Part shown: one piece after another, positions 1 through 64,000 of the stretch
How the letters are laid out: every line of letters starts with the position of its first letter
How positions within the stretch are numbered: position 1 is the first letter of the stretch
From: Candidatus Yanofskybacteria bacterium RIFCSPHIGHO2_12_FULL_45_19b
GTDB lineage: Bacteria; Patescibacteriota; Minisyncoccia; 2-02-FULL-40-12; IGHO2-12-FULL-4
Direction of reading: 5' to 3'
Length of the DNA stretch: 64,000 nt
Assembly: GCA_001794605.1 (NCBI GenBank)
Contig: MGKD01000013.1
Coordinates: 13,463 to 77,462, forward strand
Notes under the pieces: generated by a model
What the model was told of the DNA's origin: nothing
What the model saw: only the letters and a program-made list of their open reading frames with translations
The model's database searches: none
Translations under genes and position numbers: made by a program

Positions 1-1804
1 TGCTAGAACGACTGATTTGACGATTGATAGCAATACTTTTGATTATACTGGCTACGCTAATGGTAGTGGTTCGGAGGCAATTAGTGTGCGTTATGCTAGT
101 CATGTGGTGGTAACCAATAACATCCTGACTGGGTCGGCCAGCGCCACGACCTATGAGGCGGGTATTACATTAGCTTCGGTAAATTCTACTGGTGGTCAAA
201 GCGTAATTAGCGGAAACACGGTGGACGGTTTCAGTCGTGGTATCCGTATTCAGCGTTGGGCGTCTGGCGATGGTAATTCTGATGATATAGAGATAACCAA
301 CAACGCAGTAACCGATGGCGTTGTTCTGACGGGTAGTGAAAGTAGTACTGGTGTTGGCTTATTTCTTGCTGGTGTAACCAATCTTTTCGTGGATGAAAAT
401 ACTGTTACTGGTCATACTAATGCCGGTGTGTATATCCCAGCCACTGTTTCGGATGGCGGGGCTAACACCATCACCAATATGATAATTGGTGGTTCAACGG
501 CTAGCTTCAATGACTTTTCTAGCAATACCGACGGAATGGACAACTTCACAACCACAACTGCTAGTGCGCAATATAACTGGTGGGGAAGCTCGACTGGGCC
601 GAACCACTCGCCGGAAAATATTCCTGGAGTAGGCAGTTCTGTTTCTGATTATGTGGACTACAGCCCGTGGTGTACAAATAGTAGCTGTACAACTTTCGGT
701 TCCAGCGACCCGATAGATCATTTTGATATTGATCCGTCAGCTGGTTCGGCAATTGTCAATGTGTTGATTACCCTCACCGTAACCGCTAAAGATTCCGCGG
801 ACATTACTCGGGTTAATGATACCAGTGTAGTTTCGATGGCGGCTGACCATGGTGCATCATTGGGAACCCTACTCCTAACCTTGATAAGTGGGACCAGGGA
901 TACCACTGTGACAAATTCTGTGACGGGAACAGTTAATGTTTCTGGTATTAAAGTGGGCGGTTCAGCCACCGGCTCAACTTCTGTATCGTTTACCAGCAGT
1001 GATCCTGACGCGCCTACGATTATCAGCCACTCTCCAGCGGATGATGCAACCGATGTTGCCGTTACTACTGTGCCATACATTACCTTTTCCGAGGCACTCA
1101 AAGCCAGCACAGTTAACTCCACCAACATCCAACTAAAGAAATACAGCGACAACTCCAATGTTTCTGCCACGGTATCGTTAGTAGAAGGTGGCACCCGAGT
1201 CAACATTACGCCAGACAGCTCCTTGGCCAACAATACCCAATACTACTTTGCTGTTTCAACTAGCGTGCAGGATGAGGCCGGTAATGCTTTGGTGACCGCG
1301 CTGGATGTTGGTAGTAGAGATAGCCATGAATTCACCACTGTGGCCATTGAACCAGTGGTGGTGGACGAGATCGTGGCCGAGTCCAGCACTGCTACCGCCG
1401 ACGACACTTACATCAACGGCTGGCACTACATTTACCGCATCACTGTGAATACTGACGAAACCGATCTTTCGGTTAAGTTTACTGATTGGGATAACGCCGA
1501 CACGACGGACACCATCGCCGCCAATGGCAATATGCGAGTATTGTTCAATAGTGTTACCGCCAATGGGTTAGGTGCGGTGGTCGGTTTGACCGATTCTGAC
1601 ATTGAGGACGGTTTTGGTGATGTGGATTCATACGCAATTGGGAATGATTATACCGACCAATCTCCAAGCGTAATTGATATTTCCGGCCTGGATACTAGTA
1701 GTGTGCGTGATGGCCGGCAGGTTCAGTTTGATGTCTATACTAAACTGCCAGTAACCACTGTACCGGGTTTTTACACCACTACCTATGGTATTCAGGTTAA
1801 TTAA
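1..1804 (+). CDS. cell-surface protein, 5'-partial: parallel beta-helix-like repeats followed by Ig-like beta-sandwich domains
   Basis: Frame is open to the window edge, so the TTG at 17 is internal. N-terminal half has repeated NN..TG/GxxxxGIxI beta-helix-type repeats. C-terminal half is Thr/Ser/Val-rich Ig-like segments. Confidence 0.5.
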   Translation, partial: ARTTDLTIDSNTFDYTGYANGSGSEAISVRYASHVVVTNNILTGSASATTYEAGITLASVNSTGGQSVISGNTVDGFSRGIRIQRWASGDGNSDDIEITNNAVTDGVVLTGSESSTGVGLFLAGVTNLFVDENTVTGHTNAGVYIPATVSDGGANTITNMIIGGSTASFNDFSSNTDGMDNFTTTTASAQYNWWGSSTGPNHSPENIPGVGSSVSDYVDYSPWCTNSSCTTFGSSDPIDHFDIDPSAGSAIVNVLITLTVTAKDSADITRVNDTSVVSMAADHGASLGTLLLTLISGTRDTTVTNSVTGTVNVSGIKVGGSATGSTSVSFTSSDPDAPTIISHSPADDATDVAVTTVPYITFSEALKASTVNSTNIQLKKYSDNSNVSATVSLVEGGTRVNITPDSSLANNTQYYFAVSTSVQDEAGNALVTALDVGSRDSHEFTTVAIEPVVVDEIVAESSTATADDTYINGWHYIYRITVNTDETDLSVKFTDWDNADTTDTIAANGNMRVLFNSVTANGLGAVVGLTDSDIEDGFGDVDSYAIGNDYTDQSPSVIDISGLDTSSVRDGRQVQFDVYTKLPVTTVPGFYTTTYGIQVN

Positions 1805-1812
1805 CTTCATCC

Positions 1813-2469
1813 ATGACTAATAATAAAAAAATTAATTTCTGGGTGATCTTACTACTACTGTTGGCCTGGCCGGTTAGTGCTTCGGAGGTCACCGGTGGAC
1901 TTAGTAATCAGGGAGTAGTGCCAATCCTCCCTAGTGGAGTAGTCGCCACCAAGACTGGTGATCAACAAATCACCATCAGTTGGAATGCGGTGGTCGGCGT
2001 AGATGGTTATCGGATTTATCAAAAAAAAGACAGTGCTGATTTTCAGCTGTTGGTTGATAATCTGACCAACCTCCAGTATGTCAACTCAAGCTTAGCTAAT
2101 GGTAATTACAGTTATCGGGTGCAGTCATTTAAAGGGAGTTTAAGTCCGAGTGTAGATAATACTGCTCCTACCGCACCCATTACTATCAATTTTGTTGTTT
2201 CTACTCCGACTCCCACCCCAACACCGTCGGGTGGCGGTGGTGGAGGTGGCGGGGGGGGCGGCTCAGTATCTACACCCACTCCCACTCCCACAGGCACGCC
2301 TACATTGAATCAAGGTAATTCCAATGGGGACGGTAAAGTAGATGTGTTAGACTTCAATACCTTGGTTACTAATTGGGGAGCCACTGGTAGTGGTAATTCG
2401 GCAGACTTTAACAGTGATGGTACGGTTGATATTTTAGACTTCAACATCCTAATGAATAATTGGAGTTAA
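1813..2469 (+). CDS. secreted FN3-like domain protein with Pro/Thr-Gly11 linker and C-terminal type-I dockerin (two Ca-binding repeats)
   Basis: Signal peptide MTNNKKINFWVILLLLLAWPVSA. FN3-like ITISWNAVVGVDGYRIYQK. Dockerin repeats NGDGKVDVLDFNTLVTNW and NSDGTVDILDFNILMNNW. Confidence 0.75.
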   Translation: MTNNKKINFWVILLLLLAWPVSASEVTGGLSNQGVVPILPSGVVATKTGDQQITISWNAVVGVDGYRIYQKKDSADFQLLVDNLTNLQYVNSSLANGNYSYRVQSFKGSLSPSVDNTAPTAPITINFVVSTPTPTPTPSGGGGGGGGGGGSVSTPTPTPTGTPTLNQGNSNGDGKVDVLDFNTLVTNWGATGSGNSADFNSDGTVDILDFNILMNNWS

Positions 2470-2480
2470 TAAATCTAAAT

Positions 2481-3242
2481 ATGATGAAAAAAACTATTCT
2501 CGCAATTATTACTGTCGTTGGTTTTGGTCTATCCGCTGGGCCAGCGCTGGCCGCTACGCTTACGCTGTCGCCAACTAGTATTACCGTGAAGGCCGGGCAG
2601 TCTTTTACTGTAGCAGTTATGGTTGATCCACAAGGCGGGAAAGATTCAACTATCAAGACTGTACTGAGTTTCCCCGCTGATATGCTAAGTGTGCAGGCTT
2701 TCACGCAAAACACTGGCTGGTTGTCACTCACTCAACCTGGCTATGATCTAACAGATAATACCAATGGTAAGTTAGTTAAAACGGCTGGCTTCCCGGGTGG
2801 TATTACTAATACTACTACCTTCGGTACAGTGAACTTTTTGGCTAAAAAAAGTGGTAGTGCCAATATCCAAGTAACCGCTGAATCATTGGTTTATGACAAT
2901 ACCAATAAAAATGTTTTAGGATCGGTACTTGGCCAAACCGTGGTAACAATTAATCCGGCGGCTACTCCAACTCCGACCGTCACTAAAGCAGTTACACCAG
3001 CACCAACCAAGGTTGGTGGGCAGGTAACCGCTAGCCCGACGCCAACCGTATCGGAGGAGGCAGGCGTGTTAACCCCCACCCCCACTCCAGATACGCTAAG
3101 CGATAGTACTACGGCGCGTTTGGGTGCGGCGTTAACGCTGGGTACCAACAAGTGGCCAGTAGCAGTTTTGGTACTTGCCATTTTAGCTGGGTTGCTGGCT
3201 TGGTTAATCTGGGGCCTGCGCCGACGCAAAAACAACCTATAG
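2481..3242 (+). CDS. membrane-anchored cohesin-like domain protein (PT-rich linker, C-terminal TM helix and RRRKNN stop-transfer)
   Basis: ATG at 2481 with signal peptide MMKKTILAIITVVGFGLSAGPALA. Cohesin-like beta-sandwich pattern (ITVKAGQSFTVAVMV...LSFPADMLSV...GTVNFLAKKSGSANIQV). PTPTP linker. C-terminal hydrophobic helix followed by RRRK. Confidence 0.6.
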   Translation: MMKKTILAIITVVGFGLSAGPALAATLTLSPTSITVKAGQSFTVAVMVDPQGGKDSTIKTVLSFPADMLSVQAFTQNTGWLSLTQPGYDLTDNTNGKLVKTAGFPGGITNTTTFGTVNFLAKKSGSANIQVTAESLVYDNTNKNVLGSVLGQTVVTINPAATPTPTVTKAVTPAPTKVGGQVTASPTPTVSEEAGVLTPTPTPDTLSDSTTARLGAALTLGTNKWPVAVLVLAILAGLLAWLIWGLRRRKNNL

Positions 3243-3262
3243 TCTAAAGCAAAATAACCCAA

Positions 3263-3287
3263 AACCTTGAGGTTTAACCTCAGGGTT
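3263..3287. repeat. REP-like imperfect palindrome (degenerate copy of the RAYT-associated hairpin)
   Basis: aaccttgaggtt-t-aacctcagggtt; one mismatch in the stem. Same core as the 4694 and 5380 copies. Confidence 0.6.
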
Positions 3288-3380
3288 AGTAACCCGTCCC
3301 CCACTTTTGCCCTCCTACGCGAAGAGAATATGCTTCGGGGGGTATACAAAAAGTAGGGGACGAGTGTTATCATTTAGTTC

Positions 3381-3701
3381 ATGATTAACTATGAACAATT
3401 TAGCCAGACTGAACTACAAGTAGCAGAAGTTAAAACTGCTGAACGGGTGACTGGTTCAGACAAATTACTGAAATTAATGATTAGTTTGGGTGAGGAGGAG
3501 CGCCAGATTATCGCTGGTATCGGCAAAGCCTACGAACCAGAAAGTTTGATTGGCAAACAGATTATTATCGTTGCCAATCTGGAACCACGCCAACTGATGG
3601 GCTTAGAAAGCCAGGGCATGTTGCTAGCGGCTGACTCCGAAGCTGGTCCGGTGCTTTTGATGCCAGACAAACCAGTCTCTCCTGGTAGTAAAATTAAATG
3701 A
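3381..3701 (+). CDS. csaA: tRNA-binding protein (CsaA/Trbp111-like OB-fold, MetRS C-terminal-like)
   Basis: LQVAEVKTAERVTGSDKLLKLMISLGEEERQIIAGIGKAYEPESLIGKQIIIVANLEPRQLMG matches the tRNA-binding EMAP/CsaA domain. Confidence 0.8.
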   Translation: MINYEQFSQTELQVAEVKTAERVTGSDKLLKLMISLGEEERQIIAGIGKAYEPESLIGKQIIIVANLEPRQLMGLESQGMLLAADSEAGPVLLMPDKPVSPGSKIK

Positions 3702-4684
3702 AGCGAGTTATTTTAATTGTTCTGATTTGTCTAGCTATTGCAGCTGGAGGGTTTTTGCTCTTTACTCATCAAGACTTTTCTTTTAAGGGTGGAGAGGGAT
3801 TTTCAATTTTTTCTACCCCGACCCCGATGAACACTATCCTAATTTTTACTGGTGATATTATGCTGGGTCGGAGTGTGGAGATTAAATTAAATAAATATGG
3901 TGCTGGTGATTATTTCTTTCCCTTTGCGCGCATCAGCGAGTGGTTAAATTCGGCGGATTTAACTTTTGCTAATTTAGAGGGACCAGTCTCGGACCGGGGC
4001 ATAAAAGTGGGCAGTATCTACTCTTTTCGCTTCAATCCGTTAGTGACAAAAGCTTTAAAAAAGGCCGGTTTTGATGTGGTTTCCTTGGCCAATAACCATA
4101 TTTGGGACTATGGTCCACAGGCTTTTTTAGACACTCTGGATAATTTAAAAACTGGTGGAATTGATTATGTCGGCGCCGGTAAAAATTTCACTGAGGCGCA
4201 TGGCGGCCTAACCAAAGAAATCAACGGTACTCGGATAACTTTCTTAGCTTATACCCCGCTGTTAGCAAAAAGTTTGAATGCTACGGCTGACCATTTTGGT
4301 ATTAATGTTTTAGATTTAGACCAGATGGACTTGGATATTAAATCTGCCAAAGCGTGCAGTGATTTAGTGGTGGTGTCGTTTCATTTTGGCGAAGAGTACA
4401 AACCTAAGCATAATCAATTTCAAGAAACCGTCGCCTATCGCGCCGTTGATGCCGGAGCAGATTTAATTATCGGTCACCATCCGCACGTGGCAGAGGATTT
4501 GGAACAATACCAAGGCAAATGGATTGCCTACAGCCTGGGAAATTTTATTTTTGATCAATACTTTTCTCCCGAAACCATGCAAGGGTTGGTTTTGCGAGTA
4601 ACATTAAGTGGCAAAACTATCTCCAAAGTAGAACCACTCACTGTGCAACTAAATAGCAACTTCCAACCAGCCTTGATCGACTAA
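3698..4684 (+). CDS. CapA-family (PGA_cap) metallophosphatase-like capsule/poly-gamma-glutamate synthesis protein
   Basis: N-terminal TM. GDIMLGR motif, NNH and HHPH metal-binding motifs. Start overlaps the upstream gene by 4 nt. Confidence 0.7.
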   Translation: MKRVILIVLICLAIAAGGFLLFTHQDFSFKGGEGFSIFSTPTPMNTILIFTGDIMLGRSVEIKLNKYGAGDYFFPFARISEWLNSADLTFANLEGPVSDRGIKVGSIYSFRFNPLVTKALKKAGFDVVSLANNHIWDYGPQAFLDTLDNLKTGGIDYVGAGKNFTEAHGGLTKEINGTRITFLAYTPLLAKSLNATADHFGINVLDLDQMDLDIKSAKACSDLVVVSFHFGEEYKPKHNQFQETVAYRAVDAGADLIIGHHPHVAEDLEQYQGKWIAYSLGNFIFDQYFSPETMQGLVLRVTLSGKTISKVEPLTVQLNSNFQPALID

Positions 4685-4693
4685 AAAAAGCGC

Positions 4694-4722
4694 CCTACCT
4701 TGAGGTTTAACCTCAAGGTAGG
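4694..4722. repeat. REP hairpin (14-bp perfect stem, 1-nt loop) cctaccttgaggtt-t-aacctcaaggtagg; contains GTAG
   Basis: Read directly. The reverse complement of the left arm equals the right arm. Confidence 0.85.
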
Positions 4723-4734
4723 TATACTTCTGAT

Positions 4735-5394
4735 ATGGCTAATCGAAAAATTAGTTTTATCAACGATAACTATTATCATATTTATAACCGTGGTATTGAT
4801 AAGCGGATTATCTTTGAGAATGACCACGATTTTAAAAGATTTCAAGAAAGTCTACGGCTATTCAATTCTCCTAATAGTATCTGGCTAGCTGATGCTAACC
4901 AGAAAACTGAGGTTAAACCTCAAGACCGTCTGGTAGATATAGTGTGCTACTGTCTAATGCCCAATCATTTCCATCTTTTACTTAAGCAACGAGTTGATAG
5001 TGGTATCCCAAATTTCATGCGAAAATTGGGCACTGGGTATTCGTTATATTTTAATATGCGCAAAGAACGAAGTGGTAGTTTATTTCAAGGTACCTACAAA
5101 GCCAAGCTAGTGACAGATGATAATTACCTGACTCATCTTTCTAGATATATTCACATGAATCCGGTTGAGCTGGTAGATAGTAATTGGAAAGTGGCCGGTA
5201 TAAAAAACAAAAGAACGGCATTTGATTTTCTCGATAAGTTTCAGTGGTCAAGTTATCCTGATTTTATATCAGAAGTCAGTGGCAAGATAATTAGTAGAAG
5301 TATTTTGCATGAAATGTTTACGCCCAGTAGCTACAAGAAATTCATCGAGAGCTGGCTAATTAAAGATTTAGAGCAAATTGCCCAACTACCTTGA
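4735..5394 (+). CDS. REP-associated tyrosine transposase (IS200/IS605-like Y1 HUH transposase, RAYT)
   Basis: HUH motif MPNHFHLLL. Candidate catalytic Tyr in LFQGTYKA. C-terminal YIHMNPVELV...WSSY signature of the transposase IS200-like family. Confidence 0.75.
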   Translation: MANRKISFINDNYYHIYNRGIDKRIIFENDHDFKRFQESLRLFNSPNSIWLADANQKTEVKPQDRLVDIVCYCLMPNHFHLLLKQRVDSGIPNFMRKLGTGYSLYFNMRKERSGSLFQGTYKAKLVTDDNYLTHLSRYIHMNPVELVDSNWKVAGIKNKRTAFDFLDKFQWSSYPDFISEVSGKIISRSILHEMFTPSSYKKFIESWLIKDLEQIAQLP

Positions 5395-5418
5395 GGTTAA
5401 ACCTCAAGGTAGTTGGGC
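5380..5418. repeat. REP hairpin (19-bp perfect stem, 1-nt loop) gcccaactaccttgaggtt-a-aacctcaaggtagttgggc
   Basis: Read directly. Shares the ctaccttgaggtt core with the 4694 copy. Confidence 0.85.
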
Positions 5419-5420
5419 AG

Positions 5421-5524
5421 AATGGTTTTGGAGGTAACATTGGGCAGTGAAAACCATAACTAAGGTTGAGCCATTTACCGTGCGACTGAATGGCGATTTT
5501 CAACCAGCAGCTCTGGCCAACTAG
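5421..5524 (+). pseudogene. remnant duplicate of the CapA 3' end (frameshifted), ending ...VKTITKVEPFTVRLNGDFQPAALAN*
   Basis: Nucleotide and protein similarity to 4580-4684 (GKTISKVEPLTVQLNSNFQPALID*). One-nt indel upstream. Lies immediately after the right REP. Confidence 0.55.
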
Positions 5525-5617
5525 AGTGGCTTGTGATATACTACTTTTACCCCTGGACCAAGCTCGGTCATGGAAGGGGGTGTACGAGCAACCTTTTGAA
5601 TCATGAGGGTTAGTTAA

Positions 5618-5971
5618 ATGACGATTGGAATGGCGAGAATTGCTGTGGTTGAACTGCCGGCGAATCCAAGAAACAAGGGCACGGAGTTTATCAACAAGCC
5701 CATCAACGAGTTGACCTCGGAGGTCGTCGAACTCATGATGAGGTTGGGGTGTCGAACCCCCTTGGAGTTGGTCGATAAGGCCGTGGAGTCGAAGGTGGCT
5801 TCGTTGGCCGCGGTCAACTCTCTCAAGAGCAGTGTGGAGTCGCTCCACCCATTCAATCTTGTTGTAAGAGTTCTTCCGGAACTCCGCGAGGAGATTGAGG
5901 GCAGAGTTCTTCGTCTGCGTTCACAGCAGATCAGGGCGAGCCATGGAGCCCACCCGGTGCGGAGGGTGTAG
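5618..5971 (+). CDS. hypothetical protein, GC3-rich orphan ORF (foreign codon usage)
   Basis: 117-aa ORF with strongly G/C-ending codons, unlike the A/T-ending codons of neighbours. TGaTATACT extended -10-like box at 5534-5542. Strong terminator downstream. Confidence 0.35.
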   Translation: MTIGMARIAVVELPANPRNKGTEFINKPINELTSEVVELMMRLGCRTPLELVDKAVESKVASLAAVNSLKSSVESLHPFNLVVRVLPELREEIEGRVLRLRSQQIRASHGAHPVRRV

Positions 5972-6068
5972 ATATCCCATTCTCTCTGTTCAAAAGCATC
6001 AGCCTATCGTGCAGTTCTTTTTTATTATCTCTCGGTCTGAGAATTGGGCGGCTTAAACCCGCCTAGTC

Positions 6069-6104
6069 GACCGCCCTAGATGTAAGGGCGGTCTTTATTT
6101 TTTT
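6069..6104 (+). terminator. rho-independent terminator gaccgccct-agatgta-agggcggtc + TTTATTTTTTT
   Basis: 9-bp GC-rich stem, 7-nt loop, T-tract. Confidence 0.75.
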
Positions 6105-6133
6105 ATGGTTATTTGTTAAGTAAGGTCTTATCT

Positions 6134-6694
6134 ATGCAGGAAGATCTAGATTTAGCAAAAATCACCCTGGATGCTTTTCACTCGATTGTCTATTTATCTT
6201 TTCTCGTTAAAGACAGTGGTTTGCGTGAGCGGCTAATTGCTAGAGCGAAACCACTGCTAGATCGTCCGGGGCGATCGGAATTTGAGCGAGTTAAAATGCT
6301 AGAGCAAACCGTCGCTTGCCTCCTCGATTATTTGGAACTCCTGGTCTATCTAAAGTCTGCTCCGCTAGGGGGTTTGCTGGAGACCCAAAAACAGGTACTG
6401 AAATTAAAATTGATTATTGTTAGCAAGGAGAAGAATGCTCATCCTAAAAAAGTTTCTAAACCAGAAGAGGTTCAAATTGAAACTGAAAAAGGAAATGACC
6501 AAATTTTGGATGAAAAAATTATTGAACTAGTTAAGACCAGAGATGGTTGTAACTTTAAGGATATTTCTGGCGAGCTAGGTGGGGAGTATTCCAAACGGAC
6601 TTTGATCCGTTATATCAACAAACTATTGGCGCGCGGTTTAATCAAGAAAAAGCTGGGGCTGGATACGAGGTTTCCTAGCTATACGGTTGAGTGA
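6134..6694 (+). CDS. putative DNA-binding protein with C-terminal winged-helix HTH
   Basis: C-terminus NFKDISGELGGEYSKRTLIRYINKLLARGLIKKK is wHTH-like. N-terminus is alpha-helical. Start ambiguous between TTG 6113 and ATG 6134. Confidence 0.45.
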   Translation: MQEDLDLAKITLDAFHSIVYLSFLVKDSGLRERLIARAKPLLDRPGRSEFERVKMLEQTVACLLDYLELLVYLKSAPLGGLLETQKQVLKLKLIIVSKEKNAHPKKVSKPEEVQIETEKGNDQILDEKIIELVKTRDGCNFKDISGELGGEYSKRTLIRYINKLLARGLIKKKLGLDTRFPSYTVE

Positions 6695-6741
6695 TGGTGC
6701 CAGGCATGGTGCCAGCTAGCTGGCACCATGCCTGGCACCAT
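6694..6741. repeat. 48-bp perfect palindrome atggtgccaggcatggtgccagcta|gctggcaccatgcctggcaccat
   Basis: The reverse complement of the left half equals the right half. Begins at the stop codon of the wHTH gene. Confidence 0.9.
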
Positions 6742-6833
6742 GAAGTTGTGCTTATTTAAATAGGACATTCATGGTGCCAGCTAAATCTGTTGCTGAATCT
6801 GGCTTTACGCTTGGCACCATGCTTGGCACCATG
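6694..6833. promoter_or_regulatory. array of seven copies of the 10-mer core GGCACCATG/CATGGTGCC in both orientations (iteron/operator-like)
   Basis: Copies at 6694, 6705, 6720, 6732, 6770, 6811 and 6823. The last two are tandem ttggcaccatg. Confidence 0.5.
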
Positions 6834-7067
6834 AAGACCGTGTGGTTTTCATTTTTCTGACATAATTTTACGGTGCTATCCGTCAGCCACTGGATGGGGA
6901 AATATTGCCCCAAGAGTTTTTGTGAAAGATGAAAAAGTCTTAATTTAAGGCGGTTATCCACAATTGGCTATTGTCGGTGCGGGTGAATAAAATTATAATG
7001 GTTTTAACGGTTGTTAGTAATCCGTTTTGTTCCTTGTTGGTAAAGGATTCCTTATTTCTCTGATGGT

Positions 7068-7095
7068 TTGACAAAAGGCCTATTTTTGTTAATAT
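7068..7095 (+). promoter_or_regulatory. sigma70-like promoter TTGACA-N16-TAATAT upstream of the S-layer-like gene
   Basis: ttgaca at 7068-7073, taatat at 7090-7095. Roughly 350-nt leader before the ATG at 7444. Confidence 0.45.
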
Positions 7096-7443
7096 CACCA
7101 GAGCGTCTAAGGACTATTATCAGTTAGTAAATGCGGGCTAAAAAGGTGCGTAAAAAGCCACTATTTACGAGCTTGTAATAGGAATCTATCCGAGGCGAGC
7201 TTGGACCTTGAAAACTCAATAAAACGGTTGCTATATATTGTAAGTAAAATAAGAGGTCAAACTAAGCAATAATAATGAGCTCCATCGCTCGTTCTAAATT
7301 TTTTTGCTCGGTCGATAAAACAGAGCGAATTCCCTTTTTGAGGGTGAGGAACAAGTGAGTGGTGGTTCAATAAGTTAAACCGTTCTGGCTAGTTGGGTGG
7401 TCGCAAGACAAACCAAATTTATCCAGAACACAAATATCAATCT

Positions 7444-10400
7444 ATGAGTCAATTATCAACAAAAGGAACGAGAGCGGTTTTAATCAAAACTGCCTCAGTT
7501 CTCACAGGTGTAGCGACAATATTGTCGTTATCCGGAATCCTGGCTTTTGCCCCAGTGGCAGGTGCCGTGGCTCCGTCCAACTTCGGATTGACTGAGGGCA
7601 ACACGATCAGTGCTGCTGGCTCCGAAGATCCGGATGTCTATATCATTAATGATGCGGGCTACAAGAGATTGTTCTTGAACCCGGCAATCTTTGGCTTCTA
7701 TGGTCACCTCGGTGGCTTTGCCAACATTAAAAATGTTACCCCAGCGACTCGCGATGCCTTCGTAACTTCTGGTCTGTTCCGCAACTGCGAAACCAATGAC
7801 GAAAAAGTTTATGGCGTTGAGACTACTGGTGAGGACACCGGTATGTTGCACTGGGTAAATACTTCTGGTGCGCAGGCCGTTGCAGATGACCCAAATTTCT
7901 TCTTGAAAGTTTTCTGCATCAACAATAATGAGTTCAACTGGTATGCTAAGGGTACAAACTACACCTCAGTAAATCAGGTCCCGAACTATTCCAGAACTCC
8001 TGGTGTTACTCCAACCCCAACCCCATTGGCGGGTTCAGTGAGTGTCAGTCTAGCTCCGAACAATCCAGCCGCTTCTACTACTACGACTAACGCTCAAGGA
8101 GTGGAATACTTGCGAGTGCGTTTGAGTGGTAGTGGTACGGTTAACTCCGTAACGGTCAAGCGCACTGGCGCTGGTTCAGTAGATGACTTTGATAATATTT
8201 ACCTTTACGATGGCGCGCGTCGTCTCGTGACTGGTAAGTCATTGACTTCATCCACTGGCGAGGCAACTTTCAGCAACCTAAGCATTGCAGTGAATGGCTC
8301 TAAAGATATTTCAGTAGTAGCCGATCTTTCTGCTACCGCTGGTAATGTCAACGCCTTCAGCTTAAATGCTCTAAGTCTGACTTCTGGTTCGGTCAGTGGC
8401 CTACCAGTAGGCGGTAATAATCTTTCCGTTTCTGGTGCTACCTCCGGTACCATTACTATGACCAAGGTTGGTTCAATAGGTGATCCAAATGCAGGTCAGC
8501 AGGATGTACAGTTGTCTGAATTTAAGCTGTCGGCTAATACTGAAGCGGCTTCAGTCAGACGCATTCAGATGTTACAGGGCGGTACAGTTAATACCTCTGG
8601 TATCACTGATCTTAAATTGAAGACTGGTTCCAGTGAATGGTCAGGGACTATTGATAGCGCTGGCTATGTTGTCTTCGACCTTGGTTCCGGATTCAGTATT
8701 GTCAAGGGTGGCAATGCCGTCTTTAAGGTTTATGGTGATATTGCTGGCAAGAAAGACGAAACCATTAAGCTCTACTTTGAGTACGCTACTGACATTTTGG
8801 CAGTAGGCGATCAGTATGGCTATGGTATGGCTGTTACTAGTACTACTATGGACGCGGTAAGTGAGGCACATGCCCTTACCCTACAGGGTGGTGTATTAAC
8901 GCTTACCTCTTCTGGTTTAGTGGCATCGGATATCGGTACTGATACCGATGATACGGTCTTCCTACGTTATTCGATCGCTGCAGCCAGTAATGTTGAGATT
9001 CGTAAACATCGTTTAGTTATCAGTAGCGACAAGGGTGGTGATGGCACGTTTGACGATTTCGTCGTTGCGACCAGCACCAGTTTCGCTGATCTCGATGATA
9101 TCAAGGTAATTAATGAAGCTAACGGAGCGGTTCTAATCGGACCGGTTGATGGTAGTTCCTTTGATGAAGTTGGTACTGCAAATAACAGTGCCGGCGGCGC
9201 GGTGGAAGGGGCAATGAACACCTTTAGTGATGTCATTGATCTCTCCGCTGGCCAGACCTTGAGTCTGAAGGTTACCGCCGACGTGAAGACTGGCAACACA
9301 CGCACTGGTTCTGCACTCGTAGCTGGTTCTAAAGTAGCAATCGGTGTCCAGGATTACTCTGATAATGTTGGAGTAACCGAATTGAAATATACTGGCACCA
9401 ACACAGCTTTAGCGGCTGCGGACATTGTGCCAAATGCTAACATTCATGGTCCAACTATGACTTTGACCGCTTCCAGCTTAACTTTAAGCTTGGCCTCTAA
9501 CCCAGCCGACCAGACAGTCGTGCAAGGTAGCCAGAATGTTGATAGCGTTGGTATTATCTTCCAGGCTTCGAATGCTTCTGCCTTGAAAGTAACGAATATT
9601 ACCGTTACCGGTTACTCCGATGCGAATGGCGCCGATGCCTTCGATAAGGGCAGTGCGGGCGATATTGGTTCAATCGTGTCAGCTGTGTCGTTGGTGGAAA
9701 AAGAGAGTGGAACAGTTTTATCCTCTACTCCTTCTGCTAATAACCTGGCGGCTTCTGCCGGTACGATCGTCTTCAATAACCTAAACTGGAACATTCCAGC
9801 GGGTGCGAGTCGGACGCTTATTGTTAGAACTAATCTTCTAAACTTAACTCCGCCGACCAAGGACGAATTTGGCTTCGATATTGCGGCCACGACTGACGTG
9901 ACTGCCATCGACGATTCAAACACCACGGTTAATGCTGGTAATGCCACTCCAAACGGTGCCACCAGTATTACGACTGAAGTAGAGGTAGTCAGTGCTGGTA
10001 ATATCTTTGTTACCGAGTATTTATCCTCGCCTTCTAAAGACAAGCAGGCTATCTACTGGGGTCAGACCGGTGTAGCAGTTTCTACCTTCAATGTCCGTGC
10101 GGCGAAGGAGGGCTTCTACATTGACCGGTTCAACATAGTATCGGCTGATACAGCTGATGCCAAGAATAATGTTGCCGGCGTCTATCTGGAGTATCAGGAC
10201 AAGGCTGGTTCAACTCTTACTGCCGGTCCGTACTCCTTAAGTGGTAGTGTTGCGTCTGTGTCATTTGGTTTCAGTGGTGCAACTCGGCCATATATTCCAA
10301 AAGATCAGTCGCGTCAAGTTGTTGTGAAAATTGATACCATTGGTACTCATCTAGCTGGTGCGACCTCGGCAGTTGACTTTGCGATGAACTTCTCGGGTGG

Positions 10401-11046
10401 TGCTGCGGACGAATTCGAAGCTACCGGCGAGGGTTCATTTGCCAAGGTGCTCGGCAATGATACTACTGGTGACGATACCGATAGTGTAACTGTGTCCAAT
10501 AAGAACATGGTCTATCGTTCGTTCCCGAAGTTTACTAATATCGTCTTGGCTGATGGTGCTGCTAGTGCCAACGCAGTGGTAGGCAAGTTTACCATCACTG
10601 CTATGGGCTACGATGTGCTCTTCAATACGATTAACGTTGCTTCTGGTACGATTACCTTTGACACGGTGGCATCTGGTCAGACGGCTCCAGCCGATCCGAT
10701 GATCACACTGTATGATGATACTACTGGCCTAGTTTATTCTAGTGCTTCGTATGATATCGATACCGTTAATGCTTCTTTGAGCTTCTCGGAATTCCTGAAT
10801 GCCTTAAACATTCCGGCCGGTACCTCAAAGACATTGCGCGTCCAGGGTAACCTAACCGCCTTCAATCGCGCGACTAACACCACCAGTGGTGTGGCCGCTG
10901 ATCACTTTATGCTCGTCCTGCAGGATGAAGCTAATGTGATTAAGTGGGTTGACAGTGCGGGCGTCGATGCCAATCTTGACCAGGCTAATACGGCAGGTTA
11001 TATCAAGAACCTTCCGTTCAATGGACCGAACATGACTGGTCAGTAG
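7444..11046 (+). CDS. giant secreted cell-surface (S-layer-like) protein with multiple Ig-like/beta-sandwich repeats
   Basis: ATG at 7444 gives signal peptide MSQLSTKGTRAVLIKTASVLTGVATILSLSGILAFAPVAGA. Roughly 1200 aa, rich in T/S/G/V/A. N-terminal ~115-aa domain is paralogous to the C-terminus of the 54399-55340 protein. Confidence 0.65.
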   Translation: MSQLSTKGTRAVLIKTASVLTGVATILSLSGILAFAPVAGAVAPSNFGLTEGNTISAAGSEDPDVYIINDAGYKRLFLNPAIFGFYGHLGGFANIKNVTPATRDAFVTSGLFRNCETNDEKVYGVETTGEDTGMLHWVNTSGAQAVADDPNFFLKVFCINNNEFNWYAKGTNYTSVNQVPNYSRTPGVTPTPTPLAGSVSVSLAPNNPAASTTTTNAQGVEYLRVRLSGSGTVNSVTVKRTGAGSVDDFDNIYLYDGARRLVTGKSLTSSTGEATFSNLSIAVNGSKDISVVADLSATAGNVNAFSLNALSLTSGSVSGLPVGGNNLSVSGATSGTITMTKVGSIGDPNAGQQDVQLSEFKLSANTEAASVRRIQMLQGGTVNTSGITDLKLKTGSSEWSGTIDSAGYVVFDLGSGFSIVKGGNAVFKVYGDIAGKKDETIKLYFEYATDILAVGDQYGYGMAVTSTTMDAVSEAHALTLQGGVLTLTSSGLVASDIGTDTDDTVFLRYSIAAASNVEIRKHRLVISSDKGGDGTFDDFVVATSTSFADLDDIKVINEANGAVLIGPVDGSSFDEVGTANNSAGGAVEGAMNTFSDVIDLSAGQTLSLKVTADVKTGNTRTGSALVAGSKVAIGVQDYSDNVGVTELKYTGTNTALAAADIVPNANIHGPTMTLTASSLTLSLASNPADQTVVQGSQNVDSVGIIFQASNASALKVTNITVTGYSDANGADAFDKGSAGDIGSIVSAVSLVEKESGTVLSSTPSANNLAASAGTIVFNNLNWNIPAGASRTLIVRTNLLNLTPPTKDEFGFDIAATTDVTAIDDSNTTVNAGNATPNGATSITTEVEVVSAGNIFVTEYLSSPSKDKQAIYWGQTGVAVSTFNVRAAKEGFYIDRFNIVSADTADAKNNVAGVYLEYQDKAGSTLTAGPYSLSGSVASVSFGFSGATRPYIPKDQSRQVVVKIDTIGTHLAGATSAVDFAMNFSGGAADEFEATGEGSFAKVLGNDTTGDDTDSVTVSNKNMVYRSFPKFTNIVLADGAASANAVVGKFTITAMGYDVLFNTINVASGTITFDTVASGQTAPADPMITLYDDTTGLVYSSASYDIDTVNASLSFSEFLNALNIPAGTSKTLRVQGNLTAFNRATNTTSGVAADHFMLVLQDEANVIKWVDSAGVDANLDQANTAGYIKNLPFNGPNMTGQ

Positions 11047-11090
11047 TCTTAGTCTCGTCTGCTTCTTACTGCGCGTAAGTTCGGACAACC

Positions 11091-11116
11091 AAAAACCGCC
11101 TTCGGGCGGTTTTTGG
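11091..11116 (+). terminator. rho-independent terminator aaaaaccgcc-ttcg-ggcggttttt
   Basis: GC stem with TTCG tetraloop, flanked by an A-run and a T-run (potentially bidirectional). Confidence 0.8.
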
Positions 11117-11155
11117 TTGGTTGAAAACGGATTAGAATTAATCTATGATAAGAAA

Positions 11156-12988
11156 ATGTTTGGTATTTCAAGAGAAAAACTCGGAATGATCGGCCTGCTA
11201 GTTTTAGTAGGCGCGATTATTTATAGCTTCAATTTACATAACCAATTATTTTGGGATGATGCTGACTGGATTGTAAATAACCCCACTGTCCACGCTCTCG
11301 GTTGGGATAATATTAAGTTTTGGTTTTCTCATAATACCTTGGCTGGTATTGGTATGCAGAGTAATTACTATCGCCCCTTTTTATTTTTTACCTTTGCTAT
11401 TAATTATGTAATTTCTGGAGTTAATCCGTTCTCCTACCACCTATTTAGTAATGTTATTCACATTATTAACGGACTGCTAATTTTTCTCCTCTTCTCTAAT
11501 GTTATTAAAAATAAACTGGTTGGATTTATTGCCGCGCTACTCTTTTTAGTGCACCCGATTGCTACTGAGGCGGTTACCTATATTGCTGGTCGGGGCGATC
11601 CACTCTATGTATTTTTTACACTTCTAGGACTCTGGCTTTTTTACAGCGCCGAGAGTAAAAAACTGGGTTGGCCCGGTGTTACAACTTCCAGTAGTGGTCT
11701 GATCGCTGGAAAGAAAAATCTGGAAGTTGTAACACCGGGTTGGCTTAGTTGGCAAAAAATCGTCTCTTTAGTGGTCCTAGTTTTAGGTCTTTTGAGCCGA
11801 GAGGTAGCTATTGTTTTTCCTCTGCTAGCCCTTATTTTTTCGATAGCCTTCTTGGAGACGGGGACTTTTATTCGTTCAATCCTCAATTCGCTAAAAAGAA
11901 CCTGGCCTTACTTTGGAGTGGTTTTTGTTTATGGCATTCTACGTCTCACTCTGCTTAACTTTAACAATACCCTAAACTTTTATACTACTCCCAATATCTA
12001 CTCAGAGAACTTGCCCGTGCGCCTATTTACTTTTATGCACGCTTTGTTTGATTACTTTGGAATACTGTTTGTACCGATCAAATTACACATGGAGCGAAGC
12101 GTACCGATTCACCTCTCGCCGTTCGATTGGCCAGTCTGGGCGGTGATTCTACTGTCAGCCGGTGCTATCTATGGATTGTATCGTTTGTATAAAAAGGATC
12201 GCGGGGAGAGGACTTTCCGATTCTGGTTCTTTGTTTTTGGCTGGTTCTTTGTCGCTTTGGGGCCGGTGTCCGGGATTACGCCGATCAATGCCCAGATCTA
12301 TGAACATTGGCTCTACCTTCCCGCCGTCGCAATTTTCTTGGCAGTTGGTTATGGTTTTAGTTGGTTGTTGAATTTTTTGTCCACCAATCGTAAAGGGCTC
12401 CGACGTTTGATGGTTGGGACGTTTGCGCTATATATTGGTTGGCTTTCTTATCAGTCTATCCAGCGTAATATTGTTTGGGGCAAGCCGATTGAATTTTATC
12501 AAGATATTTTAACCTACGAACCGGATAGTGTGCGGATAAATAATAATCTGGGCAATCGGTATTATGATGAAGGCAATATTGATCGGGCTGAATATTACTA
12601 TCAACGTGCGGTGGAGAGTGAAGATATCTTTCCCCAGCCGCACTATAATCTGGGCACCATTTTACAGGCCAGGGGCGATAACCATGGTGCGATAGAGGAG
12701 TATAAAAAGGCACTTTTGATAAATCCTTATTTCCACTATCCCTACCAAAATTTAGCCCACCTCTATGCCCAGCAAGGGGATTTAGTTAAAGCCAGAGAAT
12801 TACTCGAGCAATTAGAAAAAATACGCCCTAACGATCCAGTAACCTACTACTCTTTGGCGGCGGTGCACCAGGCACAGGGTAACTATGTGCAGGCCAGGGC
12901 TTATGCTGAAAAGGGCCTACTCTATGCCCCTCCGAACAGTAAGGTGAGGCAGGCACTAGAGGAGATATTGACCCAGCTAAATAAGTAA
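11156..12988 (+). CDS. TMTC-like polytopic membrane protein with C-terminal TPR repeats (GT-C-type protein O-mannosyltransferase-like)
   Basis: N-terminal multi-TM region with H..N.LLF..N and ALLFLVHPIATEAVTYIAGR motifs. C-terminal TPRs (NNLGNRYYDEGNIDRAEYYYQRAVE...). Confidence 0.6.
   Translation: MFGISREKLGMIGLLVLVGAIIYSFNLHNQLFWDDADWIVNNPTVHALGWDNIKFWFSHNTLAGIGMQSNYYRPFLFFTFAINYVISGVNPFSYHLFSNVIHIINGLLIFLLFSNVIKNKLVGFIAALLFLVHPIATEAVTYIAGRGDPLYVFFTLLGLWLFYSAESKKLGWPGVTTSSSGLIAGKKNLEVVTPGWLSWQKIVSLVVLVLGLLSREVAIVFPLLALIFSIAFLETGTFIRSILNSLKRTWPYFGVVFVYGILRLTLLNFNNTLNFYTTPNIYSENLPVRLFTFMHALFDYFGILFVPIKLHMERSVPIHLSPFDWPVWAVILLSAGAIYGLYRLYKKDRGERTFRFWFFVFGWFFVALGPVSGITPINAQIYEHWLYLPAVAIFLAVGYGFSWLLNFLSTNRKGLRRLMVGTFALYIGWLSYQSIQRNIVWGKPIEFYQDILTYEPDSVRINNNLGNRYYDEGNIDRAEYYYQRAVESEDIFPQPHYNLGTILQARGDNHGAIEEYKKALLINPYFHYPYQNLAHLYAQQGDLVKARELLEQLEKIRPNDPVTYYSLAAVHQAQGNYVQARAYAEKGLLYAPPNSKVRQALEEILTQLNK
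11673..11744. mobile_element. MITE-like in-frame 72-bp insertion: 20-bp perfect inverted repeats flanked by 8-bp direct repeat GGGTTGGC
   Basis: IR arms cccggtgttacaacttccag (11672-11691) and ctggaagttgtaacaccggg (11720-11739). Direct repeats at 11665-11672 and 11737-11744. 72 bp = 24 codons, and the reading frame is kept. Confidence 0.55.
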
Positions 12989-13003
12989 CTAGAATAAGAG
13001 AAT

Positions 13004-13492
13004 ATGAATAAAAAGATAATGCTGGGAATTATAGTAGTGCTAGCACTGACAGGGGTTGGCCTTTTTGTCTATCAGCAGGGTAGCTCTGATCCCCAAATCA
13101 GTCCCACCGCTACCCCACCAGAGGGCGTACCGACCGGAATCAGTAATGTTCGCCCAGAGTGTCAATTGAGTGGCAGAATCGTTTTTATTGCTGATAAGCT
13201 AACGCGCAGTGATGGGGCCAGTTTCGTATACCAGGGGGTGATGGATTCGCATGATACTCTCAATTGGTCAATCAATCCAGCAGAGGATGTGAGGGTTGGT
13301 CCTAATCGTTTTTCCGCGATACCATTGCCGAATGGTAAGGAAACCCCAACCATCGCTTTTAACCAAGGGAAACCCAGTCTTACTACTTATAAACTAAGTG
13401 CCTCGATTGATTACCCTTACGTGGTAAATAATAAGGTAGAGGTGCTTAATCAAAAGTGTACTGGTACGATTGAAGTAAAGATTGCTTATTAA
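13004..13492 (+). CDS. hypothetical N-terminally membrane-anchored/secreted protein
   Basis: Single N-terminal hydrophobic helix. No recognisable domain. Confidence 0.4.
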   Translation: MNKKIMLGIIVVLALTGVGLFVYQQGSSDPQISPTATPPEGVPTGISNVRPECQLSGRIVFIADKLTRSDGASFVYQGVMDSHDTLNWSINPAEDVRVGPNRFSAIPLPNGKETPTIAFNQGKPSLTTYKLSASIDYPYVVNNKVEVLNQKCTGTIEVKIAY

Positions 13493-13494
13493 TT

Positions 13495-15150
13495 ATGAGT
13501 TGGGTGCGCTACTTGCAAAGACATCAGCTATTTTCAATAATGCTGGTGTCTTTAGTTTTGTCCTTTATAATTTTTGGCAATGGTATAAAAGGAGGCTTTG
13601 TCTTAGATGACACTGTGGTGGTGGAAAAACGAGGAGAGCTTAGAAAGCTGGAGAATTTTTTTACGCTGTTTATCTCACCTTATCATCAGAATGCTCCCTA
13701 TACCGGGCTATTTAGGCCAGTGACTATGGCTTCGTATGCCTTAAATTTCGCGCTACTTGGTCGTGGCCCGAGTGGTTTCCATTTGGTCAATATTATTTTG
13801 CATGCGCTTAATGTCGTTTTAGTGTTTGTGGTTACGCATAAATTGCTAAAGCATAAAAGACCGGCTATTTTTGCGGCACTGTTGTTTTTGGCGCATCCTT
13901 TACATGTTGAGGCGGTTACCTCGATCGTTGGTAGGGCTGAGTTGTTGGCTTTTTTAGGGAGCTTGTTGGCAATTATTTTTGCTTTAGAGCGTCGTTGGTG
14001 GTGGATGATTTTGGCGTTTTTCTTGGCGATTCTAAGCAAGGAAAGCGCCTTAGCGGTCTTGCCAATAATTCTCTACTTATGGCGTTGGCAACAAGGGCAA
14101 AGCTGGTCCTGGCTAGTTAAGAATAGTTCTCGCTTTTTGTTAGCCCTTGCCCCATATTTTTTGTTGCGCTACCTAGCGCTTGGCCAGTACTTATTTAAGT
14201 CTGGCTCCGTTAGTTTTGTGGAAAATCCTTTAAAATTTATGGATCTAGGAGAGCGTATTGCTAATGCTCTAATGGTATTCTGGCTTTATTTAACTAAATT
14301 ATTTTGGCCGGTTAAACTTTCGGCGGACTATTCTTACAACAGTATTCCCCTGGTGAAAAACTTGTTAACTTCTTGGCAGGCTAGTGTTGGTTTGGTTTTG
14401 TTGCTAGGCCTGATTGGCTTGCTGGTTTTTAAAAGAAAGGTTGGTTATGGCCAAGCGGCCGGAATTTTTGTTTTCCCTTATTTGGTTGTTGCCAATTTAT
14501 TTTTTCCAGTTGGTACGATTATGGGGGAGCGTCTGCTGTATCTACCCTCACTAGGAGTTATTATAATGGTGGCTTGGTTGCTGGAGCAAGGGTTATCTAA
14601 ATTATCTACCCGGCGCTATCAAAAATTTTTTTACGGTGGATTGGCAGTTGTTTTGTTAGTTTTAAGTTACCTAACTATCCAGCGTAATCAAGTCTGGCAA
14701 TCAAACGCGAGCTTGTTGAGTGCGGTTTCACAAGTTAATCCGAATAGCGTCATTGCTCAGACTGGGTTGGCAGCCATTGCCTTAACTAAAGATGACTTAA
14801 CTGAAACAACTAAAAGATTGGCGATTGCTAATACTATTTATCCAGGCTATGCTCCACTGCAGAATCTGCAAGGTATTGTCGCAGTTAAGACCGGAAATTT
14901 GGTGGCGGCCGAAAAGCATTACCTACGGGCAGTTGAACTGAATCCTCGTTCACTAAACGCTTACAACAACCTAGTCAGTCTTTATCTTTCCCAAAAAAAC
15001 TATACGCGGGCGGCACAGTACTTAGAAAAGGTAATTCAACTCAGTCCCACGCAAGAACAGGTAACACGTTATGGCCAGGTTTTATTAATGCTCGGTCGTA
15101 GTGAAGAGGCGGCTAGAATGATTGACTGGGCCAAAAAAATGGTAAAATAA
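13495..15150 (+). CDS. TMTC-like polytopic membrane protein with C-terminal TPR repeats (paralog of 11156-12988)
   Basis: Shares H..N..LH..N and AALLFLAHPLHVEAVTSIVGR motifs with the upstream paralog. C-terminal TPRs. Confidence 0.6.
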   Translation: MSWVRYLQRHQLFSIMLVSLVLSFIIFGNGIKGGFVLDDTVVVEKRGELRKLENFFTLFISPYHQNAPYTGLFRPVTMASYALNFALLGRGPSGFHLVNIILHALNVVLVFVVTHKLLKHKRPAIFAALLFLAHPLHVEAVTSIVGRAELLAFLGSLLAIIFALERRWWWMILAFFLAILSKESALAVLPIILYLWRWQQGQSWSWLVKNSSRFLLALAPYFLLRYLALGQYLFKSGSVSFVENPLKFMDLGERIANALMVFWLYLTKLFWPVKLSADYSYNSIPLVKNLLTSWQASVGLVLLLGLIGLLVFKRKVGYGQAAGIFVFPYLVVANLFFPVGTIMGERLLYLPSLGVIIMVAWLLEQGLSKLSTRRYQKFFYGGLAVVLLVLSYLTIQRNQVWQSNASLLSAVSQVNPNSVIAQTGLAAIALTKDDLTETTKRLAIANTIYPGYAPLQNLQGIVAVKTGNLVAAEKHYLRAVELNPRSLNAYNNLVSLYLSQKNYTRAAQYLEKVIQLSPTQEQVTRYGQVLLMLGRSEEAARMIDWAKKMVK

Positions 15151-15156
15151 ATCGAT

Positions 15157-16449
15157 ATGAAATACTGGAAAATCAGCCTAGCTAGTGTGGTAATTGTTGC
15201 CGTATTGGTCTGGGGTTTTTGGGGTCGACTAGCTGGTTTCGGCCGCTTTTTAGGCCTTTTGCGGGGTGAAAATTCTAATATTAATCTGACCGGCCTAACC
15301 TTGCCAAGTGGCTTTAAGCTTGAGGTAGTAGTTAAGAATCTAAACAAACCGCGCGTTATTGTTTTTGACGCAAAAGAGCGCATGTTGGTGAGCGAGTTAG
15401 GCGCCAATCAGATAACTATTTTTGAGCCGGGAGCGGACGGTAAATTAGTTGGACGTATCCTGATAGAAAAACTACGTTCTCCACACGGGCTAGCTTTTTA
15501 TACTGACCAAAAAAAGAAGGTTACCTATCTATATGTAGCGGAAAGTTATCAGGTAGTGCGTTATATTTATAATGTTGCTAGTGGTTCGGTAGTTGTCAGT
15601 AGCGCGGAAAATATCGCAAACTTTTCTGATACCGGTTTGCACATAACGCGAACTATTGCTTTCGGTCCTAATTTTAGAACCACCCCAATTGTTAAAGGTT
15701 ATCTGGATAGAGAAACCCAGTTGGCCAATAAGTTGTATGTTAGCGTTGGTTCTTCTTGTAATGTTTGCGTGGAGGAAAGTTGGAAACGCGGAGCAATTTT
15801 GGAAGCCGACCCGGAGGGCACTTTTCTGGCTGAGTTTGCTGGTGGCTTACGCAATTCGGTTTTCTTTACCTTCCACCCGAAGACTGGACAGCTTTGGGCA
15901 ACTGAAATGGGGCGCGACAATTTAGGAGATAAACTACCACCCGATGAAATTAATATTGTGAAAGTGGCGAATGTTGAAACCCCGTTTGGGGCCAGGCGTT
16001 ATGGTTGGCCCTTTTGTTACGGCGATAAGATAAAAGATAGTACTTTTAATCCAGCTCCTTTCCAGCGCACTGATGTACCAAAGGATTGTACTAAAACTGA
16101 ATCATCTTATCTTGATATTCCGGCTCACTCTGCGCCCTTGGGACTGGCTTTTATCACTGATCCAACTTGGCCGACCGAATGGCAAGATGATCTTTTGGTA
16201 GCTTATCATGGGTCATGGAATAGTACTGCTCCAGTGGGTTACAAAATTGTTAGGTTTGTTTTAGCTGCCGATGGAAATATTACGAAAGACGTAGCTGGTC
16301 AACCGCAGGTGGAAGATTTTATCACCGGCTGGCTTAGTAATGGCAAGGTTTCAGGGCGTCCAGTAGATCTAAAGTTCCATGCTGGCAGTTTATTCATTTC
16401 TGACGATTATTCCGGAGTGATATACAAAGTAAGTCGTGTCTCACAATAA
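15157..16449 (+). CDS. membrane-anchored soluble-quinoprotein glucose/sorbosone dehydrogenase (GSDH) family beta-propeller
   Basis: GGLRNSVFFTFHPKTGQLWATEMGRDNLGDKLPPDEINIV and YGWPFCYG motifs typical of the GSDH family. N-terminal TM. Confidence 0.6.
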   Translation: MKYWKISLASVVIVAVLVWGFWGRLAGFGRFLGLLRGENSNINLTGLTLPSGFKLEVVVKNLNKPRVIVFDAKERMLVSELGANQITIFEPGADGKLVGRILIEKLRSPHGLAFYTDQKKKVTYLYVAESYQVVRYIYNVASGSVVVSSAENIANFSDTGLHITRTIAFGPNFRTTPIVKGYLDRETQLANKLYVSVGSSCNVCVEESWKRGAILEADPEGTFLAEFAGGLRNSVFFTFHPKTGQLWATEMGRDNLGDKLPPDEINIVKVANVETPFGARRYGWPFCYGDKIKDSTFNPAPFQRTDVPKDCTKTESSYLDIPAHSAPLGLAFITDPTWPTEWQDDLLVAYHGSWNSTAPVGYKIVRFVLAADGNITKDVAGQPQVEDFITGWLSNGKVSGRPVDLKFHAGSLFISDDYSGVIYKVSRVSQ

Positions 16450-17953
16450 GCATAAACTGATTGCTGGTTTTTTGTTTGTCAGTTTTTTGGTTTTAGTTTT
16501 TATTTTTAGTATTCATGCGCTCGGTTCAATTAATCAGGATATCGGTCGCCACCTAACCCTGGGGAAGATTATCTGGCAAACGCACCATATCCCCACTACT
16601 AATCTGTTCTCTTATACGGCACCAGACTGGCCGTTTATCAACCATCACTGGTTGGCAGAGGTAGCGATCTATTTAGGTGAACGCTGGGTTGGTCTGCGGG
16701 GTCTCATTACTGCCAAGGCTTTAATTATTGCCTTAGCTTTTGGCTTAACGCTACTAGCGGCTTGGCGAAAAGCTAGGCCAGTGTCGATTATTTTATTTGG
16801 CCTATTGGCTATCGCCATGATGTTAGAGCGTACTGATCTGCGTCCGGAGATTTTTAGTTTTCTGTTTCTGGCCTGGTACCTGTTCGTGCTTTATCGGCAA
16901 CACGACCAAGCCACTGGTTGGTTATTGTGGACTTTAATCCCAGTACAATTACTCTGGGTTAATACCCACATCTACTTTTTTATTGGCCCACTGTGGTATC
17001 TGCTATTTTTGCTGGCTGATTGGATTAAAAAGGCGCAGATCACTCCCTCGACTAGGCAAGACCTAGTCAGGGGGAAAACTTGGCTGGTCGGGGCTGGAGT
17101 AGTTTTGATGAATTTTATTAACCCCTTTGGTTGGCGCGGGGCGATCTATCCGCTACAAGTTTTTAGTAACTATGGTTATTCAATTGCGGAGAACAAGGGG
17201 CCGTTATTTTTGCGCGCCTGGGGGTTCCCGCAGTTTACTACTTATGTTTTGTTTTTCTGCATTGCGCTTTTGGTTTTGGGGATTATCCTAAACTGGCGAA
17301 GCTGGCGTGAACATTTTTTCGCAATCAGTAGTAGTATTGTTGCCGGAATCTTTGCGTTGTTAATGGTGCGAAACTTTCCACTCTTTGCCTTAACTTTAAT
17401 TCCCGCTGGTGCGCTTTTGTGGACAGAAATTATGGAGCGTTGGAGAGGAGAAAAACCGCAAACCCAGTCAGGCAAGCTTGTCTTGCTGTTGGTGGTAGTG
17501 CTGTCGATTGTTAGTGTGCTGACTGGTGAGTTCTATCAGCGATTTGGTTTATCACGACAGTTCGGTTTGGAGGTGCCAGTGGGGGCGCAGGCAGGAGTAG
17601 ATTTTGTACGCACCAACAAATTACGCGGCCCGATTTTCAACAATTTTGACGTGGGCAGTTTCTTAATCTGGCGCTTACCAGAAGAGCCTGTCTTTATTGA
17701 TGGTAGGCCGGAGGCTTATCCGGCAGATTTTATCCAGAAAACCTATATCCCGATGCAAGAAGATCCGGCTTTGTGGAAAAAATACTCAGAGCAATACAAT
17801 ATCCAGTATGTTTTTTGGGATTATCACGATATTACCCCTTGGTCACAGCAATTTATTAAAGCCATGTTAAACAACTCGGCCTGGCCGTTGGTTTATCGTG
17901 ATGACACCATATTAATTTTTGTCCGTGCTAACCCTCATCTAGTAGGCGAGTAA
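16436..17953 (+). CDS. polytopic integral membrane protein, possibly GT-C-like
   Basis: About 12 predicted hydrophobic helices. Start overlaps the upstream gene. Confidence 0.4.
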   Translation: MSHNKHKLIAGFLFVSFLVLVFIFSIHALGSINQDIGRHLTLGKIIWQTHHIPTTNLFSYTAPDWPFINHHWLAEVAIYLGERWVGLRGLITAKALIIALAFGLTLLAAWRKARPVSIILFGLLAIAMMLERTDLRPEIFSFLFLAWYLFVLYRQHDQATGWLLWTLIPVQLLWVNTHIYFFIGPLWYLLFLLADWIKKAQITPSTRQDLVRGKTWLVGAGVVLMNFINPFGWRGAIYPLQVFSNYGYSIAENKGPLFLRAWGFPQFTTYVLFFCIALLVLGIILNWRSWREHFFAISSSIVAGIFALLMVRNFPLFALTLIPAGALLWTEIMERWRGEKPQTQSGKLVLLLVVVLSIVSVLTGEFYQRFGLSRQFGLEVPVGAQAGVDFVRTNKLRGPIFNNFDVGSFLIWRLPEEPVFIDGRPEAYPADFIQKTYIPMQEDPALWKKYSEQYNIQYVFWDYHDITPWSQQFIKAMLNNSAWPLVYRDDTILIFVRANPHLVGE

Positions 17954-19088
17954 ACTGGCGAGTCATCTGTTCTTGGGTGAAGTGCTTGATAATATTTTGG
18001 TGAGCGGCGATGGCCAAGTCTTGACGCAATCGATCAGAAGCCAAAACCGTTTCGATATTACGAGCCAAACGGTTGGGGTTTCTAATCGCTACCACCAAAC
18101 CATTTTCTCCAGAATTAATTAGTTCAGGAATTGCTCCCACCGCCGTCGCTACCACCGGGACCTGGGCGGCCATGGCTTCGAGTACTGACCAGGGAAACCC
18201 TTCTTTGTTTGAGGGCAGGACAAATACATCAAAGGCTTTAAGATAACGTTGGGCCTCGGTTATTTTACCAAGCAAGAAAACTCGCTTCTCTTGACGCAGT
18301 GTTTTAATCAAGCGCTCTAGTTCTGGTCTTAGCCTACCATCGCCGATGATCAAAAAAATTGCCTCTGGGTTAGTAATCTGGGCGGCGGCGCGGATAAAAT
18401 TAGCCGTGTCCTTGGCTGGATAGAAGTTGCCGATCGTGCCAACCACTAAATCAGTTGGCGGGTTGGCCTTTCCAATTTTACTAAATAGTTTTTCTCTCGC
18501 CTCACTGCGTGGTATGAATTCCAAATAGGGATCAATGCCGTTAGGTATGTAAATCAACTCTTTGCGCGGCTTGATGCCTAGTTGTTCAGCTAACTGTCGG
18601 TCGTTTTGGTTGTTAACCACGATGATATCTTTCCAACGAGCACTCAATTTCTCTAAAAGAATATAGAATTTTTTTCGCCAGTAAGACCAGGGGTCATTAA
18701 AAGTCCAACCACCGATGCGGTAAATTACCTTGAGCCAGGGCAGGCGACGTGGCCAACGGGCGGCCAGTGCGCCAATAAAACCAGCTTTGGTGCCATTTAA
18801 AAACAGGACATCTGGCTGGAAGTCTTTAATTAGGGCGCGCAATTCTGATACAGCGCGCAAATTAGCTTGCCAATTACCGTCACGTTGCAAATAGGTTAGT
18901 TGCTGGGTGGCAACCGCTTTTGCTTTCAGTGCCGAATTCAAGCCAGCATCGCCCTCGCTACCAATTGCCACTAAGCACTGAAAGCGATTTTCAGCTAGTT
19001 TGGGGACGAAATTATTAAAAAATTGCTGGGCGCCACCGAGCTCAGATTGAGTGACTACAAAGAGAATTCTGCGCTGTTTTCTAATCAA
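17928..19088 (-). CDS. glycosyltransferase family 4 (GT-B); 5' end abuts/overlaps the IS left inverted repeat
   Basis: EGFPWSVLEAMAAQVPVVATAVGAIPELI motif. No in-frame ATG; only the TTG inside the IS inverted repeat. Confidence 0.8.
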   Translation of the reverse strand: MIRKQRRILFVVTQSELGGAQQFFNNFVPKLAENRFQCLVAIGSEGDAGLNSALKAKAVATQQLTYLQRDGNWQANLRAVSELRALIKDFQPDVLFLNGTKAGFIGALAARWPRRLPWLKVIYRIGGWTFNDPWSYWRKKFYILLEKLSARWKDIIVVNNQNDRQLAEQLGIKPRKELIYIPNGIDPYLEFIPRSEAREKLFSKIGKANPPTDLVVGTIGNFYPAKDTANFIRAAAQITNPEAIFLIIGDGRLRPELERLIKTLRQEKRVFLLGKITEAQRYLKAFDVFVLPSNKEGFPWSVLEAMAAQVPVVATAVGAIPELINSGENGLVVAIRNPNRLARNIETVLASDRLRQDLAIAAHQNIIKHFTQEQMTRQFTRLLDEG

Positions 19089-20009
19089 TAGCTTGGAACC
19101 GCTTTAATGATTTCCATCGGGGTTTTAAAGTTTAATCCCATGTGTGGCCGCTCTGTATTGTAGTATTGAATAAACTCTGGTATTTCTTTTTGCCATGCCT
19201 CCATAGTTCTTGGTATCCGATGCAGACACTCTTTTTGTAGGGTTTGAATGAATCTTTCCACATGAGCATTGTCAGTTGGTGTTCGTACTCGGGTGTGCCG
19301 ATGTTCTAAACCATCATGGATGGTAATCTTGGTAAACCATTTAGCAAACTCCGAGCCATGATCCGTCTGGATGGTCTTGAACGAGAACGGAGCTTGCTCC
19401 CGTGCCGTCCGCATGAAACTGCTGGTGGCTCGACAATTCACCGCCAGCGCTGGTTCCGCATAGGCCCAGCGGGAGCAGACATCAATCAAGGCATAGGCGG
19501 ATAACCTTTCTGCTGGTATCCCCTCATGTACAGCATCAATTTCCACTAACCAGCCTGGTTTTTCTGGCATGGGCCGTTCCGGATACTGGTGCCACTTCTT
19601 CCATTTGGAATACTTTGATATACCATATCTTTTTAGTATTCGTTTGACCGTACTCAGACTGACTACAATATTTCTTTCTGTGCCCAGTCGGTGATGCAGA
19701 ATCTCGGCACACTGACTCCGTTCGCTTCTTAACTCGAGAATCTGTTTCACAATCTCAAGATCAATCTCATTGGGGTGATGGTCTGGTCGTGATGATCGGG
19801 TGGGCAAGAACTGACTGTTGTGGTGCAAGAGCTTGGCTCGTGCTACCCATTTCACCACGGCACTATGGGTAAAGCCAAAGTGCCGTGCCACCGCTCTAAC
19901 ACTCCATCCGGACTGGACTAACCGTACCGCTTCCATCCTGATCCGAGGCAATCGATTGTATATGCTGTACATTCTCATATTCTAGCAGGGGTGGTTCCAA
20001 GGTATTGAA
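19084..20009 (-). mobile_element. IS481-family-like insertion sequence copy 1 (about 926 bp) with 19-bp imperfect terminal IRs
   Basis: IR-L atcaatagcttggaaccgc (19084-19102) pairs with IR-R gtggttccaaggtattgaa (19991-20009) at 16/19. Contains the transposase ORF. Confidence 0.6.
19085..19978 (-). CDS. IS481-family DDE transposase (rve integrase core)
   Basis: N-terminal HTH. WLVEIDAVH, TDHGSEF and DNAHVERF (DDE) motifs. Confidence 0.8.
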   Translation of the reverse strand: MRMYSIYNRLPRIRMEAVRLVQSGWSVRAVARHFGFTHSAVVKWVARAKLLHHNSQFLPTRSSRPDHHPNEIDLEIVKQILELRSERSQCAEILHHRLGTERNIVVSLSTVKRILKRYGISKYSKWKKWHQYPERPMPEKPGWLVEIDAVHEGIPAERLSAYALIDVCSRWAYAEPALAVNCRATSSFMRTAREQAPFSFKTIQTDHGSEFAKWFTKITIHDGLEHRHTRVRTPTDNAHVERFIQTLQKECLHRIPRTMEAWQKEIPEFIQYYNTERPHMGLNFKTPMEIIKAVPSY

Positions 20010-20059
20010 CCATGACATGCGCTTGATTTTACTCTCCATTTGTGGCAGAATAACACAAA

Positions 20060-21208
20060 ATGTCTGATAATGCAAAACCGGTTTTAGTTTTCACTACTGC
20101 CTATCAGCCGCGCGCTAGTGGGGCAGAAATTGCTCTGGCGGCGGTGGCTGAAGGTTTACCACAGATTGATTTTCACATTCTCACTCCACGCTATTACTCC
20201 TCCTCTGCCAAGCTGGAGCAACAAGGGCATATCACCATATATCGTCTAGGCTGGGGTATTTGGTTAGATAAGTGGTTATTCCCTATTTTGGGGTTTTTCG
20301 CCGGTCTAGGGCTCTTAAAACGTCATCCGAGGGCATTGCTACATGCTTGGCAAGCTTCGCAGGCGGGCGGAGCGGCTTGGCTACTGCGTTGGTGGTCCGG
20401 TCGGCCGCTACTGCTTACTTTACAAGAAGGCGAGCGTTTAGACCGTCAGGTTTGGTGGCTGAGATTTTTTCGCTGGTTAATTATCCGTCGGGCCGATCAG
20501 GCAGTGGCGATCAGTCAGTATCTAAAAAAATTCATTCAGACCAGTGCGCCAAACTTGCCCGTAACGGTGATTCCCAACGGCGTTGCTTTGGAGCAGTTTA
20601 CCCATTTATCCAGCTACGGCGAACAAGCTCAGTTGGCTGATCAGTTAGGCATTCGTCCGGGGGATAAAGTGTTGATCCATACCGGAAGACTAGCCACTAA
20701 GAATGGTCTGATCAATCTTCTAAAAGCTATTCCCTTGGTACAAGAAAAACTTTCTCAGACTACAATTAAGCTACTACTGGTTGGCTCTGGCCCAGAAGGT
20801 GATAAATTAGCTAGTTTGGCGCATGAATTAGGAATTGAACAGCAGATTATCTGGATTAAACAGGTTAACCAGGTTCAGTTGGTTAAGTATCTACAATTGG
20901 CCCAGGTGTTTATTCGCCCCTCCTTAACCGAGGGGTTGGGTAATTCTTTTTTGGAGGCCATGGCGGCAGGAGTAGTGATTGTTGGTTCGGGGGTGGGAGG
21001 AATTATTGATTTTCTAAAAGATAGCGAGACTGGTTTGGTTTGTGATCCGCTTAACCCAGCGGATATTGCTGAAAAAATTTATCGACTACTGGATAATAGC
21101 GCGCTTAAACAGAAGCTGGCCGAAGCAGGACAACAGCTAGTATTAGAAAAATATGGCTGGGAGAAAATTGCCACTCAGTATGCTAAGCTTTATCAAAGTA
21201 TTAAATAG
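20060..21208 (+). CDS. glycosyltransferase family 4
   Basis: TEGLGNSFLEAMAAGVVIVGSGVGGIIDFL. Confidence 0.8.
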   Translation: MSDNAKPVLVFTTAYQPRASGAEIALAAVAEGLPQIDFHILTPRYYSSSAKLEQQGHITIYRLGWGIWLDKWLFPILGFFAGLGLLKRHPRALLHAWQASQAGGAAWLLRWWSGRPLLLTLQEGERLDRQVWWLRFFRWLIIRRADQAVAISQYLKKFIQTSAPNLPVTVIPNGVALEQFTHLSSYGEQAQLADQLGIRPGDKVLIHTGRLATKNGLINLLKAIPLVQEKLSQTTIKLLLVGSGPEGDKLASLAHELGIEQQIIWIKQVNQVQLVKYLQLAQVFIRPSLTEGLGNSFLEAMAAGVVIVGSGVGGIIDFLKDSETGLVCDPLNPADIAEKIYRLLDNSALKQKLAEAGQQLVLEKYGWEKIATQYAKLYQSIK

Positions 21209-21210
21209 GT

Positions 21211-21915
21211 ATGAAGCTTTCTATTGTTATCCCAGTTTTTAACGAGAAGCATAGTCTTAAAGAACTTTTGCGCCGAGTCGAAACGGTTGATTTGGGTGTG
21301 GTTGAAAAAGAGATAATCATTGTTGATGACTGTTCCACTGATGGTACTACCCAATGGCTGAAAGAACTTGAAAATCCAAAATACAAAACAATCTATCATT
21401 CTAAGAATCAAGGAAAGGGGGCGGCTTTGCGCAGTGGGTTCGCGCTTGCCAGCGGCGACATTATTATCGTGCAGGATGCCGACTTAGAATATAATCCGGC
21501 TGAGTATCCACAACTGATCGCGCCGATTGTAGCGGGTGACGCCGATGTGGTTTATGGTTCACGTTTGGTTACCGCCTTGCCCCACCGGGTACTTTATTTT
21601 TATCACTATTTAGGTAATAAATGGTTAACCTTTTTATCCAATTTGTTTACCGGTCTGAATCTTTCTGACATGGAGACTTGCTATAAGGCATTTTCACGTC
21701 AGGCTTTGCAAGCGATCCTGCCTCGTTTACGAGCAAAGCGTTTTGGTATTGAACCAGAACTTACTGCCCAGGTAGCCAAACATCAACTACGCGTTTATGA
21801 AATTGGCATCTCGTATCATGGTCGAACTTATAAAGAAGGCAAAAAAATAAATTGGAAAGATGGCTTGGCAGCGATTTGGCACATTGTCAGGTTTAATTTA
21901 TTTACGAGAAAATAA
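21211..21915 (+). CDS. GT2 polyprenyl-phosphate sugar synthase (Dpm1/GtrB/ArnC-like)
   Basis: LSIVIPVFNE...IIIVDDCSTDGT...VQDADLEYNP. Confidence 0.8.
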   Translation: MKLSIVIPVFNEKHSLKELLRRVETVDLGVVEKEIIIVDDCSTDGTTQWLKELENPKYKTIYHSKNQGKGAALRSGFALASGDIIIVQDADLEYNPAEYPQLIAPIVAGDADVVYGSRLVTALPHRVLYFYHYLGNKWLTFLSNLFTGLNLSDMETCYKAFSRQALQAILPRLRAKRFGIEPELTAQVAKHQLRVYEIGISYHGRTYKEGKKINWKDGLAAIWHIVRFNLFTRK

Positions 21916-23072
21916 TGGAAAAGCAAAATAAAATTCTGATTGCTACCGGAATCTTTCCACCAGAAGCAGGGGGGCCAGCTTCTTACGCCCAAGCCTTGGC
22001 AAAAAAGTTGGCACCAGAAAAGAAGGTAGCAGTGGTAACCTATTCACGCCGTTGGGGAGATAAAACGGATAAGTTCCTACCCTTTCCAGTAATACGCATT
22101 TGGAAAGGTTGGCCAAAAGTTTGGCGTCATGTAATTTATTTATTTAGACTATTTACGGCTAGCCAGGGTGCTAGCACAATTCTTGCACTTAATACGGTTA
22201 GTTCTGGTATCCCAGCCACGTTGGTGGCGCGCTGGCGTAAACAGCGTCTGGTAGTGCGGATTGTGGGGGATTATGCTTGGGAGACGGCCGCTAATACCGG
22301 TAAAACTTTTTTTCTTTTGAATGATTTTCAGAAAGCGCCACAGCGTGGGAAAATCAAATTATTACAGAATTGTCAGCGCTGGGTGTGTAAGCAGGCTGAC
22401 TCAATCATTGTCCCATCAGAATATCTCTCTGGCATTGTACAGGGTTGGGGAGTTAAGGCGGAAAAAATTAAAGTTATTTACAACGGAGTAGATTTTCCAG
22501 TTAGCGAGCTTAGCCAGGAAGAAGCCAGAAAAAAAATCGGCATTGCTGGGAATATTATTCTTTCCAGTGGCCGTCTGGTGCCTTGGAAAGGCTTTAAGAT
22601 GTTAATTAAGTTGATGCCACGCTTGTTACAAATTAACCCCTTCTTTCGTCTAGTGATTTTGGGCTCTGGGCCAGATGGGAAAACCCTACAGGCGATGATT
22701 AATAATTTAAGGCTAGAAAAGAAGGTGTACTTGTTACCAGTGCCACGCGCTGAAATCCCACTTTATCTAAAAGCGGCTAGTATCTATGTGTTGAATACCG
22801 GCTATGAGGGTTTTTCACACCAAATTTTGGAGGCGATGCTTAGCCGTGTGCCGGTAATTACTACTCGTGCCGGTGGCAATCCAGAGGTAATTCGTCAAGG
22901 CGAGAATGGCTTCATGGTCAATTATAACGATGAGTTTAATTTGGTGGAGGCAATTAAAACCGTCTGGCAGGGGGAGGAGTTGCGGGAACGCTTTGTCGCC
23001 AATGGATTAATCACTGTTGAACATTTTAGTTTGGAAAAAATGTTCAACGAGACTATGGCGGTGTTAAATTAA
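21915..23072 (+). CDS. glycosyltransferase family 4
   Basis: EGFSHQILEAMLSRVPVITTRAGGNPEVI. Confidence 0.8.
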   Translation: MEKQNKILIATGIFPPEAGGPASYAQALAKKLAPEKKVAVVTYSRRWGDKTDKFLPFPVIRIWKGWPKVWRHVIYLFRLFTASQGASTILALNTVSSGIPATLVARWRKQRLVVRIVGDYAWETAANTGKTFFLLNDFQKAPQRGKIKLLQNCQRWVCKQADSIIVPSEYLSGIVQGWGVKAEKIKVIYNGVDFPVSELSQEEARKKIGIAGNIILSSGRLVPWKGFKMLIKLMPRLLQINPFFRLVILGSGPDGKTLQAMINNLRLEKKVYLLPVPRAEIPLYLKAASIYVLNTGYEGFSHQILEAMLSRVPVITTRAGGNPEVIRQGENGFMVNYNDEFNLVEAIKTVWQGEELRERFVANGLITVEHFSLEKMFNETMAVLN

Positions 23073-23075
23073 TTT

Positions 23076-24188
23076 ATGGCAAAGTTATTAATGATTACTG
23101 GTTTGGGCAGTGCGAGAGATCTCGCTTCTGGAAAGCGGGGAGCTTTTTATAATACTTTGGAGGAATTTCATCGTTATTGGGAGAGAATTGATATTATTGC
23201 TCCGAGAGTAAAACAGCCAGTCGGCAATCTTTTCGGTAATGTTTTTATTCACACCTCGCCCTGGCCATTACTTCTTCACCTAGTGTTTTTTATTAAAAAA
23301 GCTATGACCATTTATCGTGAACAAAAATTTGATTTGATGACGGTACATGAGTTCCCCCCTTTTTATAATGGCTTAGCGGCGCGTTGGTTGTGGCACAAGC
23401 TCAAAATTCCTTATATTATTGAGATCCATCATGTTACTGGTTATCCTAAACCTGGGAGCATGAAAGAACGTGTTTACCTATCTCTAATGCATTGGTTTGT
23501 TGCTTGGGATATAAAACCAAGCAAACAAATTCGGGTGGTTAACCAAAAACAGGTGTCAGAATTTTTAATTAAGGCTGGAGTGGATCAAGCAAAAATTAGT
23601 TATATCCCATCCCTATATATTGATTTGGATGTTTTTAAACCACTGGTTGAAGAAAAAAAATATGATCTGATTTTTATCGGCCGTTTGGTGGAAAATAAGG
23701 GGATCAATTTATTTTTGGAAACGGTAAAAAAAACTGGTTTGAGTGGTGCGATTATTGGCACTGGCCCACTCCAGCATGAGATTAAATTGAAAATTGAAAA
23801 ATGGAAATTAAAAATTGATTTTCATGGTTGGGCTAAAGACGCAAACGCAGTGGCACACCTGATTAACCAATCGAGACTCCTGGTAATGCCTTCCTATAAC
23901 GAAGGCGGTCCTCGAGTGGTGGCTGAAGCGATGGCTTGTGGGGTGCCCTTTTTGGCTACTCCGGTAGGAATAGTGCCGGACCTGATTAGTCAAGTCGAGG
24001 TTGGTGAGGTTATACGGTGGGATGTTCTCGACATTCAGCGAAAAGCCGAGGCTCTGCTATCTGATCCGGAGCGCTATAGTCGCTACTCTAAGGCAGGCCC
24101 CATTTTAGCCAAGCAGTTTGAAAAAAAACAGGCGATTAAGCACTATGCTGATTGGTTAAAATCTTATATAGATAGCGAGAGCTTATAA
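23076..24188 (+). CDS. glycosyltransferase family 4
   Basis: EGGPRVVAEAMACGVPFLATPVGIVPDLI. Confidence 0.8.
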   Translation: MAKLLMITGLGSARDLASGKRGAFYNTLEEFHRYWERIDIIAPRVKQPVGNLFGNVFIHTSPWPLLLHLVFFIKKAMTIYREQKFDLMTVHEFPPFYNGLAARWLWHKLKIPYIIEIHHVTGYPKPGSMKERVYLSLMHWFVAWDIKPSKQIRVVNQKQVSEFLIKAGVDQAKISYIPSLYIDLDVFKPLVEEKKYDLIFIGRLVENKGINLFLETVKKTGLSGAIIGTGPLQHEIKLKIEKWKLKIDFHGWAKDANAVAHLINQSRLLVMPSYNEGGPRVVAEAMACGVPFLATPVGIVPDLISQVEVGEVIRWDVLDIQRKAEALLSDPERYSRYSKAGPILAKQFEKKQAIKHYADWLKSYIDSESL

Positions 24189-24201
24189 TTGATTAAATAA
24201 T

Positions 24202-25260
24202 ATGGCCGGGATTTTGATTATTACTCAAAAAGTTGACCAGGATGAGCAGTTGCTCAGTTTTTTTATTGGTTGGTTGTCTGTTTTTGCTCAACATTTTGAA
24301 CGGGTTACAGTGGGTTGTTTGCAAAAAGGAGAGTTTAGTTTGTCGAGTAATGTTTCGGTGGTTAGTTTTGGAAAGGGGGCCGGGCTTTCTAAGTGGCGCC
24401 AGCTAGTTAATTTTTACAAATTAATTATTGGCAGACAACATGAGTATCAGTCAGTATTTGTGCACATGAATCCAATTTGGGTAATTTTAGGGGGTTGGTG
24501 GTGGCGGATTAAGGGCAAAAAAATTTCCCTTTGGTATGCCCACGGTACAGTTTCTTGGAAGTTGCGACTAGCAGAGAAGTTTGCGCATGTTATTTTCACT
24601 TCAACTAGTAAGGGCTGTCGGATTAAGAGTAATAAACTGCAAATAGTGGGCCAAGGTATTGATACTGACTATTTCAAAGTTGGTTCGCAACCAGATTCCT
24701 TTTCTCATACTCCTCGGCTGGTGAGCATTGGTCGCATTGCGCCTTCTAAGGATTACGAAACCTTAATAGTGGCGGTTAAGCAGTTGGTAGCGCAGGGCCA
24801 GGCTTTGTCAGTAGAGATTGTTGGCGGAATCGGTGTGCCGGAAGACCAGGCTTATCTGGCAAAATTGCAGGCATTAGTTAGGGATAACCAGCTGGAACAA
24901 ATTTTTGTTTTTAAAGGAGCGCTACCCAATAAGACAATTTTGCCAATCCTGCAATCCGCTGATATTTTCTTGAATATGGGGCAAACTGGTAGTTTGGATA
25001 AGGCGATACTGGAGGCGATGGCTTGTGGTACGCCAGTTTTGAGTTGTAATGAGGCACTAGCGGAGGTCTTAGGGGTGGAAAACAGTCATTTGATGTATCC
25101 CAAAAAGGACCCTCAGGTTCTGGCTCAGAAAATAAGAATGATTTTACAACTTACACCAGAAGAACGACAGAAACTGTCAGCTAAGTTACGTGAAGTCGTG
25201 GTCTCAAATCATAATCTGCCGAATTTGATCAAAAAAATTAGTACAACACTAGCCACGTAA
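24202..25260 (+). CDS. glycosyltransferase family 4 (GT-B)
   Basis: LDKAILEAMACGTPVLSCNEALAEVLG. Confidence 0.7.
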   Translation: MAGILIITQKVDQDEQLLSFFIGWLSVFAQHFERVTVGCLQKGEFSLSSNVSVVSFGKGAGLSKWRQLVNFYKLIIGRQHEYQSVFVHMNPIWVILGGWWWRIKGKKISLWYAHGTVSWKLRLAEKFAHVIFTSTSKGCRIKSNKLQIVGQGIDTDYFKVGSQPDSFSHTPRLVSIGRIAPSKDYETLIVAVKQLVAQGQALSVEIVGGIGVPEDQAYLAKLQALVRDNQLEQIFVFKGALPNKTILPILQSADIFLNMGQTGSLDKAILEAMACGTPVLSCNEALAEVLGVENSHLMYPKKDPQVLAQKIRMILQLTPEERQKLSAKLREVVVSNHNLPNLIKKISTTLAT

Positions 25261-25264
25261 GACC

Positions 25265-26425
25265 ATGAAAGATAAAGGCGTCATTGTTACCGGACATCCT
25301 TATGCTTATCCTTACTACTTTAAGGTTTTTACTTTTGTGGATAAGGCAAAGTTTATTTTTGTTTTACCCAAAATCTGGCGGGCTAGGTTGGTTATAAAAT
25401 TAGAAAAGATAGCTGGCTTTAAAATTTATGGGCTAAATGCTCTATCATATGGGAGGCAGTCGTTTTTTGGTGGGCAGTTCAAGGGTTGGTTACCGGGGAT
25501 TTTGTGGCTTCTGCCCTACTTGAGGTTAAGATACCAGCCCCGTGTTTTATACTCCTGTTCCGAACCAAATTTGTTAACCACGCTGTTTAACGGGTTAGTG
25601 GCAAAGTGTTTTGGCCTACGTTACGCTATTTTTACTTGGCAGAATATTCCAGCAGAAAACAGGTTGCATGGTATTAAGTTGAGACTATCGTTATTTTTGG
25701 TTCGACTAAATTTATGGTTAGCAGATGGTGTAATTTGTGGCAATAAAAAAGCCGAGTTAATCGTAAAACAGTTAAATAAAACAATAAAAACCGCCATTTT
25801 TCCCTTAAGCGGGGTAGATGTCGAGCGGTTTAAGCCAGGTCTAGTTTCGGATTGGAAGCAAAGACTAAACTTATTTGATCACAAAACAATACTTTTTTAC
25901 GGAGCCTTAGACAAGAGAAAGGGGTTGAATATTCTGCTCGATGCCTTTAAGATAGTTCAGGATCAATCCAGCAAATTGGTGGTGGTCGGCCGTGGTCCAG
26001 AAGCGGAAAAGTTAAAACAACAAACCAGTTTATTAGGGTTGGGTGGCAGAGTGATATTTATTGACTGGATGGATAACGCAAAATTACCAGAGTTGTTGAA
26101 TACTGCAGATATTTTTGTTTACCCTAGTGTACCAGTAGGTGGCTGGGAAGAGCAATTTGGTTACGCTATGGCTGAGGCCAGTGCCTGTGCGTTGCCAGTG
26201 ATTTCTACCCAGACTGGTTCGATTGCAGAAGTGGTGTTAAATGAAAAAACCGGAATTCTGGTAGAACCCAATAACTCTACCGCTCTGGCCCTAGCTTTGG
26301 ATAAGTTGCTGGCGGACCGCGCGTTAAGAGAAGGATGGGGGCATTGCGGGCGTGATTATGTGGTGGAGAATTATAGTCACAAGAAAATTGCGGAGCAATT
26401 AACTAATTTTTTGTTCAATTTATAG
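25265..26425 (+). CDS. glycosyltransferase family 4
   Basis: EEQFGYAMAEASACALPVISTQTGSIAEVV. Confidence 0.75.
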   Translation: MKDKGVIVTGHPYAYPYYFKVFTFVDKAKFIFVLPKIWRARLVIKLEKIAGFKIYGLNALSYGRQSFFGGQFKGWLPGILWLLPYLRLRYQPRVLYSCSEPNLLTTLFNGLVAKCFGLRYAIFTWQNIPAENRLHGIKLRLSLFLVRLNLWLADGVICGNKKAELIVKQLNKTIKTAIFPLSGVDVERFKPGLVSDWKQRLNLFDHKTILFYGALDKRKGLNILLDAFKIVQDQSSKLVVVGRGPEAEKLKQQTSLLGLGGRVIFIDWMDNAKLPELLNTADIFVYPSVPVGGWEEQFGYAMAEASACALPVISTQTGSIAEVVLNEKTGILVEPNNSTALALALDKLLADRALREGWGHCGRDYVVENYSHKKIAEQLTNFLFNL

Positions 26426-26427
26426 TT

Positions 26428-26790
26428 ATGTTTTATAAGCTACTTTTGCTAATGGGGGTAGGTTTTAATGTTCTGGCGCAACTTCTTTTGAAGCAGGGAA
26501 TGGCTGGACTAGATATTATTTCTACCAACCTTACGCTGTTTGGCAAGATTAAATTACTGTTATTTAATCCTTTGTTCTGGGGAGCAATTTTGAGCTATGG
26601 AGCAGGGTTTGTAATTTATGCGGTAGTTTTATCTAAAATAAATTTAGGGGTGGCTTATCCAGTGGCCAGTGTTTTGGCAATCGTTGCTATCTATCTTTTC
26701 TCATTATTTTATTTTAATGAATCTTTAACTACCATTGGTGTAGCTGGGGTTATCTTATGTATCACTGGAGTAGCGTTATTACTAAAATAA
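26428..26790 (+). CDS. small 4-TM SMR/ArnE-like membrane protein (polyprenyl-P-sugar flippase subunit-like)
   Basis: 120 aa, four hydrophobic helices. Lies between a GT2 polyprenyl-P synthase and a GT-C gene. Confidence 0.5.
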   Translation: MFYKLLLLMGVGFNVLAQLLLKQGMAGLDIISTNLTLFGKIKLLLFNPLFWGAILSYGAGFVIYAVVLSKINLGVAYPVASVLAIVAIYLFSLFYFNESLTTIGVAGVILCITGVALLLK

Positions 26791-28460
26791 ATAGCCGGGC
26801 AAAATCGCTTATTTATCCTTTGCTAATTCTTTTAGCATTTTTTTTATTGTTAAGGTTGCCCAGCTTGCACCAGACTTACCATCAAGATGAAGTAAAGTGG
26901 GTAACGCATGCTACCACCATTGGAGATAACGCGACGGGTAAGGGTCACCCACCTTTATCTGGAATAATCTTCCCACTCTTTGGAAAAATCTTAAGTGCGC
27001 AAAATATGCGGGCGTTGCCGTTGTTGTTTGGGTTATTAAATTGTTTGTTGCTGTTCTTTTTGGTAAAACCGCGTTTTGATAAAACCACCGCTTTTTGGGT
27101 GGTAGGGGTGTATGTTTTGGTATTTTATAATGTTTTGGCCTCCTTGATGGTGGATTTAGACGGAGCGTTTCTGCCTTTTTTTGTACTGCTATTTCTCATT
27201 ACTTTTTTCCGCTGGAAAGAGTCTAGCCAACCACATCAGCGTTGGTACTGGGCGGTTAGTTTGGGGCTGACTACCTTATTAGGCTTTATGGCAAAGTTAA
27301 ATTTTATCATTCCAGTAATAGCGGTGCTGATATTTTATGTTGGCGAAACGGATGTTGTTCGATTTAATTTTAAAAATATTACTCGTCTTGTAATTACTGG
27401 ACTAGTTGGGGTCGCGACTATTTTAGCTTGTTTTCTAATTACCAAATATCTTTTTCCGGCTTTTAATTTAGGACGGGTTTTTGCACACGCCACTGATTTC
27501 TTTTCTTTTAGGGGAAGAGATTTTGGCCAGGTTATCTTTCAGACTGCTAAAGCGGTTATCTATGCTTCGCCCTTACTAATTATTCCTTTGTTTCTAATTA
27601 GCAAAGAACAGTTTAAGCAGTTAAGATTTTACTTCTGGTTTTTGGCTGTAGGATTAGTTTTTTATTATTTGTTGTTTGATTTTTCACGGGCGGCATTAGA
27701 CAAATATCTGGCTTTTATTATTGTACCGCTCTCGATTATCAGTGGGGTAGTGCTTAAAAGTTACTTTGAGGCTTGGTCGGGTTTTAATAAAAAGATAGTC
27801 TGGGGTGGTGGGCTAATATTGGTGGGGATTTTTATGACCCAGTTCTTTTCTCATTTAGTGCCACCGCTTTATCCAAAAGCGGAGTGGTTTTCTCGAGTCA
27901 CTAATTTACACTGGAACTTTCTCATGCCTTTTACGGGTGGTTCTGGTCCGCTGGGTTTTTATGTGTCTTTTTTGTTTATTGTCTTAATTTGGTTGTATAG
28001 CTTGGTTTTGTTAGTCTGGTCATTTGTTCAGAAAAATCGACGTTCAGTATTGATTGTGTTATTACTGGTGGCGGGGGTGTTATATAACCTAGTTTTTATT
28101 GAAGAGTATGCCCTGGGTAAGATTAATGGTAATGCCGCTGGGTTGCTTAATGGGGCAGTCTTTTTTATTAAAGATAATGACCAGATTGATAGGGTAATTA
28201 CCTATAACGATATCGGTGGGTTTGAGTTGGCGAGCATCGGGAAATACGAACGGCGCATCTATGTGGCGCCTAAAAATGATGCTGAACACAAACAGACGCT
28301 AAATAACTTTAAAAAGTATTATCTAGTAATTGATATCCCCAGACTGAGTATGGATAGTATTTATGCCAAATATTTTTCTACTTGCCAGGTCGTTTATTCA
28401 GATCAGTCACAACAAATCTCGGCTAAACTTTATGATTGCAAAAACGCTATGAATTTCTAG
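26757..28460 (+). CDS. GT-C family polytopic glycosyltransferase (ArnT/PMT-like)
   Basis: 567 aa, more than 10 TM helices. Genomic association with ArnE-like and GT2 genes. Confidence 0.5.
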   Translation: MYHWSSVITKINSRAKSLIYPLLILLAFFLLLRLPSLHQTYHQDEVKWVTHATTIGDNATGKGHPPLSGIIFPLFGKILSAQNMRALPLLFGLLNCLLLFFLVKPRFDKTTAFWVVGVYVLVFYNVLASLMVDLDGAFLPFFVLLFLITFFRWKESSQPHQRWYWAVSLGLTTLLGFMAKLNFIIPVIAVLIFYVGETDVVRFNFKNITRLVITGLVGVATILACFLITKYLFPAFNLGRVFAHATDFFSFRGRDFGQVIFQTAKAVIYASPLLIIPLFLISKEQFKQLRFYFWFLAVGLVFYYLLFDFSRAALDKYLAFIIVPLSIISGVVLKSYFEAWSGFNKKIVWGGGLILVGIFMTQFFSHLVPPLYPKAEWFSRVTNLHWNFLMPFTGGSGPLGFYVSFLFIVLIWLYSLVLLVWSFVQKNRRSVLIVLLLVAGVLYNLVFIEEYALGKINGNAAGLLNGAVFFIKDNDQIDRVITYNDIGGFELASIGKYERRIYVAPKNDAEHKQTLNNFKKYYLVIDIPRLSMDSIYAKYFSTCQVVYSDQSQQISAKLYDCKNAMNF

Positions 28461-29770
28461 GCCCACACCTTATGAAGCATTTGTCAAAAATATTGGATCA
28501 TACTGTCGACTTTTATGACCGTAGTGGTTATTGGAGAAAACGTAATTGGTTTTATCACCAATCACTGGACGAATTTTTGCGTTTTTTAATTCCACCAGAA
28601 AAAAAATCACTTAAGCTTAGCATTACAGAACTAAACGACTTTTCCGTTGAGCAAAATAAAATTGACTATTTTGTGTTGACTGACTTGCTGGGTTATTTGC
28701 GTGATATTGAAATCTTTTTCAGAGAACTACATGTCAGTGGCGATGACGATACCCGTCTGGTAATAACCCAATATAATAAATTATGGGAGCCACTTTTGCG
28801 TTTGGGAGCGGCACTTAAATTACGGATGCCCTATGCTAACCAAAGCTGGGTTTCGGTTGCTGACATTGAGAATTTTTTATATCTGGCTGGATACGAAGTG
28901 GTTAAAAAAGGTGCCAAATTGTTGTTGCCGATTTATATCCCACTACTTTCGTGGTTGTGTAATAAATACCTGGTAAATATTTTTCCTTTCAATAAATTAG
29001 CCCTAGTTAACTATGTGATTGCGCGTAAGTTGGAGAAAAAGTCGGTTGATGCCTCGGTCAGTGTTATTGTGCCAGCGCGCAATGAGGCCGGTACGATACA
29101 AAAGATAGTAAAGGAAATACCACTAATGGGTAGGGAAACCGAAGTCATCTTTGTGGAGGGGCACTCTACTGATAATACGTTAGAAGAAATCAAGCGGGCG
29201 GTAGCCGAATATCGTGGTGATAAGAAGGTCAAATATGTTGTGCAGAGTGGTAAAGGCAAAGGGGATGCGGTAAGGAAAGGGTTTGCCATGGCGACGGGAG
29301 ATATTTTGATGATTTATGACGCCGATATGACCGTACCACCAGATGAGCTAAGCAAGTTTTATTCAGCCCTAATTGGGGGTCGAGGAGATTTTATTAATGG
29401 TTCGCGCTTGGTTTATCCAATGGAAAAGCTGTCCATGCGCACCTTAAACTTTGTCGGCAATAAATTTTTTAGTTTAGCCTTTTCTTGGTTACTAGGACAA
29501 CGCATTAAAGATACCCTTTGTGGTACTAAAGTCCTATGGAAAAAAGATTATCTGGCGATTGAGCGGGGTCGACAGTGGTTTGGCGAGTTTGATCCATTTG
29601 GTGACTTCGACTTATTATTTGGTGCGGCCAAGCTTAATCTTAAAATTATTGATTTGCCGGTGCATTATAGGGAGCGCACCTATGGCACTACCAATATTGA
29701 TCGCTGGCGCCATGGTTGGCTGTTATTAAAAATGGTGGTTTTTGCTATGCGTAAGATTAAATTTATTTAG
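28436..29770 (+). CDS. two-domain protein: N-terminal unknown domain plus C-terminal GT2 polyprenyl-P glycosyltransferase
   Basis: VSVIVPARNEAGTI...MIYDADMTVPPDEL. Confidence 0.7.
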   Translation: MQKRYEFLGPHLMKHLSKILDHTVDFYDRSGYWRKRNWFYHQSLDEFLRFLIPPEKKSLKLSITELNDFSVEQNKIDYFVLTDLLGYLRDIEIFFRELHVSGDDDTRLVITQYNKLWEPLLRLGAALKLRMPYANQSWVSVADIENFLYLAGYEVVKKGAKLLLPIYIPLLSWLCNKYLVNIFPFNKLALVNYVIARKLEKKSVDASVSVIVPARNEAGTIQKIVKEIPLMGRETEVIFVEGHSTDNTLEEIKRAVAEYRGDKKVKYVVQSGKGKGDAVRKGFAMATGDILMIYDADMTVPPDELSKFYSALIGGRGDFINGSRLVYPMEKLSMRTLNFVGNKFFSLAFSWLLGQRIKDTLCGTKVLWKKDYLAIERGRQWFGEFDPFGDFDLLFGAAKLNLKIIDLPVHYRERTYGTTNIDRWRHGWLLLKMVVFAMRKIKFI

Positions 29771-30441
29771 TGATGGATACGCACCAACATTTTAACGATA
29801 TTGCTAATGAATATGACAAATGGAAGGAGAAAAACTCTTATTACTACGATGCCATCAAAACTTTGTTGCGCTCCAAAATTCCTAGTCAGGCGCGGGTGTT
29901 AGAAGTCGGTTGTGGTACCGGCGATTTGTTGGCAGTGCTATCGCCTTCCGTTGGATTGGGGATTGATATCAGCGAGGTGATGGTGACCTTGGCTCAAAAA
30001 AAGTACGCTGACCGCTCTGAACTATCTTTTCGGGCGTTAGATATTACCACGCTAACAAAACCACTGCCGTATGACTATATTTTTTTGGTGGATGTCTTGG
30101 AACACATTGAAAACTTGCCGAAATTTTTGGAAGGTCTAAAACAGGTTGTTTTGCCTAACGCAAAAATCATTATTACGTTGGCTAACCCGCTCTGGGAGAC
30201 GGTTTTAATGTTGGCAGAGAAATTAGGCATGAAAATGCCAGAAGGTCCACACTGGCGCTTAAGCATCAAGGAGAACGAGCGGTTGTTTAAACAGCAGGGT
30301 TGGGAGATAGCAGAGCGCGGCTATCGATTGCTAGTGCCCAAAAAAATACCAGGGGCAGATTTTCTTAATGAAAAGTTCCATAAGTCTAAGCTCTTAGCCC
30401 CCTTGGGCTTTATTGTTTACTGGGAACTGATCAAGGCATGA
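29770..30441 (+). CDS. class I SAM-dependent methyltransferase
   Basis: VLEVGCGTGDLL motif I. Confidence 0.7.
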   Translation: MMDTHQHFNDIANEYDKWKEKNSYYYDAIKTLLRSKIPSQARVLEVGCGTGDLLAVLSPSVGLGIDISEVMVTLAQKKYADRSELSFRALDITTLTKPLPYDYIFLVDVLEHIENLPKFLEGLKQVVLPNAKIIITLANPLWETVLMLAEKLGMKMPEGPHWRLSIKENERLFKQQGWEIAERGYRLLVPKKIPGADFLNEKFHKSKLLAPLGFIVYWELIKA

Positions 30442-30503
30442 AAAAACTCCCAAGCCCACAGGCGGCTTGAGAGTTTTGAAAGAACTAAAACTGACCAAGT
30501 AAC

Positions 30504-32048
30504 TTAGACAAGGCGACGTTTCGCGCCCTCCCAACGCACATCCCCAAATTGAGGCTGGCCGTGCTGGGCCTCCCAAACTGTCTGATACTCACGAATCCGC
30601 TTAATATCACGGGCCACCATTAACTCACGCAGACCGAGCAACTCGACCGCGTTAAAGTTCTCACAGATGACGGCAGTAATCTTAGTCGCGTCTCCCAAGT
30701 CCGTCAGGAAAGCGTCCAGACTGCCATCATACTGTGCCAAGATGCGGTCTTTGTACTTGTTGAACCACTCACTGCCTGGATAAGGAGTAGCAAAGAAGGG
30801 CTTAACCTGAATACCCATCTCCTCCCATGCCTCTACGCAGTCAATCAACGAGTCAAACCAGTCATCCGGAAAGCCCATGATCTGGTTGGGGATTGGTCGG
30901 ATACCGGCTTCCATGGTTACGCGAAGTGAGCGCTTATTGGTTTCAGGCGTGGAACCTTTGCCAACGTTTTTTAATACGCGCTTGGAAAAGGATTCATAGC
31001 CATAAACCAACTGGGAACAGCCCGCCCCATGCATTAGCCGGAGAATTTCCGGATTAGCATGAGCGGCATGACTGGTGCCACCCCAGTGTACGCCATGGCA
31101 GTGTTCTGGATCATGCGGCACGCCATCGCGCACACATTGCGGCTGAAGGCCCGCCTCAATCCAGAGCCGGCAGATTTCCGGTAGCCAGGTATTATGCGTG
31201 GCCGCGTTCATTGCTAACAGATTTTCGTCAAAGAAAATAACGAAATCTGTGCCATACTTATCGCGCATATGTTTGACCATCTGCACGATATATTTAGGGC
31301 TATGCACACGGTTCTCGCGGTTGTAGGTAAAGACCACATCGGCGGCCGGGTTGTTGGGATCCTGATATTGCAGGTCTCCGGCTAGGCCAAGGTGAAAGCA
31401 AAAACGACAGATGAACGGACAGCCGAAACTGCCGTTGACATCCATACGTTTCTTGGCCGAGAAGGCCTCTTCACTGTAGATCAGTGCGGAGTTACGGAGA
31501 TAGATGTCCATCGGGAGCATATCCCAGGCGGGATAAGGCAGGACATCGAGGTTGGGAATTAAGGGGCGAGGTGGAGTAAGGCAGTTGTTTCCAGTGCGAT
31601 CTCGGTAGATTACCCCGAGCGTTTTGGAAAAATCCAAGTCGTCAAGGGCTATCTTTTCTAAAATCTCCGGAAAGGTAACAAAACCTTCACCCACTACCCC
31701 TAAGTCCACTTCTGAGATCAGTCGCATCATATCCTGCGGTATGCTGGTTAAAATACCTCCACCTAAAACTCTTAATGAGCGGGGAGAGTACTGTTTCGCA
31801 TACTGCATAATTTTTTTGGTGTAACCGTAGGTAGTGGTGATACCACCAACCCCGACTACATCCCAGTTGTCGGCTTGCATGACGGCTTTCAAGTCGCCGT
31901 CATCCGGCCGCCAGGCGTTGGCATCGAGAATTTGCACTAGATGCCCAGCCTGGTCAGCCAGAGCGGCCAACTGGGAAATGCCATAGGGGATATGACGGGG
32001 ATCATCCTCTTCCCGTACGACGGGGTTTATCAACAGTACTCTTGCCAC
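30504..32048 (-). CDS. B12-binding radical SAM enzyme (class B radical SAM methyltransferase-like)
   Basis: N-terminal cobalamin-binding fold. CPFICRFC (CxxxCxxC) motif. Confidence 0.8.
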   Translation of the reverse strand: MARVLLINPVVREEDDPRHIPYGISQLAALADQAGHLVQILDANAWRPDDGDLKAVMQADNWDVVGVGGITTTYGYTKKIMQYAKQYSPRSLRVLGGGILTSIPQDMMRLISEVDLGVVGEGFVTFPEILEKIALDDLDFSKTLGVIYRDRTGNNCLTPPRPLIPNLDVLPYPAWDMLPMDIYLRNSALIYSEEAFSAKKRMDVNGSFGCPFICRFCFHLGLAGDLQYQDPNNPAADVVFTYNRENRVHSPKYIVQMVKHMRDKYGTDFVIFFDENLLAMNAATHNTWLPEICRLWIEAGLQPQCVRDGVPHDPEHCHGVHWGGTSHAAHANPEILRLMHGAGCSQLVYGYESFSKRVLKNVGKGSTPETNKRSLRVTMEAGIRPIPNQIMGFPDDWFDSLIDCVEAWEEMGIQVKPFFATPYPGSEWFNKYKDRILAQYDGSLDAFLTDLGDATKITAVICENFNAVELLGLRELMVARDIKRIREYQTVWEAQHGQPQFGDVRWEGAKRRLV

Positions 32049-32050
32049 GA

Positions 32051-33073
32051 CTAGCCTCCGTTCTGTCCAAATTTGTTTAGAAATTCAGACAGAGAAATGA
32101 AGTTTATGTTGGCACCAAAAAGAGTGCCTCCTTCGGTGCAGTTATAAGTAGTGCACGGGGCCTGCTTGGCCAGTTCCAGGATAATCTCCCGGAACCAGTA
32201 GTAGGTTGGATCCGTGTACCAAGTCTCGTTGAGGTACGGGTTTTGAATCTCGATGTAGGCTTCGGCGACCCGTTCGCCGAATAAATCACGCAGTTCGTAA
32301 AAGTACTGCGTATTGAGGAAGGGAGTGCCGGGGGCGTATCCGAGATCAAATCCGGCTAAGGCTACCTGCCGATGTCCCAATACCGCCCAGGAAAAAATGT
32401 AGGCAGCGGTGCCGACATTGCCACCGGTGTTCATACAAGGAATACCGCCGGTTAGACCTACTAGCTCGCGGGTGACAGTTTGGGTGGGATCATCTGGGTC
32501 ATCGTAAAATTGATTCCACCAGTAGATATCCATACCCGATTCCACACAGCGTTTGGTGACGGTAGGATCAACGCTGGTGCAGAGGATGGCTTTAATTTTA
32601 GAGCCGTGCTGGTTTACTAGCTCGGTTAACTCCTGATTATAGCGCATCTCGTCTTCCCAATACTTAGGGTCAAAGTCCTGTCGCCGGAAGTAATCATCCG
32701 GTGGTCGGCTAGCCAGGTCAGGATCGCCGAACCAACGCACGATACGATACGGGTTGGGGTCTAAACAGACCATGTATTGGGGGATAACACCATGGCGCAG
32801 GCAATAACCAAAGCTGCCATCGGCGGTGATGATATCGCCAGTGAAGTTGGTTTGGGCGATGCGGGCGGCGGTATGCTTACGATGCAGGCTCGGTCCACCT
32901 ACCACTACGATGGCGGCACTGTCTGGCCCATGCTTTGGAATCAACAAGTCATCAATTGTTTTTCGGTAATGCGGACGATTCAATTTGGCATTGCGGAGGC
33001 CCACGGCGGTAACTTTGTCCGCCGTGAGCTTGCTGACGAACTGGGCGATTTGCTTACCTAGGTTATTCTCCAT
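32051..33073 (-). CDS. DUF115/MptE-like protein, Maf-like putative nonulosonic-acid glycosyltransferase
   Basis: VVVGGPSL, ITADGSF, PQYMVCLDP and GGNVGTAAYIFSWAVLGHRQVALAGFDLGY motifs typical of DUF115/Maf. Confidence 0.6.
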   Translation of the reverse strand: MENNLGKQIAQFVSKLTADKVTAVGLRNAKLNRPHYRKTIDDLLIPKHGPDSAAIVVVGGPSLHRKHTAARIAQTNFTGDIITADGSFGYCLRHGVIPQYMVCLDPNPYRIVRWFGDPDLASRPPDDYFRRQDFDPKYWEDEMRYNQELTELVNQHGSKIKAILCTSVDPTVTKRCVESGMDIYWWNQFYDDPDDPTQTVTRELVGLTGGIPCMNTGGNVGTAAYIFSWAVLGHRQVALAGFDLGYAPGTPFLNTQYFYELRDLFGERVAEAYIEIQNPYLNETWYTDPTYYWFREIILELAKQAPCTTYNCTEGGTLFGANINFISLSEFLNKFGQNGG

Positions 33074-33257
33074 CTTGTTTTTCCTTTTTCGGTGGTCGCC
33101 AAACCGGGTTGGCCTTCTTGATATAACAAGCGCTCCCGCCTAAGGCTCGGGCGGCGGCGGTCTGCATTTTTTCAGTTAGAGTCGTCTCCTCATCTTTCGT
33201 TACCCGTACAGGGTTAGCAACAGTGTAGTTTCCCTTTAGGATACTTTTCTTCGACAT
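33063..33257 (-). CDS. small hypothetical protein
   Basis: 64-aa ORF from an internal Met. Overlaps the DUF115 start. Confidence 0.25.
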   Translation of the reverse strand: MSKKSILKGNYTVANPVRVTKDEETTLTEKMQTAAARALGGSACYIKKANPVWRPPKKEKQDGE

Positions 33258-33379
33258 AACAAACCTCCGTTGTTTGGTTTTTAAGCTTCCTTCCAGATCT
33301 GTTCGAGACGATAATAACAAATTAAATTGTTCAATTCAACTGATTGACACCTTTTGACACTTTCTGATACCATTAAAGT

Positions 33380-33625
33380 ATGGTGGAGATTAACCAGAAT
33401 GAAGTTTATACTACCAGTGAAGCGCGCTCGCTTTTAAAAGTCAGTAATAGTACTATTAAGCGCTTATTGAAGCATGGTATCCTGCGAGCTAATAAGGTTG
33501 GTGGACAGTACCGTATTTTAGGGAAAGAACTTTTGCGCGCGGTTTCTCCAAGTATAGAGCGAAGAGCAGTGCATATTTATCAAGACATGAAGCGAAAGTT
33601 TAAACAGAAAATCAAGCCATGGTAG
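33380..33625 (+). CDS. small HTH DNA-binding protein (excisionase/MerR-type HTH_17-like)
   Basis: YTTSEARSLLKVSNSTIKRLLKHGILRANKVGGQYRI. Confidence 0.5.
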   Translation: MVEINQNEVYTTSEARSLLKVSNSTIKRLLKHGILRANKVGGQYRILGKELLRAVSPSIERRAVHIYQDMKRKFKQKIKPW

Positions 33626-33647
33626 TTCGATTAACTCACTATAAATA

Positions 33648-34472
33648 ATGGAAACTACCACCACAATTATTAAACCGCAGAAAAAGTTTTCCTTTTTAGA
33701 TTTAAAGGAGATCTGGGACCATAAAGGGTTGCTCTACTTTTTTACTTGGCGTGACCTCAAAATCCGCTACAAACAGACATTAGTAGGAATAGGCTGGGCA
33801 TTATTCCAACCCTTTGTCACAATGATTGTCTTTAGTATTTTCTTTGGCAATTTTGCTAAAATTCCTTCCGACGGAATTCCCTATCCGATTTTTGTTTATT
33901 CTGGACTTTTGTTTTGGCAATTTTTTTCTGCTTCCCTGGCCCAGGCCAGTAGTTCTCTGGTGAGCAATCAGAATATTATTACTCGAGTTTACTTTCCTCG
34001 TTTGATTTTGCCTTTTTATTCTACGCTTACTAATTTAATTGATTTTGGCGTGGCCTCGCTGATGTTGGTGGTGTTGATGTTTTATTATGGTTTTGCTCCG
34101 GAGTGGTTATTAATCTTATTAATTCCAGTATTAATTTTGATCACCTTTATGTTTGCAGTCGGGCTAGGCCTCTTCTTAGCCTCTCTTAATGTCAAATATC
34201 GAGACATTAAGTTTATCTTACCCTTCTTTATTCAGATGTTGTTATTTGTAACCCCGGTAATTTATCCACCCAGTATTTTGGGAAAGTATTCATGGTTGTT
34301 AGCTTTTAACCCGATGACGGGCGTGATTAAAACCGCCCGCACGATTTTGCTTGGCGGGCAAACGATTAACTGGCTACAGTTGGAAATTTCTAGTTTGGCC
34401 GCCGTAATTATTTTTGTTGTAGGGGTTGTCTATTTTAAAAAGACAGAAAAGTATTTTGCTGATCTTATCTAA
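33648..34472 (+). CDS. ABC-2 type polysaccharide export permease (Wzm/TagG-like)
   Basis: Six TM helices, ABC-2 signature region. Confidence 0.8.
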   Translation: METTTTIIKPQKKFSFLDLKEIWDHKGLLYFFTWRDLKIRYKQTLVGIGWALFQPFVTMIVFSIFFGNFAKIPSDGIPYPIFVYSGLLFWQFFSASLAQASSSLVSNQNIITRVYFPRLILPFYSTLTNLIDFGVASLMLVVLMFYYGFAPEWLLILLIPVLILITFMFAVGLGLFLASLNVKYRDIKFILPFFIQMLLFVTPVIYPPSILGKYSWLLAFNPMTGVIKTARTILLGGQTINWLQLEISSLAAVIIFVVGVVYFKKTEKYFADLI

Positions 34473-34478
34473 TTAGGT

Positions 34479-35735
34479 ATGGAAACTGTCATCCAAGTAA
34501 AAAACATCTCAAAGCGATATAAAATTACTCACTGGCAAGGTGGGTATCTAACCCTGCGTGATGTTATAAGTAATACTTTCAAACACCCCCTAAGGTTTTT
34601 TAAGAATAAAATGAGTAATATAATTTCGGGGGAGAGTCGAGAGGATTTTTGGGCCTTACGTGGTCTGAGTTTTTCGGTGCAAAAAGGAGAGGTGATTGGT
34701 ATTATTGGTGCTAATGGTGCTGGCAAGTCCACCCTACTTAAAATTCTAACTAAAATAACTCCACCCTCAGAAGGAGAGATAGTTTTGCGCGGTAAAGTTT
34801 CTTCTTTGTTGGAGGTGGGAACTGGTTTCCACCCCGAACTGACTGGTCGGGAAAATATTTTTTTCTATGGTGCGATCCTCGGAATGAAAAAGAAGGAGAT
34901 TGTTGATAAATTTGATCGCATTGTTGAATTTGCTGGTATGCAGAAGTTTTTGGATACACCAGTCAAAAAATATTCTTCCGGTATGTATGTACGCCTGGCT
35001 TTTTCAGTAGCCGCACACATGGAGCCAGATATTTTATTGATTGATGAGGTTTTAGCTGTGGGGGATGCTGAATTTCAAAAAAAGTGTTTAGAAAAAATGA
35101 AGAGTGTTGCGCGTGACGATAATCGCACCATTTTATTTATTAGCCATAACATGAATGCGGTCCGCGGGCTATGCAACCGTTGCGTGTTATTGGAAAAAGG
35201 GGAAATAAAAATGGTGGGTGATACCGAAGCGGTGATTAGTGCTTATCTTAAGCACCGGGAGGGTGAGTTTGGTAAAGCTGTTTTTGAGTACCCGACTGAC
35301 CAAAGCAAGCCTATCAACATTAAAAAAATTAAAATTCTTGGGGCAGATGGTACGGTTACGGCGCACCTAGAAGCGGGTATGCCATTTTCAATTGAGTTGG
35401 GGTATTCTGTCAACCAAGCGGTCGCAGCCTCACGAATATTTATTTCCTGTGTTAATGAGGAGGGGGTGGAGTTGTTTGTTTCTTGTGATACAGATAAACA
35501 GCCAGAGCTTTTTACCAACCGAGAGCCCGGTAACTACCGAGCGACTTTTCAATTTCCTGCTACCAATGAAATTTCACTGGCGGCGGGCGACTACTTTTTA
35601 AGAGTGCGTGTTACTTCTGATCCACAGGCCGATCACCTGATTCCATTGACCATAGAGAATTTAGCAAAAAGATTCGTGGAATTACCTGGTGTAATGGCAC
35701 TTGCCTCTAAGTGGCACTTAGAAAAAATCGAATAA
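34479..35735 (+). CDS. polysaccharide ABC exporter ATPase (Wzt/TagH-like) with C-terminal carbohydrate-binding extension
   Basis: Walker A GANGAGKST, signature YSSGMYVRLAF, Walker B LLIDEV. About 160-aa C-terminal beta-rich extension. Confidence 0.85.
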   Translation: METVIQVKNISKRYKITHWQGGYLTLRDVISNTFKHPLRFFKNKMSNIISGESREDFWALRGLSFSVQKGEVIGIIGANGAGKSTLLKILTKITPPSEGEIVLRGKVSSLLEVGTGFHPELTGRENIFFYGAILGMKKKEIVDKFDRIVEFAGMQKFLDTPVKKYSSGMYVRLAFSVAAHMEPDILLIDEVLAVGDAEFQKKCLEKMKSVARDDNRTILFISHNMNAVRGLCNRCVLLEKGEIKMVGDTEAVISAYLKHREGEFGKAVFEYPTDQSKPINIKKIKILGADGTVTAHLEAGMPFSIELGYSVNQAVAASRIFISCVNEEGVELFVSCDTDKQPELFTNREPGNYRATFQFPATNEISLAAGDYFLRVRVTSDPQADHLIPLTIENLAKRFVELPGVMALASKWHLEKIE

Positions 35736-35752
35736 ATTTTTTTCTTGTTAAT

Positions 35753-36958
35753 ATGAAAAAATACTTAAAATTACCGCCCGGAGTTAATCCTAATAAGAAT
35801 AATATTTTTCCAGTTAACCTACCCTATTATTTACTTACCCATAGCGCACACCTTGCTGATGATAAAGAGCAGAAGTGGGTGGTTTTTTGGGGAGTGCCAT
35901 TCCGACAACTACCGACTATCTATGCTGATGAAAAAGAGTTCATTCGGCAGGCCAACCTTTGTCTAGATTATGTACGACGAGGGTGCGTAGGTTGTAAACT
36001 ATTCTACAAAACTCATCCCAATGAAACCGACGAACAAACCTCACTTGATTTAACGGGGTTTCAAATTTTGTCACAGAAAGAAGTGGCGGAATTTTTTGTC
36101 TTGAAAAACTTTCACAAAATAAGACAGGTTTTTTCTACTTACTCTAGCGCGGCGATGACTGCTTATAAATTGGGTCTCGACGCTCACATTTTTCTGCCCT
36201 TGGTGGAACCGTCTTTGACCGAGCAGAATCGCAATGGCAACCGCGAATATTATAAGCATATGCCACCAGAATTCTTTATTGACAAGTTTAGTGCTTCTCC
36301 TAAAACCAATAAACTCAATATTCCTCAACAGCCCGATGCGGTTTTAAGGGAAAATCTTTTGGTGTTGCTAAAAGACCGCCCGGCTCAGACTATTTGGTTT
36401 ATTTTGGGAGATCCGGGTTCACTGACCTCGGTTATTTTACTGGCACGATTTATAAAAGAACTTGCTCCGCAGGCTGCTATCGGTTTAATCATTGAACGAC
36501 ATCATCGTTGGCAGGTAATGAATTTGGCAGAGGTAAAAACTTTTTTTGATCATATGCTGGTTTATCCGCGCTGGCTACCATCGTTGCGCCCAAATAAAAT
36601 TTGGGCGCAACTTAAAACTGCCTGGGCCTTACGTCGAGCACCGATTGCTCCGAACGATATAATCTTTGGTTTTAACTATACGGCCTTTGTGGAAAACTGT
36701 CTGCTCACCTACTTCCCCAGCAACCTAAAAGTGGCTTTTGTAAAAAAAGAAACCCTGGAGTTTTGTTATGGCTCAAAAGAAAAAGCCTTTTTTCAAAACT
36801 ACTTTTCACGCATTGGCCATCGTTTTTATGCCAGAGTAATCCAGCCTATTTTGGGACTGTACCCCACGGTTTTTTTAGAGGATCCGGTGCGAGTGGCTAA
36901 CTTTGACCGCTATCTTATGCCAATTAACGACCTGTATGATCAGGTGTATGTATATTAG
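35753..36958 (+). CDS. hypothetical protein with HP motif; paralog of 51714-52886; candidate CMP-sugar (sialyl/Kdo-type) glycosyltransferase
   Basis: Shares CLDY, THPNE/PHPDE, FDLDL.GF, LGL.AH.F and FVENC/FIENC blocks with the 51714 protein. Confidence 0.35.
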   Translation: MKKYLKLPPGVNPNKNNIFPVNLPYYLLTHSAHLADDKEQKWVVFWGVPFRQLPTIYADEKEFIRQANLCLDYVRRGCVGCKLFYKTHPNETDEQTSLDLTGFQILSQKEVAEFFVLKNFHKIRQVFSTYSSAAMTAYKLGLDAHIFLPLVEPSLTEQNRNGNREYYKHMPPEFFIDKFSASPKTNKLNIPQQPDAVLRENLLVLLKDRPAQTIWFILGDPGSLTSVILLARFIKELAPQAAIGLIIERHHRWQVMNLAEVKTFFDHMLVYPRWLPSLRPNKIWAQLKTAWALRRAPIAPNDIIFGFNYTAFVENCLLTYFPSNLKVAFVKKETLEFCYGSKEKAFFQNYFSRIGHRFYARVIQPILGLYPTVFLEDPVRVANFDRYLMPINDLYDQVYVY

Positions 36959-36961
36959 CCC

Positions 36962-37720
36962 ATGGATAATATACGCATCATTCCCCGCTTAGATATCAAG
37001 GGCCCCAATGTGGTTAAGGGGATTTTTAACGAGGGTTTGCGCATAGTTGGATCACCACAGGAACTGGCTACGCGTTATTACAAAGCCGGTGCTGACGAGA
37101 TAATCTATATGGATATAGTAGCCAGTCTATACCAAAGAAATTTAGATTTTGAACTTTTGAAATCAGTGGCTAACCATATTTTTATTCCACTTACGGTAGG
37201 GGGCGGTATTCGTTCAATCGGAGATATTAATAACGCACTTCGGGCGGGGGCCGATAAGGTGGCAATTAATACTTATGCCGTAAAAAATCCAAATTTTATT
37301 AAAGAAGCGGCACAGAAGTTTGGTAGTCAGTGTATAGTGCTTTCGGTGGAGGCTAAACAGAAGTCGGTTGACCTATGGGAAGCCTATATAGATGGAGGTA
37401 GAGAGAAAACTGGTATCGACGCAGTAGCTTGGATAAAGCGAGCTATTAAACTGGGCGTGGGTGAGGTGATGGTAAGCTCAATTGACAAAGACGGGTTGCG
37501 TGGTGGCTTTGCGACTGAGCTTTGTCAGGCTGTAACTGCTTTTGCATCGGTACCAGTAATTGTACACGGCGGGGCTGGTAAATTAGAGTCCGTAGCGGAG
37601 GTTCTAAAGCTTGCCAATCCTGATGCAGTGGCGATTGCATCAGCCTTTCACTACCAAGATTACTCAATAAAAAAGTTGAAAAACTTTTTACGGAGTAAAG
37701 AGTTTCCTATTCGACAATAA
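36962..37720 (+). CDS. HisF-like cyclase subunit (WbuZ-type, glycan amidotransferase module)
   Basis: IIPRLDIKGPNVVKG; (beta/alpha)8 HisF pattern. Confidence 0.8.
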   Translation: MDNIRIIPRLDIKGPNVVKGIFNEGLRIVGSPQELATRYYKAGADEIIYMDIVASLYQRNLDFELLKSVANHIFIPLTVGGGIRSIGDINNALRAGADKVAINTYAVKNPNFIKEAAQKFGSQCIVLSVEAKQKSVDLWEAYIDGGREKTGIDAVAWIKRAIKLGVGEVMVSSIDKDGLRGGFATELCQAVTAFASVPVIVHGGAGKLESVAEVLKLANPDAVAIASAFHYQDYSIKKLKNFLRSKEFPIRQ

Positions 37721-37721
37721 G

Positions 37722-38357
37722 ATGAAAAAGAAAACAAAACTAGCGATATTGGATTATGGCGTGGGCAATCTCTATAGTATTACCCGAGCGGTGGCTAATT
37801 TTTGTGATGATTTTATTATTACCGATGATCCGGAAGTAGTAGCCAGGGTTGACCGGTTAATTCTACCCGGTGTAGGGTCATTTGCCGCTGGCATGGCCGG
37901 TATACGCGTACGCAGTTTAGTAGATTCGATTAAACAGTTTGTGCAAACCGGTCGTCCGATTCTGGGTATTTGTTTGGGTGCTCAGTTGCTAATGACTAGG
38001 GGTTTCGAATTTGGTAATTTTACTGGTTTGGATATTATTCCAGGCGAGGTGGTAAAGTTGTCTGGTGTAGGTAAGGGAGTTAAAATCCCGCATATTGGTT
38101 GGGGGCAGATTAAGCCGAGCAGTTCCGGTAAAAAGGGAGTGTTGGCCGGAGTGTCCTCTGGCGCCTATGTATATTTTGTTCATTCTTTTATTATGCAGCC
38201 AAAGCGCCAAGAAGATGCTTTGACCACCACCATCTATGGTGAAAGCAGGTTCTGTTCCGCTATCCGGCACGAGAATGTCTGTGGACTACAGTTCCATCCT
38301 GAAAAAAGCGGTGCGGTAGGCATGCAGATAATTAATAATTTTATTAAACAAACCTAG
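37722..38357 (+). CDS. HisH-like glutamine amidotransferase subunit (WbuY-type)
   Basis: LAILDYGVGNLYSI, GICLGAQLL (catalytic Cys), HPEKS. Confidence 0.8.
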   Translation: MKKKTKLAILDYGVGNLYSITRAVANFCDDFIITDDPEVVARVDRLILPGVGSFAAGMAGIRVRSLVDSIKQFVQTGRPILGICLGAQLLMTRGFEFGNFTGLDIIPGEVVKLSGVGKGVKIPHIGWGQIKPSSSGKKGVLAGVSSGAYVYFVHSFIMQPKRQEDALTTTIYGESRFCSAIRHENVCGLQFHPEKSGAVGMQIINNFIKQT

Positions 38358-39575
38358 ATGACTAAAATTACTGCCAAATACGGCTTGCCGGCTAAGGTTA
38401 GTTTTTGTCGAAAGTGCGTAATGTCCAATCAAAAACCCAGTTCTACGGTGGAGTTTAAATATGCCTCAGGCGATAAGAAAAAAACCATAGCTTTTGACGC
38501 GGCCGGCGTATGTGATGCCTGCCACTTCGCCGAATATAAAGAAACGCAGATCGATTGGAAAAAGCGAGAAAAGCAATTGCGGGAGCTCTGCGATCGTTAC
38601 CGACGTACAGACGGCAGTTATGATTGTATTGTCCCGGGTAGTGGAGGTAAAGACAGTGCTTTTGCCTCCCATGTCTTAAAGTATAAGTATGACATGCATC
38701 CATTGACTGTTACCTGGGCACCACACCTTTATACCGACATTGGTTGGCGGAATTTTACCGCCTGGATTCATCAAGGAGGGTTTGATAATGTTTTGTTTAC
38801 TCCCAATGGGCGGGTGCACCGTCTGCTAACCAGGTTGGCTTTTAAGAACCTACTTCATCCTTTTCAGCCATTTATCTTTGGCCAGAAAAATATTGGTGCC
38901 AAATTTGCTTTAAAATTTAATGTTCCTCTGGTATTTTATGGTGAAAATCAAGCAGAATATGGCAATGGTAAATCGCCAAAAGAAAATGATATTGCCCAGG
39001 TAAGGCCAGAGTTTTTTTCCAGCGACGAAAGTATCGACACTATCATACTAGGGGGTGTCCCCGTTAAGAAATTGTTGGCCAAGGAGGGCTTGTCACGCAA
39101 CGATCTTGACCCTTATCTACCAGTATCTGCACGCGCCCTCAAAAAACAAAAAGTTCAAGTACACTACCTTGCGCATTATCTTAAGTGGGATCCGCAGGAA
39201 AACTTTTACTATGCCACTAAGCATACAGGCTTTCAGGCCAACACTGAACGTACCGAGGGTAGTTACTCAAAGTATAGCAGTATTGATGATAAGACTGACC
39301 CCTTCCACTACTATACAACACTAATTAAGTTTGGTATTGGGCGTGCTACCTATGATGCTGCGCAAGAGATTCGCAGTCGAAAAATCACTCGGGCAGAAGG
39401 AGTAGCCTTGGTTCGACGTTACGACCAGGAATTTCCAGAACGAAGCTTTAAGGATTTCTTGGAATATATTGATATTAGCAAAGAGGAATTTTGGCGGATA
39501 ATTGATCGAGCCCGCTCGCCTCACATTTGGAAAAAGGAAAAAGGACGGTGGGTATTAAGACATCCAATAGAATAA
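38358..39575 (+). CDS. N-acetyl sugar amidotransferase (WbuX/WbpG-like PP-loop ATPase)
   Basis: PP-loop CIVPGSGGKDSAF. N-terminal Cys-rich region. Confidence 0.7.
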   Translation: MTKITAKYGLPAKVSFCRKCVMSNQKPSSTVEFKYASGDKKKTIAFDAAGVCDACHFAEYKETQIDWKKREKQLRELCDRYRRTDGSYDCIVPGSGGKDSAFASHVLKYKYDMHPLTVTWAPHLYTDIGWRNFTAWIHQGGFDNVLFTPNGRVHRLLTRLAFKNLLHPFQPFIFGQKNIGAKFALKFNVPLVFYGENQAEYGNGKSPKENDIAQVRPEFFSSDESIDTIILGGVPVKKLLAKEGLSRNDLDPYLPVSARALKKQKVQVHYLAHYLKWDPQENFYYATKHTGFQANTERTEGSYSKYSSIDDKTDPFHYYTTLIKFGIGRATYDAAQEIRSRKITRAEGVALVRRYDQEFPERSFKDFLEYIDISKEEFWRIIDRARSPHIWKKEKGRWVLRHPIE

Positions 39576-39578
39576 AAT

Positions 39579-40559
39579 ATGCGCGATATATTTAAAGATT
39601 ATAAAGTTTTTTCAATTAATCCGAGTAAATTACGTAGTCCGGGATTTTTTAGAAATATGTTGGAATACCGCACAGCAGTGATGCGGCGCTACCGTTCCGC
39701 ACTTAAATCTCGGACAGAGTTTTCTTGTCCGTTATGCGGGGCAACTAAGGGAAGGGAGTTTTTAAAATATAAAAATTACCTTTTGTTGGAGTGTTCTCGT
39801 TGTGGGCTAGTCTCCCCTAATATTGATTTTTCTAAGGTGGACGGGCGTGAGCTATATGACGACCCGGCTTGTATTAAAGACACTACACGCGAGGTATTGG
39901 ACAATTATCAATACCGTAAGCAAACCTATGCTCCGGAGAGATTACAATATATTTTAGAAAAAACTGGTTTACGGTCACGCGCACTGCGTCTGTTAGATGT
40001 TGGTTGTGGCCCGGGTTATTTTTTGAGTCATCTGCACGATAAAAAGATACGCTATAAGGGGTTAGAGCTGGCCAAGTTTTTGGTAGAAATTTGTCAAAAG
40101 CAGGGGCTTAATGTTGCGATGAACGACGTTGCCCTTGAGCCAGATAAAGCCTATAACGTAATTACGCTTTTTGACGTATTGGAGCACGTGGCGGACCCAG
40201 TCTCTTTTCTTAAGATCCTAAAGAGTAAGTTGGTCAAGGGTGGGTATATAATAGCCTACATACCAAATATTCACTCCTTGGCCTATCAACTGATGGGTCA
40301 ATGGCAAAATACCCTGGTACCGTTTCAGCATTTTTGTTTTTATGATCCGGCCTCGCTAAAGTTGCTTGCTCGCAAAAGTGGTCTTACTGTCAATTCGCTA
40401 GACTATTATGGGTTGGATCTGCTTGATTACTTTTATATGAAACAGGATCAGGACGGAGTTAACTATCATCAGAAATTGAGCGAAGCTATTCCATTGTTGC
40501 AGGCAGTTATTGATAAGCAGAAACTGAGTAACCATATGCGGGTGGTTTTTAAGAAATAA
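39579..40559 (+). CDS. class I SAM-dependent methyltransferase with N-terminal Zn-ribbon
   Basis: CPLCG...CSRCG; LDVGCGPGYF. Confidence 0.7.
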   Translation: MRDIFKDYKVFSINPSKLRSPGFFRNMLEYRTAVMRRYRSALKSRTEFSCPLCGATKGREFLKYKNYLLLECSRCGLVSPNIDFSKVDGRELYDDPACIKDTTREVLDNYQYRKQTYAPERLQYILEKTGLRSRALRLLDVGCGPGYFLSHLHDKKIRYKGLELAKFLVEICQKQGLNVAMNDVALEPDKAYNVITLFDVLEHVADPVSFLKILKSKLVKGGYIIAYIPNIHSLAYQLMGQWQNTLVPFQHFCFYDPASLKLLARKSGLTVNSLDYYGLDLLDYFYMKQDQDGVNYHQKLSEAIPLLQAVIDKQKLSNHMRVVFKK

Positions 40560-40563
40560 TTTA

Positions 40564-41577
40564 TTGACTAAGATGAAAACCGTTTTAACCAGAACCACTA
40601 AAGAAGTTAGGCCGGCTAATCCGGTCAATACTAAACTGGGCCAATGTTATTTTTGCTCCAGTGAAAATCTGGTTATTTTGCGCAATCGTCTGCGTCACGG
40701 CATTCATAAAAACATCCTTAAATGTGAGGCATGCGGATTGATTTATGCTCAGTCAAAAGAAAATCCAGTTCCATTCTATCGCAAAAAGTATCGACAGAAA
40801 CATGGTCCAATTTTAGGCAAGACACTATCTAGCCAAGAATTGTTTGAGTTTAACTCACCATTACAGGCGCCACGCATTAAACAGCTTAGCAAACTATTAA
40901 AGCCAAGCGCTAGAGTACTAGACATTGGCTCCTCTACCGGACATTTCCTCTACGCTATTAAAGATAAAGTAAAAGAGGTGGTGGGGGTTGAACTAAATTT
41001 AGCTAACGCTGAATTTACTCGTCGTGAGTTGGGAATTAAGGTCTATGATGAACCAATTGAGAAACTTGCTTTATCAGATGAGTATTTTGACCTAATCACG
41101 GTCTATCATACTTTTGAACATGTGGTTGACCCGCTTTTATTTTTAAAAATAGTTCGCAGATACCTTAAGCCTAATGGTCACTTATTTATTGAGGTACCTA
41201 ACACTGATGATGCTCTGATGTCTATTTACCAACTTAAGAAGTTTGCCGACTTTTGGTTTATAGAACCACACTTGTTCTACTATAACCCGGAAACTCTTAA
41301 GAAGGTCCTAGCTCGTGGTGGATTTGAGGGAAGGATATCTACCACTCAAGCGTTTAGTCTTTATAATCATTTAAACTGGCTTTATACGGGGCAACCTCAG
41401 GCGGATTGGCTCACTGCCACCACTATTCCCAGATTACCATCCGGAGGGTCGCATGCTGAACTAAAAGGGGAGATTAATAAATTGCTAGAAAAGACCGATA
41501 AGCAGTATCGTAATCTGTTAAACAAAAATCAAGTGGGGAGTATGTTAACCTTTTTGGGTACAAAAAGTAAAAGTTAA
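40564..41577 (+). CDS. class I SAM-dependent methyltransferase with N-terminal Zn-ribbon (paralog)
   Basis: CYFCS...CEACG; LDIGSSTGHFL. Confidence 0.7.
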   Translation: MTKMKTVLTRTTKEVRPANPVNTKLGQCYFCSSENLVILRNRLRHGIHKNILKCEACGLIYAQSKENPVPFYRKKYRQKHGPILGKTLSSQELFEFNSPLQAPRIKQLSKLLKPSARVLDIGSSTGHFLYAIKDKVKEVVGVELNLANAEFTRRELGIKVYDEPIEKLALSDEYFDLITVYHTFEHVVDPLLFLKIVRRYLKPNGHLFIEVPNTDDALMSIYQLKKFADFWFIEPHLFYYNPETLKKVLARGGFEGRISTTQAFSLYNHLNWLYTGQPQADWLTATTIPRLPSGGSHAELKGEINKLLEKTDKQYRNLLNKNQVGSMLTFLGTKSKS

Positions 41578-41586
41578 ACAATATTT

Positions 41587-42630
41587 ATGAAAAAGAATCC
41601 TAGTATTAAGATTGGACAGAGAAGAGTTGGTTTAGACTTTCCGCCACTAGTAATAGCGGAGGTTGGTATAAACCATGAAGGTGATTTGCGCAAGGCAAAA
41701 CAAATGGTGGATGACGCTCAGGCGAGTGGGGCAGAGTGTGTTAAGTTTCAATCTCATATTATTGAAGATGAGATGGTGCCAGCGGCACAGGGAACAGTTC
41801 CTGGTAATGCACAAAAATCCATTTGGGATATTGTAAAACGTTGTGAACTAAGTGCAGAAGAGGAGTTAGAACTCAAAAAATATGTAGAGGCTAAGGGCTT
41901 AATTTACTTATGCACTCCTTTTTCGCGGGCTGCGGCAGATCGTTTAAAAAAAATGAAAGTGTCAGCTTATAAAATTGGTTCTGGTGAGTGTAATAACTAT
42001 CCACTGATTGAACATATCGCCGCTTTTGGCAAGCCGATGATTGTTAGTACTGGGATGAATGATATTCCGGCGATTAAAAAAACAGTACAAATCCTACGCG
42101 CCAAGCGAGTGCCTTATGCCTTACTGCACTGCACTTCAATTTACCCTACTCCTTACGAAAAGATTCGTTTGGGAGCGCTAGCTGATTTACAGAGAACTTT
42201 TCCGGATGCTGTGGTGGGTTTAAGTGATCACTCTCTTGGTAACTATACCTGCTTTGCCGCCACAGCATTGGGAGCTTCAATTTTGGAAAAACATTTTACT
42301 TCGAAAAAAAGTTGGCCGGGGCCGGACATTCTAATCTCCATTGATCCACCAGAGTTGGCTGATTTAATGGTTGGAACACGAGCAATTTTTTCTGCTCGTG
42401 GTGGTAAAAAGGTTATTCTACCAGAAGAAAAACCCACCATCAATTTTGCTTATGCCTGCGTGGTGGCAACCAAAGATATTGCGGCAGGTGAAAAAATAAC
42501 TATGGAAAATGTTTGGGTTAAACGTCCCGGTACGGGAGAGATTAAAGCCAAGGATCTTTCCAAAGTTTTAGCGAGAGTGGCTAAGGTGGATATTAAAAAA
42601 GATCAACAGTTATCATGGAAGATTATCTAA
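41587..42630 (+). CDS. NeuB/LegI/PseI-family nonulosonic acid synthase (N-acylneuraminate synthase-like)
   Basis: LVIAEVGINHEGDLRKAKQMVDDAQASGAECVKFQSH. C-terminal SAF domain. Confidence 0.85.
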   Translation: MKKNPSIKIGQRRVGLDFPPLVIAEVGINHEGDLRKAKQMVDDAQASGAECVKFQSHIIEDEMVPAAQGTVPGNAQKSIWDIVKRCELSAEEELELKKYVEAKGLIYLCTPFSRAAADRLKKMKVSAYKIGSGECNNYPLIEHIAAFGKPMIVSTGMNDIPAIKKTVQILRAKRVPYALLHCTSIYPTPYEKIRLGALADLQRTFPDAVVGLSDHSLGNYTCFAATALGASILEKHFTSKKSWPGPDILISIDPPELADLMVGTRAIFSARGGKKVILPEEKPTINFAYACVVATKDIAAGEKITMENVWVKRPGTGEIKAKDLSKVLARVAKVDIKKDQQLSWKII

Positions 42631-43781
42631 AAAAGGGTAGAAAGCGGGTGGTATTTTTAACTGGTACACGGGCTGACTTCGGTAAGCTTAAATCGCTTAT
42701 CTTAGCGTTGCGTAAAGCCCTGGGATTTGATGTGCAGATTTTTGCTACCGGCATGCACATGTTGGCAGATTACGGCTATACCGTAAACGAGATTGAAAAG
42801 TGCGGGATCCGTAATATTTATAAGTATATTAGCTATTCCGGCCAAGCTTCTCAAGAAGTTATTTTGGCAAGTACCATGGTTGGTTTTGGTAATTATATTA
42901 AAGAATTTAAACCCGATTTAATCATAGTACATGGAGACCGATTGGAGGCTTTAGCGGGTGCTTTGGCTGGTAGTTTTAATAATGTTCTGGTCGCGCATAT
43001 TGAAGGTGGTGAGCTTTCTGGCACGCTAGATGGGCATATTCGTCACGCTATCACTAAGTTATCTAATATTCATTTTGTAGCTAATGGTGAAGCTAAAACC
43101 AGAGTAAAACAATTGGGCGAGGATCCCAAAAGTATTTTCGAAATCGGTTCGCCAGATGTCGATGTGATGTTATCAAAAAAATTACCCACCTTAACTCAGG
43201 CCAAGAAGCGCTATGCTATAAATTATGATCACTATGCTATTTTGCTCTATCATCCAGTTACTACCGAACTAGGTTCTTTGGAACGAGACGTGGAAGAATT
43301 AATTAGGGCCATGGTAAAGTCGGAAATGAATTATATAGTAATCCACCCCAACAATGACCCAGGGTCGGATATTATTCGTACCCATTATTATGGTCAATTA
43401 GCTGCCAATTCTCATTTTCGCCTTTTTCCTTCTCTGCGCTTCGAATACTTTCTTACTATATTGCGACACGCTCATTTTATTATTGGTAATTCTAGTTCTG
43501 CAGTAAGGGAGGCTCCTTATTTTGGTGTCCCTGCACTCAATGTTGGTACGCGTCAAGCAGATAGGATATTTGGGGTAGAAAGTGTCTCCAATCATAATCA
43601 TCAAGAAGCCGGAATTTTGGCAGCGATTAAAAGATTTTCTACAAAGAAAAAGCGCTTTCAAGTCAGAAAGGCTTTTGGGCGAGGCAATAGTGATAAGAAT
43701 TTTGTAAAAGTTTTAGAACAGAAGAACATTTGGCAAAATGGTATACAGAAAAAGTTTAATGATATCAATAAAATTATTTAA
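42615..43781 (+). CDS. UDP-N-acetylglucosamine 2-epimerase, NeuC/LegG-like (hydrolysing type)
   Basis: VVFLTGTRADFGKL, HIEGGE, GNSSS. Confidence 0.75.
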   Translation: MEDYLKKGRKRVVFLTGTRADFGKLKSLILALRKALGFDVQIFATGMHMLADYGYTVNEIEKCGIRNIYKYISYSGQASQEVILASTMVGFGNYIKEFKPDLIIVHGDRLEALAGALAGSFNNVLVAHIEGGELSGTLDGHIRHAITKLSNIHFVANGEAKTRVKQLGEDPKSIFEIGSPDVDVMLSKKLPTLTQAKKRYAINYDHYAILLYHPVTTELGSLERDVEELIRAMVKSEMNYIVIHPNNDPGSDIIRTHYYGQLAANSHFRLFPSLRFEYFLTILRHAHFIIGNSSSAVREAPYFGVPALNVGTRQADRIFGVESVSNHNHQEAGILAAIKRFSTKKKRFQVRKAFGRGNSDKNFVKVLEQKNIWQNGIQKKFNDINKII

Positions 43782-43785
43782 GAGA

Positions 43786-44505
43786 ATGTATAAATCTAAA
43801 AAAACACTAGCGGTTATTCTTGCGCGTGGTGGCTCCAAAGGTTTACCTGGGAAGAACATCATTCCGCTTAAGGGTCGTCCACTGATTGCCTGGACGATTA
43901 CGGCTGCGCTGGAAGCAAAGTTAATTGATAGGGTGGTGGTTTCTTCGGACAGTGTTGATATTCTTGCTGTGGCCAAGCGGTATGGGGCAGACACTATTAA
44001 AAGACCAAAAAAGTTAGCTACCGATCAAATTCGACCAGAACTGGCGATACAACATGTTTTGGCGACACTAAGAAAGAATGAAAGTTATATCCCCGAACTA
44101 TTAATTTTACTGCAACCGACTTCTCCTTTGCGTACAGCCGAGGACATTGATAATGCCGTTGAGCTGTTGTTAAAAAATGATCCGCGGGTGGATGCGGTAG
44201 TGAGTGTTTCGGAGATAGATCGGCGACTGTTGAAGTCTCTAGTGGCAGATGAAAATGGCTATCTAACGCACTTTACTGTGCGTGGCTTTCTACTAATGCG
44301 TCGACAAGACTTGCCACCGGTATTTTTTACCAACGGGGCTATCTATCTAGTAAAAACATTATGGTTTTTAAAAAGTAACTCCTTGTTTCCCAAACGTACT
44401 GTGCCTTATGTTATGAGCGAGGACAATAGCCAGGATGTCGACACTCCGGAAGATTTAAAAAAAATAGAAAAATTAATGGCATTAAAAAAGTATGGGTACA
44501 AATAA
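43786..44505 (+). CDS. acylneuraminate (CMP-nonulosonate) cytidylyltransferase-like
   Basis: LAVILARGGSKGLPGKN; LQPTSPLR. Confidence 0.8.
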   Translation: MYKSKKTLAVILARGGSKGLPGKNIIPLKGRPLIAWTITAALEAKLIDRVVVSSDSVDILAVAKRYGADTIKRPKKLATDQIRPELAIQHVLATLRKNESYIPELLILLQPTSPLRTAEDIDNAVELLLKNDPRVDAVVSVSEIDRRLLKSLVADENGYLTHFTVRGFLLMRRQDLPPVFFTNGAIYLVKTLWFLKSNSLFPKRTVPYVMSEDNSQDVDTPEDLKKIEKLMALKKYGYK

Positions 44506-45226
44506 AAGAAAAATTTTAGCCTTTATCCCAGCGCGCAGTGGCTCCAAGGGCTTGCCCGGGAAGAATATTATTAAAGTAGCTGGTCTGCCACTGATTGCTT
44601 ACTCCATTAATTCTGGAAGGAGCGCTAAATTGGTAGATAAGATTCTGGTTTCGACGGATAGTCCGCAGATAGGCAGGGTGGCGAAGCGTTATGGCGCGAT
44701 CGTCCCCTTTTTGCGTCCGGCCAAACTAGCTACTGATACAGCGCCAACCATTGATGCAGTGATGCATGCGTTGCGCTGGCTGGAAGATAGCGGTGAACAG
44801 TATGATGCGGTAGCACTGTTAGAGCCAACCTCACCTTTGCGCAAAGCGGGTGATATTGATAGGGCTATCAAGATTCTACTTGATAACTGGGAGAAAACCG
44901 ATGCGGTAGTTAGTTTGGGGGAGATTGCGCTAGAGAGTCCCTATATTGCCAAGAAAGTCCAAAATGGCTATGTCCGGCCGTTAATTAAAGTCCCTGGTCT
45001 GACTACCCGTCGGCAAGATTTGCCCAAGGCCTATTTTCCTTATGGAGTAATTTACTTATGTAAAACCACCACCCTTGAAAAGGAAAAAACCTTCTATCCA
45101 AAAAGAATCATGCCTTATTATATTGAACGTTGGCAGAATTACGAGGTCGATGATATCTGGAACCTAGTTACGATTGAGGCGGTTATTAAGTGTTTAAAAA
45201 CAGCAAAAGTAAATAATAAAAAATAA
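44492..45226 (+). CDS. acylneuraminate cytidylyltransferase-like (second copy)
   Basis: LAFIPARSGSKGLPGKN; LEPTSPLR. Confidence 0.8.
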   Translation: MGTNKRKILAFIPARSGSKGLPGKNIIKVAGLPLIAYSINSGRSAKLVDKILVSTDSPQIGRVAKRYGAIVPFLRPAKLATDTAPTIDAVMHALRWLEDSGEQYDAVALLEPTSPLRKAGDIDRAIKILLDNWEKTDAVVSLGEIALESPYIAKKVQNGYVRPLIKVPGLTTRRQDLPKAYFPYGVIYLCKTTTLEKEKTFYPKRIMPYYIERWQNYEVDDIWNLVTIEAVIKCLKTAKVNNKK

Positions 45227-45227
45227 A

Positions 45228-46544
45228 ATGAAGTTTACTCAATCAAACAAGTTACGCAAGCGGGCACATGCGCTTATCCCTGGTGGAGCGCATACCTATA
45301 GCAAAGGAGATGATCAATTTCCCAAACTGTCGCCCGGCTTTATTGTTAAGGGCAAAGGGGCTTATGTTTGGGATGCAGATGGAAATAAGTTTTTAGATTG
45401 GGCGATGGGGTTACGTTCTACCACGCTTGGTCATGGCTATGTCTCAGTAGTTCAGGCGGTAAAAAAACAACTACCTTTCGGAGCTAATTTTAGTCGCCCG
45501 TCTATCTTAGAGGTGGAGTTGGCTGATTTATTGACTAAGATTATCCCTTGTGCGGAAATGGTAAAGTTTGCAAAAAACGGTTCAACCATTACCACAGCGG
45601 CAGTAAAGTTGGCGCGTGCTCACACCAAGCGCGATATAGTGGCAGTTTGTTCTGATCATGCCTTTTTTAGTTATGACGATTGGTTTATTGGTACCACTCC
45701 AGCTGATGCTGGTGTTCCCCAGGCGATTAAAGATCTAAGCGTTACTTTCAAATTTAACGATTTAGAAAGCGTTCGTGCTTTATTTAAAAAATATCCCAAG
45801 CAAATTGCCTGTGTTATTTTGGAACCAGCTACCGAAGTGGAGCCACGAGATAACTTCTTGCATGGCGTACAGGCGCTCTGCCAAGAAAATGGGGCGGTGT
45901 TTATTTTAGATGAAATGATTTCGGGTTTTCGCTGGCATCTCAAGGGGGCACAACATACCTACAAGATTACTCCCGATCTGGCTACCTATGGCAAGGGGAT
46001 TGCTAATGGTTTCTCGGTCTGTGTCCTGGCCGGTAAACGTGAAATTATGGAGCGCGGAGGCATCCAGGGTGGCCATGAACGAGTATTTCTTATTTCTACC
46101 ACGCATGGAGCAGAGAACCATGCTTTAGCCGCAGCGATTGCCACCATAAAAGAAATACAAGGAAAAAAAGTTATTCCGCACCTGTACCATATTGGCGCTC
46201 TACTACAGACCCGTCTTAATGCTATTGCTAAAAAATATAAACTGGGCGAGATTGTCAATGTTTTTGGCGAGGTGTCATGTCGGCTGGCGACAACTTTTGC
46301 TGCCGTCGGTACTTATACTAATTTTCAAGTTAAGACCTATTTTCTGCAAGAGTTGATCAGTCAAGGAATTTTGTTCAACGGCTATTTCGCACCCAGTTAT
46401 TCTCATGGCAAGCGCGAAATAGAAAAAACCGTGCTGGCTTGGGACTATGCTTGCCGAAAACTGCAACAGGCTGTAACTAATAAAGATTTAGAGAAAAAGT
46501 TAATAGGCGATCCAGTTAAGCCGGTGTTTCGCAAGTATAATTAG
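45228..46544 (+). CDS. class III PLP aminotransferase (glutamate-1-semialdehyde aminomutase-like)
   Basis: Class III fold pattern. DEMISGFRW motif. Confidence 0.7.
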   Translation: MKFTQSNKLRKRAHALIPGGAHTYSKGDDQFPKLSPGFIVKGKGAYVWDADGNKFLDWAMGLRSTTLGHGYVSVVQAVKKQLPFGANFSRPSILEVELADLLTKIIPCAEMVKFAKNGSTITTAAVKLARAHTKRDIVAVCSDHAFFSYDDWFIGTTPADAGVPQAIKDLSVTFKFNDLESVRALFKKYPKQIACVILEPATEVEPRDNFLHGVQALCQENGAVFILDEMISGFRWHLKGAQHTYKITPDLATYGKGIANGFSVCVLAGKREIMERGGIQGGHERVFLISTTHGAENHALAAAIATIKEIQGKKVIPHLYHIGALLQTRLNAIAKKYKLGEIVNVFGEVSCRLATTFAAVGTYTNFQVKTYFLQELISQGILFNGYFAPSYSHGKREIEKTVLAWDYACRKLQQAVTNKDLEKKLIGDPVKPVFRKYN

Positions 46545-46561
46545 AAGACTAAACAATAACT

Positions 46562-47584
46562 ATGAACAAGAAAATAAAGTTTCTACAGGTGGGACTGGGG
46601 TCAATGGGAAAACGACGTATTCGTTGTCTGTTGCATTTAGGTATACAGTCGGAACAAATTTTTGGTTTTGACCCCGTGCCGAGTAAGCGGACGAAGGCGG
46701 AAAGCGAATATGCCATTAAAACTTTTAGTAACTTTAAACAAGCAGTGGCTACTGTAAACCCCGATGTCTACATCGTCTCTACTCCACCGGATAAGCATGC
46801 CCCCTACTTTCTTTTCGCTGCAAGGCAGAAAAAACACGTTTTTGTAGAAGCAACTACGCTTGCCGATGGTTATCGACAACTAGAAAAAATGCAGGACGGT
46901 AGTTTTATTGCCGCCGCCTCTTGTAGTTGGCGTTATCTCCCGGCAATTAAAAAGATCGGTCAATTGGTGAAACAAGGCCGTATTGGGAAAGTTCTGTCTT
47001 TTCAGTATCACATGGGGCAGTATCTACCGGATTGGCACCCCTGGGAAGACTATCGTAAGGTATATTTCGCTAAAAAAGTAACTGGTGCTTGTCGAGAAAT
47101 GTTTCCCTTTGAGTTGGTTTGGATTAATCACATTCTGCAGTCGTCAGTAAAACGGATCAGTGGCCTGGTCAGGAAGTTGTCTGATTTAGACATGTCGGCG
47201 GATGACCTTTATGCAGCGGTGTTAGAGTATAAAAGCGGGGTGGTAGGCACGGTCAGTATTGATGTTTTGGCGCGTACTGCTTTACGCACCCTACGCCTGG
47301 TTGGTACAGAGGGAGTTTTGGATTGGGACTGGCTTAACTATCAGATAAAAATTTTTTCAGTGCGTAAAAAAAAGTGGCAGACTATTTCTTTGCGAGCCGG
47401 TAGGGCGGAGAAAAATTATGTTACCACCGAAGATATGTATCAGGAGGAAATTAAACAGTTTCTGGATGCCATCGCGGGCAAGCAGGCCTATCCCTATAGT
47501 TTTGCGGAAGATCAGCAGATTCTAAATACCACTTTTGCTTTAGAAAAAAGTTCCAGAACCGGAAAGACTTGCCGGGTAGCTTAA
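46562..47584 (+). CDS. Gfo/Idh/MocA-family NAD(P) oxidoreductase
   Basis: KFLQVGLGSMGKRR Rossmann N-terminus. Confidence 0.7.
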   Translation: MNKKIKFLQVGLGSMGKRRIRCLLHLGIQSEQIFGFDPVPSKRTKAESEYAIKTFSNFKQAVATVNPDVYIVSTPPDKHAPYFLFAARQKKHVFVEATTLADGYRQLEKMQDGSFIAAASCSWRYLPAIKKIGQLVKQGRIGKVLSFQYHMGQYLPDWHPWEDYRKVYFAKKVTGACREMFPFELVWINHILQSSVKRISGLVRKLSDLDMSADDLYAAVLEYKSGVVGTVSIDVLARTALRTLRLVGTEGVLDWDWLNYQIKIFSVRKKKWQTISLRAGRAEKNYVTTEDMYQEEIKQFLDAIAGKQAYPYSFAEDQQILNTTFALEKSSRTGKTCRVA

Positions 47585-47590
47585 TATAAA

Positions 47591-48742
47591 ATGGCGACTA
47601 CGAAGAAAAAAATTGCATATATTTCTGGTACGCGAGCTGATTTCGGCATTATGACCGCTATTTTAGAGGCGATTCGACAGCATCCAGCCCTGGATTTACA
47701 GTTGTATGCTACTGGGGTTCATCTGACTCCGGGATTTGGTACAACTTATCGGATGATTCAAAAACTTTTTTCACGGACCAAGCTAATTCGCGCAAGCTTT
47801 CAGTCGGATGATTTCTTTGGGGTAGCGCGTTTTTCTGGTCAGTTTATCTCTAAACTAGTTAGTATCTTTTCTAAGGATCGTCCAGATTTTGTGCTGTTAT
47901 TGGGGGATCGTCCAGAGCAGTTATGTGTGGCGCTGGTCTGTTTGTATTTGGGTATTCCCGCCGGGCATTTCAGAGGAGGTGAGGTTTCTTCTACTTTTGA
48001 CGAGACTGCTCGCCATGCCATTACCAAGCTGGCGAGTTTGCATTTTCCCGCCACCAAGGAGGCAGCCAAGAGAATTGAGAAAATGGGGGAGGAAAAATGG
48101 CGCATTCACACGGTGGGAGAGGCATCTCTAGACGTAATCTTGCACCAACCATTGCCCAGTCGAGAGGCCGTATTAAAGTTTCTGGGATTAGCGGCGGGAC
48201 AAAAGTTTATTTTACTAACACAACATCCAGTAAGCTATGAGCTGGCCGACACTAGTCAACAGATTCGGGAAACTATAAAAGCGGTTAAAGCCATCGGCTT
48301 GCCAGTTGTAGTAACCTACCCGCATGCTGATGCTGGCGGAAGAAAGATTATTCTTGAAATTGAAAGAGAAAGAGATAATTCATTATTTAAAATTTTTCCT
48401 AGTTTGGAATACAAACTTTTTTTAGCGTTAGAACGAGAAGCGGCCGTTTGGGTCGGTAACTCCAGCGGTGCCTTGGTAGAATCCTCTTCTTTTGCCACGC
48501 CAGTAGTAAATATCGGTACTCGGCAAAAAGGTCGTCAACGTGGTGGAAACGTGCTTGACGTTGGTTATGATCAGGATGAAATTATAGTTGCCATCAAAAA
48601 ATCTCTAGCCCTAAGCTACCTAGCTAAGTTAAAAAGACTAAAAAATCCTTGGGGGGATGGCAAGACCGGGAAACGGGTGGCAGAAATTATAGGAAATCTA
48701 ACTATTGACAATAAACTGTTAAACAAACAGATCGCTTATTGA
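47591..48742 (+). CDS. UDP-N-acetylglucosamine 2-epimerase NeuC-like (second paralog)
   Basis: IAYISGTRADFGIM, HFRGGE, GNSSG. Confidence 0.75.
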   Translation: MATTKKKIAYISGTRADFGIMTAILEAIRQHPALDLQLYATGVHLTPGFGTTYRMIQKLFSRTKLIRASFQSDDFFGVARFSGQFISKLVSIFSKDRPDFVLLLGDRPEQLCVALVCLYLGIPAGHFRGGEVSSTFDETARHAITKLASLHFPATKEAAKRIEKMGEEKWRIHTVGEASLDVILHQPLPSREAVLKFLGLAAGQKFILLTQHPVSYELADTSQQIRETIKAVKAIGLPVVVTYPHADAGGRKIILEIERERDNSLFKIFPSLEYKLFLALEREAAVWVGNSSGALVESSSFATPVVNIGTRQKGRQRGGNVLDVGYDQDEIIVAIKKSLALSYLAKLKRLKNPWGDGKTGKRVAEIIGNLTIDNKLLNKQIAY

Positions 48743-48828
48743 TAAGTGTGAGTCACCGTAGGTTAAATATGACAAGTCTAAATAAATGTGTTAGAAGTTT
48801 AGAAGATTCATTAAAAAGGGGGTTTGGC

Positions 48829-49602
48829 ATGTCTAAACTGAAAAAAGCAGTACTTTTGGGGAGAAAAAAGGGAGCTAGCGATGCGCTGATCCATCTATGG
48901 CGCTTAGGGGTGGAGGTTCCCTTGGTGGTAGTAGAGGGTTCTGACTTGGCGGAGTCGGCGGGGCGATTAGGTATTAAGGTCTTGTTTGACGATGCTGAAT
49001 TATATACCCTAATTGAACAAGGCGATCAGTTGGTGACGGAGGTGGATTTGGTGGTTTCTTATTTGTTTGTAAAACGGATTAAGGAGCCACTTTTTAAGCT
49101 GGGTCGCCTGGGTTGTCTGAACTTTCATCCAGCACCGTTACCGGATTACAAAAGTCGAGCGGGCTACAACACAGCAATTTTGGATCGCAAAAATGAGTTT
49201 GGGGTCAGTGTTCATTTTATCGACTCAGAGCAATTTGATGCTGGTCCGATTATTGAGGTGTTGCGTTGGCCGATTGATTCGCAAGCAGAGACAGTGCTTT
49301 CACTAGAGAGTACCGCCCAGGAAAAACTGTTCGTATTATTTAAGAAAACGATACAACGTTTTATGCGCGGTGAACAAATTATCACTTTCGCTAACGCCGG
49401 AGGATACTATTTAACCTCTAAACAATTGGAAGCCATGAAAGAAGTTGATCTAGAAAAAGATTCACTGGAGGAAATTGATCGCAAGATCAGGGCGTTCTTT
49501 TTTCCACCCTATACCGGGGCGTACATTAGAGTGGGTGGCCAGAAGATTACCCTAGTAAACCAGACAGTTCTCGATCTGTTAGCTAGAAAGATCACCAAAT
49601 GA
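48829..49602 (+). CDS. formyltransferase-domain protein (sugar N-formyltransferase/Fmt-like)
   Basis: NFHPAPLPDYKSRAGYNTAIL, like the NIHPSLLPKYRG formyltransferase motif. Confidence 0.55.
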   Translation: MSKLKKAVLLGRKKGASDALIHLWRLGVEVPLVVVEGSDLAESAGRLGIKVLFDDAELYTLIEQGDQLVTEVDLVVSYLFVKRIKEPLFKLGRLGCLNFHPAPLPDYKSRAGYNTAILDRKNEFGVSVHFIDSEQFDAGPIIEVLRWPIDSQAETVLSLESTAQEKLFVLFKKTIQRFMRGEQIITFANAGGYYLTSKQLEAMKEVDLEKDSLEEIDRKIRAFFFPPYTGAYIRVGGQKITLVNQTVLDLLARKITK

Positions 49603-50732
49603 AATATCCGATTGCAAAACCCTATATTGGGAAGGAGGAAAAAGCTGTGGTAGCTAAGGTTTTGCGTTCCGGTGTTCTGAGTATTGGGCCAGAGGTGGTA
49701 GCTTTTGAAAAAGCCTTTGCGCTGAAACTTGGAACTAAGTTTGCTTGCGCGGTTTCTAGTGGTACGGCCGGACTGCACCTGACTATGTTGGCCGCCGGAC
49801 TTAAAAAGGGGGATGAGGTTTTAACTTCCCCCTTTTCTTTTATTGCGTCTGCCAATGCCATTCTTTATGTAGGCGCTACCCCGGTATTTGTAGACATCAA
49901 TCCGGTTAGTTTCAATATTGATCCGGACAAAATTGAAGAAAAGATTACCACCAAGACCAAGGCTATTTTGGTAGTACATATTTTTGGACAGTCTGCTGAT
50001 ATGAAACCAATTCTAAAACTAGCCAATAAATATAAGTTAAAAGTAATTGAGGATGCTTGTGAGTCTTTGAATGCCAGCTATCACGGCAAAAAGGTGGGGA
50101 CCTTTGGTGAGTCGGCCGTGTTTGCCTTCTATCCCAATAAACAGATGACTACGGGTGAAGGCGGTATGATAGTTACTAACGACCGATCAGTTGATGCTTT
50201 GTGCCGTAGTCTGCGTAATCAAGGACGCTCTGGTAATATGCAGTGGTTAGATCACGAACGACTGGGCTATAATTATCGCCTGGATGAGATGAGCGCCGCC
50301 CTGGGACGAGTGCAACTGCAAAAGTTAGACTGGTTAATTGCCGAGAAACGACGTATCGCCGCGCTTTACAAGAAGCATCTGGCGCCGTATCAAAAATTTT
50401 TACTATTGCCAAGAATTATATCAGGCAATATTCATAGTTGGTTCGTTTACGTGATCAATATCAAAAACCCTTTAATAAAAAGAGACGCAGTGATTGAAGA
50501 CCTAGAAAAACTAGGTATCAGCACCAAGGCTTATTTGCCCTCTATCCACCTGTTTAGTTTTTATAAAAAACTATTTAAGTATAAGCGGGGAGATTTTCCA
50601 GTTTCTGAAGCGGTGAGCGATTGTTCACTCGCCCTCCCGTTCTATATTGGCTTAAAAGAAAAAGATATAAAAATAATCAGTAATATAGTGGTAGCTACAC
50701 TAGAAAAACATGAAAAATATCTTCAAAAATAA
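49599..50732 (+). CDS. DegT/DnrJ/EryC1/StrS-family sugar aminotransferase (PseC/LegC-like)
   Basis: AFYPNKQMTTGEGGMIVTND. Confidence 0.85.
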   Translation: MKYPIAKPYIGKEEKAVVAKVLRSGVLSIGPEVVAFEKAFALKLGTKFACAVSSGTAGLHLTMLAAGLKKGDEVLTSPFSFIASANAILYVGATPVFVDINPVSFNIDPDKIEEKITTKTKAILVVHIFGQSADMKPILKLANKYKLKVIEDACESLNASYHGKKVGTFGESAVFAFYPNKQMTTGEGGMIVTNDRSVDALCRSLRNQGRSGNMQWLDHERLGYNYRLDEMSAALGRVQLQKLDWLIAEKRRIAALYKKHLAPYQKFLLLPRIISGNIHSWFVYVINIKNPLIKRDAVIEDLEKLGISTKAYLPSIHLFSFYKKLFKYKRGDFPVSEAVSDCSLALPFYIGLKEKDIKIISNIVVATLEKHEKYLQK

Positions 50733-51711
50733 AATAATTCTGGTTACCGGTGGCACCGGCAGTATTGGTTCTAGTATCGTTCGACAGCTGCTTGCCTATG
50801 GACCAAAGCAGGTCAGAGTATTATCGCGTAACGAAACGCGCCAGTACGAACTGTTGGAAGCGCTAGATTATCCCGACAACCTACGGATGTTTATCGGTGA
50901 CATTAGGGATCGCGACCGTCTGCAACTGGCTTTTCGTAATGTGGATATAGTCTTTCATGCCGCAGCATTGAAACATGTTCCATTTTGTGAATATAACCCA
51001 ACTGAGGCAATGAAGACCAATATTGTTGGTTCACATAATGTTATTGATGCGGCTGTTCATGCTGGTGTAAAAAAGGTAATTGCCATTTCTACCGATAAGG
51101 TGGCCAATCCCTTTAATGTATTGGGGGTATCGAAATTGATGATGGAAAAACTTTTTATTAACTCGGATTTTATCACGGGGGATGATATAAAGTTTTCTTG
51201 TGTGCGTTTTGGCAATGTTGCCTGGTCAGATGGTTCAGTACTGCCGTTTTGGAAAAGGCAGGCCGAAAAGAAGGGGTCTATCAACGTAATGAATGGTAAG
51301 TCTACGCGTTTTTTTATGTCTATTGACCAAGCCGTTGGACTCACCTTGCAAGCGGCCGAGTTAAGTCAGGGGGCGGATATTTTTGTACTTAAAATGCCAG
51401 CGATTAGTCTAGCCGATTTAGCCAAGATTTTTATTAAAAAATATTACCCCAAGGCAAAAATTAAAGAGGTAGATAGCCGCCCAGGAGATAAGCTACACGA
51501 AGATTTGATAGGAGTTAACGAGTGGAACCGAGAGATTTGGAGCAATCAAAAGATGTTTGTCCTATTGGCTGCTACCAGTATCTACAATCAAGCCGAGAGA
51601 CCCAAGAAGTATTTTGGAGTAAAATATCCTGGCTTTAAACTGGTGACTGGTGCTTTGAGTTATTCTTCGCAGGAAAATATTGATACCGATGCTGTGGTGA
51701 AGATTATCTAA
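50710..51711 (+). CDS. UDP/GDP-GlcNAc 4,6-dehydratase, PseB/LegB/CapD-like SDR
   Basis: ILVTGGTGSIGSSI; FHAAALKHVPFCEYNP. Confidence 0.85.
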   Translation: MKNIFKNKIILVTGGTGSIGSSIVRQLLAYGPKQVRVLSRNETRQYELLEALDYPDNLRMFIGDIRDRDRLQLAFRNVDIVFHAAALKHVPFCEYNPTEAMKTNIVGSHNVIDAAVHAGVKKVIAISTDKVANPFNVLGVSKLMMEKLFINSDFITGDDIKFSCVRFGNVAWSDGSVLPFWKRQAEKKGSINVMNGKSTRFFMSIDQAVGLTLQAAELSQGADIFVLKMPAISLADLAKIFIKKYYPKAKIKEVDSRPGDKLHEDLIGVNEWNREIWSNQKMFVLLAATSIYNQAERPKKYFGVKYPGFKLVTGALSYSSQENIDTDAVVKII

Positions 51712-51713
51712 AC

Positions 51714-52886
51714 ATGCCTAACGACGCTCGTCTCATTACCTGGCCGTATTATGCCTTAGGAGTAGCACCGTCCTTAGCTCCAATGGAAGAGTGGGTGATT
51801 TTTTTTGGTGCAGATTTCTATAATATGACCGAGATTGATATCCCGGCTTTTATTGAAAAAACTAACCAGTGCCTAGACTATTTGAGAAAAAAGTTTCCAG
51901 GCAGTAAATTGATCTATCGTCCACATCCGGATGAAAGCAGGGAGCTGTTCGACCTAGATTTAGGTGGGTTTTTTATTCAGCGAGATGGCCAATCCGCCGA
52001 AGAATTTCTTTGGGCTAATCAAAGAAATATCAAACACGCTTTGTCGGTTTGTTCCACCTCTTCAATTGCAGCGCTTAGTTTAGGTTTAAATGCTCATGCT
52101 TTTTACAAATATTTCCGGGGGGTTTTTCGTGGTGCACACAAGATTTTTGTGGACAAATATTTTAGTGATCTGCCTGGCGACTTTTTTATTGAAGATTTAA
52201 ACAGTGCTCCACCGGAAAATAAGATAAATATATTGCCAGATCGGACTTTTATTGAGGAGTTTAGACAAATTATTTCTGTTAATTCTGGCTCACTGTGGTT
52301 TATCGTGGCAGAGAGCCGTCTCTTGCTGGTCATTACTGCTCTAACTAAGTTAGTAAAAAGCTTTTTTCCCGATCGGCAGATTAACTTAATAATTTCCGGA
52401 CATCATCGTTGGCAGGGTCAAACCCTAACGGCTTTGCATCAAGATTTTCACCAGGTTTTGGTATTTCCCCGGTGCTTCTATTCGCTAAAGCTGAATAAGT
52501 TATTTTCTGCTTGGCGTACGGCTAAAAAAATAAAGAAATTATCAGTTAACTCAAGTTCCATTTTTATTGGTTTGGCACACCATAGTTTTATTGAAAATTG
52601 TTTTATTTCTTATCATCCAAAACCTTTTAAGCTGGCTTTTATACCGGAAAAAACCTGGGAAATAACTTTCCAACCAGAAAGGTCTGGTTTTAATCTCAAA
52701 AACCTTCGTGTTACCAAAGCTGGCTGGTTTTATAACTATTTTTTGGAACCATTTTTAGGTCTCAATCGCACCAGCTATCAGCAATATAGTGAACCAAGCC
52801 ACTTAGCATTTATTCGGTTGCAAAAGTCGTTGGAGCAACTATATGACCGAGTTTTTCTATTCAAAAACTGTCCACCCTCTCATTAG
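51714..52886 (+). CDS. hypothetical protein with HP motif; paralog of 35753-36958
   Basis: Same conserved blocks as its paralog. Last gene of the operon. Confidence 0.35.
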   Translation: MPNDARLITWPYYALGVAPSLAPMEEWVIFFGADFYNMTEIDIPAFIEKTNQCLDYLRKKFPGSKLIYRPHPDESRELFDLDLGGFFIQRDGQSAEEFLWANQRNIKHALSVCSTSSIAALSLGLNAHAFYKYFRGVFRGAHKIFVDKYFSDLPGDFFIEDLNSAPPENKINILPDRTFIEEFRQIISVNSGSLWFIVAESRLLLVITALTKLVKSFFPDRQINLIISGHHRWQGQTLTALHQDFHQVLVFPRCFYSLKLNKLFSAWRTAKKIKKLSVNSSSIFIGLAHHSFIENCFISYHPKPFKLAFIPEKTWEITFQPERSGFNLKNLRVTKAGWFYNYFLEPFLGLNRTSYQQYSEPSHLAFIRLQKSLEQLYDRVFLFKNCPPSH

Positions 52887-52980
52887 TTTGTTTTTCAGGA
52901 TAACAGTTATCAACAGTTTAGTTATTGCCAAGCGGTTTTAGGTATATAATTGGGGGAATAGTTTAATTATACCCATACCT

Positions 52981-53943
52981 ATGGCAAAATATCGGCTTCT
53001 CGCGGCAGTTACAATAATTGCCTCATTCATGGGTGGAACGGCCTTCGCTGCTTCCACTATCGGTACCAATATGAGTACCACTGGAACGCTGACGGTCACC
53101 AGCGATTCCGCTACGGCAGTGCAGTTCCAAAATGCAGCTGGCACCACTACGGTTTTTATTGTGGATGCATCGAATACTCGGGCGGGAGTTAACGCCGGTG
53201 GAGCGGTAGACACCACCTTTGAGGTGGGTGGCACCGCTTCTATCTCTGGTATGGTTTCTCTTTACGGCCATGCTTCTACTTCTGGCAATTTCGAGATGAC
53301 CTCTTCTAGCGCCCTATTCGGTGCTAATGCGGGGGGGACTATTGATACGATGTTGGAAATCGGCGGTACGGCTTCTATTTCTGGCTTCTCGAAGTTCGGT
53401 TCCCATGCCTCCGTAGCTGGTAATTTTGAATTGACTAGCAGTAGCGCGCTTTTAGGAGTTATTCCTGGCGGTACAATTGACACCAGTTTCGAGGTCGGTG
53501 GCACTGCCTCGATCAGCGGCATTATTACCTTGGGGGGTACTGGGTCAACTGGCGGCCAGTTTCGCCCAGGAGCTAATAGTGCTACGGCTTTTCGCTTTCA
53601 AAACGCGGCTGGCACTACCGACGTACTATCAATTGATACTTCCAATACTCGGGTAGGGGTCAATGCTGGGGGCACCCTAAATACCACTTTTGAAGTCGGT
53701 GGCACCGCTTCGATTACTAGTGTGTTTGCACTGACCAACTTTGTAGTCGGTAAAAATACTGCTAGCTCCAGCACCGCCTATTTAGGCGAGTTCTCTACCA
53801 CTGGTACAACCAGTCTCTTACTGCACGGCACTTCTTCTAACAAAGGCACCTGTTTACAGATGAAAAACACAGCCGGGACCATTGTCTATTTACGGGTAGA
53901 AGACACTACGCTTACCATCAATAATGTCACGTGTCATCCATAG
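52981..53943 (+). CDS. secreted tandem-repeat protein (about 40-aa GGT[IV]DT..EVGGTASISG repeats)
   Basis: Signal peptide. At least five repeats of the NAGG.xDTxFEVGGTASISG unit. Confidence 0.5.
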   Translation: MAKYRLLAAVTIIASFMGGTAFAASTIGTNMSTTGTLTVTSDSATAVQFQNAAGTTTVFIVDASNTRAGVNAGGAVDTTFEVGGTASISGMVSLYGHASTSGNFEMTSSSALFGANAGGTIDTMLEIGGTASISGFSKFGSHASVAGNFELTSSSALLGVIPGGTIDTSFEVGGTASISGIITLGGTGSTGGQFRPGANSATAFRFQNAAGTTDVLSIDTSNTRVGVNAGGTLNTTFEVGGTASITSVFALTNFVVGKNTASSSTAYLGEFSTTGTTSLLLHGTSSNKGTCLQMKNTAGTIVYLRVEDTTLTINNVTCHP

Positions 53944-53961
53944 TGCTGCTATTTATCTGCT

Positions 53962-54402
53962 ATGTCACTCAAGTTGAACCAGAGAAGTTTTCAGCTTTTC
54001 AATACTGTGGTGCTTGCTGTTCTATTGCTGCTGGCGCTGGTAGCCGTACTGATTCATTTTTACCGGCTTAGTACGGGGCGTGAGCGTACTACTGTGGTTG
54101 GTAGACAGGCTTACCAGGCGGTTTTTCTGACTAATGACCAGGTATATTTTGGTCATCTAGATGCCGTTGATACTAGATACCCTATCCTAGACGATGTTTA
54201 TTATGTTCAACTACTACCGGCCGATCCAAATAGCGACAAGTCAGCCTCCACTGGCCGAGTGGTGCGACTAATTGATAGCGCTACCCATAAACCCACTAAT
54301 CGTATGATACTTAATCGAGAGCAGATTCTTTTCTGGGAAGACCTATCTGACCGTTCTCCGATTCTGCAAAAAATTATGGAACTAAAACAAACCGTACAAT
54401 GA
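53962..54402 (+). CDS. hypothetical membrane-anchored protein
   Basis: Single N-terminal TM helix. Confidence 0.4.
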   Translation: MSLKLNQRSFQLFNTVVLAVLLLLALVAVLIHFYRLSTGRERTTVVGRQAYQAVFLTNDQVYFGHLDAVDTRYPILDDVYYVQLLPADPNSDKSASTGRVVRLIDSATHKPTNRMILNREQILFWEDLSDRSPILQKIMELKQTVQ

Positions 54403-55340
54403 AAAAGATATTATTATCAACTACTGTTTGCCTAAGTCTGATTCTGCTATCGGCCGGTGTACCTGATGCTTTGGCGGTGGGTAACGCTTATTTCCCGCAG
54501 AATACCACCCTAACTTTAGATGGATCAAACTACACCATTGTCCAGTCCTCTAATGCCGACCAGATTAGTACTAGTGGTGACACTCTGACCTTATTGATGT
54601 CAGCCGGACAGGAGTTTGTTTTAACATCAGCCGACCGGCGGGTGATGACCAATAGTGGTAACTATTCCTATTCTTGTTCCAGTAGTCAATCTAGTCTTAC
54701 TGTTAATATTCCGGTCGGCTCTAGCCAGACCACGGTTACGGTTACTCCAAAAGGTGATTGTACCACCTCTAATGTTAGTGGTGGCGGCGGAGGTACTAGC
54801 GGTGGAGGAGGAGGCGGGGGATCAGCCAGCGCTACTCCAACCACTACTCCCAGTGTTACTCCAAGTGCCAGCCCAGTCGGTAGCACTCGCGCTACGCCCA
54901 AAGCACACGGGTTAAAGGAGGGTGATACGGTTTCCGCCCAGGGTTCTAATGATCCTGATATCTACATCGTTAATGAACATGGCTTTAAGCGTCTATTTCT
55001 TAATCCAATCATCTTTAACTTCTATGGTCATTTAGGCGGTTTTAGTAAAGTAAACAAGATTACCGCTACGACCCGTGATGTTTTTGAGGTGTCCGGGCTA
55101 TTCCGCAACTGCGAGAGTAACGATAAAAAAGTCTATGGGGTAGAGGTAACCGGGGAAGATGTGGGGATGCTACACCACGTTAATCTGACGGGTGATCAAG
55201 CGGTCGCCCAAGATGCGGAATTCTTTAAAAAGGTTTTCTGTATTAATAATAACGAATTTAACTGGTATACGGCCAAGGGCACTAACTTTGGTTCGGTTTA
55301 TTCCGCCCTCAGTCAGTTGCCAATTTATAAACGCAAATAG
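54399..55340 (+). CDS. secreted protein: N-terminal beta domain, Gly/Pro-Thr linker, C-terminal ~115-aa domain shared with the S-layer-like protein
   Basis: DPDIYIVNEHGFKRLFLNPIIFNFYGHLGG...FCINNNEFNWY is nearly identical in pattern to 7444-11046 aa 80-195. Confidence 0.5.
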   Translation: MKKILLSTTVCLSLILLSAGVPDALAVGNAYFPQNTTLTLDGSNYTIVQSSNADQISTSGDTLTLLMSAGQEFVLTSADRRVMTNSGNYSYSCSSSQSSLTVNIPVGSSQTTVTVTPKGDCTTSNVSGGGGGTSGGGGGGGSASATPTTTPSVTPSASPVGSTRATPKAHGLKEGDTVSAQGSNDPDIYIVNEHGFKRLFLNPIIFNFYGHLGGFSKVNKITATTRDVFEVSGLFRNCESNDKKVYGVEVTGEDVGMLHHVNLTGDQAVAQDAEFFKKVFCINNNEFNWYTAKGTNFGSVYSALSQLPIYKRK

Positions 55341-55355
55341 ACTTTAGTTTTTCAC

Positions 55356-55394
55356 AAAAGCCGGACGATACCGCCCGGCTTTTGTATTGTTTTG
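55356..55394 (+). terminator. rho-independent terminator aaaagccgg...ccggctttt + T-run
   Basis: Stem-loop followed by ttttgtattgtttt. Confidence 0.6.
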
Positions 55395-55420
55395 CTGATC
55401 TGGTATAGTTTTGATAAATT

Positions 55421-56284
55421 GTGAAGAGAATTTTTGAACTAGGAAAAAGTTCTTACCGCTTTTTGCGGCGCTGGCTAAGGATTAGTCGGTTTTACGCTGG
55501 TGGGGAAAAGCCCTGGAGCAGGGGATATTTTGAATACAAGTGGCGGGCGATAGCTAAAGCTATTAATGACCCGAGGCTTAGGCAACTATTCGAGCGTGGC
55601 GGCAATCTGCCGCGGGGGTATGGCTTTGGCATTGATGAGCGCATCATTGAACTGCCTTGGGCATTAGCACAGTTATCGGAACAGCCACTAAGCCTACTAG
55701 ATGCTGGCTCGGCCTTAAACTTTTTGCCACTCATTATTCACTCCAAACTCAAAAACAAAAAACTGACCATTATTACGTTGGCTCCCGAGACCAATAATTT
55801 TTCGCGGCAAGGTGTGAGATATACCTATGGTGATATGCGTAAACTTCGGTTTGCAGATCAAGCCTTTGATGCTATCACTTGCATCTCTACTCTCGAACAT
55901 GTTGGTCTAGATAACCAAGCTATTTATACACACGAACAAAAATATGCGGAAAATCATCCGGCCGATTATCTAGTCGCGCTGAAGCAGCTTTATCGAGTCT
56001 TGCGCCCGGGCGGGACCCTGCTCCTAACAGTGCCTTTCGGCCAGTATGTTAATATTGGTTTCATGCAACAGTTTACTCCCGAAATGGTAGATAAAGTAGT
56101 GAGCGTTTGCCCCTGGAAGCAGTCTGTAGTAACGTACTACAAATACCACTCGGGCGGATGGGATGTTAGTACCCGTGAGCAGGCCGAAGGTGTAAAATAT
56201 TTTAATATCCATACTACTAAGAAAATTGAGGCCGATGGCGCGGCCGCCGCGCGGGCAGTGGCTTGTATTAAACTAACAAAATGA
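55421..56284 (+). CDS. class I SAM-dependent methyltransferase
   Basis: LLDAGSALNF; RPGGTLLLTVPFG. Confidence 0.65.
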   Translation: MKRIFELGKSSYRFLRRWLRISRFYAGGEKPWSRGYFEYKWRAIAKAINDPRLRQLFERGGNLPRGYGFGIDERIIELPWALAQLSEQPLSLLDAGSALNFLPLIIHSKLKNKKLTIITLAPETNNFSRQGVRYTYGDMRKLRFADQAFDAITCISTLEHVGLDNQAIYTHEQKYAENHPADYLVALKQLYRVLRPGGTLLLTVPFGQYVNIGFMQQFTPEMVDKVVSVCPWKQSVVTYYKYHSGGWDVSTREQAEGVKYFNIHTTKKIEADGAAAARAVACIKLTK

Positions 56285-57372
56285 TTAACAAACTGGTGGT
56301 AAAATTTAAAAATCTGTTGCTGTTTGGACTATGTTTGGTTTACTGGATTTTTCGTGGCTCAGCCAAAAAAACACCAGCTGAAGTAAAAAAGGTTTTGTTT
56401 TTCCGCTCCAAGCCACACGTCGGGGATATGGTTTATGTCACGCCGCTTTTCCGGGCAGTAAAACAAACTTATCCAGAAGCAAAATTAACTTTGGTTGGTG
56501 GTGGCCGGGTGGGTGAGGTGATGGCTTTTAATCCTGATATTGATGAGCTGATTTTTTATCAAGATAATTTTTTTACCATCCTGCGTCGTCTGCGTCACGA
56601 ACGGTTTGACTTTGCTTGTCTAGCTAATCTTGGTTCAATCGAGGGACTGGCCCTGCTCTATCTCTCCGGTGTTCGGTGTATTTCAGTTTTTACTTGGGTC
56701 GAGGCTGGTCAGGGATCTTGGTTGTATAATCTTTTAAAGCGTTTGGTGGTGACTAAGCCCTTTCAGTCGGGGGTTTATGTGCCACCGCTCTATTTGGCTT
56801 TATTGGATCCGATAAAAGCCAATACTGGCGATGCGCACTTCCGGTTGTACTATTCAACAGAAGCTAAAACAAAAATCTTACAACTTTTTACAGAAAAAAA
56901 TATCGATCCACAAAAAGATTTTATTGTCGGTATGGCGGTGGGTGGATCCACTCCTGAGCGTTGGTGGCCAGCCGAACGCTTTGCACGGCTGGGGAAATAT
57001 TTATATGAAAAACATAACGCCAGACTATTTTTGATTGGTGCTGGTAAAGACGAAGAGTCAATCTCTGAAACGTTGCGTTGTTTAGGCAATACGCCAGTAG
57101 TTAATCTACTCAACCAGCCGCTAGATGAGTTTAAGGCCTTCATCGCGCACAGTAAATTGATCGTTGGCAACGACAGTGGCCCTATGGTAACCGCCGATGC
57201 TTTTGATATTCCAAATTTAGTGTTGGTTGGTCCAACCGATGAGCGGGAGTACCACCGTCCTCCCGGATCGCTTAACCGTATCGCCAAGGCAGAAGATAAA
57301 AAGATCAACTCGCTCACTATAGAAGTCGTCCAGAAAGAACTGACTGTCATCCTCTCGGCACTAGGAATCTGA
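56281..57372 (+). CDS. glycosyltransferase family 9 (heptosyltransferase-like)
   Basis: VLFFRSKPHVGDMVYVTPLFRAVKQTYPEAKLTLVGG; GNDSGPMV. Confidence 0.8.
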   Translation: MINKLVVKFKNLLLFGLCLVYWIFRGSAKKTPAEVKKVLFFRSKPHVGDMVYVTPLFRAVKQTYPEAKLTLVGGGRVGEVMAFNPDIDELIFYQDNFFTILRRLRHERFDFACLANLGSIEGLALLYLSGVRCISVFTWVEAGQGSWLYNLLKRLVVTKPFQSGVYVPPLYLALLDPIKANTGDAHFRLYYSTEAKTKILQLFTEKNIDPQKDFIVGMAVGGSTPERWWPAERFARLGKYLYEKHNARLFLIGAGKDEESISETLRCLGNTPVVNLLNQPLDEFKAFIAHSKLIVGNDSGPMVTADAFDIPNLVLVGPTDEREYHRPPGSLNRIAKAEDKKINSLTIEVVQKELTVILSALGI

Positions 57373-57393
57373 CTTACGTGATACGTTTTCTCC

Positions 57394-58218
57394 TCATGAC
57401 CTTTGCAACACTTCGGCTGGGGTTTGGAATTTGATCCCCATGTGTAAGCGTTGATTGTTGTAATAGTCTAAATATCGTTCAATCTTCCTGTTAAGTAAAG
57501 GCAGATTGGTTTTGTATTGATAGATCTCTTTTTGTAAATCTTCTTGGATAGTTCGATTGAACCTCTCTACATGGGCATTGTCATTGGGTTTTCTGACTCG
57601 ACAGTGCCGATGTCTGGTTCCTAGTGTTTGCACTAACTTGGTAAAGTAGTGAGAGAATTCACTGCCATGATCAGACTGAACACATTGGAATCGGAAAGAG
57701 GCCTTGCGCTGAGCTGCTAAGATGAATTCCTGGGCTAGCCTAGCACTAAGTTTCTGGCTTGCTCTAGCGTACGCCCACCTGGAGCAACAATCAATCAAGG
57801 TAAAGATATATATCCGCTTTCTCTCGTTTAAGTAAACATTGATGGTGTCAGTTTCCACTAATATTCCAGGCTTTTCCGGCATGGGGCGCATGCCTGATAG
57901 ATGATACTTTTTCCACTTACTCCTGGTCTTAACCAGCCCCTTTCTTCTTAAGGTCCGCTCTACACTAGAAAGACTAACCTTAATATTTTCTCTCAGCAGT
58001 TGAGCATGGACAACTTGAGCACATCTTTTTGTTTGCTTTCTGATTTGAACGATTCTTTCCACAATAGCCTCGGCTAGAGCGGTTGGTCTGCCAATCGCAG
58101 CACTGCTACGAGTAGGGATGATTCTTGCCTCAGCCTGAGTGCTTCTTTTCATCCAGCGACTGACTGTACTGGCTTGCACTCCAATGTGTTTAGCGACCCT
58201 TCGCATGCTCCAAACCAC
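57394..58218 (-). CDS. IS481-family DDE transposase (diverged paralog of 19085-19978)
   Basis: ILVETDTINV, SDHGSEF and NDNAHVERF motifs. Shares PTRSS, RPMPEKPG and LID.CSRWAYA with copy 1. Confidence 0.8.
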   Translation of the reverse strand: MVWSMRRVAKHIGVQASTVSRWMKRSTQAEARIIPTRSSAAIGRPTALAEAIVERIVQIRKQTKRCAQVVHAQLLRENIKVSLSSVERTLRRKGLVKTRSKWKKYHLSGMRPMPEKPGILVETDTINVYLNERKRIYIFTLIDCCSRWAYARASQKLSARLAQEFILAAQRKASFRFQCVQSDHGSEFSHYFTKLVQTLGTRHRHCRVRKPNDNAHVERFNRTIQEDLQKEIYQYKTNLPLLNRKIERYLDYYNNQRLHMGIKFQTPAEVLQRS

Positions 58219-58335
58219 CTTGTCTAACCAAGTTAACTGCCCCAGCTCTTAGCTTGGGCATATATGGATTCTGTGTGTATGGCATACCCTCCATTCTATA
58301 CATTTTAAAGCGAGGGTGTTGCCAAGGTGATGAAT
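57394..58335 (-). mobile_element. IS481-family-like insertion sequence copy 2 (about 942 bp)
   Basis: IR-L tcatgacctttgcaacac (57394-57411) pairs with IR-R gtgttgccaaggtgatgaa (58317-58335). 10-bp direct repeat ttacgtgata at 57374-57383 and 58338-58347. Confidence 0.6.
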
Positions 58336-58436
58336 CATTACGTGATATTGACGTATGCTGTAAAAGTATGTTACGATATGTAAGTAAGAAGCTCTTAAAA
58401 ACTGAATAGTTAACCTTTTTTCAAGAAGGGAGCGAT

Positions 58437-59144
58437 ATGCCAAAAATTGTTGGTGTGATTTGTCGAGGGGTTTTGATCGGTGCGATGTTATACGCCTCCT
58501 TGATCTACCTTGCAAAGTGGGGCGTCTCAATTAACCTGTTCACTATTTTTGTTTCTGTAACTTTTTGTTTCCTGATATTTTGGGGGTCGCTGGTGAGTGT
58601 TGAGACACAGCTAACTCCCAAAGCCAGGGGGAAGCTCTTGGGGCGACTCCTACAGGAATTGGCAAGAAGAAGAGACCGCTGGATTCCTGGACCAGCCTAT
58701 AAACCATTTCATCAACTTTGTACCTGGGGAGCGGGTGAGGTATTGGTGGTGGATCCGAAAAAGAAGGGAAGAGTCCTTCTGCGCTATCGGAGCGACGATC
58801 CCTGGGACGGCTGGCAAGTGATGGGTGGCTATATTAAACCCCTCGAATCGGTGCAGGAATTTTGTAATCGGACAGTGCAAGAGGATGCGGGTTTAGGAGA
58901 AGTGAAGGTGGTAGGAGTGCTGGCGACTTCCAAATGGTTGAATCACCCCTTTTCCTTTCCGCTATGCGTGCTGTTGTTGTGCTATCCCGTCGGAGAGGTA
59001 GTGGAAAGGGAAGACCTTCGCTGGTTTGAGATCGGTGATCTGCCTTTCAACAAAATGCAACACCCTCGGCACCGCGATTACCTGGAGGCTTACCTGGCAT
59101 ATTTGAAAAATCCAGATAAGATTTGTCCAATACTCGGTGAGTAA
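58437..59144 (+). CDS. membrane-anchored Nudix hydrolase
   Basis: Two N-terminal TM helices. Nudix box GGYIKPLESVQEFCNRTVQEDAGL (Gx5Ex7REUxEExGU-like). Confidence 0.6.
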   Translation: MPKIVGVICRGVLIGAMLYASLIYLAKWGVSINLFTIFVSVTFCFLIFWGSLVSVETQLTPKARGKLLGRLLQELARRRDRWIPGPAYKPFHQLCTWGAGEVLVVDPKKKGRVLLRYRSDDPWDGWQVMGGYIKPLESVQEFCNRTVQEDAGLGEVKVVGVLATSKWLNHPFSFPLCVLLLCYPVGEVVEREDLRWFEIGDLPFNKMQHPRHRDYLEAYLAYLKNPDKICPILGE

Positions 59145-59171
59145 GCAGTAGGCAAGTAGTTTTTTGAGAGC

Positions 59172-59205
59172 AAAGCCATCCAAAGCGGGTGGCTTTCTTT
59201 TTTTA
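59172..59205 (+). terminator. rho-independent terminator aagccatcc-aaagc-gggtggctt + T8
   Basis: Hairpin with one G-U pair followed by tcttttttt. Confidence 0.6.
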
Positions 59206-59229
59206 TATTAAAGAGTTAATATCTAGACC

Positions 59230-59628
59230 ATGGGCAAAACTAATAGTATTCTAATTCCAATCTCTCCAGCCGAGTTGATTGATAAGATCTGCATTTTGGA
59301 AATCAAAGCGGAAAAAATCACCGATCCGGAAAAGAATAAAAACATCAAGAACGAACTAGAGAAGTTGCTGGTGATATGGCAGGAAAAAATTGTCAACTCG
59401 CCGGCGCTGGAAAGTCTGAAGGCCAAACTTAAGGCGGCCAGTCTGCGTGGTTGGGAGGCAGAGGATATTAAGCGGGCTTGCGAGCGGGAGGAAGATTTTG
59501 GCACACGTTTTATTGCCGCTGCGCGTACCGCCTACCAAAACAATGATGATCGGGCGGCGATCTGGAAAGAGATCAACTTACTACTTAAATCCGATATTGT
59601 TCAGGAGAAGTCCTACGAAAAATACTAA
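59230..59628 (+). CDS. conserved hypothetical small protein
   Basis: 132-aa ORF; IPISPAELIDKICILEIKAEKITD N-terminus. Confidence 0.4.
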   Translation: MGKTNSILIPISPAELIDKICILEIKAEKITDPEKNKNIKNELEKLLVIWQEKIVNSPALESLKAKLKAASLRGWEAEDIKRACEREEDFGTRFIAAARTAYQNNDDRAAIWKEINLLLKSDIVQEKSYEKY

Positions 59629-60353
59629 TCTTCTGCTTCGTATAGTTTAGCTTGGCCATCTTTTACAATTACCATATCGCCATTTTTAAACTGGCTTTTT
59701 CCAGTGATGACTTTTTTGATAACTCTTCCAATTACCTCTGGATCTTGGTAAAGCTTGGCATCACCAGCGATTTTTTGGCGCATGGGAGTATTGGTTCGGC
59801 CGGGACAAATAGTAAGGCAACTCAAGTTGGATTTAACCTGCGTAAAATTCTGCGCCGTCACCTTAGAATAAAAATTCAAGGCTACTTTGGAGACAGCATA
59901 GACCGGCGAGTCGGAACTACCCCAAATACCAGCAATAGAGGATATATTAATAACACCACCCCTCTCTTTCAGTAGTGGTGAAAGTAATCTGGTTAAGTAA
60001 ATTACCGCCAGGGTGTTTACTCTAAACATAGCAGAAAAGTCTTTCAGTTTTTCCTCATGCTCGATGTAGCCAGCGGAATTAATTAACCAATCGATAGTGG
60101 AAAACCGCTTTTTTATAGTTTTTGAAAATTTTATTATCTCCTCCAGATTTTCCAGGTTAACTATAAATGAAAAGCACACTCCGCCACTAGCGATTATCGC
60201 TGTCTGAGTTTCATCCAGATGCTTTTTACTCTTACCTACCGCAATAATAGTAGCACCGGCTTCTGCCAATACTTGCGCGGTGGCTTGGCCGATCCCACTA
60301 CCCGCGCCGGTGATGATTATAGTTTTACTAGTTAGGCTATTTTTCATATTCAT
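59625..60353 (-). CDS. short-chain dehydrogenase/reductase (SDR)
   Basis: TGAGSGIGQATAQVLAEAGA; YAVSK. Confidence 0.8.
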   Translation of the reverse strand: MNMKNSLTSKTIIITGAGSGIGQATAQVLAEAGATIIAVGKSKKHLDETQTAIIASGGVCFSFIVNLENLEEIIKFSKTIKKRFSTIDWLINSAGYIEHEEKLKDFSAMFRVNTLAVIYLTRLLSPLLKERGGVINISSIAGIWGSSDSPVYAVSKVALNFYSKVTAQNFTQVKSNLSCLTICPGRTNTPMRQKIAGDAKLYQDPEVIGRVIKKVITGKSQFKNGDMVIVKDGQAKLYEAED

Positions 60354-60355
60354 AT

Positions 60356-62656
60356 TTAGGCCTCAATAATATTAAATTCTGGGCAGGGAACAATAAACTT
60401 ACCACCGGCCTGCAAGTACTGGGTCTCGCGCTGGCGAAACTCGTTGACGAAATGCCAGGGCAACATCAATAGGTAGTCTGGTTTACGCTGGCGCATCTCC
60501 TCTTCGGAGTAGATCGGGATGTTAGTGCCAGCGGTACGCAGGCCATATTTAGCCGGCGAACGTTCGGCAATGCCCTCGATCAGGTGGTTGTCTAATCCGA
60601 ACCATTGCAATAGGGTATTGCCTTTGGTGGAGGCGCCGTAACCCCAAATACGTTTGCCCTTGGCTTTTTCTTGTTTAATAAAGTTAACCGTTTGCGCGCG
60701 TAGAGCCAGAATTTTTTCATGAAAAGCTTGATAAGTCTTGGGGCTATTTAGTTGCAAGGCCTTTTCATGATTTAACACGGTGGCCACTCGATAATCTGCC
60801 ACGTCGCGGTAGGGAGCGCTGGCAAACATTATCGGGTTAGCATTTTGCTTGCGGATATAGATACGAAAACTGCCGCCGTTGGTGTCATTTAGTTGGCAGT
60901 CAACGATCTTTAACTGGTGTTGGTCTAGTAGATACTTTAAAGAAGATAAACTAAAATAGGTAACATGTTCATGGCAAATATTATCAAAGGCCGACTGTTT
61001 GAGCATTAGTGGCAGGTAGCTCATCTGGATAATCCACAAGCCATCATCATCCATAATGACATTAACATCTCGCACAAAAGCATGTAAGTTATCTAAATCA
61101 TAAAACATCGCAATGGAAGTAATCGCCTTGGCCTTACGATCGCCATAACTAGTGCGTTGATAGGCGGCAGCGGAGAAATAGTCCTTGATCACTAGGTCGG
61201 CATGTGTCTCGGCTCCATGAATATTTTGTGCCGGCTCAAAACCTACGCGCACGATTTCTGGCGGGATATTTTTTAATAAAGTTCCATCGTTGCACCCAAT
61301 ATCTATCCAGACGTCACCTTTTTTTAGGCGCATCAACTGCTGTACCGAGGTGGCAATATCCGATAATTCTCTGGTCATAGTCGCGTTAGTGCCGGATTTG
61401 TACCAATACTGGGAATACATCAGGTCGGGTGGGGTGGTATGCGCTAATTGTACTAGACCAGATTGTGGAGCAAGACAAAGTTTTAACTCCTCCTTGTGTA
61501 GGGTGCCACGGTGGTCGGAGGGTATAAAATTAGATAGGTGGATCTCGCCCAAAGAAAAAAGCGGCGTTAGCTTCTCTCCTGAGACGCGACAAGTAGTATG
61601 CTCTTTGACCTGGTCGATCCGATCCTGGATTAGAACTTTAGCCAGGTTGGCCGGCTTTAGATCGGCTTGAAATAAACGATAACCATTATCCGCGATTCTG
61701 GTCAAAACCGCTGGATTGTTTTTGGCGAAGCGAATCTTCTCTGCTAGGTCAATGGCATCGGCCGGTAAGCAGGCCAAGCAGGTCTCTTTTTCTTTTAACA
61801 GCTCAAAGATACCGGGGGCACGGGCGGTTAAATAGGGTAACCCAAGCGCCAGGGTCTCAAAAGCTTTATGTGGGATGGTGCGCTCCAGGCGCTCATGGTT
61901 AGAGAGCTGACCTAAGCTCAAATGCGTTTCCAGCATCAGTCGGCGCAGAACGGAATCGTCTATTCTTTCTCTAATCCATTCCACGTTGTTTAGTTGGTGG
62001 CGTTCGATAAAATCAGCCACTTTTTTGTCCAGCATACCGCGGCCGATAATACGGAATTTTATATTTTCAGCTTTTAAAATCCGAGCGGCTTCTAGAGCAT
62101 ATTCAATGCCCGATTCCGGCGTGAATAGGCCACGGAAAAGTACAGTGAATGCGGGCAATTTTTTTACCGCTAGGTCGGGATAAAAGACCTGATCATCGGC
62201 TCCGGTCCAGGCTCGTACCAACTTCTTTTCCGAAACAAAAAAACGTTTTTGAATGTAGTGCTTTTGCTGGTAACTTTCTACTAAGATTAAATCGGCCGAG
62301 TGGAAGGCTAACCAGTCCACCAGCCAGCAGTACAAGGCTTTTAGCGAGAGCCATCTATTATAATTGCGAGAGACAATGATACCTTCATAAAGTGAGCCAA
62401 TGGCGTTGAAAACAATGCGTTTGCGACTGATTAGGTTTATAAATGGCACCAAGATATGCGCCGAATAACCGACCAGAGCCAGATCATAATCGCCCCTCAA
62501 GGTGCGATGGTGCCGATATATTTTCCAAAATTTAGCTAGGGCGGGCGAATCGTCTAAATATTCAATCACCTCTACGCCATTTTCTTTCAGTCCACGCAAA
62601 TAAACTACGTCGCGTGGTGGCGGAAGCTTAGTAATATTCACATAATAAATCTTCAT
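60356..62656 (-). CDS. bifunctional protein: N-terminal GT-B glycosyltransferase-like domain fused to C-terminal sugar C-methyltransferase-like domain
   Basis: N-terminal ERTIPHKAFETLALGLPYL (GT4-like EX7E region). C-terminal WIDIGCNDGTLL SAM motif and CHEHVTYFS C-methyltransferase signature. Confidence 0.55.
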   Translation of the reverse strand: MKIYYVNITKLPPPRDVVYLRGLKENGVEVIEYLDDSPALAKFWKIYRHHRTLRGDYDLALVGYSAHILVPFINLISRKRIVFNAIGSLYEGIIVSRNYNRWLSLKALYCWLVDWLAFHSADLILVESYQQKHYIQKRFFVSEKKLVRAWTGADDQVFYPDLAVKKLPAFTVLFRGLFTPESGIEYALEAARILKAENIKFRIIGRGMLDKKVADFIERHQLNNVEWIRERIDDSVLRRLMLETHLSLGQLSNHERLERTIPHKAFETLALGLPYLTARAPGIFELLKEKETCLACLPADAIDLAEKIRFAKNNPAVLTRIADNGYRLFQADLKPANLAKVLIQDRIDQVKEHTTCRVSGEKLTPLFSLGEIHLSNFIPSDHRGTLHKEELKLCLAPQSGLVQLAHTTPPDLMYSQYWYKSGTNATMTRELSDIATSVQQLMRLKKGDVWIDIGCNDGTLLKNIPPEIVRVGFEPAQNIHGAETHADLVIKDYFSAAAYQRTSYGDRKAKAITSIAMFYDLDNLHAFVRDVNVIMDDDGLWIIQMSYLPLMLKQSAFDNICHEHVTYFSLSSLKYLLDQHQLKIVDCQLNDTNGGSFRIYIRKQNANPIMFASAPYRDVADYRVATVLNHEKALQLNSPKTYQAFHEKILALRAQTVNFIKQEKAKGKRIWGYGASTKGNTLLQWFGLDNHLIEGIAERSPAKYGLRTAGTNIPIYSEEEMRQRKPDYLLMLPWHFVNEFRQRETQYLQAGGKFIVPCPEFNIIEA

Positions 62657-62665
62657 TTTTTAGTT

Positions 62666-63601
62666 TTAAATTAAATGATTTTGTTTAAACCAGGCAATCG
62701 TTTTTCTTAATCCGGTTTCTAAACTATGACGGGCTTGGAAGTTAAATTCCGCTTTAGCTCTGGAAACATCCAACCGACGGCGTAGCTGGCCATCTGGTTT
62801 GGTTTTGTCCCAACGGATTTCTCCCCGGTAACCCATTAGTTTACAGATCAACTTAACTAACTGACTAATTTTTATTTCTTGGCCACTGCCGATATTTACT
62901 GGCAAAGAGCTGTTATATTTTTTAGTGGCCAAAACAATGGAGCGCGCAGCATCCTCGACATATAGGAATTCGCGCGAGGCCTGGCCACTTCCCCAGACTT
63001 CAATAAACTTACTCTGGTTTTCTTTTGCTTCACGTACCTTCCTGATTAAAGCTGGTATGACGTGTGAACTGTTGGTAGAAAAATTGTCACCTGGACCATA
63101 GAGATTTACGGGCAGGAGATAGATAGCATTGAAATCATATTGCTGTCGGTAGGCTACCGCCTGAACCAAAAGCATTTTTTTAGCCAAGCCATAAGGGGCA
63201 TTAGTCTCCTCTGGATAGCCAATCCATAAATCCTTTTCTTTAAAGGGAGCTGGGGTATTTTTGGGATAAGCGCAAACTGTACCAACGGCAACAAATTTCT
63301 CGACACCGGCTTGACGGGCGGTCTCCATTAGCTGTACCCCCATCATCAAGTTGTCATAAAACAGTTCACCAGGCTTTTCACGGTTATAACCAATACCGCC
63401 AACGTTGCCGGCTAGATGAATGACAATATCTCTGCCACGAACTGCTTTCTGGCAATTTTCTAGTTTGCGGAGGTCAAGTTGCTTAGACCGTGGAATGAAA
63501 ATATTTTCTTTTTTGTAGCCCTGCTTAATGAGTTCTTGAACAACAAATTTACCCAAAAACCCAGCTCCACCAGTCAATAGGATTTTTTTATTGCTCGGCA
63601 T
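62666..63601 (-). CDS. fcl: GDP-L-fucose synthase (GDP-4-keto-6-deoxymannose 3,5-epimerase/4-reductase)
   Basis: ILLTGGAGFLG; NLYGPGDNF; SHVIPAL; KPDGQLRRRLDV. Confidence 0.8.
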   Translation of the reverse strand: MPSNKKILLTGGAGFLGKFVVQELIKQGYKKENIFIPRSKQLDLRKLENCQKAVRGRDIVIHLAGNVGGIGYNREKPGELFYDNLMMGVQLMETARQAGVEKFVAVGTVCAYPKNTPAPFKEKDLWIGYPEETNAPYGLAKKMLLVQAVAYRQQYDFNAIYLLPVNLYGPGDNFSTNSSHVIPALIRKVREAKENQSKFIEVWGSGQASREFLYVEDAARSIVLATKKYNSSLPVNIGSGQEIKISQLVKLICKLMGYRGEIRWDKTKPDGQLRRRLDVSRAKAEFNFQARHSLETGLRKTIAWFKQNHLI

Positions 63602-64000
63602 TGAGGTCGGCTTCTACCATAATTCTAACCAACTGAGGGAGTTTTGTTTTTGCCTGCCAGCCAAGTTTCTTTTTGGCTTTGGTGGGGTCGGCTCTTAAGA
63701 CGTTAACCTCGGTTGGGCGCAGATAGTTTTTATCGATAACGACATATTTTTTATAATCACCGAGGCCAGCCTCCTGAAAAGCTAATTCTAAAAAATCCTT
63801 AATGGTATGGGTTTCGCCGGTGCCGATAACAAAATCTTCTGGTTTGTCTTGCTGCAACATTAGATACATGGCTTCGACATACTCTGGTGTATAACCCCAA
63901 TCACGCTTGGCATCAAGGTTACCCAAGTAAATCTTTTTCTCTAAACCGGCTACAATATGAGCGATCCCGCGCGTGATCTTTCGGGTAACAAAAGTTTCGC
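63588..64000 (-). CDS. gmd: GDP-mannose 4,6-dehydratase, C-terminal part (gene continues beyond window end)
   Basis: GNLDAKRDWGYTPEYVEAMYLMLQQDKPEDFVIGTGETH. ORF open to the window edge. Confidence 0.8.
   Translation of the reverse strand, partial: ETFVTRKITRGIAHIVAGLEKKIYLGNLDAKRDWGYTPEYVEAMYLMLQQDKPEDFVIGTGETHTIKDFLELAFQEAGLGDYKKYVVIDKNYLRPTEVNVLRADPTKAKKKLGWQAKTKLPQLVRIMVEADLNAEQ

Follow-up and report, generated by a model that had tools for sequence, protein, structure and literature searches.

The adjacent genes at 1813-2469 and 2481-3242 of the 64-kb stretch of DNA analysed here (the window) encode a calcium-type dockerin and a membrane-anchored cohesin in an ultra-small bacterium of the Patescibacteria. 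This pair, mostly accompanied by the gene of a giant surface protein upstream, is conserved phylum-wide and probably serves to tether large surface proteins to the cell. The whole locus is likely to form an operon dedicated to cohesin-dockerin tethering of a non-cellulosomal kind in this member of the Patescibacteria (CPR). The analysis established the identities and folds of the domains and a gene order kept across loci, and located covariation as well as conservation on the faces expected to interact. The module is a new variant of non-cellulosomal cohesin-dockerin anchoring with a putative binding step. A literature search, leaving aside a survey of non-cellulosomal cohesin and dockerin modules that Peer et al. 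are said to have made in 2009, found no description of a conserved operon of a dockerin gene and a transmembrane cohesin gene, or of its spread in Patescibacteria. The locus comprises the following features.

17-1804, + strand: gene of a giant secreted surface protein, truncated by the start of the window (3' part, last 595 aa)
1337-1801, + strand: unannotated C-terminal 'GCT' domain of the giant protein, ~150 aa, GWHY subtype
1813-2469, + strand: gene 1, a secreted FN3-linker-dockerin protein of 218 aa with an ATG start
1930-2187, + strand: FN3 domain of gene 1, aa 40-125 (AF2 pLDDT >90; Foldseek)
2188-2313, + strand: flexible linker of gene 1, aa 126-167, with PTPTPTPS, 11 consecutive Gly and SVSTPTPTPT in it (sequence, pLDDT)
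2314-2466, + strand: C-terminal dockerin of gene 1, aa 168-218, two 21-aa repeats (Pfam, AF2)
2481-3242, + strand: gene 2, 253 aa, with signal peptide, single cohesin, PT stalk and C-terminal TM anchor
2553-2960, + strand: cohesin module of gene 2, a beta-sandwich of 9 strands (aa 25-160)
2961-3140, + strand: Pro/Thr-rich disordered stalk of gene 2, aa 161-220 (sequence; pLDDT 42-62)
3117-3149, + strand: conserved juxtamembrane motif of gene 2, RLGAALTLGTN (family alignment)
3153-3230, + strand: C-terminal TM helix of gene 2, W225-L246, then an RRRK stop-transfer (sequence; AF2)
3264-3286, no strand assigned: REP-like palindrome, 22 nt past the cohesin stop codon

The product of gene 1 begins with a hydrophobic segment that appears signal-like by inspection. 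Residues 40-125 form a confidently modelled beta-sandwich with a sub-threshold Pfam fn3 match (16.6 bits), and FN3 domains account for all of the 50 Foldseek PDB matches listed, the best being 3mpc_A (E 4e-6). The linker is predicted to be disordered (pLDDT <50 at aa 142-163), and its Gly run and PT repeats are kept in homologs. The C-terminus is a type I dockerin: Dockerin_1 (PF00404) matches aa 171-215 at 30.0 bits (gathering cutoff 22.9; E 6e-7) over profile positions 5-54 of 57, most homologs have a precomputed match to the same family, and the two-segment loop-helix pattern is complete. Each repeat (N169-G189 and D198-S218) consists of a Ca-type loop followed by a helix, with Asp or Asn at loop positions 1, 3, 5, 9 and 12 (N169/N171/D173/D177/D180 in repeat one, D198/N200/D202/D206/D209 in repeat two), and the helices at 178-186 and 207-215 have pLDDT >90 in the AF2 model. 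The ligand positions have low entropy across 128 homologs, and residues F181, W188, G189, D198, D209, F210 and W217 are invariant. The layout that the sequence-only reading had given for this gene (signal, FN3, PT/Gly11 linker and two Ca-binding repeats) is borne out by the sequence, the Dockerin_1 score, the Foldseek matches and the AF2 model.

Canonical type I dockerins, such as those of C. thermocellum Xyn10B and Cel48S, share with gene 1 the duplicated Ca-loop and helix with ligands at 1/3/5/9/12, and an internal symmetry compatible with a dual binding mode. The two repeats of gene 1 are identical at 12 of 21 positions, a symmetry which suggests that the dockerin may bind its cohesin in either of two orientations. 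Whereas the canonical modules have Ser-Thr at positions 10-11, the subfamily found here has V/I-L, and its signature in both helices is D-F-N-x-L-M-x-N-W. It also differs from the canonical type in its short inter-repeat linker of 8 residues and in ending 0-6 residues past the second helix, the dockerin invariably lying that close to the C-terminus of its protein.

The mechanical ORF of gene 2 opens with a TTG at 2460; the ATG at 2481 was taken as the start because homologs begin MKK.... The coordinates that had been proposed for both genes are confirmed, on the + strand. The N-terminus is signal-like. Residues 25-160 are predicted to fold (pLDDT mostly >90) into the nine-stranded flattened beta-sandwich (jelly-roll) of cohesins, and the list of fold matches is headed exclusively by cohesins, 3ul4 and 4dh2 among them. 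The sequence of gene 2 alone gave no Pfam cohesin match at E<=1 and no match in the PDB. PF00963 was detected at E<=0.01 in 42 of 63 homologs, which are 35-94% identical to gene 2 (best E 6.1e-10), and one homolog carries the NCBI name 'cohesin domain-containing protein'. The term cohesin-like is justified for gene 2 by the predicted fold and by family-level Pfam matches, not by a match of its own. The profile check suggested in the sequence-only reading was positive for the dockerin and negative for gene 2 on its own, a failure overruled because of the fold and family evidence. A search of the PDB with the family profile was uninformative, only a Big_2-like first strand being common with phage lambda gpV, and a CLIPPER/DUF11 isopeptide stalk domain was rejected as the identity of the beta-sandwich, the DUF11 and tandem-repeat marks of such domains not being found in it.

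The gene 2 family comprises 587 clusters at 50% identity (E<=1e-30), mostly full-length proteins of ~250 aa. The stalk varies in length and composition among homologs, and the juxtamembrane motif has the family consensus LLAxVGxxxxLGT[NDG]S, with G221 at least 90% conserved. AF2 predicts a helix at 225-252, and the hydrophobic segment and basic tail are kept family-wide. The fold matches, the family-level PF00963 matches and the sequence agree with the architecture described earlier for this gene: signal, cohesin-like sandwich, PT linker, TM helix and RRRK.

The three genes are closely spaced, with 8 nt between the stop codon of the giant gene and gene 1, and 11 nt between gene 1 and gene 2. 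Promoter and terminator scans of the locus gave matches no more frequent than in shuffles. The REP-like palindrome belongs to a family with 3 copies in the window versus 0 expected by chance, and may be a hairpin at the operon end. In 124 of 134 related loci the cohesin gene has as its immediate neighbour, on the same strand, a gene whose product ends in a dockerin (68/72 genome loci, 56/62 metagenome loci). Inspection of the exceptions, mostly frameshifts or one inserted gene, raises the total to ~131. The median gap between the two genes is 4 nt, and dockerin ORFs number only 75 in the 960 kb of the genome loci. The flanking genes vary between loci. There is always one cohesin domain per protein, as in the window, where 64 kb contain one cohesin ORF and one dockerin ORF with FN3 as its only other domain. 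The genes scanned, at 1-44.5 kb, include no glycoside hydrolase, and a CBM, a multi-cohesin scaffoldin and dockerin-bearing glycoside hydrolases, the marks of a cellulosome, are all absent from the window; the earlier description of the locus as scaffoldin-free and without glycoside hydrolases nearby is upheld.

Inter-protein mutual information was calculated over 128 non-redundant syntenic dockerin/cohesin pairs. The highest values connect cohesin residues T57/I58 (beta3) and Y138-N144 (beta8 and loop) with dockerin residues N182 and N211, which occupy the equivalent helix position in both repeats. Strand numbers follow the canonical cohesin by the order of strands, not by residue-level structural alignment; on this numbering, seven of the ten top cohesin columns lie in beta3 and beta8 (p = 2e-5), and conservation is higher on the 8-3-6-5 face than on the sheet opposite (p = 0.0015). 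Both signals indicate, as the putative contact, the canonical 8-3-6-5 face on the cohesin side and, on the dockerin side, helix positions symmetric between the two repeats. The covariation signal is approximately a single bipartition (dockerin NN in 114 pairs versus VV/AV in 12) with 1-4 inferred N-to-V switches on a poorly resolved tree, so that co-inheritance is not fully separable from co-adaptation. A Fitch parsimony count of 4 independent switches was discarded, as the NJ tree lacks the resolution to support it. Where a genome has two pairs (L022/L023 and L042/L082), orthogonality at the pair level was not seen, both pairs being of the same specificity type.

The ORF at 17-1804 contains a Big_5 domain (Pfam; aa 329-441, E 5e-20). 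The full length of the giant protein is 1,382 aa, as seen in contigs L004, L005 and L006, whose cohesin protein is identical and whose genes are ordered alike; it has an N-terminal hydrophobic signal or anchor, and Pfam recognises only Big_5 in it. This N-terminal hydrophobic segment could anchor the giant protein independently. The GCT domain has no Pfam family and no PDB sequence match, and its identification as a second, divergent cohesin was rejected on these grounds and on an hhalign probability of 1.3%. A word-indexed homolog search with the GCT domain retrieved only 4 fragments. Within the locus set, it is present in 31 ORFs, 26 of which are directly upstream of a dockerin gene, and never in the dockerin proteins themselves. 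Large ORFs lie upstream in 53 of 74 small-dockerin loci, compared with 4 of 88 at the downstream control position. In other genomes the dockerin is borne directly by giant proteins of 837-1,463 aa, and its cargo in relatives consists of beta-helix/NosD, LTD, S8 subtilase or Ig domains. The N-domains of the small proteins were classed by motif, since BLAST clustering merged classes through linkers and signal peptides. FN3 small proteins occur with GCT-A (4/4), CHB_HEX_C-like ones with GCT-B (7/9), and the PHQFFG type with no GCT domain at all (0/33).

As a rule the conserved unit has three members, namely the genes of a giant secreted protein, a small dockerin protein and a cohesin anchor. The domain calls, the non-cellulosomal nature and the partnership proposed in the sequence-only reading stand, whereas its 'minimal pair' gives way to a unit in which a third gene is normally found directly upstream. 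The FN3-dockerin protein, formerly taken for displayed cargo, is more likely an adaptor or accessory subunit, because the upstream giant is enriched, giants elsewhere carry the dockerin themselves, and the class of the small N-domain tracks that of the giant C-terminal domain. Synteny and domain-class correlation, on which this putative adaptor role is based, are also expected from vertical inheritance of the operon.

In the proposed mechanism, the Sec pathway would export the gene 2 product, whose C-terminal TM helix would keep it in the cytoplasmic membrane with the RRRK tail on the inner side, and the Pro/Thr stalk of ~60 residues would raise its single cohesin across the wall zone. The partner encoded directly upstream would likewise be secreted, ending in the two-repeat Ca2+-type dockerin, which is predicted to dock non-covalently on the 8-3-6-5 face of the cohesin, possibly in two orientations. 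Physical binding, its Ca2+ dependence and the membrane topology are all predicted features of this scheme. In many relatives the dockerin would bring a giant beta-helix, protease or Ig-array surface protein directly to the anchor. In the window and most loci it belongs to a small one-domain protein (here FN3) encoded between giant and anchor, which makes a three-part assembly most likely: the giant protein would be gripped through its conserved C-terminal domain by the small Ig/FN3-dockerin adaptor, and the adaptor by the cohesin-TM anchor. On the cell surface, such an assembly would present a giant protein resembling an adhesin; most reserve attaches to the FN3 protein as adaptor and to the giant as adhesin. 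More tentatively, the locus may exemplify a phylum-wide three-component envelope-tethering machine of Patescibacteria, made up of a single cohesin with a C-terminal membrane anchor, a small secreted Ig/FN3-dockerin adaptor, and a giant adhesin-like protein recognised through an undescribed C-terminal domain of ~150 aa; the adaptor class would be matched to the giant C-terminal class, and dockerin-cohesin specificity would be lineage-specific (DFN and DFV types).

A system of only two proteins, in which the FN3-dockerin protein is itself the cargo (for example through a glycan- or host-binding FN3) and the giant is co-transcribed and physically independent, would suit the ~28% of small-dockerin loci without a large upstream ORF, the tiny dockerin proteins of 110-165 aa that contain little beyond linker and dockerin, and the giant's own N-terminal hydrophobic segment. 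It is nevertheless unlikely in view of the enrichment of large ORFs upstream, the specificity of the GCT domain to that position, the tracking of domain classes between small and giant proteins, the giants of other genomes that bear the dockerin directly, and a lone FN3 domain without recognisable activity.

It is very improbable that dockerin and cohesin do not bind each other, the dockerin being a generic EF-hand-like Ca2+ module or one that binds elsewhere (a host cell or another cohesin), the cohesin-fold domain a generic Ig-like part of the surface or of a stalk (cf. CLIPPER/DUF11 and pilin-like folds), and their adjacency a matter of envelope co-regulation. The pairing is not due to chance, being conserved as adjacency in at least 93% of cases across Patescibacteria and accompanied by covariation on the expected binding face, and the earlier idea that the two proteins are partners is supported. 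The C-terminus of gene 2 could also be a cleaved tripartite sorting signal, the cohesin being covalently attached to the wall like R. flavefaciens ScaE. The motif before the helix is conserved family-wide, and the succession of motif, hydrophobic segment and basic tail resembles sortase or exosortase signals, yet LGT[NDG]S is not a known signal and is not LPXTG-like, gene 2 matched no NCBIfam family at E<=1, sorting-signal models (LPXTG, PEP-CTERM etc.) included, and none of the window genes scanned was recognised as a sortase; sorting of this kind is improbable. It would alter the mode of anchoring alone and leave the pairing unaffected.

The C. thermocellum proteins OlpA and OlpC are single-cohesin anchoring proteins with a type I cohesin plus SLH, represented among the fold matches by structures 3ul4 and 4dh2. 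According to Rincon et al., ScaE of R. flavefaciens is reportedly a sortase-anchored cohesin that holds ScaB and the dockerin-bearing adhesion protein CttA. The tethering operon resembles these systems in its cohesin fold matches and in the predicted capture of the C-terminal dockerin of a secreted protein by one cell-bound cohesin; in R. flavefaciens, too, the gene of the dockerin-bearing non-enzymatic adhesion protein lies beside that of the anchor. In contrast to OlpA/OlpC and ScaE, the Patescibacteria anchor is a C-terminal TM helix instead of SLH or LPXTG, the genes scanned include no scaffoldin, CBM or glycoside hydrolase, approximately one dockerin gene per anchor gene is fixed in the operon, and a small one-domain dockerin protein is often interposed. 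The survey by Peer et al. (FEMS Microbiol Lett 291:1; cited in PMC10066038) reportedly covers non-cellulosomal modules such as the Archaeoglobus fulgidus cohesin (structure 2xdh) and the cohesins of C. perfringens glycoside hydrolases (2vo8, 2jh2 and 2w1n). The cohesin and dockerin modules of C. perfringens build toxin or glycosidase complexes, and the function of those of A. fulgidus is unknown. 'Dockerin-type' giant proteins are reported for Omnitrophota (bioRxiv 10.1101/2023.11.21.568195; PMC10066038), and SEML1_0315 of Southlakia epibionticum is an essential dockerin protein (PMC10633639). In these cases, too, host-dependent nanobacteria carry dockerins on large surface proteins, and the modules are read as adhesion-related; the reports name no cohesin partner, and the Omnitrophota giants have many internal dockerin repeats in contrast to the single C-terminal dockerin found here. 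A link to SEML1_0315 was rejected because it has no adjacent cohesin gene.

Patescibacteria account for a large share of uncultivated bacterial diversity. To our knowledge, how they mount surface proteins, which are sometimes very large, is largely unknown. The conserved operon of a membrane-anchored cohesin and a dockerin-ended partner offers a concrete, biochemically testable hypothesis, with modules that are small, soluble and expressible in E. coli. The natural switch between DFN and DFV specificity, matched by changes on cohesin beta3 and beta8, is a ready mutational test, and the two types may supply protein engineering with new orthogonal cohesin-dockerin pairs. The giant protein's C-terminal domain, so far uncharacterised, is a candidate for a new protein-protein interaction module. 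Cohesin-dockerin biology would extend beyond polysaccharide degradation to general envelope architecture. Cultivated Patescibacteria live attached to host cells (PMC10633639), and the three-component reading, if true, would provide a way for wall-bearing ultra-small episymbionts to mount their largest surface proteins for host contact.

The module under study comprises the following features of the window:

17-1804: 3' part of the gene for the giant protein, encoding the last 595 residues of a 1,382-aa secreted protein
1337-1801: C-terminal domain of the giant protein, about 150 aa
1813-2469, plus strand: gene 1, an ORF of 218 aa encoding an FN3-linker-dockerin protein
2481-3242, plus strand: gene 2, an ORF of 253 aa encoding a cohesin-stalk-TM anchor

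Inspection shows a Sec-type hydrophobic stretch at the N-terminus of the gene 1 product. After it comes a beta-sandwich (residues 40-125, AlphaFold pLDDT >90) that scored 16.6 bits, below threshold, with the Pfam fn3 model and for which all 50 Foldseek PDB matches listed were FN3 domains. A disordered linker, PTPTPTPS-G11-SVSTPTPTPT, leads to a C-terminal dockerin (Pfam Dockerin_1, E = 6e-7; 30.0 bits, the gathering cutoff being 22.9). Both of its repeats have the complete Ca-loop ligand pattern (positions 1/3/5/9/12), and a helix modelled with confidence comes after each loop (178-186 and 207-215). The sequence-only observation of a signal-like segment, FN3-like domain, PT/Gly11 linker and two dockerin repeats is confirmed. 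A motif, ASE[VI]TGxL[ST]..G (residues 23-34, window 1879-1914), lies directly after the predicted signal-peptide cleavage site and is common to small dockerin proteins of differing N-terminal domain classes (FN3, CHB_HEX_C-like).

Gene 2 encodes, in the order that had been read from the sequence, a signal-like N-terminus and a beta-sandwich (residues 25-160), then a Pro/Thr stalk (161-220) that is disordered, and finally a hydrophobic helix (W225-L246) followed by RRRK. The HMM check proposed for the two modules succeeded directly for the dockerin, but for the cohesin only at the family level: gene 2 as a single sequence matched no cohesin model in Pfam or NCBIfam and no PDB sequence, so that for this sequence half of the outcome named as refuting by the sequence-only reading did occur. 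Its 65 homologs overrule this, PF00963 having matched 42 of 63 aligned members (best E = 6.1e-10). Both modules are taken as bona fide, the cohesin on its fold and on these family-level matches. The cohesin-TM family comprises 587 clusters (50% identity, E<=1e-30) among 1.84 billion representatives, the best 150 being mostly of about 225-290 aa and covering nearly the whole profile. Just N-terminal to the TM helix, cohesin-TM proteins conserve a juxtamembrane motif, LLAxVGxxxxLGT[NDG]S (gene 2 residues 213-223, window 3117-3149), which has a sorting-signal-like layout yet is matched by no known model.

Loci with relatives of gene 2 were fetched from species-representative genomes (80) and metagenomes (80), and HMMs of the two modules, dockerin and cohesin, were run against every ORF. 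Among loci with upstream sequence, 68 of 72 from genomes and 56 of 62 from metagenomes have, immediately next to the cohesin gene and on its strand, an ORF whose product ends in a dockerin; the median gap is 4 nt, and the dockerin is always 0-6 residues from the C-terminus. The 960 kb of genome loci contain 75 dockerin ORFs in all, 68 of which are the cohesin-adjacent one. Apparent exceptions are mostly not real: L036 is an ORF-call artefact, and L038, L139 and L140 contain frameshifted dockerin remnants. Three metagenome loci have one gene of about 160 aa inserted between the pair (L118 4331-4813, L151 5404-5880, L159 5414-5893; C-terminus ...DYTALT.EY.PL...HLRITTP...), and the dockerin is truly absent only from L041, L066 and L137. 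Flanking genes (tRNA synthetases, ribosomal proteins, transporters) differ between loci, so that the module itself is the conserved unit. By record title, nearly all loci belong to Patescibacteria (Jorgensen-, Wolfe-, Nealson-, Nomura-, Yanofsky-, Taylor-, Doudna-, Magasanik- and Berkelbacteria, Kazan and Paceibacterota). A protein of 311 aa from Candidatus Daviesbacteria (P0117) combines in one chain an N-terminal TM segment, a beta-rich region flanked by two linkers (the first of PQ/PT type) and a C-terminal dockerin; by eye the beta-rich region resembles the cohesin module, and if it is one, self-polymerisation or folding back on itself would be possible.

The giant protein has a hydrophobic N-terminal segment and Big_5 as its sole recognised Pfam domain; 8 nt separate its stop codon from gene 1, and 11 nt separate the end of gene 1 from gene 2. 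A large upstream ORF (same strand, 500 aa or more, with its end no further than 150 nt away) was found in 53 of 74 loci with small dockerin proteins and enough upstream sequence, versus 4 of 88 at the downstream control position, and in none of five loci where the dockerin protein is itself giant. The conserved unit is usually three genes. The earlier interpretation is partly supported: the evidence favours an adjacent, non-cellulosomal dockerin/TM-cohesin tether but does not support a minimal pair with an FN3 cargo. Dockerin proteins of more than 800 aa occur in 12 non-redundant loci; in those examined a Gly/PT linker precedes the dockerin, and the architectures include LTD with beta-helix/NosD arrays, a subtilase of family S8 that has Ig domains, and a beta-helix protein ending in Gly5-FN3-dockerin. 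The S8 subtilase (L019 319-4548, 1,409 aa) has a fervidolysin-like prodomain and Ig arrays, terminates in the same dockerin and is encoded directly upstream of a cohesin-TM gene, which indicates that the anchor can display an enzyme too.

Neither Pfam nor the PDB yielded a match for the giant protein's C-terminal domain; its identification as a cohesin was ruled out by comparison. In the locus set it occurs in 31 ORFs, 26 of them directly upstream of a dockerin gene, and never within a dockerin protein. Of its two subtypes, GWHY and NGWKW...VTVPT.ET (subtype B), the former accompanies the FN3-type small protein in 4 of 4 loci and the latter the CHB_HEX_C-like type in 7 of 9, whereas the PHQFFG-type small protein accompanies the domain in 0 of 33. 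Together these findings argue that the FN3-dockerin protein and the giant protein act jointly, the simplest case being that the former is an adaptor linking the latter to the anchor. The same correlation of domain classes could arise if the entire operon were inherited vertically, and the adaptor role is for that reason considered a real possibility, at most about as likely as not.

Two indirect tests, run on 128 non-redundant cohesin-dockerin pairs from syntenic loci (Neff 88), addressed the proposed interface. The highest APC-corrected mutual information links cohesin T57/I58 (beta3) and Y138, D139, N142 and N144 (beta8 and loop) with dockerin N182 and N211, which are equivalent residues (helix position 14) of the two repeats; the next signal is at position 18 (T186/N215). 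Of the top ten cohesin columns, seven fall in strands beta3 and beta8, which account for 19 of the 144 columns in all (p = 2e-5, hypergeometric). The covariation is one bipartition, representing only 1-4 switch events on a poorly resolved tree: D-F-N in both repeats of 114 pairs and D-F-V in both repeats of 11, plus one A/V, with a mixed N/V state never seen among the 128 pairs. Cohesins paired with D-F-V dockerins carry A/V57, E58, F138, S142 and S/T144. Mean entropy is 1.02 on cohesin strands 8-3-6-5 versus 1.45 on the opposite sheet (p = 0.0015), and beta5 (K100-T-A-G-x-P-x-G107) and the preceding loop (G87-Y-D-x-x-D-N-x-x-G96) are nearly invariant. With strands equated to those of canonical cohesins by order only, covariation and conservation appear as canonical cohesin-dockerin geometry predicts, and joint switching of both repeats would fit a symmetric, dual-mode dockerin. 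Genomes with two cohesin-dockerin pairs have the same specificity type in both, which places specificity at the level of the lineage rather than the pair.

To the observed domains, folds, gene order, covariation and conservation of the module may be added a mechanism in which Sec would export the cohesin anchor, the C-terminal TM helix would hold it in the membrane, and the Pro/Thr stalk would cross the wall zone. The C-terminal dockerin of a secreted partner would bind the cohesin 8-3-6-5 face non-covalently and Ca2+-dependently. The entity displayed would be the giant beta-helix/Ig protein, attached directly in fused variants and putatively via the small adaptor in this window; any adhesin function of the displayed giant protein is likewise presumptive.

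Several other features lie in the window:

3264-3286, 4695-4721 and 5386-5412 (partial, 4907-4924): copies of a palindrome of 21-27 nt, CCTTGAGGTTWAACCTCAAGG
4735-5394: Y1_Tnp/IS200-like gene (Pfam 35 bits)
6113-6694: HTH-like gene
6694-6836: clustered direct and inverted repeats of TGGCACCATGC[CT]TGGCACCATG
7393-11046: second large orphan surface protein, 1,217 aa, predicted secreted, with many Ig-like-looking repeats
11117-15150: two TPR-containing membrane proteins, one with a TMTC/DUF1736 (protein O-mannosyltransferase-like) region
17928-44505: surface-glycan locus with many GT1/GT2/GT4 glycosyltransferases, methyltransferases, a B12-radical SAM enzyme, a Wzm/Wzt-type ABC exporter, a HisF/HisH-like pair, and NeuB, UDP-GlcNAc 2-epimerase and cytidylyltransferase (nonulosonic-acid pathway)
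19085-19978, minus strand: rve-family integrase gene, inserted among the surface-glycan genes

The neighbourhood of the module is a surface-glycan and nonulosonic-acid biosynthesis locus and, among the genes scanned between 1 and 44.5 kb, contains no glycoside hydrolases, as the sequence-only reading had observed. The three palindrome copies (none expected by chance), two of which flank the Y1_Tnp gene, form a REP-element/RAYT-like arrangement in a CPR genome, and the copy 22 nt past the cohesin stop codon may be an operon-end hairpin. The repeat cluster immediately downstream of the HTH-like gene includes a perfect 24+24 nt palindrome (6694-6741). The 1,217-aa protein, encoded some 4 kb past the anchor gene, matched nothing in Pfam or NCBIfam. 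The TPR/TMTC membrane proteins could glycosylate the Pro/Thr-rich linkers of surface proteins.

Unlike a cellulosome, the module has a single cohesin and lacks both a CBM and glycoside hydrolases, and cellulosome identity was rejected on these grounds. In its proposed action it resembles OlpA/OlpC and ScaE, anchoring proteins with a single cohesin, but differs in its TM-helix anchor, host phylum, fixed operon arrangement and candidate interposed adaptor. Non-cellulosomal cohesins and dockerins were reportedly surveyed by Peer et al. in 2009, a survey outside the full-text literature search, which found no description of the operon. Studies of ultra-small bacteria, including Omnitrophota and Southlakia epibionticum (SEML1_0315), place dockerins on giant or essential proteins and name no cohesin partner (bioRxiv 10.1101/2023.11.21.568195; PMC10066038; PMC10633639); the gene of the essential Southlakia dockerin protein has no adjacent cohesin gene. 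Though the modules are familiar, a phylum-wide, operon-encoded, membrane-anchored cohesin-dockerin pair that is probably a tether goes beyond ordinary annotation, as do its probable third component, which bears a novel domain, and a natural switch in specificity open to direct test.

Follow-up and report, generated by a model that had tools for sequence, protein, structure and literature searches.

Within the 64-kb stretch of DNA that we analysed as a whole (the window, in which features were sought by open reading frame, palindrome, profile and homology searches), a gene for a Y1 HUH tyrosine transposase-like protein stands behind an intact capA gene, and one short palindrome recurs around it and inside it. 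Three of the four copies of that palindrome lie at gene 3' ends. The features, in the coordinates of the window, are as follows.

3264..3286, no strand: solo palindrome copy, AACCTTGAGGTT T AACCTCAGGGTT, with one mismatch; 21 nt 3' of the stop of ORF 2460-3242
4587..4684, + strand: 'type 1' capA 3' end, the last 98 nt of the intact capA (PGA_cap), from sequence repeat comparison
4694..4722, no strand: left hairpin, perfect palindrome CCTACCTTGAGGTT T AACCTCAAGGTAGG, with 14-nt arms and loop T
4700..4728, + strand: promoter-like site TTGAGG-17-TATACT, a consensus match only, of putative function
4735..5394, + strand: Y1 HUH tyrosine transposase-like gene, 219 aa, class 2, resembling subclass 2.1
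4907..4924, no strand: internal palindrome copy, in frame within the Y1 ORF, CTGAGGTT A AACCTCAAG
5379..5419, no strand: right hairpin, perfect palindrome TGCCCAACTACCTTGAGGTT A AACCTCAAGGTAGTTGGGCA, with 20-nt arms and loop A
5423..5525, + strand: frameshifted 'type 2' capA 3' end remnant, MVLEVTLGS(K)TITKVEPFTVRLNGDFQPAALAN and a stop, beginning 3 nt past the right hairpin

The original prediction had placed four palindromes here, and all of them are found within 1 nt of where it put them (the right one runs over 5379-5419, where 5380-5418 had been noted). They are fitted closely to the genes: the left hairpin begins 10 nt past the capA stop and ends 12 nt ahead of the Y1 start codon, the left arm of the right hairpin codes for the C-terminus of the Y1 protein (IAQLP) and holds the TGA stop of its ORF, and the internal copy codes for TEVKPQD, amino acids 58-64, which sit in a loop of low pLDDT in the AlphaFold2 model that joins helix 30-42 to the strand leading into HUH. 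The two flanking copies match as complements at 100% over their 27 nt (4695-4721 and 5386-5412), only the central base differing (T vs A), and so they lie in inverted orientation. As folded DNA the left hairpin has an energy of -13.7 kcal/mol (z -7.2) and the right one -23.0 (z -12); the solo copy reaches -8.3 (z -3.3) and the internal copy -4.2 (z -2.7).

Could such a cluster be an accident, of chance or of assembly? The 17-nt core, TTGAGGTTNAACCTCAA, with up to three mismatches, occurs at just four sites in 64 kb, all within 2.2 kb, against 0.35 expected from shuffles, and none of 100 shuffles reached four. Four metagenome assemblies made independently carry the locus (L001-L003 and L014, 96.6-99.9% identical), which is therefore not an assembly artefact, and both L001 and the related strain L096 keep the solo copy in its place, L096 as a perfect palindrome. 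What we do not see, either in the window or in exact-core scans, is a dispersed, high-copy REP family of tens to hundreds of members. An exact 21-nt scan of JGI metagenomes yielded no further copies of this organism, and a 23-nt palindrome scan of GTDB representative genomes gave 0 matches. The suggested check of a single-copy RAYT against many REPs gives one Y1 gene and four palindromes in 64 kb, to which the scans add none attributable to this organism.

That ORF 4735-5394 encodes a Y1 HUH enzyme, as had been proposed, is borne out by the profile search suggested at the time: Pfam Y1_Tnp (PF01797) matches at 35.4 bits against a cut-off of 23, and in a 25-sequence family alignment NHFH (H78, H80) and SRYIHMNP (Y138, H140, N142) are invariant columns, Tyr138 aligning as the catalytic tyrosine. 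The tail carries WSSY. For the AlphaFold2 model (pLDDT 88.7) the top PDB match by Foldseek (E 1.6e-6) is 4ER8, the E. coli RAYT with a REP hairpin, and next come the TnpA proteins of ISDra2 and IS608; the NCBIfam RAYT equivalog NF047646 (REP_Tyr_transpos) gives 44.9 bits, below its cut-off of 80. We take the analysis of motifs and predicted fold to show a single resident, RAYT-like Y1 HUH gene of class 2, there being no second Y1 gene, copy or fragment in the 64 kb. (A weak Y1 match at 24451, considered and set aside, lies inside an unrelated 352-aa ORF.)

Codon comparison with the orthologue at a related locus, L095, shows the signature of strong purifying selection on the Y1 gene, with a constraint like that on the neighbouring capA: dN/dS is 0.084 and dS 0.99 for the Y1 gene, and 0.086 and 1.25 for capA. 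Because the two genes match in both measures, we conclude that the Y1 gene has probably resided at this one locus, vertically inherited, for a long time.

A promoter may be built into the same arrangement. The -35 hexamer of the promoter-like site lies inside the left hairpin and the -10 hexamer ends 7 nt ahead of the Y1 ATG, and L095 has a like layout (TTGAGG ... TAAACT). The palindromes at gene ends had been thought capable of acting as terminators. For that role the case is weak: the right hairpin alone is followed by a T-run, a short one, and scores terminator-like, and no T-tract follows the left or the solo hairpin.

Relatives of the gene allowed the pairing of hairpin and enzyme to be counted. 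Of 76 relatives taken from GTDB genomes, 43 have, upstream, a perfect hairpin that shares at least 12 nt with another at the stop, against 0 of 364 shifted controls, and each paralogue has a hairpin of its own (in L078 and L094, which belong to the same MAG, and in the tandem paralogues of L066). At the window locus the Y1 gene is associated with its own hairpin before its start, over its stop, in frame inside it and, as a solo copy, 1.4 kb upstream. REPIN-like inverted doublets occur in L098, L027, L032 and L078. Distant copies are rare among relatives (about 12 of 49 loci, mostly one copy), and together with the four copies in the window this means that proliferation, if there is any, is weak.

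The close homologues are the most instructive. The window locus, L095, L098 and L100 all keep the basal TTGAGG/CCTCAA, and their hairpins part company at the apex, which reads GTT-N-AAC in the window locus and L095, A-CAC-T in L098 and AT-T-AT in L100; any one locus has the same version in its left, internal and right copies, and compensatory double changes separate the window locus from L095 in both flanking hairpins. These alignments show three copies that, to judge from their sequences, evolve in concert within each locus. The internal copy had been noticed (at 4908-4923) and treated as incidental; it is indeed there, and it is a recurrent feature of the family. L095, L098 and L100 have it at the homologous position, each time matching the flanking hairpins of its own locus, and it is present with 0-2 mismatches in 15 of 38 loci, with no locus holding an intermediate copy. 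Such copies cluster at two positions, 56-103 nt ahead of the HUH codon and 212-224 nt past it.

The palindrome is also found apart from Y1 genes. The same 21-nt core occurs in frame in polA-like ORFs (L007, L009) of other CPR genomes, in mnmA-like ORFs (L008, L011) and in another ORF (L004), and different genes read it in different frames, as LEVKPQ or as LRFNLK. In the MnmA-like ORF of L008 it lies within an 18-aa segment inserted relative to L011. L096, which is without the Y1 gene after capA, retains the solo copy. Since hairpins of this core turn up both where there is no Y1 gene and in frame within other genes, they behave as small mobile palindromes.

On the other side of the right hairpin lies a piece of another gene. 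The Y1 unit stands between the two members of a diverged direct repeat, of which the segment 4587..4684 is the upstream one; this type 1 end also terminates capA in the relatives L095 and L096, and a protein from Candidatus Yanofskybacteria MAGs matches the window CapA in every residue. The downstream member, the type 2 remnant, is absent in L095, and it differs from the functional capA end with pS 0.72 and pN 0.18, from which it follows that it derives from a separately evolving, functional orthologue. Nor is it alone: remnants of orthologous gene ends begin 3-7 nt past the right hairpin in the window locus and L066 and downstream of the Y1 gene in L030, with pS far above pN in all three loci, which are unrelated and whose upstream host genes are capA, a membrane protein and a gene with a TrmD-resembling C-terminal motif. 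The displaced capA 3' end behind the right hairpin had been missing from the earlier description.

We read the locus as a REPtron-like unit in a Patescibacteria genome, in which a resident Y1 enzyme acts on its own perfect-palindrome hairpins, and we would put the probability of this reading at about 0.68. What has been characterised of RAYT/REP systems comes, to our knowledge, almost entirely from Proteobacteria. The proposal of a RAYT with cognate REPs survives in part: the REPtron layout, the class-2 enzyme, the match to 4ER8 and the association in 43 of 76 relatives against 0 of 364 controls speak for it; the missing GT[AG]G foot, the lack of a dispersed REP family in the window and the scans, and the score below the RAYT cut-off speak against. 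How might such a unit work? An enzyme dimer would bind the hairpins in single-stranded DNA, for example at replication forks, and Tyr138 would cut and rejoin the DNA beside a hairpin through a 5'-phosphotyrosine intermediate with the aid of an HUH-bound metal, a chemistry modelled on IS608 TnpA and the E. coli RAYT. Hairpins could thereby be copied or replaced, mostly locally, and we propose that left, internal and right copies would for that reason stay identical while their sequence drifts between lineages. Now and then a copy might be deposited elsewhere, where only in-frame or intergenic insertions would survive. The left hairpin, over the -35 of the likely Y1 promoter, could allow autoregulation; the right hairpin would have a secondary role in providing the stop codon and a 3' stem, and its 3' side may be a recombination joint, at which a foreign orthologous gene end was captured.

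Some observations sit uneasily with the REPtron-like reading. The L095 orthologue is frameshifted near its start, so that, unless an A-run was misassembled there, the gene can be dispensed with, and in L096 the whole Y1 unit is absent after capA. Loop length is no greater where an internal copy is present than where there is none, which fits poorly with simple repeated insertion.

Three other explanations deserve a hearing. The locus might hold an autonomous IS200-like insertion sequence whose ends are the flanking palindromes, a unit of some 730 bp that moves by peel-and-paste and has left its extra hairpins as footprints or decayed ends. The unit does follow capA in the window locus and in L095 and is missing from the closer relative L096, the hairpins are largely restricted to gene flanks, many close homologues lie on contigs of 1.4-2 kb, as repeats often do, and the topology of gene end, unit and gene end in the window locus, L066 and L030 indicates recombination or insertion at the unit. 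We nevertheless consider this explanation unlikely. The enzyme has Y---NP, the class-2 motif, instead of the Y---Q of IS200 transposases (PMC6006769, Table 1); there is one copy in 64 kb and no tnpB-like ORF next to the Y1 gene at the locus; both ends are the same perfect palindrome, not distinct imperfect hairpins; solo and in-frame hairpins are found without a Y1 gene; and dS and dN/dS, equal to those of capA between the window locus and L095, speak for long vertical residence at one locus. The repeats of capA that flank the unit are not target duplications, since pS far exceeds pN.

Less probable still is that the palindromes are ordinary cis-regulatory or terminator sites, or operators of a dimeric binder, at gene 3' ends, with the Y1 gene an incidental and possibly inactive relic that does not act on them. 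Operators typically have perfect dyad symmetry, and it does count against the REPtron-like reading that perfect palindromes could equally be sites for a dimeric binder of double-stranded DNA; the placement of three of the four copies, the terminator-like right hairpin, the overlap of the left one with a promoter-like site and the frameshift in L095 would also suit. It is hard, however, to reconcile ordinary sites with the counts in relatives and controls given above, with a hairpin sequence specific to each paralogue, with in-gene copies at two fixed positions and three copies that change in concert, with left and solo hairpins that lack a T-tract, with a Y1 gene under strong purifying selection, or with the same core in frame within unrelated housekeeping genes. 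The remaining thought, that the internal copy and those in other genes are conserved peptide motifs (E-x-x-P-Q, LRxNLK) that happen to fall on palindromic DNA, no insertion having occurred, strikes us as very improbable. The unlengthened loop and the presence of E[DV]xPQ at the same place in all eight closest homologues speak for it. The internal DNA tracks the non-coding flanks of its own locus, even where the apex changes the peptide (EVKPQ, EDTPQ, EDNPQ), and this co-variation argues against a peptide motif, as do the 18-aa segment around the MnmA palindrome of L008 that L011 lacks, the low-confidence surface loop in which the internal region lies and the different frames in which different genes read the palindrome.

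The REPtron-like reading can also be pressed further than we would yet defend. It is possible, though we think it doubtful, that the in-frame hairpin is an ancestral working part, rewritten by the enzyme together with the flanks, and that the 3' side of the right hairpin is a Y1-made joint that captures DNA of other genomes. Were this so, continual rewriting would account for three copies that are identical and yet drift between lineages, the joint would account for foreign, formerly functional 3' ends of host genes in three unrelated loci, and these enzymes would be agents of hairpin-directed recombination between genomes and of in-frame protein insertions in CPR bacteria.

Where does the unit belong among known systems? 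It is a low-copy variant of the known REP/RAYT arrangement, and typical of a very large and little-studied branch of the enzyme family. Judged from its motifs only, the Y1 protein appears to belong with TnpA_Y1 subclass 2.1 (Bertels Group 1) and not with the E. coli-type subclass 2.2. The motifs of subclass 2.1 are NH[YF]H, FQ (or W[EQ]), Y[IV]HLNP and an SS tail, with a median of about 238 aa (PMC6006769); the window protein has NHFH, LFQG, YIHMNP (YIHLNP in the family consensus) and WSSY, and lengths in its family run from 219 to 247 aa. Low copy number, patchy but wide distribution and infrequent flanking repeats are further points of likeness to subclass 2.1 and to Group 1, whose flanking 16-mers number about 12 per replicon (Bertels et al. 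2017, PMC5581495). Subclass 2.1 is described with a C-terminal HTH-like domain (Bac_DnaA_C, HTH_23 or HTH_28); residues 145-219 here, all-helical in the AlphaFold2 model, gave no Pfam match (HTH and DnaA_C included) at E <= 0.01. There are differences. Quentin et al. (2018, PMC6006769) report that the surroundings of subclass 2.1 genes held no REP-like structures, and TIRYTs have terminal inverted repeats with a GGGGWSAS motif at their flanks (Di Nocera et al. 2013, PMC3733652), whereas the flanks here, and in most CPR relatives, are cognate perfect hairpins without GGGGWSAS. This matters, we think, because the largest class-2 subclass has been reported as hairpin-free, and the window locus and 80 related loci show that perfect palindromes specific to each locus regularly accompany a Patescibacteria/Omnitrophota branch of more than 7,900 database proteins.

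With the E. coli REPtron (RAYT, also TnpA_REP or YafM; subclass 2.2, with REP/BIME flanks) the unit shares the Y1 HUH fold and the class-2 Y---NP, a single resident gene between cognate hairpins in inverted orientation and a gene that appears vertically inherited and selected (cf. Bertels 2017, PMC5581495). The window protein is some 55 aa longer, with its helical WSSY tail, and has 10% identity to 4ER8 in structural alignment; copy number is very low, four copies, all local; and the hairpins are perfect, with 1-3 nt loops, no bulge and no 5' GT[AG]G guide. A GTAG embedded in the palindromes had been singled out earlier. It belongs to the stem, where the order is 5'-CTAC...GTAG-3', and neither the solo copy nor the internal one has it, nor do the left hairpin of L095 (CAAC...GTTG), L098, L100 and most relatives; being stem-borne, so ordered and not conserved, it does not amount to a 5' GT[AG]G foot. 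Recognition must therefore differ from that by E. coli-type RAYTs, which use this guide.

Subclass 2.4 (Cyanobacteria, Bacteroidetes) has 'double-foot' REPs and in-frame REP insertions inside tnpA_REP (PMC6006769), and here too the feet are symmetric and a cognate palindrome lies inside the transposase gene, in a peripheral loop, with the frame unbroken. Its motifs are NH[IFV]H, WQ and YIxNNP, whereas the window protein has FQ and YIHMNP; its insertions fall between HuH and Y, those of the window family before HuH or after the Y helix; and its double foot reads 5'-GT[AG]G...C[TC]AC-3', the reverse of the unconserved order seen here. The IS200/IS605 elements (IS608, ISDra2; subclass 1.1) share the catalytic fold and hairpins by both gene ends, and by analogy chemistry on single-stranded DNA seems likely here as well. 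Their proteins have Y---Q and a core of about 150 aa, against Y---NP and 219 aa with a 75-aa tail, and the elements occur as multiple near-identical copies whose left and right hairpins are distinct and imperfect, whose cleavage sites are external and which often bring tnpB along; none of these traits is seen in the 64 kb here.

What is new in this locus and its kin are the concerted copies, the two fixed internal positions, probable vertical inheritance under purifying selection, in-frame copies elsewhere and the foreign capA end. Testable handles on how a class-2 Y1 enzyme acts come from the three copies that evolve in concert and from the remnants of foreign gene ends, and the in-frame palindromes are one concrete source for the peptide insertions seen here in CPR housekeeping proteins. 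Palindromic elements of Rickettsia are about 100-150 bp long, and we know of no cognate transposase for them. They are mentioned in the background of the study (PMC3733652) in which Di Nocera et al. (2013) note intragenic REPs in replication and repair genes, and there are likenesses to those REPs: in-frame palindromes are tolerated in housekeeping genes (polA-like and mnmA-like here), and REP termini can supply stop codons, as the right hairpin gives TGA. The units here differ in being perfect palindromes of 21-45 nt, in Patescibacteria.

The Y1 gene that adjoins capA in this locus encodes a conserved class-2 Y1 enzyme that comes with a perfect hairpin of its own, and the palindromes exist both apart from the Y1 gene and in frame within other genes. 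What makes this worth pursuing is less the window locus alone than a set of family-wide regularities: perfect-palindrome triplets that change in concert, two set positions for copies within the Y1 gene, copies in frame within housekeeping genes and foreign gene-end remnants at the right hairpin.

Features of the Y1 locus (window positions, strand, description)
2460-3242, +, ORF upstream of the solo copy; its stop lies 21 nt before the near-palindrome
3264-3286, solo near-palindrome
3381-3701, +, gene with a tRNA_bind domain
3698-4684, +, PGA_cap/CapA gene (capA)
4694-4722, left hairpin, a perfect palindrome, CCTACCTTGAGGTT-T-AACCTCAAGGTAGG, 10 nt past the capA stop
4735-5394, +, Y1 ORF, 219 aa, starting 12 nt past the left hairpin
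4907-4924, internal copy, in frame within the Y1 ORF, CTGAGGTT-A-AACCTCAAG, encoding TEVKPQD
5379-5419, right hairpin, a longer perfect palindrome, TGCCCAACTACCTTGAGGTT-A-AACCTCAAGGTAGTTGGGCA, into which the ORF end runs

The palindromes and the ORF are as the original prediction described them, save for a correction of 1 nt on the right palindrome, within which the TGA stop of the Y1 ORF sits. A 17-nt core (TTGAGGTTNAACCTCAA, with up to three mismatches) has these four sites and no others in the 64-kb window, where chance would give 0.35 and no shuffle attained four, and folding as single-stranded DNA yields −13.7 kcal/mol (z −7.2) for the left hairpin, −23.0 (z −12) for the right, −8.3 (z −3.3) for the solo copy and −4.2 (z −2.7) for the internal one. 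Because each hairpin is a palindrome, its central base is the sole mark of orientation; it is T on the left and A on the right, so the two are mutually inverted. The locus recurs in four independent metagenome assemblies at 96.6-99.9% identity. An exact search of the GTDB representative genomes for the 23-nt palindrome returned no match, so that either the source species is unrepresented there or the palindrome is peculiar to it; Rfam gave no match to the Y1 hairpins.

What kind of enzyme is this? The ORF had been taken for a Y1 transposase from its motifs, and the Pfam Y1_Tnp profile agrees, at 35.4 bits against a cut-off of 23; the NCBIfam RAYT equivalog NF047646 scores 44.9 bits, under its cut-off of 80. 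Homologues number more than 7,900 in a large protein database, and those with a named source are nearly all from Patescibacteria or Omnitrophota MAGs, annotated only as “transposase.” In an alignment of 25 members, H78 and H80 (HUH), Y138, H140 and N142 (SRYIHxNP), and W171 and S172 (WSSY) are invariant. A PDB sequence search found marginal matches to ISDra2 TnpA only (E 0.04), so a fold comparison was needed: the best solved neighbour of the AlphaFold2 model (pLDDT 88.7) is 4ER8, the E. coli RAYT with its REP hairpin (E 1.6e-6), with the ISDra2 and IS608 transposases next. In the division of the TnpA_Y1 family into classes by Quentin et al. 2018 (PMC6006769), subclass 2.1 is the same group as Bertels' RAYT Group 1 and takes in most “TIRYTs,” and those authors did not find REP-like structures adjoining its genes. 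Our protein resembles that subclass by motif comparison (NHFH, FQ, Y[IV]H[LM]NP, an SS tail motif and a length of about 220-245 aa), unlike the E. coli-type subclass 2.2 in its motifs and unlike IS200 (subclass 1.1), whose motif is Y---Q. Judged by these motifs, it appears to belong to a subclass, 2.1, for which hairpins had not been reported. In the literature that we searched, with incomplete coverage, no paper linked RAYTs to bacteria of the candidate phyla radiation (CPR). No other Y1 gene, whole or in part, lies in the 64-kb window; the one weak tblastn signal, at 24451-24546, proved to be a chance VHMNP match inside an unrelated 352-aa ORF. The database entry for the window protein (P0001) is 221 aa long and ends in QLPWG (window 5392-5400), its gene caller having applied an alternative genetic code, with the TGA in the right hairpin translated as Trp and the TAA of the loop taken as the stop; the other long ORFs of the window are open under table 11.

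The pairing of gene and hairpin extends well beyond this contig. Among 76 testable genes from 80 Y1 loci taken from GTDB genomes and searched for hairpins, 43 are flanked by two perfect hairpins with at least 12 nt in common, the first no more than 200 nt from the start and the second at the stop; of 364 controls displaced by 2-4 kb, not one has such a pair. The flanking sequence varies by locus, and even paralogues keep their own: two in one MAG (L078 and L094) have a hairpin each, and the tandem paralogues of L066 (3614-5355) carry GCAGGAGCTAAGCTCCTGC and TCGTTAGCTAAGCTAACGA, with the common apex AGCTAAGCT and, between the two genes, a near-repeat of the upstream gene's final 25 codons, whose differences are almost all synonymous. 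Copies farther than a few hundred nucleotides from a Y1 gene are uncommon (about 12 of 49 loci, usually one copy). In three Daviesbacteria-type loci (L053, L063 and L071; ~5936-5980 and ~6659-6703) the Y1-flanking repeat is direct and reaches about 20 nt past the hairpin (...TTGTATTGACACCTGCGGATAT), an extension with a TTGACA hexamer, so that the repeat in this subgroup takes in more than the hairpin alone.

Of the 38 loci that have a defined flanking hairpin, 15 also contain an internal copy (0-2 mismatches); the remaining 23 have no internal match above background, and intermediates are absent. These copies occupy two sites. Ten loci, the window included, have theirs 56-103 nt ahead of the HUH codon, which in the AlphaFold2 model is a low-confidence loop from helix 30-42 to strand 67-74; the other 5 have theirs 212-224 nt past that codon. 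The window's copy has counterparts at the homologous position in relatives L095, L098 and L100 (82%, 65% and 62% aa identity). All four loci keep the basal TTGAGG/CCTCAA; at the apex the window and L095 share GTT-N-AAC, L098 has A-CAC-T and L100 has AT-T-AT, and the three copies of any one locus (left, internal and right) are concordant. Compensatory double changes set the window apart from L095 in both flanking hairpins (CTAC/GTAG vs CAAC/GTTG; CCTTGAGG/CCTCAAGG vs CCCTGAGG/CCTCAGGG). From this agreement per locus and these double changes it follows that the palindrome copies within one locus evolve in concert. One might suppose that the internal copy is simply a conserved peptide, a reading we disfavour, because the internal DNA tracks the non-coding flanking copies even where the peptide changes. 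Among 26 genes passing motif filters, those with an internal copy do not have a longer loop than the others, and simple insertion is therefore not established. In-frame REP copies within tnpA_REP genes, between HuH and Y, have been described for subclass 2.4 (PMC6006769).

The palindromes also live without the gene. An exact search of JGI metagenomes with the 21-nt core yielded ten loci besides the window's (L004-L013, of which L005 and L010 are identical in sequence), none of which has a Y1 gene within the DNA retrieved; in five, all on low-GC CPR-type contigs, the palindrome lies in frame within a long ORF.

In-frame copies of the 21-nt core in long ORFs
L007:9739-9759, polA-like ORF, read SLRLNLK
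L009:1628-1648, polA-like ORF, read ALRFNLK
L008:7784-7804, mnmA-like ORF
L011:2699-2719, mnmA-like ORF
L004:2593-2613, 428-aa ORF

The orthologous L007 and L009 copies differ in their outer stems by compensatory changes, and in L008 the palindrome is partly duplicated, within an 18-aa segment missing from the L011 protein. L096, a relative nearer to the window than L095, has no Y1 gene after capA and keeps the solo hairpin at the 3264-3286 position, there as a perfect palindrome. REPIN-like inverted doublets occur in L098, L027, L032 and L078. Occurrence apart from the gene and in frame, as seen here, is characteristic of small mobile palindromes, and Di Nocera et al. 2013 (PMC3733652) described similar properties for REPs, including REPs within genes, stop codons provided by REP termini and REPtron-like units in species without REP families. 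We dropped the idea of a mobile 21-nt core, drawn from unrelated contigs with a shared core and different outer stems, because the search pattern itself imposed that core.

The Y1 gene, for its part, seems to have stayed where it is. Between the window and L095 it shows dN/dS of 0.084 at dS 0.99, and capA shows 0.086 at dS 1.25; with values so alike, Y1, under purifying selection, has probably sat beside capA since the two lineages split, behaviour that is RAYT-like rather than IS-like. In L095 the Y1 gene is frameshifted by one base within an A-run close to its start, through decay or else an assembly error. The L096 capA (P0244; L096:6815-6850), otherwise about 93% identical in protein, has an 11-residue in-frame insertion, CPPSRQASEGQAC, replacing QGK; as a further palindromic insertion it was rejected, having no significant fold (z −0.55). 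The small ORF 3' of the unit is variable (window 5526-6060 vs L095:7017-7600 vs L096:7021-7483): the window's 117-aa ORF 5618-5971 has a 155-aa homologue in L095 and no recognisable homology to the 96-aa ORF of L096. Three-way homology returns at a GC-rich hairpin region that all of them possess (around 6020-6093 in the window), and the stretch from capA to there thus behaves as a variable island.

Just 3 nt past the right hairpin begins a 103-nt remnant (5423-5525) that shares 73-76% identity with the final 98 nt of capA (4587-4684), with one frameshift and an end at the aligned stop codon. Frame-corrected, it differs from the functional end mostly synonymously (pS 0.72, pN 0.18), so it is not a decayed local duplicate and comes instead from the end of a functional capA of another lineage. 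The window's functional (“type 1”) end is common to both relatives, L096 (no Y1 unit) and L095 (unit, no remnant). The same order of gene end, Y1 unit and diverged gene-end copy is found in L066, for a membrane protein (25 identical amino acids, pS 0.53, pN 0.02), and in L030 (pS 0.86, pN 0.15), for a gene ending ...VLLSGHRAKIEEWKK that we take to resemble TrmD. A long target-site duplication (4587-4684 vs 5423-5525) was rejected, since in all three loci the differences are mostly synonymous. With 3 of 52 testable loci showing it, the remnant is recurrent but not a rule, and we interpret the right hairpin's 3' side as a joint made by recombination. A database CapA (P0121, run SRR3990167) matches the window's over 294 residues with two differences and then, past ...ETMQ, the point where the remnant begins at 5423, switches to a third, unrelated 35-aa C-terminus, WLALAVTVSKEGVGEVKRLPFIINAQYQPLLDEKK. 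A small hairpin at the capA junction (AAACCA...TGGTTT, 4570-4612), considered as a cleavage signal, was not significant (z −0.28).

How might such a unit work? The enzyme would bind hairpins extruded on single-stranded DNA and, through Tyr138, cut and rejoin beside them, copying or replacing hairpins chiefly in cis and seldom elsewhere. A promoter-like site, TTGAGG-17-TATACT (4700-4728), ends 7 nt before the ATG, with its −35 overlapped by the left hairpin, an arrangement that can also be made out in L095; if the enzyme binds at this site, it could regulate its own leaderless transcript. Of the four copies, only the right hairpin is followed by a short T-run, and it may provide the stop codon and a 3' stem. 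Could the palindromes then be purely regulatory, or terminators, as their place at gene ends had suggested? We disfavour this, given their association with Y1 genes (43/76 vs 0/364), the intragenic copies and the co-variation of copies. An autonomous IS200-like element, to whose transposases the ORF's signature had been likened, is disfavoured as well: the motif is Y---NP, inheritance looks vertical, the 64 kb hold a single copy of the gene, the ends are identical and perfect, and hairpins occur independently of the gene. Our reading of a resident enzyme with its own hairpins preserves one part of the original RAYT/REP prediction, a REPtron-like unit of Y1 gene and cognate hairpins, and leaves the rest unsupported: the hairpins lack a GT[AG]G foot, and neither the 64 kb nor the exact-core searches show REP proliferation.

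The window holds other palindromes, unrelated in sequence to those of Y1. A 48-nt perfect palindrome without a loop (6694-6741, ATGGTGCCAGGCATGGTGCCAGC|GCTGGCACCATGCCTGGCACCAT), made of a tandem 11-12-nt unit and its inverse, lies between the convergent ORFs 6113-6694 (+) and 6752-6961 (−) and drew only spurious miRNA-model matches from Rfam. Two perfect hairpins are terminator-like, one at 11086-11119 (CAACCAAAAACCGCC-TTCG-GGCGGTTTTTGGTTG), 40 nt past the stop of a 1217-aa ORF, and the other at 36583-36611 (GTTGCGCCCAAAT-AAA-ATTTGGGCGCAAC).

What the first reader, a model, noticed from the sequence alone, without database searches (positions are those of the whole stretch)
6694..6833. 48-bp perfect palindrome plus a 7-copy 10-mer iteron array downstream of a wHTH protein and upstream of the S-layer-like gene
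Immediately at the stop codon of a putative winged-helix protein lies the perfect palindrome atggtgccaggcatggtgccagcta/gctggcaccatgcctggcaccat. Five further copies of GGCACCATG or its complement follow within 140 bp. The architecture resembles an operator/iteron, a centromere-like parS site, or a recombination site. It may be the binding site of the adjacent wHTH protein, regulating the downstream surface-protein promoter.
Basis: partly seen in the sequence, partly recalled or inferred. Interest (0 to 1): 0.6.

Follow-up and report, generated by a model that had tools for sequence, protein, structure and literature searches.

The report
Recognition-box array beside a winged-helix regulator
A cluster of seven identical 10-base boxes, four of them forming a perfect 48-base palindrome, lies between a small uncharacterised DNA-binding protein gene and a giant surface-protein gene in a Candidatus Yanofskybacteria genome, and comparison with relatives suggests it is that protein's own binding-site array.

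Summary
A perfect 48-bp palindrome lies at 6694-6741. Seven TGGCACCATG boxes (six exact, one with one mismatch) lie within 6693-6833, and there is no other exact copy in the 64 kb.

The upstream gene (6134-6694) encodes a helical N-domain, a disordered linker and a C-terminal winged helix. It belongs to a family of about 28 clusters found in Patescibacteria, called "family X" here.

Relatives supply the main evidence:
- A species whose family X protein is 63% identical keeps the same seven-box layout, but every box reads TGTCACTATG.
- A 10-bp indel between boxes 5 and 6 preserves helical phase.
- A locus with a 24%-identical paralogue has six direct TTTGCCAT boxes at the same position.
- GGTG(A/C)CA arrays with an FF..RR layout recur between family X genes and the surface-protein gene. 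Some sit inside the coding linker of an LTD-domain gene, which synonymous recoding cannot explain.

Best reading (confidence about 0.5): a multi-box binding array for the adjacent protein, 120-155 bp upstream of the conserved surface-gene promoter module. Binding and the regulatory effect are untested.

The tests do not support a parS site, replication iterons, a sigma-54 promoter, REP elements or an invertible switch. I rate it a new variant of a known kind, of moderate interest.

The parts
6134..6694 (+). Gene for a 186-aa 'family X' protein: four N-terminal helices, a disordered Lys-rich linker (residues ~93-120) and a C-terminal winged helix-turn-helix (recognition helix ~154-166, SKRTLIRYINKLL).
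6694..6741 (.). Perfect 48-bp palindrome made of boxes 1-4 (layout F F R R, where F = GGTGCCA). It starts at the last base of the stop codon.
6693..6702 (-). Box 1 (TGGCACCATC, one mismatch), overlapping the TGA stop codon.
6705..6714 (-). Box 2 (TGGCACCATG).
6721..6730 (+). Box 3.
6733..6742 (+). Box 4.
6743..6769 (.). Conserved AT-rich spacer (GAAGTTGTGCTTATTTAAATAGGACATT), almost unchanged in the related species.
6770..6779 (-). Box 5, which stands alone.
6812..6821 (+). Box 6.
6824..6833 (+). Box 7. Boxes 6-7 form a 21-nt inverted repeat with boxes 1-2.
6954..6962 (+). TTATCCACA, found 31-32 nt upstream of the P1 -10 hexamer in all related surface-gene loci. This marks the start of the conserved promoter module.
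6971..6999 (+). Promoter-like site P1 (TTGTCG-17-TATAAT).
7068..7095 (+). Promoter-like site P2 (TTGACA-16-TAATAT with an upstream TG), followed by a ~340-nt leader that is highly conserved.
7444..11046 (+). 1200-aa signal-anchored surface (S-layer-like) protein gene, the presumed regulated target.

Best explanation
The seven boxes are a clustered recognition array for the protein encoded immediately upstream. Each winged helix is inferred to read one ~7-10-bp box (core GGTGCCA here). The N-terminal helical bundle is inferred to oligomerise, and the ~25-residue flexible linker lets several DNA-binding domains reach boxes in either orientation. The preferred box spacing is 11-12 bp, about one helical turn. 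This would build a large nucleoprotein complex starting at the regulator's own stop codon and ending ~120 bp upstream of the TTATCCACA-P1-P2 promoter module of the surface-protein gene. The complex probably sets transcription of that gene, or blocks read-through into it. What is shown: the anatomy, its uniqueness in the window, conservation of the layout, concerted box change, and recurrence next to family X genes. What is inferred: that family X is the binder, one box per domain, oligomerisation, and the regulatory effect.
For: (1) The array is non-random and unique in 64 kb. (2) In locus L001 the family X protein is 63% identical. The intergenic DNA is 85% identical and collinear. All seven boxes keep their position and orientation but read TGTCACTATG, so two substitutions are repeated in every box, with no box left behind. 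(3) The only length change inside the array is a 10-bp indel between boxes 5 and 6, which preserves the helical face. (4) In L062 the surface protein is 77% identical but the family X paralogue only 24%. There the same position, 20 nt after the stop codon and ~150 nt before TTATCCACA, holds six direct TTTGCCAT boxes at an 11-bp period. (5) In L070 the surface protein is 45% identical. The order is family X gene, terminator, a perfect FF/RR palindrome with 19-nt arms plus further GGTGACA boxes, then ~155 nt to ATATCCACA-P1-P2 and the surface gene. (6) Seven of ten loci with a family X gene carry a box cluster within 3 kb downstream, whereas the 64-kb window holds only one such cluster. (7) Of 42 same-orientation neighbour spacings, 24 are 11-12 bp. 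(8) Box variation tracks the recognition helix: RTLIRY with GGTGCCA, S-RTIIRY with AGTGACA, RTVKR(S/N)L with GGTGACA in three loci, and RTVYRY with ATGGCAAA. (9) The protein has a confident winged helix joined to a helical domain by a disordered linker.
Against: There is no binding data. Only two lineages share the exact seven-box layout, and the related loci are syntenic, so they are not independent samples. Concerted change could come from templated repair of quasi-palindromes or gene conversion rather than selection. L058 has a 12-box GGTGACA array with no family X gene in 8 kb. L069, L071 and L073 have family X genes with no clear array in the DNA available. In L064, L065, L067 and L072 the array lies inside an LTD-domain gene, 0.6-2.8 kb from the surface-gene promoter, so a simple upstream-operator role does not generalise. 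The array is at least 137 bp upstream of the P1 -35 hexamer, too far for classical repression by occlusion. A natural 77-bp deletion variant (L011) lacks the palindrome.
Confidence: 0.5

Rival explanations
1. The element acts as a structure in single-stranded nucleic acid. It would be a very stable hairpin, or a pair of alternative hairpins, in the transcript or in single-stranded DNA. Its role would be to terminate, insulate, process or stabilise the upstream mRNA, with no need for the neighbouring protein.
For: As RNA, the window array folds at -85.9 kcal/mol (z = -7.2) and the L001 array at -65.7 kcal/mol (z = -8.0). Two competing pairings exist: boxes 1-2 with 3-4, or boxes 1-2 with 6-7 enclosing 4 with 5. 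The concerted substitutions keep every pairing intact. The palindrome starts at the stop codon. In L001 it is followed by the T-rich run TTGTTGTTATTT. L064 has a canonical hairpin plus T-run after its family X gene.
Against: Pairing needs complementarity only, yet all seven boxes are identical, tandem same-orientation pairs included. L062 has only direct repeats, which cannot pair. In L064, GGTGCCA and GGTGACA forward boxes face only TGTCACC reverse boxes, which gives C-U mismatches. The window has no proper U-tract after the hairpin. The 10-bp phase-preserving indel has no meaning for RNA. Rfam returns only spurious microRNA hairpin hits below threshold.
Confidence: 0.15
2. The boxes are bound by a different, unlinked factor common to Patescibacteria, and the family X gene is merely a syntenic neighbour.
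For: L058 has 12 GGTGACA/TGTCACC boxes between unrelated genes, with no family X gene in 8 kb. In several relatives the array is tied to the linker of the LTD-domain gene rather than to the end of the family X gene.
Against: L062 swaps both the family X paralogue and the box sequence at the same position. The window and L001 change box and recognition helix together. A global factor's box should not vary between close relatives, and GGTGACA is not enriched elsewhere: 4 copies in the 64-kb window and 2 outside the array in L072.
Confidence: 0.15
3. It is a non-functional or selfish repeat. Candidates are a relic of the LTD-gene linker array left behind after gene loss, a MITE/REP-like element, or repeats kept uniform only by palindrome-templated repair.
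For: Relatives carry the array inside an LTD-domain gene that the window and L001 lack. A RAYT-like transposase and REP palindromes lie 1.3 kb upstream. A deletion variant exists in the population. The array has 21-nt terminal inverted repeats.
Against: There is only one copy in 64 kb, whereas REPs and MITEs are multi-copy, and the local REP family has an unrelated sequence. The layout, spacers and helical phase are conserved between species whose flanking proteins are 63-79% identical. Inside coding linkers the boxes are far more frequent than synonymous recoding allows: 14, 8, 7 and 6 observed against means of 2.5, 0.3, 0.8 and 0.5, with 0 of 5000 recodings reaching the observed count.
Confidence: 0.08
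4. It is a site-specific recombination or invertible switch. The 21-nt inverted repeats 6694-6714 and 6812-6832 would flank a ~97-bp segment that flips to vary surface-protein expression.
For: The arms are 95% complementary. Surface-protein genes in other bacteria are often phase-variable (established knowledge). A Y1 transposase gene is nearby.
Against: Ten contigs of the same species from different samples, plus L001, all show the same orientation. The segment lies upstream of both promoter-like sites, and no promoter-like site was found inside it. There is no serine or tyrosine recombinase within ~10 kb. The same boxes also occur inside the segment.
Confidence: 0.05
5. It is a centromere-like site or a set of replication-origin iterons.
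For: It is an array of short repeats next to a small DNA-binding protein gene, with a TTATCCACA (DnaA-box consensus) and AT-rich DNA 120 bp away. Seven short repeats next to a winged-helix gene recall tubC/TubR.
Against: No ParA, ParM, TubZ, ParB or Rep gene lies within ~10 kb. Chromosomal synteny is conserved across species. Cumulative GC skew rises monotonically through the region. DnaA-box-like sites are not clustered, and TTATCCACA belongs to the surface-gene promoter module in every relative. The boxes are 10 bp and in mixed orientation, not 17-22-bp direct iterons.
Confidence: 0.03

Closest known systems
Omega (ParB of pSM19035) and its heptad arrays
   Same: Both are arrays of 7-10 short, non-palindromic boxes (5'-WATCACW-3') used in direct and inverted orientations. 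Omega binds them cooperatively as a small protein with weak affinity for a single box, and the arrays sit at promoters (PMC9499535). This is the nearest analogue for how the array might work.
   Different: Omega is a ribbon-helix-helix protein and its heptads are strictly contiguous (7-bp period). It also serves as a centromere together with a ParA ATPase on a plasmid. Here the protein is a winged helix, the boxes are spaced 11-12 bp or more, no ATPase is present and the locus is chromosomal.
TubR-tubC (type III partition)
   Same: A small DNA-binding protein covers a split cluster of short iterons next to its own gene and forms a higher-order nucleoprotein complex that overlaps a promoter (PMC6009700). 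That TubR is a winged-helix protein is from my own knowledge.
   Different: tubC lies upstream of tubR-tubZ and works with a tubulin-like GTPase on plasmids and prophages. No TubZ is present here, family X has an extra N-terminal helical domain, and no sequence relationship was detected.
MarR / BlaI-MecI type winged-helix repressors
   Same: These are the best structural and profile matches for the C-terminal domain: MexR, MepR and MecI over 62-68 residues at rmsd 1.4-2.3 A, and Penicillinase_R in 9 of 27 family members. Like family X, they pair a winged helix with a helical oligomerisation domain.
   Different: Those proteins bind one or two palindromic operators that overlap the promoter, and BlaI has the opposite domain order. 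P0001 itself reaches no Pfam or NCBIfam threshold. Here there are seven or more boxes, well upstream of the promoter.
Z-alpha domains
   Same: The family X profile's best hits among solved structures are Z-alpha domains of PKZ, ORF112 and ADAR1 (E = 1.7e-5 to 1e-4). Foldseek also lists them.
   Different: The boxes are sequence-specific and are not alternating purine-pyrimidine tracts. By my manual alignment, the Asn and Tyr of the Z-alpha recognition helix are not conserved. The resemblance is probably a generic winged-helix one.
REP/BIME elements with RAYT
   Same: Both are palindromic units in alternating orientation in intergenic DNA, and a RAYT-like gene sits next to family X genes in 6 of 10 loci.
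   Different: The local REP family (CTACCTTGAGGTTWAACCTCAAGGTAG) is unrelated in sequence and flanks the RAYT gene. The box array is single-copy in the 64 kb.

Membership tests
Iteron-type plasmid replication origin | Direct repeats of 17-22 bp in one orientation, phased at about 22 bp | tested here: not met
   The boxes are 10 bp, in both orientations, with 12-bp pair spacing.
Iteron-type plasmid replication origin | Adjacent Rep initiator gene (two winged-helix domains, Rep_3-like) on an extrachromosomal replicon | tested here: not met
   P0001 has no Pfam or NCBIfam Rep hit and its model shows a single winged helix. Chromosomal synteny is conserved and GC skew shows no inflection.
ParABS / type Ib, II, III partition centromere | Partner NTPase (ParA, ParM or TubZ) encoded next to the centromere-binding protein | tested here: not met
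   Pfam scans of all ORFs from 17 to 17950 find none.
ParABS / type Ib, II, III partition centromere | Array of short repeats bound by a small adjacent DNA-binding protein | tested here: inconclusive
   The array and the adjacent winged-helix gene are present. Binding was not tested.
Intrinsic terminator | G+C-rich hairpin immediately followed by a U-tract | tested here: inconclusive
   The hairpin is very strong, but the tail GAAGUUGUGCUUAUUU is only moderately U-rich and the scan did not call it. L001 has a better tail.
REP / BIME | Many copies dispersed in intergenic regions of the genome | tested here: not met
   There is no other exact copy in 64 kb. The rest of the genome was not available.
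Invertible promoter switch | Both orientations present in populations, with a dedicated recombinase | tested here: not met
   Ten population contigs and L001 are all collinear. No recombinase other than the RAYT-like gene lies nearby. Read-level data were not available.
Sigma-54 promoter | TGGCAC-N5-TTGCW with invariant GG at -24 and GC at -12 | tested here: not met
   TGGCACCATGCTTGGCA has GG where GC is required. The L001 boxes (TGTCAC) lose the -24 GG while the array is otherwise conserved.
MarR / BlaI-type winged-helix regulator with operator | Winged helix-turn-helix DNA-binding domain | tested here: met
MarR / BlaI-type winged-helix regulator with operator | Family membership by curated profile threshold | tested here: not met
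   P0001 has no Pfam family at E <= 0.01. Its NCBIfam hits score 13-17 bits against cut-offs of 60-300.
MarR / BlaI-type winged-helix regulator with operator | Palindromic operator overlapping the regulated promoter | tested here: not met
   The array ends at 6833 and the first promoter-like -35 hexamer is at 6971.
Z-alpha (Z-DNA binding) domain | Conserved Asn/Tyr in the recognition helix and Trp in the wing; alternating purine-pyrimidine target | tested here: inconclusive
   There is profile similarity at E = 1.7e-5. The family invariants are R155, R159 and Y183. My manual alignment does not place the Asn and Tyr, and the boxes are not alternating purine-pyrimidine.

The most novel reading that the evidence does not exclude
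Family X and its box arrays form a clade-wide module in Patescibacteria in which regulator specificity and all of its boxes change together between species. The same arrays are written into the protein-coding linker of a surface LTD-domain gene, read in several frames, so one stretch of DNA carries both a peptide and a multi-site protein-binding array. This module would control the cell-surface proteins of these ultra-small, episymbiotic bacteria.
Probability: 0.3. Interest if true: 0.65.

Novelty: new variant of a known kind. Interest (0 to 1): 0.55.

Why it matters
Almost nothing is known about transcription control in Candidate Phyla Radiation bacteria, and their surface proteins are central to their attachment lifestyle. 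This locus pairs an uncharacterised regulator family with an obvious candidate target that is easy to synthesise. It also offers natural specificity variants: GGTGCCA, AGTGACA, GGTGACA and ATGGCAAA boxes, each with a different recognition helix. That makes protein-DNA co-evolution directly testable in vitro. The arrays embedded in coding sequence would be a clear case of overlapping codes. If the protein does not bind, the finding reduces to an unusually stable, conserved hairpin cluster.

Tried and rejected
- Rfam at gathering threshold over the whole window found nothing. At E-value threshold over 5300-7500 it gave only sub-threshold microRNA hairpin look-alikes of the palindrome.
- No tRNA or tmRNA gene was found.
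- The genome-contig scan with TGNCACNATGNNTGNCACNATGAA returned 50 mostly chance or coding-repeat hits and did not recover the window's species. It yielded only the curiosities L058, L019 and L051.
- Two word-indexed protein searches found only three family X clusters. The exhaustive HMMER search was needed to see the 28-cluster family.
- The search for related loci with the 27-sequence alignment failed for lack of a conserved stretch. A sub-alignment gave three loci.
- Locus L074 proved identical to L064 and added nothing.
- The 12-bp repeats at L068 1886-2258 and the GACACCA cluster in L073 are largely Pro/Thr-linker codon repeats, so I did not count them as clean arrays.
- A literature search for the heptamers returned only primers and unrelated sequences.
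- The DnaA-box or origin idea was dropped, because box-like sites are scattered and GC skew is monotonic.
- The sigma-54 idea was dropped on the -12 mismatch and on the L001 boxes.

Full report
**Observation.** The sequence is as described. Positions 6694-6741 form a perfect 48-nt palindrome with 24-nt arms and no spacer. The 10-mer TGGCACCATG occurs exactly at 6705(-), 6721(+), 6733(+), 6770(-), 6812(+) and 6824(+). A seventh copy at 6693(-) has one mismatch and overlaps the TGA stop of the upstream gene. No other exact copy exists in the 64 kb. At up to one mismatch there are 13 sites against 3.0 +/- 1.7 in shuffles, and seven of them lie in these 141 bp. Writing F for GGTGCCA and R for its complement, the layout is F F R R - F - R R. 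Paired boxes are 12 bp apart.

**Setting.** The organism is a Candidatus Yanofskybacteria (CPR/Patescibacteria) from groundwater. The upstream protein is identical to the NCBI hypothetical protein A3I32_02475. The gene order is:
- a tRNA-binding protein and a PGA_cap protein;
- a RAYT-like Y1 transposase flanked by its own REP palindromes;
- a 117-aa ORF and a terminator (6069-6093);
- the 186-aa gene (6134-6694);
- the array;
- TTATCCACA (6954), then two promoter-like sites P1 (6971-6999) and P2 (7068-7095);
- a ~340-nt leader and a 1200-aa signal-anchored surface protein (7444-11046);
- PMT/TPR glycosyltransferase-like genes.

No partition NTPase, Rep protein or classical recombinase lies within ~10 kb. 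GC skew rises monotonically, and DnaA-box-like sites are not clustered.

**The protein.** An AlphaFold model built from a three-sequence alignment gives four N-terminal helices (pLDDT 53-65) and a disordered Lys-rich linker (residues 93-120). It also gives a confident C-terminal winged helix: pLDDT 80-86, helices 122-135, 141-148 and 154-166, and wing strands 170-173 and 182-185. Foldseek matches MexR, MepR, Fur, MecI and Z-alpha domains over 62-68 residues, at rmsd 1.4-2.3 A but with weak E-values. The protein itself passes no Pfam or NCBIfam threshold. An exhaustive HMMER search of 1.84 billion representatives finds only 28 clusters at E <= 1e-3. Nearly all are 170-220 aa and most match over most of their length. 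I call these family X. R155, R159 and Y183 are invariant and T156 nearly so, giving an S-x-R-T-x-x-R recognition helix. Several members hit Penicillinase_R, HTH_DeoR or HTH_24.

**The closest relative.** Locus L001 is a syntenic contig from another species. Its family X protein is 63% identical and its surface protein 79% identical. Its intergenic region aligns collinearly at 85% identity. All seven boxes sit at the same positions and in the same orientations, but every one reads TGTCACTATG (F = AGTGACA). The same two substitutions recur in all seven boxes. The only length change inside the array is a 10-bp indel between boxes 5 and 6 (box-start spacing 39 vs 29), which is one helical turn. 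In both species box 1 overlaps the stop codon. The recognition helix differs at K154S and L157I.

**More distant relatives.** The surface protein has hundreds of homologues, and I fetched several loci.
- **L062** (surface protein 77% identical): its family X paralogue is only 24% identical. Twenty nucleotides after its stop codon, and ~150 nt before TTATCCACA, lie six direct TTTGCCAT boxes in a 3+3 layout with an 11-bp period.
- **L070** (surface protein 45% identical): the order is family X gene, terminator, a perfect FF/RR palindrome with 19-nt arms and an 11-bp box period, further GGTGACA boxes, ~155 nt to ATATCCACA-P1-P2, then the surface gene.
- **L064, L065, L067 and L072**: an LTD-domain surface-protein gene lies between the family X gene and the surface gene, and an F..F R..R array of GGTG(A/C)CA boxes sits inside its Pro/Thr/Ser-rich linker. 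The heptamer is read in different frames, as G-D-x, V-T or [VML]-S-P.
- **Recoding test**: recoding these linkers with each gene's own synonymous codons gives on average 2.5, 0.3, 0.8 and 0.5 boxes, against 14, 8, 7 and 6 observed. None of 5000 recodings reaches the observed count. The constraint is therefore on the nucleic acid, not the peptide.
- **L072 and L065**: their arrays are positional orthologues with box turnover.

Overall, seven of ten loci that carry a family X gene have a box cluster within 3 kb downstream. The window's 64 kb contains only this one cluster. Same-orientation neighbours are 11-12 bp apart in 24 of 42 cases.

**Population variation.** Eight of ten contigs of the same species from other samples are identical across the array. 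One has an assembly gap inside it. One (L011) carries a 77-bp deletion, 6704-6780, joining box 1 to box 5. No contig shows an inversion.

**Interpretation.** I think the array is most likely the cognate multi-site target of the adjacent family X protein. The supporting points are:
- All copies are identical in both orientations.
- The indel preserves helical phase.
- The preferred spacing is one helical turn.
- Box sequence changes together with the neighbouring paralogue.
- The position relative to the promoter module is conserved in four lineages.

A flexible linker between an oligomerising helical domain and a monomeric winged helix would explain why spacing and orientation are loose while the number of boxes is high. 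None of this is direct evidence of binding.

Several facts cut against the simple version. L058 has an array with no family X gene nearby. Three family X loci have no array in the DNA available. In several species the arrays lie inside another gene, far from the surface-gene promoter. The related loci share ancestry, so they are not independent. Concerted change could also arise from palindrome-templated repair.

The main rival is a purely structural hairpin element. The region folds extremely stably in two alternative ways. The direct-repeat array of L062 and the mixed A/C boxes of L064 argue against that as the general explanation.

**Comparison with known systems.** The closest functional analogue is the omega protein of pSM19035. 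It binds 7-10 heptads in mixed orientation at promoters (PMC9499535). A second analogue is TubR on the split iteron centromere tubC (PMC6009700). This locus is not a member of either system: it has no NTPase partner, it is chromosomal, the fold differs from omega, and the domain architecture differs. The DNA-binding domain resembles MarR/BlaI-type winged helices but passes no curated threshold. Replication iterons, parS, a sigma-54 promoter, REP/BIME elements and an invertible switch each fail at least one defining feature that I could test.

**Verdict.** The feature is real and clearly non-random. It is best explained as a species-specific recognition-box array for a small, uncharacterised Patescibacteria winged-helix family, placed upstream of the major surface-protein gene. 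I rate it a new variant of a known kind and moderately interesting. Its interest lies mainly in the natural specificity variants and in the arrays embedded in coding sequence.

Noticed in passing
window 4735-5394, with palindromes at 3264-3286, 4695-4721, 4907-4924 and 5386-5412: A RAYT-like Y1 transposase (Pfam Y1_Tnp; NCBIfam REP_Tyr_transpos below cut-off) is flanked by REP-like palindromes CTACCTTGAGGTTWAACCTCAAGGTAG, one of which lies inside its own coding sequence. A RAYT homologue sits next to the family X gene in 6 of 10 loci (window, L001, L069, L071, L072, L073).
   Followed up: partly
window 6954-6962; also L001, L062-L066 and L070 at 4215: A perfect DnaA-box consensus, TTATCCACA, sits 31-32 nt upstream of the P1 -10 hexamer of the surface-protein gene in every related locus examined. 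In L069 the same nonamer forms the outer ends of the REP palindromes around the RAYT gene. It may therefore be REP-derived or a separate factor site rather than a DnaA box.
   Followed up: partly
window ~7100-7443: The ~340-nt leader of the surface-protein gene is more than 90% identical to L001, although the flanking proteins are only 63-79% identical. That suggests a structured or protein-bound 5' UTR. There is no Rfam match.
   Followed up: no
L011 (ERZ27254846), equivalent to window 6704-6780: A population variant carries a 77-bp deletion between box 1 and box 5. It removes the palindrome but keeps one F box and two R boxes.
   Followed up: partly
L064 2041-2270, L072 4600-4703, L065 172-273, L067 1459-1575: GGTG(A/C)CA/TG(G/T)CACC arrays are embedded in the coding linker of LTD-domain surface proteins and read in several frames. 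They are far more frequent than synonymous recoding allows (0 of 5000 recodings reach the observed count).
   Followed up: yes
L058 1180-1368 (Patescibacteria MAG H43-bin064_1): Twelve GGTGACA/TGTCACC boxes, several extended to CATGGTGACA, lie in an intergenic region between a Pro-rich membrane protein gene and what looks by eye like a DksA/TraR-type zinc-finger gene. No family X gene occurs in the 8 kb held.
   Followed up: partly
L019 ~520-800 and L051 ~1500-1715 (Thermoguttaceae MAGs): Six to seven TGTCACTATG copies and a strongly AT-rich stretch lie directly after what looks like the end of an integrase gene (judged by eye, not searched). This resembles arm sites or an origin of a mobile element, and is probably unrelated to the window.
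   Followed up: no
L069 3117-3155 and 3369-3403: Two REP-like palindromes (TTATCCACA-TGCAAGGCT/AAGCCTTGCA-TGTGGATAA) lie inside the coding sequence of a family X gene.
   Followed up: no
window 5420-6068: In several relatives an HtrA-like protease gene precedes the family X gene. The window has no such gene; this stretch holds only a 117-aa ORF, 48% identical to a 155-aa ORF in L001, followed by a strong terminator at 6069-6093.
   Followed up: partly
window 11672-11691 / 11720-11739: A perfect 20-nt inverted repeat with a 28-nt loop lies inside the PMT/TPR gene 11117-12988.
   Followed up: no
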